Shown here piece by piece: positions 1 to 64,000 of a stretch of 64,000 nucleotides of DNA; position 1 is the stretch's first letter, and each line of letters begins with the position of its first letter. The notes under the pieces were generated by a model. That model was not told the DNA's origin. It did no database searches and saw nothing but the letters and a program-made list of their open reading frames with translations. A program made the position numbers and the translations under genes. Source of the DNA: Anaeramoeba ignava BMAN (taxonomy: Eukaryota; Protista; Anaeramoebae); assembly GCA_028826165.1 (NCBI GenBank), contig JAPDFW010000061.1, positions 62,001 to 126,000 of the forward strand. The letters are read 5' to 3'.

Positions 1-2062
1 GCATATCAACAATATATTTAGGTCCTGTTGTAAATCCACCAGAAGAGCCACCCATAGCCTTTCCAAGTGTTGAATTAATAATATCAACTCTATCTAAAAC
101 ACCACAATGTTCAGCTGCTCCTCTTCCTGTTTTTCCAAAAAATCCAGTTGCATGACTTTCATCAACACAAACAAGTGAATCATACTATTTAATTATTTAA
201 TTATTTAAATTATTTTATTATTTTTATTATTTTATTTATTTTATTTATTTTATTATTTAATTATTTTAATTATTTAATTATTTAATTATTTAAATTATTT
301 TATTATTTTTATTATTTTATTTATTTTATTTATTTTATTATTTAATTATTTAATTATTTAATTATTTAATTATTTAATTATTTTATTTATTTTAATTATT
401 TAATTATTTAATTATTTAATTATTTTAATATTTAATTATTTTAATATTTTAATTATTTTATTATTTAATTATTTTAATTATTTAATTATTTTATTATTTA
501 ATTATTTTAATTATTTTACTATTTAATTATTTTAATTATTTAATTATTTAATTATTTTTAATTATTTAATTATTTTATTATTTAATTATTTAATTATTTA
601 ATTATTTAATTATTTAAATATTTAATTATTTTAATTATTTAATTATTTAATTATTTAATTATTTAATTATTTTAATTATTTAATTATTTAATTATTTAAT
701 TATTTAATTATTTAATTATTTAATTATTTTAATATTTAATTATTTAATTATTTAATTATTTTAATTATTTAATTTGAAATGAAATTATTATACTTTATCA
801 GCCAAATCACAAATTTCTTTTAAAGGAGGAACATCACCATCCATTGAAAAAACACCATCTGTAATAATAATTCTGATATCACATTTTTGAGCTGATTTAA
901 GTTTTTCTTCAAGATCTTTCATATCACAATGATTATATCTAAGTCTTGTTGCTTTTCCTGCAAGACGAACTCCATCAATAATTGATGCGTGATTTAAAGC
1001 ATCACTAATAATTGCAAGATCAACTTTTTCATCAGTTGTTGGATTGATTAATCCTTCAAAAAGTCCAGCATTTGCATCAAACTAATAAAAATAAAATTAT
1101 TAAAATTAAAATTAAAATTATTATTAAAATTAAAATTAAAATTATAATTATAATTATAATTAAAATTAAAATTAAAATTAAAATTATAATTATAATTAAA
1201 ATTAAAATTAAAATTAAAATTATAATTATAATTAAAATAAAAATTAAAATTAAATTTAAAATTAAATTTATAATTAAAATTAAAATTAAATTTAAAATTA
1301 AATTTATAATTAAAATTAAAATTAAAATTAAAATTAAAATTAAAATTAAAATTAAAATTGAACTTAAAATTAAATTTATAATTAAAATTAAAATTAAAAT
1401 TAAAATTAAATTTAAAATTAAAATTAAATTTAAAATTGAACTTACACAACTTGAATAAAGAATTGCATCTTCTTTTTTATGAAATTTAGCAATTTTTCCT
1501 TCTAATTCTTTGTGAATATTTTGAGTTCCACAAATGAATCTAACAGAACTTAAACCCAATCCATGAGTATCAATAGTTCTCTTTGCTGATTGCATTAAAC
1601 TATAATCATTAGCAAGTCCCAAATACTAATAAAAAAAATGAAAAAAAAAAATGAAAATAAAAAAAATGAAATTAAAAAAAATGAAATTAAAAAAATGAAA
1701 TTAAAAAAAATGAAATTAAAAAAAACATTTGAAATTAAGTCACTTACATTATTTGCACAAAAGTTTAAAACATCGTGTTGAGTTCCTTTAACAGCAATTG
1801 CAGAAGATTGTTGTGAAATGATAACTCTTTCAGCTAAAAAAAATTTTTTTTTCAATGTCAATTCATGTTTTTGTTTTTGTTTTTTTTTTTGTTTTTGTTT
1901 TTAATGTCAATTTTGTTTTTGAAATTAAATTTAATTACCTTTCCATAAACCAGCATCTCTAATATCATCAAGTTGTTTTTGAATTAATTTCTTTGCAGAA
2001 TGTGATGAAAAAAGTGCAAAATTTTGTGTTTTAATTGGTTTAAGAAACTTTGCTGTAAGCAT
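1..2062 (-). CDS. GCAT: Glycine C-acetyltransferase / 2-amino-3-ketobutyrate CoA ligase (PLP-dependent, class II), 3' end beyond window. Exons 2062-1939, 1833-1748, 1625-1446, 1081-794, 184-<1
   Basis: Spliced translation gives [65 protein letters not shown] and STLGKAMGG (PLP lysine). All four introns are GT-AG with consistent phases. Confidence 0.95.
185..793. repeat. Intronic tandem repeat, ~9-bp unit (TTATTTAAT)n, filling GCAT intron 4
   Basis: Repeated attatttaa unit directly visible between the splice sites. Confidence 0.9.
1082..1445. repeat. Intronic hexamer repeat (AAAATT)n filling GCAT intron 3
   Basis: Directly visible. It explains the IK/NF/IL ORFs at 1048-1458. Confidence 0.9.
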
Positions 2063-2145
2063 AATTGATAAAATGAAAAAATGAAAAATGAAAAAATGAA
2101 AAAATGATTTTTTTTTTGCTTTTATTTTTTTTTTTTGCTTTTTTC

Positions 2146-2484
2146 TTATTTTTTAATTTCTTCTTCTTTTTGTAAATTTCTTAAAAAAATTTCAAAAAAT
2201 TCTTTTCTTTTTTTTTCATTTTTGTAAATTTTTTCTTTTTCTTTTTCAATTTCTTTATCTATTTTTTTTAAAGTGGAATTATTTTGTTTTATAAGATTTA
2301 GATATTTTTGTTTTGAATCTTCATATTTTTTATATAAAATTTCAGAAGATTTTAAAGAATTTTCAATTGAATTTTTTAAAGAATTTTTTAAATTAATTGA
2401 ATTTATTGGGATCAATAAATCTTTTAATAAAATTGTTTCAATTTTTATTTCAAATTTTGGATTTGAATTTGGATTTTTGTTCAT
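2146..2484 (-). CDS. Hypothetical 112-aa K/E-rich coiled-coil protein
   Basis: Non-repetitive ORF with ATG, the local codon style and an upstream TCATTTT motif. No recognisable domain. Confidence 0.4.
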   Translation of the reverse strand: MNKNPNSNPKFEIKIETILLKDLLIPINSINLKNSLKNSIENSLKSSEILYKKYEDSKQKYLNLIKQNNSTLKKIDKEIEKEKEKIYKNEKKRKEFFEIFLRNLQKEEEIKK

Positions 2485-2524
2485 TTTGTTTTGAAAAATT
2501 GAAAAATGAACAACAAAAAAATTA

Positions 2525-3599
2525 AGATTTTGATTTATCTTAAAATTGGCATTGATTTTGATTTTGATTTTGACTTTGATTTTGATTTTGATTTTGAATT
2601 TGAATTTGATTTTGATTTTGATTTATCTTAAAATTGGCATTGATTTTGATTTTAAAATTGATTTTGATTTGATTTTGATTTTGAATTTGATTTTAATTTT
2701 GATTTTGAATTTGAATTTGAATTTGATTTTGAATTTGAATTTGAATTTGATTTTGAATTTGAATTTGAATTTGATTTTGATTTTGATTTGATTTTGATTT
2801 GATTTTGAATTTGAATTTGATTTTGATTTTGATTTTGATTTTAAAATTGATTTTGATTTTGATTTTCATTTTGAATTTCATTTTGATTTTGATTTTGATT
2901 TTGAATTTGATTTTGATTTTGAATTTGAATTTGATTTTGAATTTGAATTTGAATTTGATTTTGATTTTCATTTTGAATTTGAATTTGAATTTGATTTTGA
3001 TTTTGATTTTGATTTTGATTTTGAATTTGATTTTGATTTTAATTTTGATTTTGAATTTGATTTTGAATTTGATTTTGAATTTGATTTATATTTTGATTTT
3101 GAATTTGATTTTGATTTTGATTTTGATTTTGATTTTAATTTTGATTTTAATTTTAATTTTGATTTTGATTTTGATTTTGAATTTGATTTTGATTTTGATT
3201 TTAATTTTGATTTTGATTTTAATTTTGAATTTAATTTTGAATTTAATTTTGATTTAGATTTTGATTTTGATTTTGATTTTGAATTTGAATTTGATTTTGA
3301 TTTTGATTTTGATTTTGATTTTGATTTTAAAATTGATTTTGATTTTAATTTTAATTTTGAATTTGAATTTGAATTTGATTTTGAATTTGATTTTGATTTA
3401 ATTTTGATTTTGATTTTGAATTTGATTTTGAATTTGAATTTGAATTTGATTTTGAATTTGATTTTGATTTGAATTTGATTTTGATTTTAATTTTGATTTT
3501 GAATTTGAATTTGATTTTGATTTTGATTTTGAAATTGATTTTGAATTTGAATTTGATTTTAATTTTAATTTTGAATTTGATTTTGAATTTGATTTTGAT

Positions 3600-3620
<21 letters not shown>
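2525..3620. repeat. (GATTTT/GAATTT)n microsatellite at the left edge of duplicated block 1
   Basis: About 1.1 kb of hexamer repeats directly visible. Confidence 0.9.
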
Positions 3621-15749
<12,129 letters not shown>

Positions 15750-16159
15750 GATCTGTTGAATTTTTAAAAGAAAATTAAAATTGTGTTTAATAAGAAATTT
15801 TCAATTATTTTGATTTCAAAAAATATTTTTATTAAATGTTTAATTTCTAATTTTATATTTTTATTATTTAAATTATTTATATTTAATCAATTAAAAAAAA
15901 CAGGAAAAAAATTATTTTTGAATTATTTTTGAATTATTTTTGAATTATTTTTGAATTTGACTTTTTCATTATTTTAATTAGGAAAAGTATTTTATTAATT
16001 TTTTATTTCTTACTTTAATAAAAAAGTTTTTAAAAAAAAAGAGAAAAAAATGAAAAAAAAAAAGGAAAAAAAATATTTTTTTATTTTTTTGGAATTTTGT
16101 TTTTAATTAAAAAATTAAACATTTTTCTTTCTTTTTTTCTTCTTTTTTTCTTTTCAGAT

Positions 16160-16425
16160 TTTCATTTTGATTTTGATTTTGATTTTGATTTTGATTTTGA
16201 TTTTGATTTTGATTTTGATTTTGATTTTGATTTTGATTTTGATTTTGATTTTGATTTTGATTTTGATTTTGAATTTGATTTTGATTTTGATTTTGATTTT
16301 GATTTTGATTTTGATTTTGATTTTGATTTTGATTTTGATTTTCATTTTGATTTTGATTTTCATTTTGATTTTGATTTTGATTTTGATTTTAATTTTGATT
16401 TCAAATTTTAATTTTGATTTTGATT
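16160..16425. repeat. (GATTTT)n array at the right edge of duplicated block 1
   Basis: Directly visible. Confidence 0.9.
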
Positions 16426-16494
16426 AATTTTCTTTCTTTTATTTCTTTTTATTTTGATTTTGAATTTGATTTGAATTTTGTTATGTTTTCTTGT

Positions 16495-18044
16495 TTAGGA
16501 ATGAGTCGCTAATATCCGAATAACTTCCTCAATAATAACATCATCAGAAACAGTATCTCCATGTCCAGCTCCACCCCAAATAAAACACTCAACAGTTTGA
16601 GTTTGTTGTTTAGGCCATTCCTCACAAGCAATAGTCATAACTTCAGAAGGAGTACAACCATCTCCATCAGCTTGAATAATATTATAATCACCTCCAAGAT
16701 GATCCGAATATTGGATTTGAATAGGAGTATTCAAACCAGATCCAATTTGAAAGAAAGTAGGAACACCAGGAGCAGTTAAAACAGAACCATCATCCCAATT
16801 ATCATCAAGCATATCATGACTCGATTGAGGAAAGTCAAGATCACTGAGTAACTGATGAATATCTTGCAAAGTTGGATAATATTCTTTTGTTGGAGTTGTC
16901 ACAACTGGTTTTGTCCAATAAGGTGAATGAGGCACAAAGAAATAAAGACTTGGAAATGTTCTTTCCATTGAGAGAACCTCCGATCCAGTTACAATCGGAA
17001 TTCCAAAATTAATTCCATAAAATAATCCAATTAATGAATCCATCACTCCTCCCATTGGCGGAGACAAAGGAATCCAAGTTGCAATGTATCGATCTTTCCA
17101 CTCTTGTGTTTGCTGAGCAAAAAATAAAGTTGAAATGAAACATCCCATTGAATGTGATATCAAATGCACTTTTGACCCAGAGTTGATTTCTGACGCATAT
17201 TCTATTGTGTACTTCACTAGTTCAAATAATTCCGTTAGATTTCTTGGTGATAATCTCCAATCATATGTTATTGGAAAAAGTGTTTTTCCTTCTTGATATC
17301 CAAAAGTTCTCAATTTCTCTAACATCTTCGCAAAATATGCTATTGCTTCGATAAATGATAACGTTGGATCAAGATTTTCTAACCCTTTCGATCCTGTTAT
17401 TGGTCTTGTTGATGCTCCTTTTTTGTCATAACTATATCGAGTTTCGGGATCATATTCGAATGAAAAATATTCATTAAAACACTTTTTTTAAAAATTAAAA
17501 TTAAAAAAGAAAAAAAAGTGGAACAAATTTTTTTGATTAGTTCAAATTATTTTTTTTTTGATTACTTCAATAATTTCTGGAACTAAAACTTCAATATTTA
17601 ACCATGTACTAAACCAATCTTTATTCTCTTTACAAAACCAATGATTTGAATCGAAGTTTTCAAGTTTTGCTTCTATTCTTGATCCGCCTAATCCTTTTTG
17701 TTTTAAAAAATTCAAAATGATTTAAATAAAAAAAATTTAATTAAATAAAAGGGAAAATTTTTTTGTTGATTTAATTTACCTGGAAGAATTATTATTGGAT
17801 CTAACTGCATTCCTTTATTATTGGAATTTATTGAAGCCAAAGTTATTAAATCCTTTTAATTTATTTTATTTTTAAATTAGAAAAAAACCAAATAAAAATT
17901 TTTTTCTCTTTTTAAATTATTTTTTCAAACTTGATCTTTTTCTTTTGGTTTTTTTTCATTATCTGGTGATAAAAAACTGAAAACGCCAAATTGTAAAAAT
18001 AGTAAAAAAAATAAAATCTTGGAAATTGTTTCAAAGAAGTTCAT
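16495..18044 (-). CDS. LCAT / lysosomal phospholipase A2 (group XV)-like acyltransferase with signal peptide. Exons 18044-17931, 17852-17780, 17693-17566, 17481-16495
   Basis: Spliced translation gives PIIILPGLGGSRIEAKL, HWFC...DWFSTWLN, TYDWRLSP, nucleophile elbow HLISHSMG, DGDGCTP (Asp) and GAGHGD (His). Hydrophobic N-terminus. Intron phases are consistent. Confidence 0.92.
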
Positions 18045-18159
18045 TTTCTTTTGTTTAAAAAAGTAATTCTCAAAGAAGAGAAAAAAAATGAAAAAAAAAA
18101 ATAAAAAAATTTTTTTTGAATTGAAAGTGTCAAAAAATTTAAAAAGAATTTTAATTATT

Positions 18160-19450
18160 CAATTTATAATTATTTTTAAATTATAATTTTATTATCATTT
18201 CATTGATTATTTTAATATTTTTTAATTTAAAATTATTTATATTTTATTATTAAAATTATTTATTTAATTTTTTATAATAATTTTAAATTAAAAAATATTA
18301 AATTAAATTTATAATTATTTTTAAATTTTAATTTTATTATCATTTTATTGATTATTTCGATACTTTTTAATTTAAAATTATTTATATTTTATTATTAAAA
18401 TTATTAATTTAATTTTTTATAATAATTTTAAATTAAAAATATTAAATTGAATTTATAATTATTTTTAAATTATAATTTTATTATCATTTCATTTATTATT
18501 TTAATACTTTTTAATTTGAAATTATTTATATTTTATTATTAAAATTATTTATTTAATTTTTTATAATAATTTTAAATTAAAAAGTATTAAATTGAATTTA
18601 TAATTATTTTTTAAATTATAATTTTATTATCATTTCATTGATTATTTTAATATTTTTAATTTGAAATTATTTATATTTTTATTATTAAAATTATTTATTT
18701 AATTTTTATAATAATTTTAAATTAAAAATATTAAATTGAATTTATAATTATTTTTAAATTATAATTTTATTATCATTTCATTGATAACTTTAATATTTTT
18801 AATTTAAAATTATTTATATTTTATTATTAAAATTATTTATTTAATTTTTATAATAATTTTAAATTAAAAATATTAAGTTGAATTTATAATTATTTTTAAA
18901 TTATAATTTTATTATCATTTCATTGATAACTTTAATATTTTTAATTTAAAATTATTTATATTTTATTATTAAAATTATTTATTTAATTTTTATAATAATT
19001 TTTAAATTAAAAATATTAAATTAAATTTATAATTATTTTTAAATTTTAATTTTATTATCATTTCATTGATTATTTCGATACTTTTTAATTTGAAATTATT
19101 TATATTTTATTATTAAAATTATTTATTTAATTTTTTATAATAATTTTAAATTAAAAATATTAGATTAAATTTATAATTATTTTTAAATTATAATTTTATT
19201 ATCATTTTATTTATTATTTTAATACTTTTTAATTTAAAATTATTTATATTTTATTATTAAAATTATTTATTTAATTTTTTATAATAATTTTAAATTAAAA
19301 AATATTATGTTGAATTTATAATTATTTTTAAATTATAATTTTATTATCATTTCATTGATTATTTTAATATTTTTTAATTTAAAATTATTTATATTTTATT
19401 ATTAAAATTATTTATTTAATTTTTTATAATAATTTTAAATTAAAAAGTAT
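18160..19450. repeat. Tandem satellite, ~144-bp unit, ~9 copies, almost pure A/T
   Basis: The marker ATTATCATTT recurs at about 18191, 18335, 18480, 18625, 18768, 18911, 19054, 19197 and 19342. Confidence 0.92.
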
Positions 19451-19575
19451 TGAGAAGTTGAATTTTGCTCAATCCCCCAAAAAAAAAATTTGAAAAATGT
19501 TTTTTGGATTGTTTTTCATTTTTATTTTCTTTTGAATTCCTTTTTCATTTTAAGAAATTGTTATAAAAAAGAAAA

Positions 19576-21732
19576 ATGAATTTTTTGAATTTGTTTTGGA
19601 GTTTTGCTTTCTTTTGTTGTTTTCCAATTTTCACAGAAGTTGTAATGAAAAACAGTGAAACTCTTCCGGTTAAAATGCAAGAAGTTTATGTTTCTTTAAT
19701 AGATTCTGAGGAAGGATTTGTTTATTTTGCGGATCAAGATGCAAGTACAAATTCTCACTTATTCAAATTTGAAATTGAAAGTTTCCAGTTACTTTCCTTT
19801 CTTGATTTGGGTGTTTATAATGTTTATTGTGGAATCATTGATACTGAAAATAAATTGGCATATTTTGGATCGCATTTAAATCAAGCCAAAATTGTGAAGG
19901 TTGATTTGAAGAAATTTAAAATTTTAGATACGCTCAGTTTAAGTGGAATTTCAAATCTTTTTTCAGCTCAAATTGATATTGTGAATCAAAAAGGATATTT
20001 CATTTCCGATTACACTTCCCCGAATGTTGTGAAAATAGATTTGCTTTCATTTGTTCAAGAAGCAACTTTAACAATTTCAGATATGAACAGATGGGGATCA
20101 GTTATAGATGTTACAAGAGGGCTGCTTTATATTTTCACAGATTACTTCACAAGTTCTAATCCTAGAATTGAAAAAATTGAATTATCCACTTTTTCTCATA
20201 TTAATACTCTTGTTTTGAATTCTTCACAAGATCACCCTTTTTGTGGAGTAATTGATTCACAATCTGCATTTATGTATGTCGGAATCGATTCACAACCAAT
20301 GAAAATTATTAAAATTGATTTGAATTCTTTTCAAGAAGTGAATTCACTCAACTGCTCAAAAAATCAATATGGCTCTTATGGATCTGTTATTGATTCTCAA
20401 AATCATTTAGCTTATTTTTTGGCTTATTCAGGATTTCTTGTCAGAATAAATTTGAGTGATTTTACAATCATTGATACATTATCATTTGGATCCAATTCTT
20501 TTGGCTACTCAATTAGTATTGATTTGGAAAGAAATTGTTCTTTTATTGGATTTAAAGAATCTCAAGTTGGCAAAATAGATTTAACATTGTTTAACCAAAT
20601 CATCAAAAAAACTTCTCCTGATTTTAGATATCCCGAAATGCTATTGATTGATGATCTGCAACAAGTAGGATATCTTGGATTTGAATTATCGGGACTTCTT
20701 GCCAAAATTGATTTGAATTCATTGCAAATATTAGATTATTTAGAAACTGGTGATACAAGTGATGGAATCTATTATGGTGGAATTGATAATCAAAACCAAT
20801 ATGCCTATTTCCTTCGATTTTATGGGTTGATCATTATAAAACTCAGTTTAACGAATTTCTCAATCATTGAAGTAAAGGAATTAATCGGAACAAATCAAGG
20901 AAACAATTACACTCAAGCTTTTGCTTTTGATAAATTAAATGGATTGTTTTATCTCGCTTTTGTTTCAAATGAGGAAAATTTTATTTTGAAGCTCGATATC
21001 CCGAATTACGAGATTATGGATTCTGTGCATGTCGAGGAGTCTTTGATAGAATTACTTCTTGATTCTTCTGGAAACAACCTCTATGCATTTGTGGGTGGAT
21101 TAGGTTCATATTCCTTGATGAAATTTCAATTACCCAATATGAATCAATTTGAATTATTGAATTTATCCAATTTTGGTATAATCGATACAATGATTCTGGA
21201 TCTGAATCATCAATTTATCTATTTTGGGAATGTGATGTGTCCATCTTTTTCCCAATTTAATCAACCAAAATTAATCTCAGATTCTTGTTGGCCAGAAGTG
21301 TGCCGTATTTCAATTTCAACACTAAAAGTTCTTGATTGTACAAAAATTGATTCATCTATTGAATCAATTGATGATACTTTTTTGGATTCAACTCATAATT
21401 ATGGTTTTTTTTCAGGTGATATTTGGAATCAAGAAAAAAATCAATACTCAACAAAAATTGCTCAAATTGAACTTTCTTCAAATCAATTGGTTTCATATTC
21501 ACAATTAGATGATTACTCAACTATTTTATTTAGTGAACTTGATTCAAAAACTGGGAATGCTTATACTTGTCCAAGTGAACAATATCCAGTTCCCTTTATA
21601 CAACTTGAAATCACAATCCCCTCTCCAACTCCAATTCCTCCTTCACCCTTTCCCTCTTTATCCCAAAAAATAATTTTTCCAAATTTCCTTTTGATTCTTT
21701 TCTTTTTTTTCCTTTTAAACTCAATTTTGTAA
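19576..21732 (+). CDS. 718-aa secreted/surface protein with ~42-aa beta-propeller-like repeats, Pro-rich stalk and hydrophobic C-terminus (GPI signal or TM anchor)
   Basis: Intronless ORF. Signal-like N-terminus, recurring 'K(I/V)DL.SF...ID..N..AYF' units, and C-terminal PSPTPIPPSPFPS followed by LLILFFFFLLNSIL. The fold is an inference. Confidence 0.85.
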   Translation: MNFLNLFWSFAFFCCFPIFTEVVMKNSETLPVKMQEVYVSLIDSEEGFVYFADQDASTNSHLFKFEIESFQLLSFLDLGVYNVYCGIIDTENKLAYFGSHLNQAKIVKVDLKKFKILDTLSLSGISNLFSAQIDIVNQKGYFISDYTSPNVVKIDLLSFVQEATLTISDMNRWGSVIDVTRGLLYIFTDYFTSSNPRIEKIELSTFSHINTLVLNSSQDHPFCGVIDSQSAFMYVGIDSQPMKIIKIDLNSFQEVNSLNCSKNQYGSYGSVIDSQNHLAYFLAYSGFLVRINLSDFTIIDTLSFGSNSFGYSISIDLERNCSFIGFKESQVGKIDLTLFNQIIKKTSPDFRYPEMLLIDDLQQVGYLGFELSGLLAKIDLNSLQILDYLETGDTSDGIYYGGIDNQNQYAYFLRFYGLIIIKLSLTNFSIIEVKELIGTNQGNNYTQAFAFDKLNGLFYLAFVSNEENFILKLDIPNYEIMDSVHVEESLIELLLDSSGNNLYAFVGGLGSYSLMKFQLPNMNQFELLNLSNFGIIDTMILDLNHQFIYFGNVMCPSFSQFNQPKLISDSCWPEVCRISISTLKVLDCTKIDSSIESIDDTFLDSTHNYGFFSGDIWNQEKNQYSTKIAQIELSSNQLVSYSQLDDYSTILFSELDSKTGNAYTCPSEQYPVPFIQLEITIPSPTPIPPSPFPSLSQKIIFPNFLLILFFFFLLNSIL

Positions 21733-21819
21733 CAAAAGGATTTGAATTCCTTTTGATTTACTCTTTCTTTTATTTCAAATTGGAAATAAATTTCAATTTC
21801 TTTTATTTTATTGATTATT

Positions 21820-22325
21820 TTGAATTTGATTTTGAATTGATTTTGATTTTGATTTTGATTTTGATTTTGATTTAATTTGATTTTGAATTTGATTTTTGAA
21901 TTTGATTTTTGAATTTGATTTTTGAATTTGATTTTGATTTTGAATTTGATTTTGATTTTGATTTTGATTTTGATTTTGATTTAAATTTTGAATTTGATTT
22001 TGAATTTGAATTTGAATTTGAATTTGATTTTGATTTTAATTTTGATTTTGATTTTGTTTCTGATTTTGATTTTGATTTTGATTTTGATTTTGATTTTATT
22101 TTTTGTTTTGATTTAAATTTTGATTTTAATTTTGATTTTGATTTTGATTTTGATTTTGATTTTTTGATTTTGATTTTGATTTTGATTTTGATTTTGATTT
22201 TGATTTTGATTTTGAATTTGAATTTGATTTTGATTTTGACTTTGAATTTGAATTTGATTTTGATTTTGACTTTGAATTTGAATTTGATTTTGATTTTGAT
22301 TTTCATTTTGATTTTGAATTTGATT
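21820..22325. repeat. (GATTTT/GAATTT)n array at the left edge of duplicated block 2
   Basis: Directly visible. Confidence 0.9.
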
Positions 22326-22329
22326 ATAT

Positions 22330-24737
22330 TTAAAATTTGAAAATATTCATTGATTTTGAATTTGATTTTGATTTTGAAATTGATTTTGATTTTTCTTTTT
22401 CTTTTTCTTTTTCTTTTTGAATTTGATTTTGATTTTGATTTTGGTTTTGTGTTGTATTTGAAAAATATCCTATTTTTATAAATCCATTTTTTAATCCAAT
22501 AATAATTAAAAATCCTCTTTTAATAATTGAAATTGAATAAATTGTTTCTTTTAAATCAAAACTTTGAATTGGTTTTAAATTAAATATTTTTCGAATTTCA
22601 AAAATTCCTTTTTCTCCTCCTGTAAATATAAAATTAGAATCTTCTGAAATTGAAATTGAATAAATATTTTCTGAACATTGAAATCTTCTTATTAAATATC
22701 CATTAATTGTAAATAATCTTAAAATATTGGAATTTTCTGAAAATGTAATAATATCTCCTTTTTTGTTATTTTGATATTTGTTATTGGTTCTTTTTTCTTC
22801 GCTATTATTGTTTGAATATGTTTTTCTTTATTTAATGAATAAATATTTAATTTCCCTTTAATACTTCCACTTAATACAATATCATATTCAACTGATATTG
22901 ATACACTTCTTACTTCTTCTTCATGTTCTGAAAAATATATTTGGGTTTTTCTTTAACTTTGATTTTCCCTTTTTTTTCTTTTGATTCAATTTCCCAAATA
23001 ATTACTGTTGTATCTTTTGATCCTGTAACAATATATTTCAAATCAATATCTAAACAACTTATAATATCATTATGTTTATAAATACTTTGTATTATTTCAT
23101 ATTTATCAATATCAATTATTTTGAAACTATTATCTTCAAATCCACAAAAAATTAAATATTTTGAATTTTCATAATTTTTAAAACATTCTTCAAAATTATT
23201 TAAATCTTTTGAGAATGGAATTTCTCTTATTTTTTCTTTTTGGTTTTGTTTGTATTTTTCATCATCAATACTTAAATTAATTTTGGGTTTTTTGTTTTTA
23301 GATTTAATTAAATAGAATTTATGTTTTCCAATAATTCTTTCTTTATTAATTGTAATAATTTGATCAGGTTCTGGTTTCATTTCTTCAGGTATTTCTCGAA
23401 ATTTTGTAAATATGATTGGATTTGAACTTATCTTATATTTTTTTGATTGAAAAAAAAGATTTTTTGATAAATTGTTTTTCAATTCAAAAAATGTTAATTT
23501 GAATGGTATTTTTGAATTATTTGTTTTTCTTTGTTTTTTGTTAATTTCTGTTTTGATAAATCTTTTTGGATGTTTTTTTGTAAATAATTGAATTGGAATT
23601 TCTCCATTTTTTTGAATATTTTCTTTTTGATTTTGATTTTGATTTTGATTTTGATTTTGTTGTTTATATCCAAATATTAAATCAATCCATTCATTAAGAT
23701 GTTCTGAAACATATTCTGATTCAAGTGCTTCTTCTTGTATTTGAATAAATTTTTCTGCTGTTTTAGCCCAATTTGGAAGTTTAACATTTTTGATTTCTTT
23801 TAAAATTTCTTTTGATTTTGAATTGTAATTATCTTTAAATATATTAGGATTTCTTAAAAAATCTGGTAAATGGAAGAATTCTGGAATAAGTTCTCCAATA
23901 AATTTATTATTTTTATTATTTTTATCATTTTTGATTTGATTGATTATTTTCCATTGTTTTGGAATTGATTTAAATATTGGATATTTTTCTTTTAAACAAA
24001 TTGTTGTAAATGGTTCTAATCGAATTAAATAAGATGAAACAATTTCTGAATTTAAATAATATTTCTTGGTTTCATTTTCATTTTGATTTTGATTTTGATT
24101 TTGATTTAAATTTGTAATAGGTTTTGATAAATCTCGAAATATTTTTGGATCATTAATATCTATTAAATATGATTCATAATCTGAAATAATCCATGGGAAA
24201 ATTGGATATTGTGAAAGATCTTGATATGTTCTTCCTGATATTGTGTTTAAATACATAAGATATTCAAAATTACTAATTTTTCTTTCTTGCCATTCTTTTG
24301 TTATTGGTGTTTTTTCATTCCATTTTTTTGTTTGATTTATTGAATAATTGTATTTTGTTTGATTTATTGATTCAATTTGAATTGATTTATGTTTTTGAAT
24401 TTTTTCATAAATTTCATCTCTTTCTTCTGTTGTTGAAAAATTGAAAAAAATATATTTTCGATCATTTTCAAAAAATATTTCTATTGCTGTTTGTTTTGAA
24501 ATATATTTTCTTTTATGAATTATTTTAATCATTTCAATTTTCCATGAATAATCTTTTTCATTTTGATTTTGATTTGAATAAACAGATTCTGCAAAAAAAT
24601 TAATTGAATTTGTTGTAATTTCAAATATTCCTTTGATTGTTTTGATTTTAGAAATTATTTCACATTTGGTTGTAAATATTATTTTATTCAAATATTTTTG
24701 TTGTTTTTGTTTTTGATTTTCTTTTTTTTCGTTTTCA

Positions 24738-24768
<31 letters not shown>

Positions 24769-27700
24769 TTTTATTTTTATTTTTATTTTTATTTTGTTGA
24801 TAATTTTTTCATATTGTTTTTGATAATTTATTTGTTATTTTGATTATTTCATTTTTAAATTTTCTTTTAATTTTTAATTTTTTTTCTGAATTTTGATTTT
24901 GATTTTGATTTTGATTTGTTGAATAAAATTTTAATTTTTGTCTTCTCATTTCATCTTCTTTTTCTGAAAGTTTAATATAAAATTCCATTTTTCAAATTTA
25001 TAATCTATTACACTTATTAAACTTGAATTCCATGGATATTTTCCAATTAAAGAATTTGTAATCATTTTTTCCAATTTTTGTAAATGAATTCTTATTTCTT
25101 GTTTTTGTTTTTGTTTTTGAAATCTTTTTCTTTCTTTTTCTTGTTTTCTAATATTTTCAATTTCTTTTTCAATTTTTTGTAAATTTATTTCATTTTGTTT
25201 TTGTTTTTCATTAATTTGATTTTGAAAATTATTTAATTTGTTTTTTTCATTTTCAATAAATTCTTTTTGGTTTTCTTCAATTTCTTTTCTAATTTTTTTG
25301 ATTATTGGAAAGAAAAATTGATTTGTGATTTGTTTCCATTCTTTTTTCATTATTTCTTCTTCAAATTTTTGAATATCTGTTTTGAAAATAAATGATTCTT
25401 TTGGATTAATTTGAAGTAGTTGATTTTGATTTTGATTTTGATTTTGTTGTTTTGAAATTATTTCATATAAAAATCTATAATTATCTTGAATTATTGTTTG
25501 TAAATAAATAATTAAAAATCTTCTTTTTGCTTTGTTTTCTTGTTCTTTTTGATTTTGAGATTCAATTTGTGATTGATTTTGAAATTGAAAATAATTATGA
25601 TTGTGAATATAATGGAATAAAAATGAAAAAAAAATTTTAAGAAATTCATTTGAATCTTGTTTTGAAAAATTATTTTGGTTAAATGTTTCTTTCATAATTT
25701 CTTTTAATTTAAAAAGAATAAATTCTGTTGTTTGAAAATTTGATTTTGGAATTGAGAAAAGAAGTATCAAAATAATATTTTTATAAATTCTTATTTTTTC
25801 TTTTTTTGTTGAAAATTGTACTGGAATTTTTCCAAAAAATCCAAATTTTTCAATTAATTTAATAAAATTTTCAATAAATTCATTTTCAAATAATATTTTG
25901 ATTTTAAATTCTTTTTTATTTTCTTTTTCTTTTTCAATTTGTTGATTTTTTTTATTATTTGATTTTTCTTTACTTGAATTAAATAATATTTCATTTAATA
26001 AATAAATTAAATAAATTAAATTCTTGTGAGCATTTTTCAGTAACTTATTTGATTTGAAAATTTCTATGGAGAATTGGCTAATTTCTTCTTGAAAATCATA
26101 TTTTTTCTTTTCTGTATTTTGAATAATTTCAATAATTAAATTATTTATTATTTTTAAAATTATTTTGGTTATTGTTTCTTTTCTTTCATCTTTAATAATT
26201 TTGATTGTTGAAATAAATTCTTCAATTATTTTTGGAAAATCATATTTTGGATTTTGAAAACAATATTCAAATAATATATTCAAAATTTTGAATACAATTT
26301 CATTTAGATTTTCAATTTCAATTTGATTTTGATTTTGATCTTGATTTTGATTTTGATTTTGATTTTGATTTTGATTTTGATTTTGGTTTTGATTTTGATT
26401 TTGATTTTGATTTTGATTTTGATTTTCATTATTTGAATGAAAATTGAAATAATTGAAATTAATTAATGAAATTATCCATTTTTGCCATCCAATTTCTGAA
26501 ATAATTTTTTCTTTATTTAAATTATTTTCTAAAATAATTTTAAATAATTGATTTAATTCTTTAATATTAATTAATTTGGATTTTTGTTTAAATATTTCAC
26601 AAATTGTTTCTAAAATAAATCCATTTTCAATTAATCTTATTATTTTGTTTGTTTTGTTTGAATAATCATAAATCATCATTTTGAAAAGAATATTAATTAT
26701 TTTTTTGGAAATATTATTGATATTTTCAATTATTATTTGATTAATTAAATAATAAATATCTTTTAATTTATCAATTTGTTTTTGATTTTTGAATTTTTGG
26801 AATATTTTCTTTTTCTTTTCTTTTTCATTTTCTTTTTCATTTTTATGAATAGAAAGATCAATAAAATAAATAATTTCTAAACTTATTTCAATTATTTTTA
26901 TATTTCCTTTGTTTTCTTTCATTATTTGAATAAATGGATAAAATAAATGATTTGAAAATAATTGTTTCCAAGTTATTTCTAAATTATTTGAAATATAATT
27001 ATGAATTAATTCAAGTGTTTTTTCAATAAAATATTTTGTTTTGAAAATAAAACATCTTCTGATTAAATAATGAATGAATATTTTTTGTGTTTTGGATTCA
27101 ATATTATTTAACATAAATTTAATAATTGAAAATATTTTTTCAATTATTTTAATTATTTCTTCTCTTTTTAATTCATTTTCATTTTCATTTTCATTTTCAT
27201 TTTGATTTTGATTTTGATTTTGATTTTGATTTTGATTTTGATTTTGATTTTGATTTTGATTTTGATTTTGATTTTGATTTTCAATTTGATTTTGATTTTG
27301 AATTTGAATTTGAATTTGATTTTGATTTTGATTTTCATTTTGATTTTGATTTTGATTTTGATTTTGATTTTGATTTTGATTTTGATTTTGATTTTGATTT
27401 TGATTTTGATTTTGATTTTGATTTTGATTTTGATTTTGATTTTGATTTTGATTTTCAATTTGATTTTGAATTTTATATAAAGATTTATCATAAAAATAAA
27501 TTAATTTTGATAAATCAATTTGCAATTTTTGATTTTTGATTTTTCTTTTTCTTTTTGATTTTCATTTTCATTTTCATTTTCATTTTCATTTTCAATTTCA
27601 TTTTGATTTTGATTTTGATTTTGATTTTCATTTTCATTTTCATTTTCATTTTCATTTTCAATTTCATTTTGATTTTGATTTTGATTTTGATTTTCATTTT

Positions 27701-30700
27701 GATTTTGATTTTGATTTTGATTTTGATTTTGATTTTGATTTTGATTTTGATTTTGATTTTGATTTTGATTTTGATTTTGATTTTGAATTTCTTTTTCATT
27801 TTGATTTTCAATTTGATTTTGAATTTGAATTTGAATTTGATTTTGATTTTGATTTTCATTTGGATTTTCATTTTGATTTTGATTTTGATTTTCATTTTCA
27901 TTTTGATTTTGATTTTGATTTTCTTTTTCTTTTTGAATTTGAATTTGAATTTTGATAATTTGATTTTGAATACAAATTTGAATAGTTTCAATTAATTTAT
28001 TTTGAATTTTAAAATTATAATTTTTCCATATTTTATAATCAAAAATTAAATATTTTTTAAGTTGTTTTTGAAATTGTTCATTTTCAATATTTTCTTTAAA
28101 TGTTCTTATAATATAATAAATTTGTGTTGAAAAATATTTTGGATGTATTTTTTTAAGTAAAATATTGATTATTTGAAATCCTTGTTTTTCAATCATTTCT
28201 TTTTGTGTTTCAATATCGTTTAATAAATAATCATTAATTATTCTTAAAATTTCTTCAAAAATTAATTTTGTTGAATTTGATTTTGATGTTGATTTTGAAT
28301 TTGATTTTGATTTTGATGTTGAATTTGATTTTGATTTAATTTCTTTTTTAATTCTTTAATTTTTTTATTTTCTTTTTTTTGTTGTTTAAATAATTCATCA
28401 ATTTCAAAAATTAAATAAAAAAATGTTTCAATTCCTCCTAAAAATTTAATAATTTCATTAATATTTGTTGATTTAAATGTTTTGATTGTTTTTATTTTGT
28501 TTGTTTTTTCTTTGATAATATTTTTTGAAATTTCTTCTTGTTGTTGTTGTTTTTTATTTATTTTTCTTAATTCATTCATCATTATTATTGATGGAAATTC
28601 TTGATTTTGATTTAATTGATTTTTGATTTTTTGATTTAATTGATTTTTCATTATTGTAAAATATTGTTTCATTTCAGAAACAGTAATTTTAAAATTTGCA
28701 AATTTTCTAATAATTTCAATAATTTTTTTAAATATTTTGATATTTTGAATTTTGGGAATTAATTTAAGTAAAAATGAAATAATTCCTTTTTCACAAATAT
28801 AATTAATATTTTCTTTTGATTTTTCACTTATTTCTTCAAATATTTTCAAAACTTCAAAAAAAGAAATTTCTTTTTCTTTTTCTATTTCAATTTCATTTTT
28901 CTTTTTCAATTTCATTTTCATTTTCATTTTCATTTTGATTTTGATTTTGATTTTCATTTTCATTTTGATTTTCATTTTGATTTTGATTTTCTAATTCTTT
29001 TTTGAAATTTTGTGAATAAAGTTCTAAAATAATATTAATCATATTTGTATTTTTGATAATAAAATTATTTTTAATTGAAAATTTTCCATTATTAATCATT
29101 AAATCTAAAAGAATTTCAAATATTTCTTTTTTTGGTTTTCTTTTTTCATATTCATAAATTATTTTTACAAATTTTGTTATTGGAATTAATTCTTGAAATT
29201 GTTTCATTAATATTTCATTGTTTTGAATAATTTCTTTAATCATTTTTAATGAAAAATATGTATTATTATTATTATTTTGATCTTCAAAAAATGTTGTTAT
29301 AGTTTGTAATAAATTTGTTTTTAAAAATATTTTTTGAATATTATTTCGATTTTTAGAAATTGATTTTAAACATTCTTCAAAAAGTTTATTCATAAATTTT
29401 TCATTTTCATTTTCATTTTCATTTTCATTTTGATTTTTGGAAAATATTTGTTGGATTAAATAAATAATAAATTGTTGTTCATTTTCTTCTTCATTATTTT
29501 TTACTTTTTCAAAAAATTTTGGAATATTATTTAATGAAAGTTTTTGAAGAAATTGATAATTAATTGATTCAATCAAAAAGTTGATAATATTTGAATTATC
29601 AAAAATAACTTTAATAGATCCATTTTGAAATATTAAATTTAAAATTTCAAAATATAATTCTTTTGTTTTTTCATTTTCATTTTCATTTTCATTTTGATTT
29701 TGATTTTGATTTTGAATTTCAATTTGATTTTGATTTTCATTTTGATTTTGATTTTGATTTTGATTTTGATTTTGATTTTGATTTTGATTTTCATTTTCTT
29801 TAATTAATTTTAATAAATTTTGTTTAATTATTTGAAATCCATTATTTTTAATAATTTTGTTTGATGAAATTTTTGGATTATTTTGAATAATTTCAATTAT
29901 CATTTCTAAAAATTGATTTAATAAAAATAAATTTGAAAATATTTTTGAATTTTTTGAAATTTGATTAAATAAAATTTCATATTCAAAATTATTTTGATAT
30001 TTTATGATAATATTTTTAAGAAAATCAATTAATAATATTTGTAAATTTAAATTCATTTCTTCTAATTCAATCTTTTCTTTTTTTCTTCTAATTAAAATTA
30101 AAATTAAAATTAAAATTAAATTAAAAATTAAAATTAAAATTAAAATAAAAATTAAAATATTTACATTAAAATTATTGATATTTGTTCTGATAAAATAATC
30201 TGAAAAACAAATTTTCCATCCTTCATTTTCCTCAAAAAATTTAATAATTTCTTTATCATCATTGCTATTTTCTTCAATTATCATTTTTTTAAATTCAAAT
30301 AAAATATACATTTGAAGTTCTGGATAAATATATTTGTTATATTTTTGAATTTTCTTAATTTTTTCTTGTTTTAAATAATTATGATTTTTGTATTTATATT
30401 GAAGATTTGAATTTAATTCTTCTTCAGTTTTAAATAAATCAAAATAAATTAAAATTAATCTTTCTTTAAAATTATTCACTTTTAATTTAATTTCATTTGT
30501 ATATTTTTCAATTTCTTTTCTTATATTTTCTTTTGATAAATTTATATTATTTGATTTTTGTATTTTTTGAAAAGATCTTAAATGACTAAAAAGTGAATCA
30601 AAATAAGGATGATATAATTTGATTTCTGAAATTTTTCTTTTTGAATTTGATTTTGAATTTGTATTTAAATTTGATTTTGAATTTGATTTTGATTTTGATT

Positions 30701-33700
30701 TTGAATGATGCTTTGAATTTAAATTTAAATTTGATTTTAATTTTGATTTTGAATTTGTATTTAAATTTGATTTTGATTTTGATTTTGATTTTGAATTTGA
30801 TTTTGATTTTGATTTTGATTTTTTTGAATTTGAATTTGATTTTGATTTTGATTTTGAATTTGGTTTTGATTTTGATTTTGATTTTGAATTTGGTTTTGAT
30901 TTTGATTTTGATTTTGATTTTGATTTTGATTTTGATTTTGAATGATGTTTTGAATGATGCTTTGAATGATGCTTTGGATGATGTTTTAAATTTGAATGTG
31001 AATTTGAATTTGAATTTGATTTTGATTTTGATTTTGATTTTGATTTTGATTTTGAATGATGTTTTGAATTGAAATGGATTAATTTTTTTAATTTATTTGA
31101 TAATTTTGTTTTAAAAGAATAAGAAATCCAAAGAATAAAATCTTTAAGATTTAAAATATTATTGTTATTAATAAATTCTTCAATAATATTTTCTTCTTCA
31201 ACAATAAAACTAAGGAAATCAAAAATATTTAATCGAAAATCAACTTCTAAACGAATTAAATCTTCTTTTTTGATTTTTAAATTTTCTAAAATATTTGGAT
31301 TTTCTTCTTCTTTGATTTCTGATTTGAATGTAAAAAAATTTGTTTCAAAAATATCTTCAAGTTTTTCAATTTCTATTTTTTTAATTTTTTCATTTTCTTT
31401 TTGATTTTCAATTTTGATTTGATTTTTGTTATTAATATTAATTCCAATATTTGGAATATTTGATAATTTTGGAACTTCAAAAAAAGTTAAAAGAGTTAAA
31501 ATTAAATCAATTTTTTCTGTTTCTGTTAATAATCCATATTCATAACAACTTTCAATAATTTCAAAAATTGATAATTGAATAGAATATTGTTTTTTTGTAA
31601 AAAGAAATTCTTTTTTGAATTCTAAATTAAATGAAAACCAATCTATTTTTGTTATTTTTGTTATTTTTGTTATTTTTGTTATTTTAAGATTAAAAGAATA
31701 ATTAATTATAAATTTATTTTATATATTTTTTTTTGGGAAATATTTTTACATATTAATGAAGAGATTATTTTTGATTCTTTAATTGATTTTAAAATTTTTC
31801 TATTTGGATAAAAATCTTTTACTTTTAAAAAATTTTTCATAATTTCCATAATTTCTGAAATAATAAATTGAGTTTCAATTAAATAATAAATTGAAAGTTT
31901 TGGTTTTGTTTCCTTTTTTGGTTTTTTTTTAAAGAATAAATAAATTTGAAATTTTTTAAAATTTTGGATTAATTGATAAGTATTAATATAAATATAATTA
32001 TTATTATTTTCTTTTTTCTTTTTATTTGATTTTAATTTTGATTTACTCTTATTTTTTCCATTAATCCAAAAATATATTTTGTAGTTTGTAATAAATCATA
32101 AAATATTGCAAAAATTCTTTTTTCAAATAAAATTTGTTGATTAAATTTGGATTTTGAAAGAATTGAAATTATAGATAAAGAAATTAAATTTTTGTGTGGA
32201 TTAATTTCTTTTTGATTTTCATTTTCAATTTGATTTTGATTTAAATTTTGGTTTTGATTTTGATTTTGATTTTCATTTTGAATTTCATTTTGATTTTGAT
32301 TTTGATTTTGATTTTGAATTTGAATTTCATTTTGAATTGTTTCTATTTTGTTTGAATTCAAGTTTTTTGTTTTTAAATATTAAAAATTTAGTTTATTTTT
32401 TTTTTGGATAATAAAATATATATAAACCTCGAAGAAGAGTATTTGAATAAATTAAATTATTTAATATAAAAGTAATAAATCTTATTGGATGCGCTTGTTT
32501 TTGTGAAATTGCTTCATTAATTTCTTCTAATTCAAAATATTTTTCAAATTCATTCTTTTTTTGATTTAAATTTGATTTATTTTGATTTGGATTCCAATTT
32601 TGAAATAATTTTTCAAATAATAAACAAAATTCAACAAATTCTTCACTTTTTATCTTTTTAAATTTTAATTTTAGTTTTAATTTTGATTTTGATTTTGATT
32701 TTAATTTTTAATTTTAATTTTGATTTTAATTTTTAATTTTTAATTTACTTCTGAATTATTTTTTGGTTGTAAATCTTTCCATTTTTGATAAATTTCATTT
32801 TCATTTTCATTTTCATTTTCATTTTCATTTTCATTTCTAAAACTCAAAAAAAAATCTTTTTCAATTTCTTTTTGTTTTTCAATTTCTTTTTCATTTTCAT
32901 CTTCTGTTTTTGTATTTAAATCTGTTGTTATTTCTTCTTTTGCCTTATTACTGGTATATTTTTGTACTTTTTCAATTTCATTTTGAATATTTTTGATTTG
33001 TGGATCAATTTTTGAATAAAATTCATTTTTTCTTTTTTCAAATTGATTTTTAAATTTTTGAATTATTTTTTCAATTTCATTTAAAGTTTCATTTTTAATT
33101 TTAATTTCTTGAATTTTGATTTTTCAATTTTTTTAAATTTATTTTTGAATTTAATTCTATTTTTTGATTTCTTGAATAATTTTTATCTAAATTTTCATTT
33201 TCAATTTGATTTTGATTTTTGTTGAATTTTGATTAAATTTTGATTTTTGATTTTTCGTTTTTCAAATCCTTTTTAAATTTTGATTTTGTTTTTTCAAATA
33301 ATTTTAAATCTTTTGTGTTTTTAATTTGGGAAGTTTCAGTTTAATTTTTGATATTTTTGTATCAATTTCTTTCAAATTTATATTCTTTCTTTTTAAATTT
33401 ATTTTGAATTTCTTGAATTTTTGAAAATTTTTAAGTCTTGTTTTCTATTTTGCTCAAATAATTCTTTCAATTTAATAATCATTTATTAAATTCTTGTAAA
33501 TACTTTTTCATTTTTCATCATTTTGAATTAATTGTTGAAATTTTTCAATTTCTTTCCCATTTTTGATATTCTTTTGAATTCGAATTTGGTTTTTAATTTT
33601 TCCAATTTTCATTTTCATTTTGTTTCGCATTTTCATTTTTCATTTTTGATTTTAATTTGTTTATTAATGTTGATAAATTTGAGATTCTGTTTTTATTTTC

Positions 33701-34661
33701 TTTTTCAAATTTTCAATTTTGATTTTTAATTTTGAATTTTGATTTTGATTTTGAGAGTTTTGATTTATTTTTGATTTTGAATTTGAATTTGAAATTGATT
33801 AATTGATTTTGATTTTGTGAATTTGATTTAATAAATTTGAAAAGAATTTTTTTCAATTTATTTTCATTTTGATTTTGATTTATTTTTTCAATATTTTTTA
33901 AAGCTTTTTGATTATTTTGGTTTAATTTTTGTTTAATTTGTTGAATATTTGTTTGAAGAAATTCAATATTTTGAAATTCTTTTTGCAAATTTCACAAATA
34001 AATTTTAAGTCTCAATAAAATTGAATAATAATTTGATTTTGATTTTGATTTAAATATTCCATCAAAATTTGGATTTGAAATGATAAATTGAATATTTTGG
34101 AAAAAAATGATAAAAATTTTGAAGATTTTTTTTGAATTAATTTTTTGAGATTTAAAAATAAATTTCTAAAATATTTTCAGAATCGAAATTTGATTGAATT
34201 TCAAGTTCAAAATTTTTCTTTGAATTTCTTTTTAATTTAATTTCGTTTGCAAATTGAAAATATTCATCAAATTTTTTTTTTGTTTTATCAAAATAAAAAT
34301 TATTTTTTCATTATAAAAATTTAATAATTGGTTTAAAAATTTCAGAACTAAAATTATTAAAAAAATTGAATTAAATTTCTTGTTTTTCATTTTCATAAAA
34401 TATTTTGAACGATTCTAAAATTGATTTATGACAAGGAATTAAAAATTTATCTTTTCCACAATAAATTTGAAATTTTGATTTTTTTTCATTTCCAATTTTA
34501 AACCAATTTGATTTTATTTTTGTTTTATTTTGATTTTGATTAAATTTTTTAATTTCGGATTGAATTTCTTCATTTTCATTTTGATTTTGATTTTGATTTT
34601 GAATTTGATTTTGATTTTGATTTTGATTTTGATTTTGATTTTGATTTTGATTTTGATTCAT
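22330..34661 (-). pseudogene. BTB-...-PH-BEACH-WD40 gene, copy 2. Several frameshifts, and the BTB/coiled-coil part at ~33100-34540 is heavily degraded (pseudogene or consensus error)
   Basis: Collinear and near-identical to 3600-15749 with the same intron positions. PH-BEACH-WD40 is intact in ORF 22910-24691. Breaks near 22930, 24800-24990, 27520, 28350 and 28900. Confidence 0.7.
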
Positions 34662-35024
34662 GATCTGTTGAATTTTTAAAAGAAAATTAAAATTGTGTTT
34701 AATAAGAAATTTTCAATTATTTTGATTTCAAAAAATATTTTTATTAAATGTTTAATTTCTAATTTTATATTTTTATTATTTAAATTATTTATATTTAATC
34801 AATTTAAAAAAACAGGAAAAAAATTATTTTTGAATTATTTTTGAATTATTTTGAATTATTTTGAATTTGACTTTTTCATTATTTTAATTAGGAAAAGTAT
34901 TTTATTAATTTTTTATTTCTTACTTTAATAAAAAAGTTTTTAAAAAAAAAGAGAAAAAAATGAAAAAAAAAAAGGAAAAAAAATATTTTTTTATTTTTTT
35001 GGAATTTTGTTTTTAATTAAAAAA

Positions 35025-37760
35025 TTAAACATTTTTCTTTCTTTTTTTCTTCTTTTTGAAATTTTTTTTATTTTGATTTTGATTTTGATTTTGATTTTTA
35101 AATTTTTTAATTAATAAATCAAATAAATTTGGATTTGTTTGATTTAATTGAAAATAATCAATTCCAATTTTTAATTCATTAATTATTTCTTGTGTAATTT
35201 GAATTTCATCTTTAATTTGATTTGAATAAATCCAATATTCAAATATTTGAAATGATTCATTACTTAATTCACTATAATCTGTAACTTTATTAGATTTATC
35301 TTCTGTTACAGATAAAAACATTCCTCGATATAATTCACTTCTCATTATTAATATTAATTTTGGAAATTTATATTGTTTTTCTTTTCTTTCAATTATAAAA
35401 TCTTTTTCATTTTCATTTTCATTTAAATAAATTCTTTTAATTGTTTCTTCAATTTTTTCATTTGAATTTATAATTTCTTTAATTTCTGAATATAATTTTG
35501 GATTTATTTTGGAATTGTTTGAATAAATCATTTCAAATATTTGATTTGATTCTTTAATTGATTTATTTGAAATAATTTCTTGAAGTTTTTCAATTTGATT
35601 TTCATTTTGATTTAATCTATATTTCAATATTAATTTATGAGCTTCAATTATTTCTCCATTTTCGGTTTTAAATGAAATATCACAAAATTCTTTTCTTCTT
35701 CAAATAATTTTATCAAATCTTCTTCAAGATTGGAAAAAGAAGGAGGAGAATAATAAAGAAATGAATTGAATTCTCCACAAGAAATATGATAATTAGAAAT
35801 ATTTTCATTAAATCTTAATTTAGGAAGTTCAATTTGAATTGGAATTCTGATGTATTCCTGAAAGATTTGAGTTTCCTCCATCCCGATTTGACCAAAAGAA
35901 TTATCTCCAAATCCAATCATTTTCTTATTGAAAGTTAAAATCAAAGTATGAAATCCTCCACAAGAAATTTCAAGAATATTATCACTATCAAATAAAAATA
36001 TATCCATTTCTGTAAATTTTTTTGTGGATTCTTCTGGTTTATTTAATCCATTGAAACCTGAATTTCCACATGAATAAAGTTTTCTTTTTGGATTTTGATT
36101 TTGATTTTGATTTTGATTTTGATTTTGAATTTGATTTAAATTTTGATTTTGATTTTGATTTAAATTTTGATTTTGAATTTGATTTTGAGTTTGAATTTGA
36201 TTTTGATTTTGATTTTGATTTTGATTTTGATTTTGATTTTGATTTTGATTTTGATTTTCATTTTGATTTTGATTTTGATTTTGATTTTGATTTTGATTTT
36301 GAATTTGATTTAAATTTTGATTTAAATTTTGATTTTGATTTTGATTTTGATTTTGATTTTGATTTTGATTTTGATTTTGATTTTGATTTTGATTTTGATT
36401 TTGATTTTGATTTTGATTTTGATTTTGATTTTGATTTTGATTTTGATTTTGATTTTGATTTTGATTTTGATTTTGATTTTGATTTTGATTTTGATTTTGA
36501 TTTTGATTTTGATTTTGATTTTGAGTTTGAATTTTGATTTTGATTTTGATTTTGATTTTGATTTTGATTTTGATTTTGATTTTGATTTGAATTTTGATTT
36601 TGATTTTGATTTTGATTTTGATTTTGATTTTGATTTTGATTTTGAATTTGAATTTGAATTTGATTTTGATTTTGATTTTGATTTTGATTTTGATTTTGAT
36701 TTAAATTTTGATTTTGATTTTGATTTTCAATTTGATTTTCCATTTCATTTTGATTTTGATTTTGAATTTCATTTTGATTTTGATTTTGATTTTGATTTTG
36801 ATTTTGATTTTGATTTTGATTTTGATTTTGATTTTGATTTTGAATTTGATTTTGAATTTGAATTTGATTTTGAGTTTGAATTTGAGTTCGATTTTCATCT
36901 TCAATCAGCATGGCTGAAAAATTGTTTCCACATTGAATATCAATTATTTTACCTTTTGGAATATTTTGGATTTTGGTTAATTTCGAGAAACGTGAAGTCT
37001 GAATTGATTCTCCTAATCCAAGTTGACCATAATAATTATATCCGCATCCAAATAATTCTTGATTTAAATTTAAAAGAAAAACATGAATTGAAGAATTTCC
37101 TGAAAATATTTTAGAAATATTTTTCATCATTAAAATTGGTTTTTTTGTTTTATTAGGCTTATTCAAACCAAGTTGACCAAAATAACTATCACCAATTCCA
37201 TAAGCATTTTGATTTGAAGTTAATAAGTAAATTGAACTAGAACCAGAAACAATATCTTGAATTACTCTATCATTTTTATCTTCAATTAATGATGAAATAT
37301 TGATAAATTTTTTTGGATTTTTTGGATTAATATTTTTTCCTTTGGCAAATACATTTCCTTCTTTTGTTAAAATAGCTTCATTATAATAACCAACAGCTAC
37401 TTTTTGAATATTTTTAATTTGGATTTTTTCCACATTTAGAATTGAATTATTTTCATTTAAATATTCTATTGCTTTTCCATTTTTGAAAAGGAAAATTGTT
37501 GAGAAATGTCCTGTTGAAATTTGTTTAATTTGTTTTTCATTTTCATTTTCATTTTCATTTTCATTTTCATTTTCATTTTTTTCATTTTCATTTTCATTTT
37601 CATTTTCATTTTCATTTTCATTTTCATTTTCATTTTCATTTTCATTTTCATTTTCATTTTCATTTTCAAATTTAAATTGAATTGGGTTTGTTATTTTATC
37701 TGGTTTATTTTTTATAAGTTTTGGATATTTATTGTAACCAAAAAATAAGCAATCATTCAT
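35025..37760 (-). CDS. RCC1-repeat beta-propeller + C-terminal tandem BTB-like protein, paralogue A. Frameshifts near 36530 and 35700, and a ~800-bp NQ insertion
   Basis: RCC1 blades IKQISTG, GDSYFGQLG, GCGYNYYGQLGLG, ISCGGFHTLIL, GFGDNSFGQIG. BTB-like EAHKLILKYR and KDFIIERKEKQYKFPKLILIMRSELYRGMF. Confidence 0.8.
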
Positions 37761-37799
37761 TTTTGAAAATGAAAAAAATGAAAAAATGAATTTTGGAAT

Positions 37800-38150
37800 T
37801 TTGATTTTAATTTTGATTTTAATTTTAATTTTAATTTTAATTTTAATTTTAATTTTAATTTTAATTTTAATTTTAATTTTAATTTTAATTTTAATTTTAA
37901 TTTTAATTTTAATTTTAATTTTAATTTTAATTTTAATTTTAATTTTAATTTTAATTTTAATTTTAATTTAATTTTAATTTTAATTTTGATTTTGATTTTT
38001 AATTTTAATTTTAATTTTAATTTTGATTTTAATTTTGATTTTAATTTTAATTTTTAATTTTAATTTTAATTTTGATTTTAATTTTAATTTTAATTTTGAT
38101 TTTAATTTTAATTTTAATTTTAATTTTAATTTTAATTTTAATTTTAATTT
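37800..38150. repeat. (ATTTTA)n intergenic microsatellite
   Basis: Directly visible between the RCC1-BTB paralogues. Confidence 0.9.
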
Positions 38151-39880
38151 TAATTTTGATTATTAAATTTATTAATTAATAAATCAAATAAATTTGGATT
38201 TGTTTGATTTAATTGAAAATAATCAATTCCAATTTCTAATTCTTGAATGATTTCTTGTGTAATATTCAAATATTTGAAATGATTTATTACTTAATTCACT
38301 ATAATCTGTAACTTTATTTGAATTATCATTTGTTACAGATAAAAACATTCCTCGATATAATTCACTTCTCATTATTAATATTAATTTAGGAAATTTATAT
38401 TTCTTTTCATTTCTTTCAATTATAAAATCTTTTTCATTTTCATTTTCATTTAAATAAATTCTTTTCATTGTTTCTTCAATTTTTTCATTGGAATTTATAA
38501 TTTCTTTAATTTCAGAATATAGTTTTGGATTTATTTTGGAATTGTTTGAATAAATCATTTCAAATATTTGATTTGATTCTTTAATTGATTTTTTTGAAAT
38601 AATTTCTTGAAGTTTTTCAATTTGATTTTCATTTTCATTTTGATTTAATCTATATTTTAATATTAATTTATGAGCTTTGATTATTTCTCCATTTTCTGTT
38701 TTAAATGAAATATTACAAAATTCTTTTCTTTCAAATAATTTTATCAAATCTCCTTCAAGATTGGAAAAAGAAGGAGGAGAATAATAAAGAAATGAATTAT
38801 TTTCTGAACAAGAAACATGATAATTGGAAATATCTTCATTAAATCTTAATTTAGGAAGTTCAATTTGAATTGGAATTAATTGTGTATTTCTATCTCCAGT
38901 TCCTAATTGAGCTATAAGAATTTTTTCCAAATCCTATCATTTTCTTATTGAAAGTTAAAATCAAAGTATGAGCATTTCCAACAGAAAAATCAAGAATATC
39001 ATCATCTTCTTCAAATAAAGATGATTTGATTTCAGTAAATTCGTGAACATGTTTATTTTTGCCAAGTCCGTTTAATCGATGATCTCCGCATGAATAAATT
39101 TTTCTTTTTTGATTTTCAATTTCAATCAACATTATTGAATGATTAAATCCAGATTGAATATCAATTATTTTGCCTTTTGGAATATTTTGGATTTTGGTTA
39201 ATTTTTTGATTTCTTTTATTCTTGATTCTCCCAATCCAAGTTGACCATATTGATTATTTCCACATCCAAATAATTCTTGATTTGAATTTAAAAGAAAAAC
39301 ATGAATTGAAATATTTCCTGAAAATATTTTAGAAACATTTTTCATCATTAAAATTGGTTTTTCTGTTTTTTTGAGTGTTTCAGAATCAAAACCAAGTTCG
39401 ACCATCTTGATTTGAACCAATTCCATAAGCATTTTGATTTGAAGTTAATAAATAAATTGAATTATCTCCAGAAACAATATCTTCAATTATTCTATCATTT
39501 TTATCTTCAATTAATGATGAAATATTGATAAATTCTTTTGGATTTTGTGGATTAATATTTTTTCCTTTGGCAAATACATTTCCTTCTATTGTTAAAATAG
39601 CTTCATTCCAAGAGCCAACAGTTACTTTTTGAATATTTTCTTCAATTTGGATTTTTTGAGGATTTTGATTTGAATATCTTAAGTATTCTATTGCTTTTCC
39701 ATTTTTAAAAAGGAAAATTGTTGAATAATTTCCTGATGAAATTTGTTTAATTTGTTTTTCATTTTCATTTTCATTTTCATTTTCAAATTTAAATTGAATT
39801 GGAGTAGGATTATGGAAAGAAAATTTGTATTCTGTGAATGAAAGTAAATTATTGAAACCAAAAATCCAAACATCATTCAT
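38150..39880 (-). CDS. RCC1-repeat + BTB-like protein, paralogue B. Frameshifts near 39400, 38925 and 38260
   Basis: ORFs 39386-39880, 38890-39432 and 38223-38930 join into a collinear paralogue of A: GCGNNQYGQLGLG, SVGNAHTLIL, EFCNISFKTENGEIIKAHKLILKYR. Ends ...LLINKFNNQN* at 38150. Confidence 0.8.
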
Positions 39881-39934
39881 TTTTAAAAAGAAAAAAATGA
39901 AAAAAATGAAAAACTAAAAAAAAAATGAAAAAAA

Positions 39935-40520
39935 TATATTTAAAATTAAATTATAAAAATAAAAAATATATTTAAATAAAATTATAAATTTATTAATAAT
40001 ATTTAATTATTTTTATTATTTAAATTAATTTGAAATAAAATCAAAAAATAAAATTAAATAAAATAAATTTAATTATTAATATTTATTAATTAAAATATTT
40101 TTATTCCACTTTTTTTTTGAATTAAAAAATATATTTAAAATTAAATTATATTTATTAATAATATTTAATTATTTTTATTATTTAAATTAATTTGAAATAA
40201 AATCAAAAAATAAAATTAAATAAAATAAATTTAATTATTAATATTTATTAATTAAAATATTTTTATTCCACTTTTTGAATTAAAAATATATTTAAAATTA
40301 AATTATATTTATTTATAATATTTAATTATTTTTATTATTTAAATTAATTTGAAATAAAATCAAAAATAAAATTAAATAAAATAAATTTAATTATTAATAT
40401 TTATTAATTAAAATATTTTTATTCCACTTTTTTTTGAATTAAAAAATATATTTAAAATTAAATTATATTTATTAATAATATTTAATTATTTTTATTATTT
40501 AGATTAATTTGAAATAAAAT
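39935..40520. repeat. Satellite family B (~160 bp), ~3-4 copies
   Basis: TTCCAC marker at about 40104, 40266 and 40422. Same unit as 42775-45295. Confidence 0.88.
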
Positions 40521-40554
40521 CAAAAAAAAATAAAAAAAAAGATAAAAAAAATAA

Positions 40555-40627
40555 CTCTCGGGGGAGGGCTCGAACCTCCAACCTTTTGATTAACAGTCAA
40601 ACGCGCTGCCGATTACGCTACCCAAGA
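40555..40627 (-). tRNA. tRNA-Asn(GTT), copy 1
   Basis: Reverse complement is TCTTGGG TA GCGTAATCGGCAGCGC G TTTGA CTGTTAA TCAAA AGGTT GGAGG TTCGAGC CCTCC CCCGAGA G: full cloverleaf, anticodon GTT, followed by a T-run terminator. Confidence 0.97.
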
Positions 40628-40829
40628 TATTTTAATTAATAATTTAATTTAAATTATTTTTTTTTTCTTATTTTTTTTTTTAAAAAATTTATATTATTAA
40701 TTTAAAAATTTTTTATTTTTTTTTATTTATTTTTTTTTAATTAATTTTTATTCATTTTTTTTCATTTTTTCTTACTTATTAATTATTATTTATTCCATTT
40801 AATTCATTTTTTATCATTTTTTTTAAATT

Positions 40830-42775
40830 AATTTTCAAATTAAATATTAATTAAATATTAATTTATTTTTGATTAAAATATTTATTCCACTTTTTTTTAT
40901 TTAAATTAATATAAATTATTTTAATAATAAATATTAAATATTAATTAAATATTTTTTTGTTTTGAATTATTTATTAATTATTTTCAAATTAAATATTAAT
41001 TAAATATTAATTAAATTTTGATTAAAATATTTATTCCACTTTTTTTATTTAAATTAATATAAAATATTTTAATAATAAATAATAAATATTAATTAAATAT
41101 TTTTTTGTTTTGAATTATTTATTAATTATTTTCAAATTAAATATTAATTAAATATTAATTAAATATTAATTTATTTTTGATTAAAATATTTATTCCACTT
41201 TTTTTATTTAAATTAATATAAATTATTTTAATAATAAATATTAAATATTAATTTAAATATTTTTGTTTTGGATTATTTATTAATTATTTTCAAATTAAAT
41301 ATTAATTAAATATTAATTAAATATTTATTTATTTTTGATTAAAATATTTATTCCACTTTTTATTTAAATTAATATAAATTATTTTAATAATAAATATTAA
41401 ATATTAATTAAATATTTTTTGTTTTGGATTATTTATTAATTATTTTAATAATAAATATTAATTAAATATTAATTAAATATTTATTTATTTTTGATTAAAA
41501 TATTTATTCCACTTTTTTTTATTTAAATTAATATAAATTATTTTAATAATAAATATTAAATATTAATTAAATATTTTTGTTTTGGATTATTTTCAAATTA
41601 TTTTCAAATTAAATATTAATTAAATATTAGTTAAATATTAATTTATTTTTGATTAAAATATTTATTCCACTTTTTTATTTAAATTAATATAAATTATTTT
41701 AATAATAAATATTAAATATTAATTAAATATTTTTTTGTTTTTGGATTATTTATTAATTATTTTAATAATAAATATTAATTAAATATTAATTAAATATTAA
41801 TTTATTTTTGATTAAAATATTTATTTCACTTTTTATTTAAATTAATATAAATTATTTTAATAATAAATATTAAATATTAATTAAATATTTTTTGTTTTGA
41901 ATTATTTATTAATTATTTTCAAATTAAATATTAATTAAATATTAATTAAATATTAATTTATTTTTGATTAAAATATTTATTCCACTTTTTATTTAAATTA
42001 ATATAAATTATTTTAATAATAAATATTAAATATTAATTAAATATTTTTATTTTTGAATTATTTATTAATTATTTTCAAATTAAATATTAATTAAATATTA
42101 GTTAAATATTAATTTATTTTTGATTAAAATATTTATTCCACTTTTTTTTATTTAAATTAATATAAATTATTTTAATAATAAATATTAAATATTAAGTAAA
42201 TATTTTTTTATTTTTGGATTATTTATAAATTATTTTCAAATTAAATATTAATAAAATATTAATTAAATATTAATTTATTTTTGATTAAAATATTTATTCC
42301 ACTTTTTTTTATTTAAATTAATATAAATTATTTTAATAATAAATATTAAATATTAATTAAATATTTTTTGTTTTGGATTATTTAATAATTATTTTCAAAT
42401 TAAATATTAATTAAATATTAATTAAATATTAATTTATTTTTGATTAAAATATTTATTCCACTTTTTATTTAAATTAATATAAATTATTTTAATAATAAAT
42501 ATTAAATATTAATTAAATATTTTTTTATTTTGAATTATTTATAAATTAATTCCAAATTAAATATTAATTAAATATTAATTAAATATTTATTTATTTTTGA
42601 TTAAAATATTTATTTCACTTTTTTTTATTTAAATTAATATAAATTATTTTAATAATAAATATCAAATATTAATTAAATATTTTTTTATTTTGAATTATTT
42701 ATTAATTATTTTCAAATTAAATATTTATTAAATATTAATTAAATATTAATTTATTTTTGATTAAAATATTTATTC
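40830..42775. repeat. Satellite family A (~157 bp), ~12 copies
   Basis: TATTCCAC(T)n marker at about 40885, 41035, 41193, 41351, 41507, 41665, 41824, 41980, 42136, 42297, 42456, 42613 and 42773. Confidence 0.92.
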
Positions 42776-45295
42776 CACTTTTTGAATTAAAAATATAATT
42801 AAAATTAAATTATATTTATTAATAATATTTAATTATTTTTATTATTTATATTAATTTGAAATTAAATCCAAAAATAAAAATTAAATAAAATAAATTTAAA
42901 TATTAATATTTATTTATTAATTAAAATATTTTTATTCCACTTTTTTTTGAATTAAAAATATATTTAAAATTAAATTATATTTATTAATAATATTTAATTA
43001 TTTTTATTATTTATATTAATTTGAAATAAAATAAAAATAAAATTAAATAAAATAAATTTAATTATTAATATTTATTTATTAAAAATATTTTTATTCCACT
43101 TTTTTTGATTAAAAAATATACTTAAAATTAAATTATATTTATTTATAATATTTAATTATTTTTATTATTTAAATTAATTTGAAATAAAATAAAAATAAAA
43201 TTAAATAAAATAAATTTAATTATTAATATTTATTTATTAAAATATTTTTATTCCACTTTTTTTGAATTAAAAAATATATTTAAAATTAAATTATATTTAT
43301 TAATAATATTTAATTATTTTTATTATTTAGATTAATTTGAAATAAAATCAAAAAATAAAATTAAATAAAATAAATTTAATTGTTAATATTTATTTATTAA
43401 AATATTTTTATTCCACTTTTTGAATTAAAAATATATTTAAAATTAAATTATATTTATTAATAATATTTAATTATTTTTATTATTTAAATTAATTTGAAAT
43501 TAAAATCCAAAAAATAAAATTAAATAAAAATAAATTTAATTATTAATATTTATTTATTAAAATATTTTTATTCCACTTTTTGAATTAAAAATATATTTAA
43601 AATTAAATTATATTTATTTATAATATTTAATTATTTTATTATTTAGATTAATTTGAAATAAAATCAAAAATAAAAAATAAAATTAAATAAAAATAAATTT
43701 AATTATTAATATTTATTTAATTAAAATATTTTTATTCCACTTTTTTTGAATTAAAAAATATAATTAAAATTAAATTATATTTATTAATAATATTTAATTA
43801 TTTTTATTATTTATATTAATTTGAAATAAAATCCAAAAATAAAATTAAATAAAATAAATTTAAATATTAATATTTATTAATTAAAATATTTTTATTCCAC
43901 TTTTTTTGAATTAAAAATATAATTAAAATTAAATTATATTTATTAATAATATTTAATTATTTTATTATTTAAATTAATTTGAAATAAAATCCAAAAATAA
44001 CAAAATAAAATAAATTTAATTATTTATATTTATTATATTAAAATATTTTTATTTTAATTATTTTTATTTTTTAAATTAAAAATAAATTTAAAATTAATAA
44101 ATTAAAATATTTTTATTCCATTAAAAATATTATTTATTATTTTTATTATTTAGATTAATTTGAAATAAAATCAAAAATAAAATTAAATAAAAAATAAATT
44201 TAAATATTAATATTTATTTAATTAAAATATTTTTATTCCACTTTTTTTTGATTAAAAAATATAATTTAAAATTAAATTATATTTATTAATAATATTTAAT
44301 TATTTTTATTATTTAAATTAATTTGAAATTAAAATCAAAAAATGAAATTAAAAAATAAATTTAATTATTAATATTTATTTATTAAAATATTTTTATTACA
44401 CTTTTTTTGGAATTAAAAAATATATTTAAAATTAAATTATATTTATTAATAATATTTAATTATTTTTATTATTTAAATTAATTTGAAATAAAAATCAAAA
44501 ATAAAATTAAATAAAATAAAATTAATTATTAATATTTATTAACTAAAAATATTTTTATTCCACTTTTTTAATTAAAAATATAATTTAAAAATTAAATAAT
44601 ATATTTATTTAATAATATTTAATTATTTTTATTATTTAAATTAATTTGAAATAAAATCAAAAATAAAATTAAATAAAATAAATTTAATTATTAATATTTA
44701 TTAACTAAAATATATTTATTCCACTTTTTGAATTAAAAATATATTTAAAATTAAATTATATTTATTAATAATATTTAATTATTTTTATTATTTAAATTAA
44801 TTTGAAATAAAATCAAAAATAAAATTAAATAAAATAAATTTAATTGTTAATATTTATTTACTAAAATATTTTTATTCCACTTTTTTTTGATTAAAAAATA
44901 TAATTAAAATTAAATTATATTTATTAATAATATTTAATTATTTTTATTATTTAAATTAATTTGAAATAAAATCAAAAATGAAATTAAAAAAATAAATTTA
45001 ATTATTAATATTTATTTATTAAAATATTTTTATTCCACTTTTTTTGAATTAAAAAATATAATTAAAATTAAATTATATTTATTAATAATATTTAATTATT
45101 TTTATTATTTAAATTAATTTGAAATAAAATCAAAAAATAAAATTAAATAAAATAAATTTAATTATTAATATTTATTAACTAAAATATATTTATTCCACTT
45201 TTTTTTGAATTAAAAAATATATTTAAAATTAAATTATATTTATTAATAATATTTAATTATTTTTATTATTTAGATTAATTTGAAATAAAATCCAA
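42775..45295. repeat. Satellite family B (~160 bp), ~15 copies
   Basis: Unit TTCCAC(T)nGAATTAAAAATATA...ATTAATTTGAAATAAAATCAAAAA... recurs about every 160 bp from 42773 to 45193, with one irregular unit near 44050. Confidence 0.92.
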
Positions 45296-45324
45296 AAAAA
45301 TAAAAAAAAAGATAAAAAAAATAA

Positions 45325-45397
45325 CTCTCGGGGGAGGGCTCGAACCTCCAACCTTTTGATTAACAGTCAAACGCGCTGCCGATTACGCTACCCAAGA
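45325..45397 (-). tRNA. tRNA-Asn(GTT), copy 2, identical to copy 1
   Basis: Same 73-nt sequence and flanks, 4770 bp from copy 1. Confidence 0.97.
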
Positions 45398-45594
45398 TAT
45401 TTTAATTAATAATTTAATTTAAATTATTTTTTTTTTCTTATTTTTTTTTTTAAAAAATTTATATTATTTATTTAAAAATTTTTTATTTTTTTTTATTTAT
45501 TTTTTTTTAATTAATTTTTATTCATTTTTTTTCATTTTTTCTTACTTATTAATTATTATTTATTCCATTTAATTTATTTATTTATCATTTTTTT

Positions 45595-46865
45595 AAATTA
45601 TTTTCAAATTAAATATTAATTAAATATTAATTTATTTTTGATTAAAATATTTATTCCACTTTTTTTTATTTAAATTAATATAAATTATTTTAATAATAAA
45701 TATTAAATATTAATTAAATATTTTTTTGTTTTGGATTATTTATTAATTATTTTCAAATTAAATATTTATTAAATATTAATTAAATATTAATTTATTTTTG
45801 ATTAAAATATTTATTCCACTTTTTTTTATTTAAATTAATATAAAATATTTTAATAATAAATAATAAATATTAATTAAATATTTTATTGTTTTGAATTATT
45901 TATAAATTATTTTCAAAATAAATATTAATTAAATATTAATTTATTTTTGATTAAAATATTTATTCCACTTTTTTTTATTTAAATTAATATAAATTATTTT
46001 TAATAATAAATATCAAATATTAATTAAATATTTTTGTTTTGGATTATTTATAAATTATTTTCAAAATAAATATTAATTAAATATTTATTAATTTTAATTT
46101 ATTTTTGATTAAAATATTTATTCCACTTTTTTTTAATTAAATTAATATAAAATATTTTAATAATAAATAATAAATATTAATTAAATATTTTTTTATTTTG
46201 GATTATTTATTAATTAATTCCAAATTAAATTTTAATTAAATATTAATTAAATTTTAATTTATTTTTGATTAAAATATTTATTCCACTTTTTTTATTTAAA
46301 TTAATATAAATTATTTTAATAATAAGTATTAAATATTAATTAAATATTTTTGTTTCGGATTATTTATAAATTATTTTGAAATAAAATATTAATTAAATAT
46401 TAATTAAATTTTAATTTATTTTTGATTAAAATATTTATTCCACTTTTTTTTAATTAAATTAATATAAATTATTTTAATAATAAATAATAAATATTAATTA
46501 AATATTTTTATTTTGGATTATTTATTAATTATTTTCAAATTAAATATTAATTAAATATTTATTTATTTTTGATTAAATATTTATTCCACTTTTTTTTTAT
46601 TTAAATTAATATAAATTATTTTAATAATAAATATTAAATATTAATTAAATATTTTTTTGTTTTGGATTATTTATAAATTATTTTCAAATTAAATATTAAT
46701 TAAATATTTATTTATTTTTGATTAAATATTTATTCCACTTTTTTTTTTATTTAAATTAATATAAATTATTTTAATAATAAATATTAAATATTAATTAAAT
46801 ATTTTTTTGTTTCGGATTATTTATTAAATTATTTTCAAAATTAAATATTAATTAAATATTTATTT
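45595..46865. repeat. Satellite family A (~150-160 bp), ~8 copies
   Basis: TTCCAC marker at about 45654, 45814, 45963, 46121, 46281, 46438, 46584 and 46733. Confidence 0.9.
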
Positions 46866-46919
46866 AAAAATTTGTTTATTTTTATTTATTTTTTATTTAA
46901 AATAATTTAAATTTTTAGT

Positions 46920-49900
46920 TTATTTTTGTCGATTTTGTAAATTGTTTGCAAATTGACTTAAATTACTCAAATTTGTATAAATTTCAGAAAGACTCAAATT
47001 CTCTTTTTGTATTTCAGATTCTTGACTAAGAATATTACTTGCTTTTTCATATTCAGATAACTTAAATTCAATTCTCCATAACATTGAAAAACTTTCTATT
47101 GGATATTTCAATACAAAATTTTGAAACTGATCAGGATATTTTGAATTCAAATCAAAAGTTGAATGAATTTTCTTGTTTTGAATCAAATAACGAAAAACAG
47201 TTTCAGAAAAAAAATTCATTTCTTCTTTTCCATTTTTTTCCAAGTATTTTTCCAAATATTTTCCAACTAATTCAGGCTTTTTTGTATAATCACAAACAAA
47301 AGTAATTGAATCAAAATCTTCATATTTTTCCGACAAAAAAAGGGCTTCTTCTTCTAGTTTCAAGCAAACCAATGATTTTAATATTTTGTGTTTTTTTGGG
47401 ATCAAAACGGGCAAGTTTTCTTTTGTAAATTTCACAAACAAAAAATCACTTAGTGAAACAAATTGTTGAATAAGATCATGAGTTTGAATTTTTTGCAAAT
47501 GATTTCTCTGTTTTTTTTGGAGAGTTTGAATTATTTTTGCTGTTATTTTCCAGCATTTTTTAGCACAAACATTGAATTCGTGAGAAAAAATATATAATTG
47601 ATTCAAATTACTGCTTTGAATTAACTTGAGAAATAGCAGCTCTTCCATATGATCATTACTGAAATTTTTGGGGAAATCTTTCCCTAAATCGGATACATTG
47701 ATATCAAAGAAAAATTCCACAAATCTCAGGTAAAAAGTCTTTCCCACAAAAATGATCAAGAGAATAATTTTGTTTAAATCTTCAATTCTATTGATGTATT
47801 TCTTTTCCAGCCAATCCTTCTTATTTCTCTGAACTGCGTTAATGATTTTGTTGATATTTTTTGTTATTTCACTTGGATTTGCGAAATGAGTCTTTAAAAA
47901 GTCAATATAATTTTGTTTGTTTTTTTTGTTTAAATCAAGATCTAGAATCGAAACCATTTCGTAATAAATGAGATCATTTCTATTTTCATTGAAATGGTTT
48001 AAAATTTGGGAAGTAATTGCAATTTTTTCTTCAAATTCTAAGATTGATTGGATTGTTTTTTGATCCAATTTGGAGAGTAGATTGTATTCTTTCAAAAAAT
48101 CATTCAACAAGAATACATCTTCCAATTTTTTGGATTGTTGGTTTTTCTCGCTGAAGAATTGGCTAATAAAATCGAAAAGTTGTTTATAATTTTGTGTATT
48201 TTCGTTGTTTTCTTTGGATTGTTTAAAAATTTTATGGGATGAAATGATTTTTTGAAGATTTTCTTGGTCGTTATTTTTATAAAGTTGGAAAGCGATATTT
48301 ATTATGTTTTCATTATCACTTTCATTATCACTTTCGATATCACTTTCAATATTAATTTCACTTTCATTTTCATTTTCATTTTCATTTTCATTTTCTTTGA
48401 TTTGATAAACATATTTTTGAGTAACAATAAAAATAGAATCATCAATTTTTTGAGAACCAAGAACAAAATTTTCTTCATTTCCAAAAACAATTTGATCTGT
48501 TTTAACTTCTTTTAAATTTTGAATTGTTGAAGTGATTATAATTTCTGGTGTTGTTATAATTTGAATAAATAAATTCTCTTCTTTTTTTGATTCTAAAGCA
48601 TAAAATTGAAGTTTTTCAAGATTTAGATTAAAATTATTTGGAGGAAAACTCACATAAATTTTGTAATTATTTTGGAAAATAATTTCTTCTTCTTTAAATA
48701 CAAATTGAGCAACAGAAAAATTTTGTTTTTGAAGATCATTTAAAATTTGGAAAAGTATGAAAATATTTTGACTAATCAAAAAAAAAAAAAAAGGAAACCA
48801 AATTTAGAATTAATTTTTTGTTTCCAAAAAAAAAAAAGGAGTTTACTTTAAAATTTGGAAATCAAGAAGTTTGATTTGAGTTTTATCTTTTTCATCTTCT
48901 AAGTTTTGGTTCAATTGATTTGAAATTTGCTTTTTGATGTTAATCTCCCATTTTTTAAGAAGATTTGGTTCTTCTTTTTCCAAATTGAGTTGAAATAATT
49001 GAAAGTCTTTTGATTTCAAAACGAAAATTTGGTTTTGGTTTTGCAAAAGACGAATAATTGGTTGAGAATTTGATTGAGAATTTTGGTCATTTTTTCCAAA
49101 AAAAGGAGATAATAAAAGATTAAATAAATTTTTAAGCAGATTGAGTTTTCCAAATCTATTAATTGAAATTGTAAAAATATTTTCTTTGTTTGATTTCAGA
49201 AAAACGAGGTCTAAATTTCCCAAAGAAGTTCCAAGAAGAATTATTTCTTCATAAATTGTATTATTTTGGGATTTATGATCCAAACAAGAAATTGCGGAAG
49301 TGATTTTTTCTTTTGAATCCAGAATTGATTCTTTTTCTTGAAGATAAACATCTTTGTTTTGATTTTTTTCTTGATTATTTTTTCTTGATTATTTTCTTGA
49401 TTTTTTTCTTGATTTTTTTCTTGATTTTTTTCTTGATTTTTTTCTTGATTTTTTTCTTGATTTTTATTTGATACAAACCAATCTTTAATGTTTCCTGTTT
49501 TTGAAATTAAAAATATGTTTTGAAGTGATTTTGTTTTTTGATTTTGCTTTGTTATTATGGATTTGACTTCGAAATTTTCTTTTTCTTCTTCTTTTTCTTC
49601 TTCATGAAAAATTGAGAAATTGAAAAAGTTTTTCTAGAAGATGTTTTTATAATTTTTTTTTGCAAATTAAAATTAATTTTGAAATTAGTTTAAAAATTTA
49701 AATTGATTTATAAATTGAAATTGATTTATAAATTGAAATTGATTTATAAATTGAAATTGATTTAGAAATTGAAATTGATTTATAAATTGAAATTGATTTA
49801 TAAATTGAAATTGATTTGGAAATTGAAATTGATTTATAAATTGAAATTGATTTGGAAATTGATTTATAAATTGAAATTGATTTAGAAATTAAAATTGATT

Positions 49901-51030
49901 TATAAATTGAAATTGATTTATAAATGGAAATTGATTTATAAATTGAAATTGATTTAGAAATTGAAATTGATTTAGAAATTGAAATTGATTTGGAAATTGA
50001 TTTATAAATGGAAATTGATTTATAAATTGAAATTGATTTGGAAATTGATTTATAAATGGAAATTGATTTATAAATGGAAATTGATTTATAAATTGAAATT
50101 GATTTGGAAATTGATTTATAAATGGAAATTGATTTATAAATTGAAATTGATTTATAAATTGAAATTGATTTATAAATTGAAATTGATTTATAAATGGAAA
50201 TTGATTTATAAATTGAAATTGATTTATAAATTGAAATTGATTTATAAATTGAAATTGATTTATAAATGGAAATTGATTTATAAATTGAAATTGATTTAGA
50301 AATTGAAATTAATTTATAAATTGAAATTGATTTATAAATTGAAATTGATTTAGAAATTGAAATTGATTTATAAATTGAAATTGATTTGGAAATTGGTTTA
50401 TAAATTGAAATTGATTTATAAATTGAAATTAATTTATAAATTGAAATTAATTTATAAATTGAAATTGATTTATAAATTGAAATTGATTTGGGAATTGATT
50501 TGGAAATTGATTTATAAATTAAAATTGAAATTGGTTTATAAATTGAAATTGATTTATAAATTGAAATTGATTTGGAAATTGAAATTGATTTGGAAATTGA
50601 TTTAGAAATTGAAACTAACTTCTTTAGATAAAATATCCCAAATCCAAATTGTAGATTTTTCATTTAAACTTGCCAAAAAATTATTTTGGAGATTAAATTG
50701 AAAATCTTTAGAATTAAATTTTGATAAAAAATCTTGAACTTGATTTGAATGATTTAATTTTTTAATTAGAAGATTTTCAATTAATTCATTTTCTAAATCA
50801 TTTTCTAATTCAATTTCATTTTCTAATTCATTTTCCAATTCATTTTCTAATTCATTTTGATTTTGATTTTCTAATTCATTTTCTAATTCATTTTCTAATT
50901 GATTTTGATTTTGATTTTGATTTTGATTTTGATTTTGATTTTCTAAATCAATTTCTAATTCATTTTCTAAATCATTTTCTAATTCATTTTCATTTTGATT
51001 TGAAAATTTTTCGTTATTTTTTTTATTCAT
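46920..51030 (-). CDS. NUP133: Nucleoporin Nup133-like protein. Exons 51030-50620, 49633-48847 (1-nt frameshift in the EKNQ repeat near 49380), 48771-46920
   Basis: The C-terminal ALFLSEKYEDFDSITFVCD...FFSETVFRYL...MLWRIEFKLSEYEKASNIL...LSNLSQFA matches the Nup133 pattern (LAEKY.DF..L...C; SWLH.I....EKA...L; LSKLA). N-terminal propeller-like TIWIWD and ILLGTSLGNL. GT-AG introns are in phase. Confidence 0.75.
49698..50612. repeat. 18-bp minisatellite (AAATTGAAATTGATTTAT)n with 12-bp variants, filling Nup133 intron 1
   Basis: Directly visible. It produces the SIYKSI and KLIYKL pseudo-ORFs. Confidence 0.92.
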
Positions 51031-51206
51031 TTTTTAATTAAAAAGGAAAAAAAAATGAAAAACAAAAAAAAAAATTTTTCTTTTTTTAATTTTTTTTTAA
51101 TTTTAATTTTTTCATTTTTTTCCTTTTTAATTTTTTCCAATTTAAAAAACAAACAAAACAAAAACAAAAACAAAAAAGAAAAAGAAAAAAAAAGCAAAAA
51201 AAAAAA
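51031..51206. promoter_or_regulatory. 176-bp head-to-head (bidirectional) promoter region between Nup133 and the Rh gene
   Basis: Divergent ATGs at 51030 and 51207. TCATTTTT occurs on the - strand near 51055 and on the + strand at 51112. Confidence 0.6.
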
Positions 51207-54200
51207 ATGGAGAAAGAAAAACAACAACAAAAACAAAAACATTATGGATTTTTATTATTAACGATAATATTTGAAGTAGCAATGCTTGTAATATATGGAT
51301 TATGGATGGATTACGACACATCATATAATCAAGACAGCGGAGAAACAGATGAAAGAGTAGATCTGTTTTATTATTTCTTTATTGACGTTGCAATTATGAT
51401 TTTTGTCGGTTTTGGTTTTTTGATGGTTTTTTTGAAACGTTATGGTTATTCTTCTGCTGGTTATACTTACTTCATTTCTGCTGTTGCTTTCCAATGGGCT
51501 ATTGTTACAAATTCTTTCTTTGCTCAAGCTAATGATTCTTCTTGGGGTAAAGTCGCTTTAAATTTGGAAGTTATGATAGAAGGTCTTTATGCTGCGGCTG
51601 CTGTTCTCATTTCTTTCGGGTATTTTTTTCTTTTTTCTTTTTTCTTTTTTCTTTCTTTTTTATTTTTTTTTCTTAATTAATTTGGAAAAAAAAATTTTTT
51701 TATAATAACTAATTTAAATATATATTTAAATATAAATTTATTTACAAATTTATTTATATGTTTAATTATATATTTATTTATATATTTATTTATAAATTTA
51801 TTTATAAATTTAATTATTAATTTAATTATTAATTTATTTATAAATTTAATTATATATTTATTTATTAATTTATTTACAAATTTAATTATTAATTTATTTA
51901 CAAATTTAATTACAAATTTAATTATTAATTTATTTATAAATTTATTTATTAATTTATTTATTAATTTATTTATAAATTTATTTATAAATTTATTTATAAA
52001 TTTATTTATTAATTTATTTATATATTTATTTATTAATTTATTTATAAATTTAATTATAAATTTAATTACAAATTTAATTACAAATTTAATTACAAATTTA
52101 TTCATTAATTTATTTACAATTTTATTCATTAATTTATTTATTAATTTATTTATTAATTTATAAATAAATTTTAATTATTAATTTAATTATTAATTTATTT
52201 AAATTTAATTATATATTTATTTATTAATTTATTTATTAATTTATTTATTAATTTATTTATAAATTTATTTATTAAATTTATTTATTAATTATAAATTTAT
52301 TTATTAATTTATTTATTAATTTATTTATTAATTTATTTAATTTATTTATAAATTTATTTATTAATTTATTTATAAATTTAATTATATATTTATTTATTAA
52401 ATTTATAAATTTATTTTATAATTTATTTTAATTTAATTAAATTTATTTATAAATTTATTTTAATTTATTAATTTATTTACAAATTTATTTATTAATTTAT
52501 TTATTAATTTATTTATTAATTTATTTATTAATTTATTTATAAATTTAATTATTAATTTATTTAATTATATATTTATTTATTTATTTACTAATTTATTTAT
52601 AAATTTAATTATTTATTTAATTATTTATTTAATTATCAATTTATTTACTAATTTATTTATAAATTTATTTATATTTAATTTAAATTTATTTATATATTTA
52701 ATTATAAATTTATTTACAATTTTATTTACAATTTTTATTTACAATTTTTATTTATAAATTTATTTATTAAATTTATTTATAAATTTATTTATAAAATTAT
52801 TTATAAATTTATTTATTAAATTATTTATAAATTTATTTATAAATTTATTTATTAATTTATTTATTAAATTTATTTATTAATTTATTTACAAATTTATTTA
52901 TTAATTTATTTATTAATTTATTTATAAATTTAATTATAAATTTATTTATAAATTTATTTATTAATTTATTTATTAATTTAATTATAAATTTATTTATTAA
53001 TTTATTTATAAATTTAATTATTAATTTATTTATTAATTTATTTATAAATTTATTTATTAATTTATTTATAAAAAAAGAGCTGTTCTGGGAAAAACAACAC
53101 CAACACAACTTCTCATAATGACATTTTTCGAGTTAATATTTTACAGCTTAAATTATTATATCGGATTCCTTAAAGTACAAGCAGTTGACATTGGAGGATC
53201 AATGATTATTCATGCATTTGGAGCATTTTTCGGAGTTTCAGTTACAACAGTACTTACTTCTCGAAAAGAAACAAAGGATCACAAATTAAATGGATCTTCT
53301 TATACTTCAGATTTGTTCTCTCTTCTTGGAAGCATTTTCTTGTGGATTTTCTGGCCTAGTTTTAATGCTGCTCTTGCTGAACCTGGTGCTCAATATCGTG
53401 CTGTTATTAATACAACTCTTTCTTTAACAGCTTCTTGTTTAATGGCTTTTGTTGTTTCTTCGATTTTCCATCACGGTAAATTTGATATGGTTGATATCCA
53501 AAATGCTACTTTAGCTGGTGGTGTTGCTGTTGGTTCAAGGTTTGTTATATTCATAAATTTTTATATATTTATTTTTTTGAACTTTTCAAATTATTGGAAA
53601 TTTTTCGATTAAAAATTTTTCCTTTCACATTTTTTTGGAAAATTTTTCTGATTTTTTTTATTTTTAATTAAAAATTTTTTAGTGCTGATTTAGTTATTAA
53701 TCCTGTTGGTGCTTTTTCTTGTGGTTTAGCTGGTGGTTTTGTTTCAACTCTTGGATTCTCTTATTTCGCTTCAAAAATTACTAAAATTTTTGGAATTCAA
53801 GATACTTGTGGTGTTCAATTGTAAATCAAACAATTTAATTTTAAATCAAACAATTTATTTCAAATTAAACAATTTAAATAATTTAATTTAATTTAATTTA
53901 ATTTAATTTAAATCAAATAATTTAATTTAATTTAATTTAATTTAATTTAAATCAAATAATTTAATTTAATTTAATTTAATTTAATTTAATTTAATTTAAT
54001 TTAATTTAATTCAATTTATTTTAAATCAAACAATTTATTTTAAATCAAATAATTTAATTCAAATAATTTAATTCAAAAAATTTAATTTAATTTAAATTCA
54101 ATTCAATTTAATTAGTTTACATGGATGGCCTGGAATTATTGGAGGAATTGCTTCATCAATTGCAATCGCAAGAGCAAAAAATCACAGAGATCCTTATTTA

Positions 54201-54476
54201 GATGAAAAAGCATTCCATGATTTCTTTCCAAGAGGAGATGATCAACCCCAAATTCAATTTGCAGCATTAGTAATTACTTTAGGAATAGCTATTGGTGGTG
54301 GAATTATAACTGGAGCCATTTTGAGATTAACTACTAAAAATGCAAAAAAACCTTTTGATGATTCTGAATATTGGATTCTTCCTACTGGAGAAAACGAAAT
54401 TGGAAAAAAAGAAATGGAAATGAAAAAAATTGAAAGTGAAAAATTTGAAAAAGATGGTGAAAAGGATTTGGATTAA
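51207..54476 (+). CDS. Rh-family ammonium/gas channel (Amt/Mep/Rh). Exons 51207-51619, 53078-53539, 53683-53820, 54116-54476
   Basis: DVAIMIFVGFGFLMVFLKRYGYS, AVLISFGAVLGK, DIGGSMIIHAFGAFFG, FLWIFWPSFNAA, DIQNATLAGGVAVG, DTCGVQFLHGWPG (twin His retained). Introns are in phase. Confidence 0.96.
51700..53070. repeat. ~12-bp repeat (ATTTATTTATAA / ATTTATTTATTA)n filling Rh intron 1
   Basis: Directly visible. It gives the KFIN/KLIN pseudo-ORFs. Confidence 0.9.
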
Positions 54477-54762
54477 TTAAAAATTAAAATTCAAATTAAA
54501 ATTCAAATCAAAATTCAAATCAAATTCAAAATTAAAATTATCTTCTTTTTTTTTTCTTTTTACTTGAAATTTTTTTACTTTTTTTTTTTTTGCTCAATTA
54601 ATCAATCAATTCAAACTTTTTCAACTATTTTTAGGTTATAAAAACCAAATCAAAAAAAACAAATTTTTTCTTTTTTAAACTTTAAACTTTTATTTTAAAA
54701 AAAAGTGGAACAAAAAAAAATTTTTTCTTTTTCTTTTTCTTTTTCTTTTTAAATTTGAAATT

Positions 54763-55361
54763 TTATTTTAGAGTTAATTGAACACATTCTCGAACTTTTC
54801 TATCATATTCAATTTTATTATCTTTAAAAAGTTTTCCAGCAGTTCCATTTAAAGTTGAATCAGGATTTGGATTTGTCAATAAAGACTAAAAAATAAAAAT
54901 AAAAATAAAAAAAAATATAAAATTAAAAATTAAAATTAAAAATTAAAAATTACTTGAAGACAAGTTAAAACAGAAGTAACATTAAAATCAGAAGACCAAG
55001 AACCAAAAATTGAACTACAAATACTTCCACTTGATTCATTAACTAAAAAAATTTAAAAAAATAATAAATTAAATTTTTTAATTTATTTTTTAATTTATTT
55101 TTAATTACCATTTGGATGAAAAACTTTTGATTGAAATTGTGCTGTTGGATGTTGACTTGGATATTGATCAGAAAATGTTAAATTTAATTGAAATTTTCCT
55201 CCTTCCCATTCAGAATCTGGAGGTCCATCAATAATTACTTTCCATTTATGCATATCTACAGGTTCTTCAATATGAATTCCAACTAATTCTCCAGATTCAA
55301 TTTCTCCTATTATTTTTTTATAATCTGCAATGAGTGTTCTTGATGCTTTATTAACTGACAT
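54763..55361 (-). CDS. Ubiquitin-conjugating enzyme E2, divergent Rad6/UBC2-like. Exons 55361-55109, 55042-54954, 54885-54763
   Basis: IIDGPPDSEWEGGKFQL, FHPNVNESSGSICSSIFGSW (HPN motif and catalytic Cys), SLLTNPNPDS, EYDRKVRECV. Confidence 0.93.
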
Positions 55362-55868
55362 TTTTTTTAATTTTAAAAAATTAAATTAAATTAAATTGAA
55401 GAATAAAAATGAAATTTAATTTTTTAATTTATTTTTCTTTTAAATCTAAAAAAGTCCACTTTTTCTTTTTTAAAACTAAAAATTATTTTTTAAAAAAGGT
55501 TTCACTTTAAAATCATTTTATTCTTTTAAAGTTTTGGATTTTTTAAAAAAAAAGTTGTCGATTTTTATTGATCATTTTAATTAAAAATTTAAATCAAGGA
55601 AAAAGAAAAAAAAAAGAAAAAGAAAAAGAAAAATTTTTAATCAAAAATAAATCTTTTCTTTTTTTTTCAATTAAATTTGTTTTTGTTTATTGAAAAATTT
55701 TGAATCAAAAAAGCAAAAAAAGCAAAAAAACAAAAGCAAAAAAAACAAAAAAAAACAAAATCAAATTAAAAAAAAAAAAAAGAAAAAAGATTTTTCAAAA
55801 AGAAAAAAGTAAAAAAAAATTTCGAAAAAAAAATCCGCATTAACAATTATTAAGAAGGATCTGCGCAA

Positions 55869-56123
55869 TTAAATCTCATCAATTCTTTGGTCTTGAACAT
55901 TTGCTTCAGTTACTTCTACCTTTTCCCATCCTGGGTCATCAGGTTCAGGAACAATAAATCTTTTTTTCTTTTTGCAAATTGAAAGAATAAAAACAAAAAT
56001 TAAAATTGATATAAAAATAACTCCTAAATAAATTGGAGTTGTTTTTGTTTCTTGTTCTTTGTTAGTTTTTGTCATAATTATTGAAAAAAGTATTTGAATT
56101 AATAAGAGTTTAATTATCAACAT
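55869..56123 (-). CDS. 84-aa small membrane protein (signal peptide + one TM + basic stop-transfer + acidic tail)
   Basis: Two hydrophobic segments, KKKKR after the TM, and a non-repetitive tail PEPDDPGWEKVEV. Upstream TCATTTT motifs. Confidence 0.7.
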   Translation of the reverse strand: MLIIKLLLIQILFSIIMTKTNKEQETKTTPIYLGVIFISILIFVFILSICKKKKRFIVPEPDDPGWEKVEVTEANVQDQRIDEI

Positions 56124-56280
56124 AAAACTTAAAATTTAAAACTTAAAACAATATAAAAAGAAAAATGAAAAAAATGAAAAAAAAAAATTAAAAAAAATTT
56201 TTTTTCTTTTTGTTTTTCTTTTTAATTTTTTCATTTTTTTCTTTTTATTCTTTTTTTTTTTTTTTTTTTTTTATTTTATT
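56124..56280. promoter_or_regulatory. 157-bp bidirectional promoter region
   Basis: Divergent ATGs at 56123 and 56281. TCATTTTT occurs twice on the - strand (56161-56178) and once on the + strand (56232). Confidence 0.55.
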
Positions 56281-59200
56281 ATGTCTAAACAAACTGAAAA
56301 TCAAAATAAACAAAATCAACAACAACAACAAAGAGTTAAAACAAGAAGAAAAGCAAAACAAGTTGTTGTTGAAACTCTTGATGGAGAATTTGTAAATTAT
56401 AATTTAAAATCCAAAAATTTTCATATAATTTAAACTTCAAATCCGAATCCCAATTTAAACTCAAATATTAATTTTAATATTAATTTTAATATTAATATTA
56501 ATTTTAATTTTATAAATGAATTTTAATTTTAATATTAATATTAATATTAATTTTATAAATGAATTTTAATTTTAATATTAATTTTAATATTAATTTTATG
56601 TCTTAATATTAATTTTATAAATGAATTTTAATATTAATATTAATTCAAATTTTAATTTTAATTTAAATTTTAATATTAATATTAATTCAAATTTTAATTT
56701 TAATTTTAATTTAAATTTTAATATTAATATTAATTTTAATTTTAATTTTAATTTTAATTTTTAATTTTAATATTAATTTTAATTTCAATTTTAATTTAAA
56801 TTTTAATTATAATTTTAATTTTAATTATAATTTTAATTTTTAATATTAATATTAATTTTAATTTTTAATTTTAATTTTAAATTTTTAATTTTAATTTTAA
56901 ATTAAAGTTTATTGTTTCTTCACTTTCAACAAGAAAAGATACACAAATTTTTTCTATAGATCCAGTTACAGGAATAATTCATTATTCAGGAATTCAAGGA
57001 ATAGATTTATTTGGTACATATACACAAGCAGTAAAAACATTTTTTGCAAATAAAAAGATCAAGAAATTTACAACAGCTTGTGGAATAATTGGACAAGCTA
57101 CATTTGGTTCAAATTCATATCTTTTAATTGTGACAAAAGTAAATTTATAATTAAAATTTCAAAAGAAAAAAAAAAGTTCCGAAATTTTTGTTCCATTTTT
57201 TAATTAATTTTCTTTTAAGGCTGATCCAACAATTGAATTATTTTGTGGACATGTTATTTATACAATAAATTCAACAACATGGATTAAAATTCCTTTACAA
57301 TATGAAAGACCAATGACAAAGTGAATAAAGAAATAAAACATTTTGCTTTTATTTAATATTTAATATTTTGAAAACAAAATTTATTTAAATTTATTTAAAT
57401 TTATTTAAATTTATTAGTAAGGAAATAAAAAATGTTGAATTAATGCAAAATTATATGGTTGATTCACTTCATTTTTATTCAGAAACACTTGATGTAACTC
57501 GTCCATTTCCATCAAGATATTCAGTTGATAAGTAAATTAAAAATTAAAATTAAAAATTAAAATTTAAATTAAAATTAAAATTAAAATTAAAATTTAAATT
57601 AAAATTAAAATTAAAATTAAAATTAAAATTAAAATTAAAATTAAAATTAAAATTAAAATTAAAATTAATATTAAAATTATAATTAAAATAAATATTAAAA
57701 TTAAAATTAATATTAAAATTAAAAATTAAAATTAAAAATTAAAATTTAAATTAAAATTAAAATTAAAATTAGAATTAAAATTAAAATTAAAATTAAAATT
57801 AAAATTATAATTAAAATTAAAATTATAATTCATTTTGAAATGATAATTAAAATTAAAATTAAAATTAATATTAAAATTAAAATTAAAATTATAATTAAAA
57901 TTATAATTAAAATTAAAATTAAAATTAAAATTAATATTAAAATTAAAATTAAAATTAAAATTAATATTTTAAAATTAAAATTAAAATTTTAGTTATCATC
58001 CTGATTTTTGTTGGAATAAATTCTTAAGAAAACCATTTGAAGATGCTGGATTATCTTCATGGTGTATTGTTATGATTCAAGGATTAGCGATAGGAAGATT
58101 ATTACAAAAAGAAGGATTATTTAATTTATATTTAATAACAAGAAAAAGTGTTCTTAATCCAGGAACAAGATATTATTCAAGAGGATTAAATGAATTAGGA
58201 GGTTTTATTTTTATAATTAATTTCCATTTCCAATTTTTCAAATATTTTTATTTTTGATTATAAATTATTGTAAAAATTAATAGAAGCTGGAAATGAAATG
58301 GAATGTGAACTTCTGGCTTGGACTTATGATAATGAAAATTTAGTAGAATTTTATTCACATATTTTTAGAAGAGGTAAAATTAAAATTAAAATTTAAATTA
58401 ATATTAAAATTAAAATTAAAATTAAAATTATAATTAAAATTATAATTATAATTAAAATCAAAATTAAAATTAAAATTATAATTAAAATTATAATTAAAAT
58501 CAAGATTAAAATTATATTTGAAATTAAAATTAAAATTAAAATTAATATTTGAAATCAAAATTATAATTGAAATTAAAATTAAAATTATAATTAAAATTGA
58601 AATTAAAATTAAAATTATAATTGAAATTAAAATTAAAATTAAAATTAAAATTAAAATTAAAATTAAAATTAATATTAAAATTAAAATTAAAATTATTAAA
58701 ATTAAAATTTAAATCAAAATTAAATTAAAATCAAAATCAAAATTAAAATTATAATTAAAATTAAAATTAAAATTAAAATTATATTTGAAATTAAAATTAT
58801 ATTTGATATTAAAATTAAAATTGGAAAATAAGGAACTGTTCCTGTTTGGTGGGGAACATCATTAAACTCGAAAGTTTCTCATCCAGAAATAGTAGTAAGT
58901 CCAGAACCTCTAAGAGGATCAGAAAAATATTATCAAAGATTAACAAATCGATTTGGAAATCACAACATAACGTGTTTCAACATGTTAAAATGTGTGCCAA
59001 ACAATAAAGAAACAGAATTAACAGAATGTTATCAACATTCACATAGATATGTTAAAACAAAAATGGATATTGATTTAAAAATTATCAATTTTGATTGGCA
59101 TTCTAATATAAAATCTCTTGGAAAAGAAGCAGCTATTGCTGGTCTTTGGGTTTCTGCTCAAGCTCCTGTTTCTGCTCATAATTTAACTAGTGGTCATATT

Positions 59201-62200
59201 AATCTTATTAATGATAAAACTAATAAGAAATTTTTAAAAGAAAATATTCAGGATATTTTATCTTGTCCAAATGGTTTTATTGGTAAAGTTTCTTTTATTT
59301 CTAAACAAGAAGGTGTTATGAGATATAATTGCGCAGATTCTTTAGATAGAACAAATGTTGCAACATTTTGTAAACAAAATTAAAATTAAAATTAAAATTA
59401 AAATTAAAATTAAAATTAAAATTCATTTTGAAAATTATAATTATAATTAAAATTCATTTTGAAAATTATAATTATAATTAAAATTCATTTTGAAAATTAT
59501 AATTAAAATTAAAATTAAAATTAAAATTAAAATTAAAATTAAAATTCATTTTGGAAATTAAAATTAAAATTAAAATTCAAATGAAAATGAAAATTAGTTA
59601 TTATGCAACAAATTCTTGCAGAATTCTGTTTAAGATTAAATATTGGATTAACTGAAAAACTTCGGAAAAATGAATATTGGCAATTCTTTTCATATTCACT
59701 TAGCGAACTAAACAAATCAATTAAAGTAAGATTATGGGAAGCATTAGCAGAATTTTTTGTAGCCAATGGAGATGTATGTTCAATAGCATATACAAACTCA
59801 CCAGCAATGCATACTGCATTAATTAGAGAATATTCACCAAACCTTTCAAATGCACCAAATAATACAATGATAGTTCTTAAAAGAAGATATGAAAATGTTC
59901 AGCATGATCATGTTAGACAACTTACTTTCCAATTATTTCTTGGTTTAGATTTTGAAAATTTTTTCCCTTCTTTTCTTAAAAATAATTATGAACATGTTTC
60001 TTCTCTTCCTTCTTGGTGTCCTTCTAAAATGCCTTATTATCTTATTAAATCAAAAGATTATTTTGAAAAATATTCTCCTGAAAAATTACTCAATGATTCT
60101 TCTATTATTTGGTTAAGTCCTAAAACTCAACCTTTTACTGAAGTAGATTTAAAATTCAATTTAAATCAAAATAAATTTAAATCAAAATCAATATTAAATT
60201 TAAATCAAAATTAAATTTAAATCAAAATTAAATTTAAAATTCAATTTAAATCAAAATTCAATTTAAATCAAAATTAAATTTAAATCAAAATTAAATTTAA
60301 ATCAATATTAAATTTAAATCAAAATTAAATTTAAATCAAAATTAAATTTAAATCAAAATTCAATTTAAATCAAAATTAAATTTAAATCAAAATTAATATT
60401 AAATTTAAATCAATATTAAATCTCAAATCAAAATTAAATTTAAATCAATATTAAATTTAAATCAAAATTAATATTAAATTTAAATCAAAATTAAATTTAA
60501 ATCAATATTAAATTTAAATCAATATTAAATTTTAAATCAATATTAAATTTAAATCAAAATTAAAATCAAATTAAATTTAAATCAATATTAAATTTAAATC
60601 AATATTCAATTTAAATCAATATTAAATTTAAATCAATATTAAATTTAAATCAAAATTAAATTTAAATTAAAATTAAATTTAAATCAAAATTAAATTTAAA
60701 TCAAAATTAAATTTAAATCAAAATTAAATTTAAATCAAAAATTAAATTTAAATCAAAATTAAATTTAAATTTAAATCAAAATTAAATTTAAATCAAAATC
60801 AATATTAAATTTAAATCAAAATTAAATTTAAATCAAAATTAAATTTAAATCAAAATTAAATTTAAATCAAAATTAAATTTAAATCAATATTAAATTTAAA
60901 TCAAAATTAAATTTAAATCAAAATTAAATTTAAATCAAAATTAAATTTAAATCAAAATTAAATTTAAATCAAAATTAAATTTAAATCAAATTTAAATCAA
61001 AATTAAATTTAAATCAAAATTAAATTTAAATCAAAAATCAATTTAAATCAAAATTAAATTTAAATCAAAATTAAATTTAAAATCAAATTTAAATTTAAAT
61101 CAAAATTAAATTTAAATTTAAATCAAAATTAAATTTAAATTTAAATCAAAATTAAATTTAAACTAAATTTAAAATTAAATTTAAATCAAAATTAAATTTA
61201 AATCAAAATTAAATTTAAATCAAAATTAAATTTAAATCAAAATTAAATTTAAATCAAAATTAAATTTAAATCAAAATTAAATTTAAATCAAAATTAAATT
61301 TAAATCAAAATTAAATTTAAATCAAAATTAAATTTAAATCAAAATTAAATTTAAATCAAAATTAAATTTAAATCAAAATCAAATTTAAATCAAAATTAAA
61401 TTTAAATCAAAATTAAATTTAAATCAAAATCAAATTTAAATCAAAATTAAATTTAAATCAAAATTAAATTTAAATCAAAATTAAATTTAAATCAAAATTA
61501 AATTTAAATCAATATTAAATTTAAATCAAAATCAAAATTAAATTTAAATCAATATTCAATTTAAATCAATATTAAATTTAAATCAAAATTAAATTTAAAT
61601 CAAATTTAAATCAAAATTAAATTTAAATCAAAATTAAATTTAAATCAAAATTAAATTTAAATCAAAATTAAATTTAAATCAAAATTAAATTTAAATCAAA
61701 ATTAAATTTAAATCAAAATTAAATTTAAATCAAAATTAAATTTAAATCAAATTTAAATCAAAATTAAATCAAAATTAAATTTAAATCAAATTAAAATCAA
61801 AATTAAATTTAAATCAATATTAAATTTAAATCAAAATTAAATTTAAATCAATATTAAATTTAAATCAAAATTAAATTTAAATCAATATTAAATTCAAATC
61901 AAAATTAAATTTAAATCAAAATCAAAATCAAAATCAATATTAAATTTAAATCAATATTAAATTTAAATCAAATTTAAATCAAAATTAAATTTAAATTAAA
62001 ATTTAAAAAAATTAGCTCTTCATCTTCTTGCATAAACCATGCTATTTAACAGAATTATCCCTTACAATTAAAAATTCCATAGAAAATGCATACCCACCAG
62101 CTTTTATTGATGTTTTTATTGGAAATTATATGGATAATGTTAGAATTATCTTCCATCATCTTCCAATCCCAATTTGTTCTGATGGAACAAAATTATTTTT

Positions 62201-64000
62201 TCAACTTTCATCAAGTGAAAACCAAAATTTACTTTATGATTTTGAAGGAACATCTTTTGATTCTGAATTATTATCAAGAGTTATTCTAATTACTTTCCAT
62301 TGTAGCAGCATTAAACAAACTCAAAACCAAATTCAAATCCAAAATACAAATCAAAATGAAAATCAAAATTCAAAATCAAAAAAGGAGCAAAAAAAAATTC
62401 ATCAAATCAAAACAAATTCAGATCCTGATTTTTATACAACAATGTCTTTAGGAAAAATTGATGTTTATGGAGTTGTTCCACGTTCAATTCCAGATTTTTT
62501 TTCTCGAATTAAATATTCAGGAAATATTCCAAATGATGGAAGAAATAATCGTTTAACATTATTTGAAAGTTGCAGTCGTTCTTTATTTGATCAAGGAAAA
62601 AAAGATTCAGGCAAAAATATGCTTGAAGTTCAACGCGGAAAAATTGATTTTGAATTAACAACTGATTCTCCAACTTTTACAATTGTTTCACACAATGATT
62701 TTGGAAATGAATCTGATCAAAATTCTAAAAATTTAAATCAATCCACAAAATTCAATCCAAATCTTGATTTCATGAGATTATCTTATAATGTTCTTACTCA
62801 TTATATTGATGGAGTGAAATTTTTAGATATAAATTCTAATTTGGGATTAAATTTAAAATCAAGTTCAAATTTAACAAAAACAGTTTCAAATTCAACGAAT
62901 TCAAATTTAGATTTAATTGAAAATGTGGATGATAGTTTATATGAAAATAATCAAAATGAAAATAATCAAAATGAAAATAATCAAAATGAAAATCAACATG
63001 AAAATCAAAATGAAAATCAAAATGAAAAAAAAATTAGTGAATCAAAAAAGAAATCAAAAGGAAAATCAAAAATCAAAAATTTTGATAAACAAACACTAAG
63101 ATTAAGTTTATCAAGAAAATCTCTTAATAATATTTCTGATAATTCTATTGAAGGAACATCACCTAATTCAAAAGAATATCAACTTCATGTAAAGCATCTT
63201 CTTAAAGAAGCAAAACAAAAAAATAGAAGTTTTACATTTCTTGATACTTTACAATTAGAATTAACAAGAATACAATTATCAATATCAGCAAGTGATAGAG
63301 ATACAATTTTATTAAATTTTGGATGTAGAATTAATGATTTTAATCCACATAGATTTATTTTTCCAAGAGATGAAAAAATGTTTCAAGGTAGAAAATAATA
63401 TTTAAATTAAATCAATTTTTTTTGAATTTAATTTAATATAAATTTAATTTAATTTAATTTAATAATAAGCTATGATGAAAAGTAAAAAATTGAGAACTAA
63501 TACTTGTTCAAATCCAAATTGCAAATTAAAATTAAAAAACAATAAACATCAGTGTTATTATTGTTTAAAATATTTTTGTTCTAAATGCATGTCATTAACA
63601 AAAATGAGGGTAAAAATTAAAATCAAATTTAAAATTATTTATAAAATTAAAATTAAAATTAAAATTAAAATTATTTATAAAAATTAAAATTTATATTAAT
63701 ATTAAAAGATAACGGAATATATGTGGAATAAACCATTACCAGTTTGTCAAAATTGTTCTGTTTTTCTTACACAACAAGAATTTGCAATCAAAAAAATACA
63801 AGAATTAGAAGATCGAAAAAATTTCCAAGTTTTCAATTCAAATTTCATTCAAACACATGAATTATTATCATTTATGGAAAAAGTAGATTTTCTAAAAAAA
63901 AGAAGATGGAAAAGAAATAATCGACAAGAAAATATAGCAAAATTTCCAGAAGCAGGAATTTTACGATCAGTTTTAACAGATCCTCGTTCATCTTCTATTG
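56281..64000 (+). CDS. SAC9-like phosphoinositide phosphatase with FYVE-like zinc finger, continuing beyond the window. Exons 56281-56391, 56908-57138, 57220-57320, 57418-57531, 57993-58201, 58284-58373, 58833-59369, 59598-60142, 62016-63387, 63470-63609, 63709->64000
   Basis: DTQIFSIDPVTG, DVTRPFPS, FCWN, NPGTRYYSRGLN, GNEMECE, RRGTVPVWWG, NFDWH, catalytic CX5R RYNCADSLDRTN, ELFIFLHKPCYLTELSLTI: all SAC9-type. Ten GT-AG introns are in phase. Confidence 0.92.
60150..62005. repeat. 18-bp minisatellite (AAATTAAATTTAAATCAA)n, ~100 units, filling the 1.87-kb SAC9 intron
   Basis: Directly visible between the donor at 60143 and the acceptor at 62015. No G occurs on the + strand within the array. 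Confidence 0.93.

Follow-up and report, generated by a model that had tools for sequence, protein, structure and literature searches.

We found that a ~7-kb block within the 64,000-nt stretch of Anaeramoeba ignava DNA analyzed here (the window) is a local example of a genome-wide pattern, in which tRNA genes lie beside private satellites. With a probability of roughly two in three, the block is a compound tRNA-Asn locus that combines private satellites, the genome-wide habit of tRNA genes to adjoin arrays, a short sequence box, and a duplication produced by one unequal crossover. No description of tRNA genes each accompanied by a private satellite, with a box common to these satellites, was found in the literature searched.

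Anatomy of the tRNA-Asn block

TRF detected 158-160-bp tandem arrays across 39960-46883 of the window, with scores of 4,000-4,500, and the order over this interval is satellite B (~3.6 units), tRNA-Asn(GUU), a 188-bp linker, satellite A (~12.5 units), B (~16), tRNA-Asn, linker, and A (~8). This order of satellites around identical tRNA-Asn genes, described in the first-pass annotation, was reproduced by TRF, nhmmer, ARAGORN, and Rfam, and the nhmmer map bore out the placement of B on the 3' side of each tRNA and of the linker plus A on the 5' side. The two tRNA-Asn genes are exactly 4,770 bp apart, in agreement with the 4770-bp macro-unit reported there, and the description of the block as free of protein genes held as well, with no ORF of at least 100 aa within 39880-46920. 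The G+C content of the block is 4.3-6.4%, and it occupies the entire spacer between two minus-strand genes that look active. The 619-aa product of a neighboring gene had no match in the search, and the matches of the LCAT search did not include any protein from Anaeramoeba flamelloides.

The first macro-unit begins with the copy-1 array of satellite B on the 3' side of tRNA-Asn #1 (39960..40526; ~3.6 units of ~160 bp; this and the other arrays are unstranded), for which the nhmmer map resolved three full units and one truncated unit at 39989-40526; the truncated unit is the one adjoining the tRNA. The 3' flank of the gene (40527..40554, minus strand in the tRNA sense) carries T-runs right behind the gene that resemble a Pol III terminator, and is followed by tRNA-Asn #1 itself (40555..40627, minus strand, anticodon GTT; ARAGORN and Rfam RF00005). 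The 188-bp linker, which forms the 5' flank of this gene (40628..40815, minus strand), contains the conserved upstream element A(n)TAAGAA at ~40665-40682 and a degenerate copy of the box discussed below near 40790. Satellite A then extends over 40816..42762 (~12.5 units of ~158 bp with one box each), with 12 units mapped by nhmmer at 40832-42699 and the array continuing to the junction at ~42785. The junction itself is a box (AAAATATTTATTCCACTTTTT; 42763..42783, unstranded) with A-type sequence to its left and B-type sequence to its right.

In the second macro-unit, satellite B (42784..45297) comprises about 16 units, 15 of which were matched by nhmmer at 42792-45297, and a degenerate stretch is visible around 43905-44135. 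It is followed by tRNA-Asn #2 (45325..45397, minus strand, anticodon GTT; ARAGORN and Rfam), which is 100% identical to #1, by linker copy 2 (45398..45585, minus strand), which is 99% identical to copy 1 and also carries A(n)TAAGAA, and by the copy-2 array of satellite A (45586..46883; ~8 units), with 8 units mapped by nhmmer at 45597-46821 and an end at about 46865. The stop codon of the neighboring minus-strand gene (46920-48779) lies ~37 bp past the end of this array. Elsewhere in the window, the nhmmer map contains no further copies of either family.

Both tRNA-Asn genes of the block scored 66.7 bits for the cloverleaf, against an Rfam cut-off of 29, and both have the anticodon GTT, T-runs on the 3' side, and A(n)TAAGAA at -54, an element common to other tRNAs. 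By these sequence criteria (cloverleaf, anticodon, T-run, and upstream element), both qualify as predicted functional genes. Three tRNA-Asn genes were found in the 42.8-Mb assembly, two of them in this block and the third, diverged and accompanied by a B module, 45.7 kb away.

Since the array copy numbers differ, colinearity of the macro-units is limited to 39958-42125 versus 44731-46886, at 93-95% identity. Between macro-units 1 and 2, the tRNA plus linker is 99-100% identical and the tRNA-adjacent A and B units are 99-100% alike, and units within arrays are 93-100% alike (substitution identity), with all columns ~93% conserved. The duplication and the unit counts derive from one long-read assembly, and the differences between units are mostly homopolymer indels, as in nanopore-type errors, which raises the idea that the assembler created the 4.77-kb duplication or the array lengths. 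We consider this very improbable, as the two macro-units are set apart by substitutions and by the number of units per array, the A-to-B junction is unique, and the block is placed deep within a contig of 550 kb. Assemblers, moreover, tend to collapse repeats rather than expand them, and the third tRNA-Asn with its B module lies outside the block.

The view of A and B as different families stood for the sequence outside the box, where similarity was not significant (z = 1.5 global, 2.3 local), and the possibility that they are diverged halves of one satellite was rejected on these values; it did not stand for the box itself, a segment of roughly 21 nt common to both. We also rejected an interpretation of the arrays as strings of introns with 3-nt exons, as the plus strand of the A unit has no AG and the minus strand no workable GT...AG frame. 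No variable 3-nt slot was seen in the A unit on reading the sequence.

tRNA genes beside private satellites

The wider association was determined from a non-exhaustive sample of 20 loci of 10 kb each, taken at the best-scoring tRNA matches. An AT-only array with a period of at least 100 bp was present within 300 bp of 19 of the 23 sampled tRNA genes, representing 12 of 16 paralogue groups, whereas the same held for 7.5% of control positions (n = 2,239; P = 3e-18 and 5e-11). Other tRNA isotypes thus do carry satellites of their own, a positive outcome of the check proposed in the first-pass annotation. The arrays lie mostly on the 5' side, where they cover 53-57% of the 800 bp upstream of tRNAs versus about 8% far away; at many tRNAs the array starts 4-60 bp upstream, and the unit lengths cluster at 143-171 bp or dimers thereof. 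The Thr, Cys2, His, and CUA tRNA genes in the sample had no array, and isoacceptor copies differed in array presence (His versus His2, Cys versus Cys2).

Within the 42.8-Mb assembly, satellite A is confined to this block and satellite B to the three tRNA-Asn loci, indicating that neither is scattered independently of tRNA genes. In nhmmer searches of the 20 other tRNA loci, A had no match at E <= 1e-3, and the sole match for B was the third tRNA-Asn. BLAST matches to A at ~75% identity on many contigs were dismissed as composition noise plus the box, since nhmmer, which takes composition into account, found no A unit at the 20 other loci. When arrays were compared with each other by BLAST (floor of 80% identity and 100 nt), matches of 91-97% were limited to loci with an isotype in common (Trp, Glu, Gln, Lys, and Asn), and all other pairs were at ~80%, the noise level for such composition. 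These sequence comparisons thus assign to each tRNA paralogue group a satellite family of its own.

Upstream of one tRNA-Trp gene lies an array in which the initial 21 nt of that tRNA recur 11 times. The presence of a piece of its own tRNA points to local duplication, and at least some arrays would have formed where they now lie, from tandemly duplicated 5' flanking sequence of the tRNA. Because several arrays keep pieces of their gene of origin, A. ignava offers a natural system for studying the birth of satellites.

The TTCCAC box

A box of 15-21 nt (TTTATTCCACTTTTT) is common to most of the families and is the sole segment conserved between them. The genome contains 2,725 exact copies of TTTATTCCACTTTTT versus 1 copy of a reversed control, and within the sample the box occurred in 10 of the 11 array groups adjacent to tRNA genes and in none of the 8 non-adjacent groups. 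Read on the tRNA sense strand, the box has the form GTGGAA in 12 of the 14 oriented arrays. Elsewhere in the genome, the spacing between boxes ranges from 36 to 196 bp. Dispersed copies of the box include singletons, one of them inside an intron.

The box has no match to the tRNA A or B box, which led us to reject a derivation from either. A role as a Pol II initiator was likewise rejected, as the box occurred in 0 of 92 60-nt stretches upstream of long ORFs versus 23% for TCATTTT. In metagenomes, the only instance of two boxes 130-160 bp apart was an unrelated contig of 63% G+C (L021) with a low-complexity CATTCC-type tail. A 45% G+C contig of another eukaryote (P0004/L022), considered in the comparison with the sister species, contained no tRNA and no array.

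Ten 3-kb loci were covered in addition to those of 10 kb. In the direction from array to tRNA, for which we used box coordinates and four fetched arrays, box-bearing arrays of similar size were found at ~12 places on a 1.8-Mb contig (C1), at least 3 places on the contig of the block, and on most contigs among the matches listed. About 4 of the 12 clusters on C1 have a tRNA-type B box nearby, none of the four fetched box-selected arrays contained a tRNA, and about a third of box arrays adjoin a tRNA. The satellites are, therefore, not a feature of tRNA genes only, given that box-bearing arrays also occur without them.

This distribution argues against the centromere suggested in the first-pass annotation, and against a centromeric or pericentromeric domain with tRNA genes at its borders like that of fission yeast. 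CENP-B-box satellites carry a short box once per ~160-170-bp unit in a fast-evolving satellite, and the AT-only, nucleosome-length units with a conserved, presumably protein-binding box once per unit resemble them. However, the arrays of A. ignava are at hundreds of small loci with variable box spacing and are most probably not centromeric. Instead of one such domain per chromosome, C1 alone has its ~12 clusters, and the largest single array in the block is only 2.5 kb. A centromeric role is, accordingly, extremely improbable.

A functional chromatin device, in which the box would bind a specific protein once per nucleosome-length unit and the phased arrays, kept by selection rather than arising as by-products, would shield Pol III genes from the Pol II genes packed around them or organize tDNA in the nucleus, is a possibility that we regard as rather unlikely. 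Consistent with it, the box is conserved across otherwise unrelated families and keeps a preferred orientation relative to the tRNA, the unit lengths at tRNA genes are close to nucleosomal, and the block takes up the whole of its intergenic spacer. On the other hand, several tRNA genes have no array, presence varies even among isoacceptor copies, the box spacing elsewhere is far from uniform, and the 93-100% likeness of units implies that the arrays are young.

It is also conceivable that the arrays are remnants of a tRNA-targeting mobile element or of a non-autonomous, tandem-repeat-carrying element of the Helitron or MITE type, with the box as its terminal or recognition sequence. Known retroelements targeted to tRNA genes include Dictyostelium TRE5, TRE3, and DGLT-A and yeast Ty1 and Ty3, and the arrays resemble these in that, within a compact genome, they accumulate tens to hundreds of bp from tRNA genes and mostly on the upstream side. 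The thousands of dispersed boxes, singletons and the intronic copy included, and the array starts close upstream of many tRNAs fit this picture, and Helentron-type elements that carry satellite-like arrays are known in oyster (PMC7492417). In contrast with such elements, the arrays have no coding capacity in or beside them and look like local tandem duplications. Moreover, rather than the same element family recurring at many different tRNA genes, families match within an isotype only, with nothing in common outside the box, and one array includes a piece of its own tRNA. We consider a mobile origin quite improbable.

In our preferred reading of the block as a compound tRNA-Asn locus, the box probably acts as a recombination-prone site and is putatively protein-bound, and it provides a concrete starting point in the search for a new DNA-binding factor of metamonads. 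A more specific and rather doubtful proposal is that a dedicated protein, either DNA-binding or nicking, uses the box as its cis-site, seeds nucleosome-length arrays beside Pol III genes, and changes tRNA copy number via box-to-box exchange; if so, this would constitute a previously undescribed tDNA-linked chromatin and recombination system in a deep-branching eukaryote.

Origin of the duplication and known systems

The location of the A-to-B junction inside a box suggests that the macro-repeat arose by a single unequal crossover, with duplication of the tRNA gene as the result. Each copy is a predicted, ordinary Pol III tRNA-Asn(GUU) gene with A(n)TAAGAA upstream, a T-run resembling a terminator, satellite A on the 5' side, and satellite B on the 3' side, both satellites being non-coding, almost G+C-free, and of nucleosome length. 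Across the genome, the satellite family of a tRNA paralogue group travels along upon duplication of the gene. A box in the A array would have exchanged with one in the B array on a sister or homologue paired out of register, yielding B-tRNA-A|B-tRNA-A and taking the number of tRNA-Asn genes from 2 to 3. One clean crossover alone does not explain the array sizes, as B2 exceeds B1 and A1 exceeds A2; arrays must be taken to have expanded or contracted later, and array copy numbers would have changed after the crossover.

This inferred event would account for two of only three tRNA-Asn genes in an Asn-rich organism. The suggestion of a device that amplifies tRNA-Asn is weakly supported: the satellites appear to have supplied the homology for the duplication, but with only three tRNA-Asn genes in the assembly the net effect here is one extra copy.

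Transfer RNA genes serve as chromatin boundaries, replication-fork pause sites, and transposon targets, and yeast tDNAs in particular act as barriers and pause sites and bind TFIIIB and TFIIIC. By analogy, fork pausing and insulation offer a plausible reason for the special tRNA flanks of Anaeramoeba, although we know of no satellite formation at yeast tDNAs. With moderate confidence, we propose that tRNA flanks collect arrays because Pol III/TFIIIB-bound genes may be hot spots for breaks or template switches, with flanks that would tolerate expansion. The polar fork pause in yeast is at the tRNA gene itself and, thus, does not alone predict the 5' bias of the Anaeramoeba arrays. The genome is also informative about the attraction of repeats to Pol III genes and about the part that repeats play in changes of tRNA copy number.

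Entamoeba is likewise an AT-rich amoeboid protist with tRNA genes tied to tandem repeats and families specific to particular tRNA genes. There, however, the tRNA genes lie inside the tandem unit, up to 5 per unit, the arrays make up more than 10% of the genome, and the intergene repeats are microsatellite-like (PMC2652664). In A. ignava, the gene is single-copy, directly adjoins a distinct satellite of 143-171 bp, and is repeated two or three times at most: the 158-160-bp units of the block hold no tRNA sequence and are not short STRs, nor are the 143-171-bp or dimeric units at other tRNAs, and of the three tRNA-Asn genes in the genome the block contains two. As the tRNA gene lies outside the short repeat unit, the comparison is only an analogy.

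Dispersed satellite-like arrays with units of about 170 bp have been described in the euchromatin of Tribolium (PMC4675708) and, as Helentron-borne arrays, in oyster (PMC7492417). These resemble the arrays of A. ignava in being short, nucleosome-length, and scattered in gene-rich DNA rather than confined to heterochromatin, and differ in that the A. ignava arrays show no sign of a carrier transposon. To our knowledge, neither has been linked to tRNA genes or to a box common to private families. The block belongs with this dispersed nucleosome-length class, consisting of non-coding head-to-tail monomers of 93-100% identity in arrays of 0.6-2.5 kb between genes, as opposed to long heterochromatic arrays of tens of kb or more.

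Anatomy of the tRNA-Asn block

Anaeramoeba ignava is a free-living anaerobic metamonad, and the assembly searched here comprises 42.8 Mb in 147 contigs. The G+C content of the window averages ~15% and falls to 4.3-6.4% in the block at 40-46 kb. According to ARAGORN and Rfam, the window has only two tRNA genes. Both encode tRNA-Asn(GTT) on the minus strand (40555-40627 and 45325-45397) and they lie 4,770 bp apart; TRF placed arrays with a 158-160-bp period across 39960-46883. These arrays belong to two AT-rich satellite families, A on the 5' side of each tRNA gene and B on the 3' side, which were mapped by nhmmer with one seed unit per family. The block consists of B (~3.6 units), tRNA-Asn, a 188-bp linker and A (~12.5 units), followed by a second macro-unit of B (~16 units), tRNA-Asn, linker and A (~8 units). 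The order of A, B and tRNA-Asn and the 4770-bp macro-unit claimed in the first-pass annotation are correct. No ORF of at least 100 aa was found from the RCC1-BTB start codon (39880, minus strand) to the stop codon of a minus-strand 619-aa ORF (46920), indicating that the block occupies one entire intergenic spacer.

The neighboring RCC1-BTB gene (38223-39880, minus strand) is broken into three overlapping ORFs, reflecting either pseudogene frameshifts or homopolymer errors of assembly; a paralogue at 36258-37760 is uninterrupted. The window also carries a segmental duplication of ~12.6 kb (3020-15664 and 21791-34676, 86-94% identity), bearing large minus-strand genes rich in coded hexamer repeats, and long minisatellites at 60151-62002 and 51711-53072. 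A 17-bp minisatellite is present in 109 copies (G+C ~8%, with a strong skew of C over G), and a 12-bp minisatellite in 115.

Origin of the macro-repeat and distribution of A and B

The macro-units are colinear (39958-42125 and 44731-46886, 93-95% identity), with 99-100% identity between the two copies of the tRNA gene and linker. The tRNA-proximal A and B units are reciprocal best matches across the macro-units, also at 99-100%, and array lengths are unequal. The switch from A to B (42763-42783) falls inside a sequence of ~21 nt common to both families, AAAATATTTATTCCACTTTTT, with A-type bases to its left and B-type bases to its right. Outside this short TTCCAC-type sequence, hereafter the box, no significant similarity between A and B was detected. 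Read from sequence, the simplest history of the macro-repeat would be a single unequal exchange, in which two misaligned partners recombined between a box in the upstream array of one and a box in the downstream array of the other. Such an exchange would duplicate all DNA between the two boxes, including the tRNA gene together with its promoter and terminator. Since the first B array has fewer units than the second, and the first A array more, later expansion or contraction would also be required.

Across the assembly, A occurs at ≥88% identity in this block only, and a composition-aware search found no A units in 20 other tRNA loci. B occurs at ≥89% identity in three places only, all on C62, the contig of the window: both macro-units and, at a distance of 45.7 kb, a third tRNA-Asn gene, where the array ends 32 bp from the gene; a weak match (81-83%) lies at C76:223-224 kb, on another contig. 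A search with the 73-nt gene found only three tRNA-Asn genes in the assembly, the third with a single-base difference in the T loop. The two satellites are thus not scattered independently of tRNA genes.

Satellites at other tRNA genes and the shared box

For the sample, 20 regions of 10 kb, each surrounding a tRNA match from a genome-wide Rfam search, were scanned with ARAGORN, Rfam and TRF; they contained 23 dispersed tRNA genes. Of these genes, 19, representing 12 of 16 paralogue groups, had an AT-only array of ≥100-bp period within 300 bp. Among 2,239 control positions, all located >3 kb from the nearest tRNA, the proportion was 7.5% (P = 3e-18 for genes and 5e-11 for groups). No such array was found at the sampled Thr, one Cys, one His and the CUA-anticodon tRNA. 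Arrays cover 53-57% of the 800 bp immediately upstream of the genes and 19-31% of the nearest 1.6 kb downstream, compared to ≤8% at distances above ~4 kb in both directions; counted by paralogue group, 10 show upstream and 4 downstream adjacency. Adjacent units measure 143-171 bp, or are dimers or trimers thereof. An intron-containing tRNA of 108 nt (L012:8962-9069; G000:C1:603461-603568, minus strand; Rfam 51.2 bits), missed by ARAGORN, likewise has a box-bearing array of 163/325-bp period that begins ~100 bp upstream and exceeds 3.5 kb. Other isotypes therefore possess satellites of their own, and the tRNA-Asn block is a large, two-sided case of a genome-wide pattern, combined with one recombination event.

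The families are restricted to single tRNA paralogue groups. When arrays were compared with each other at a minimum of 80% identity over 100 nt, matches of 91-97% occurred only within isotypes (Trp/Trp2, Glu/Glu2, Gln/Gln3, Lys/Lys2 and Asn/Asn3), implying that gene and satellite were copied together; all other pairs stood at ~80%, which is noise for such base composition. At a tRNA-Trp locus (L007:5059-8837, contig C59), the initial 21 nt of the gene recur as 11 extra copies in the 320-bp upstream repeat. Judged from its sequence, this array grew from the flank of its own gene.

Different families share only one segment, TTTATTCCACTTTTT, flanked on both sides by a few conserved bases. Exact copies of it number 2,725 genome-wide, compared to 1 for the reversed control. 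Of the array groups in the sample, 10 of the 11 adjacent to a tRNA contain the box, compared to none of the 8 that are not adjacent. Among 14 oriented cases, 12 have it as GTGGAA on the sense strand of the tRNA. The box is not exclusive to tRNAs: four arrays selected solely by close box spacing lack a tRNA within 1.5 kb, and these are bounded by coding-like DNA. On contig C1, a tRNA-type B box lies within ~0.6 kb of ~4 of 12 box clusters, counts of arrays with and without tRNAs being based partly on this pattern proxy, which catches 19 of 21 known tRNAs. Single boxes also occur in intergenic spacers, and a variant, TTGTTCCACTTTTTTTT, lies at ~17500-17520 on the minus strand, ~45 nt upstream of the 3' splice site of intron 2 in an LCAT-family gene. 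An ORF of this gene (16495-17325) shows 100% identity to an A. ignava protein at NCBI. A role as the usual initiator was rejected, as the box was absent from the 60 nt upstream of all 92 long ORFs. A 144-bp AT-only satellite (18157-19465; 9 copies, 94% matches, 3.9% G+C) separates the LCAT gene from a 718-aa ORF; it has neither box nor tRNA, and no relatives were found in the other sampled loci.

We favor the interpretation that the arrays arise by local tandem duplication at the break-prone, selection-tolerant flank of Pol III-bound genes, in which the box would be prone to recombination and probably protein-bound. The main rival is that the arrays are a selected insulator or spacer. The centromere suggested in the first-pass annotation was not borne out, as such arrays are too numerous and too small. 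Nor is this an Entamoeba-type tRNA array (PMC2652664), as here the repeat unit lacks the gene and is not a microsatellite. A tRNA-targeted transposon does not seem to be involved either, given zero coding capacity and private families. The genome paper (PMC11550330) makes no mention of tRNA genes, satellites or tandem repeats, and we found no description of tRNA-linked, nucleosome-length satellites in the literature searched. New here are the tie between the box and tRNA-adjacent arrays, the box as crossover point of the tRNA-Asn macro-repeat, the confinement of A and B to the only three tRNA-Asn genes, and the upstream element described below.

Upstream element and further tRNA arrangements

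The conserved element A(n)TAAGAA(A)n, a candidate upstream promoter element for Pol III, begins 35-57 nt upstream of 17 of the 23 dispersed tRNA genes, compared to 4% of random AT-only 100-mers. It lies at 40665-40682 and 45435-45452 (minus strand) in the window, and also upstream of tRNAs in the sampled loci L002-L020, but is missing from a cluster of tRNA-like genes on contig C104 and from the CUA tRNA.

At locus L004 (G000:C115:469999-472371), two tRNA-Arg(TCT) genes of identical sequence face each other on opposite sides of one array, built of 12 box-bearing 162-bp units; the arrangement is an inverted duplication in which both genes share the satellite. At least six further same-strand tRNA pairs with equal scores, 1.3-3.4 kb apart by Rfam search coordinates (C65:496456/498423, C144:71300/72852, C77:381534/384466, C68:354454/357816, C66:34223/35559 and C67:246216/247856), may be additional macro-duplications of tRNA and satellite, as at tRNA-Asn. 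A word from the tRNA T arm, GTTCAATTCC, is repeated at intervals of 200-300 bp in G000:C6:36216-38722 and in C11:9562-12212 and 87993-89316; these series may be either arrays of tRNA-like genes or satellites that include a 3' part of a tRNA. Finally, a tRNA with anticodon CTA (L017:4937-5007; G000:C71:170836-170906, minus strand; 67.1 bits), which would read UAG, has neither the upstream element nor a flanking satellite; elsewhere, the genome has long ORFs under standard stop codons.
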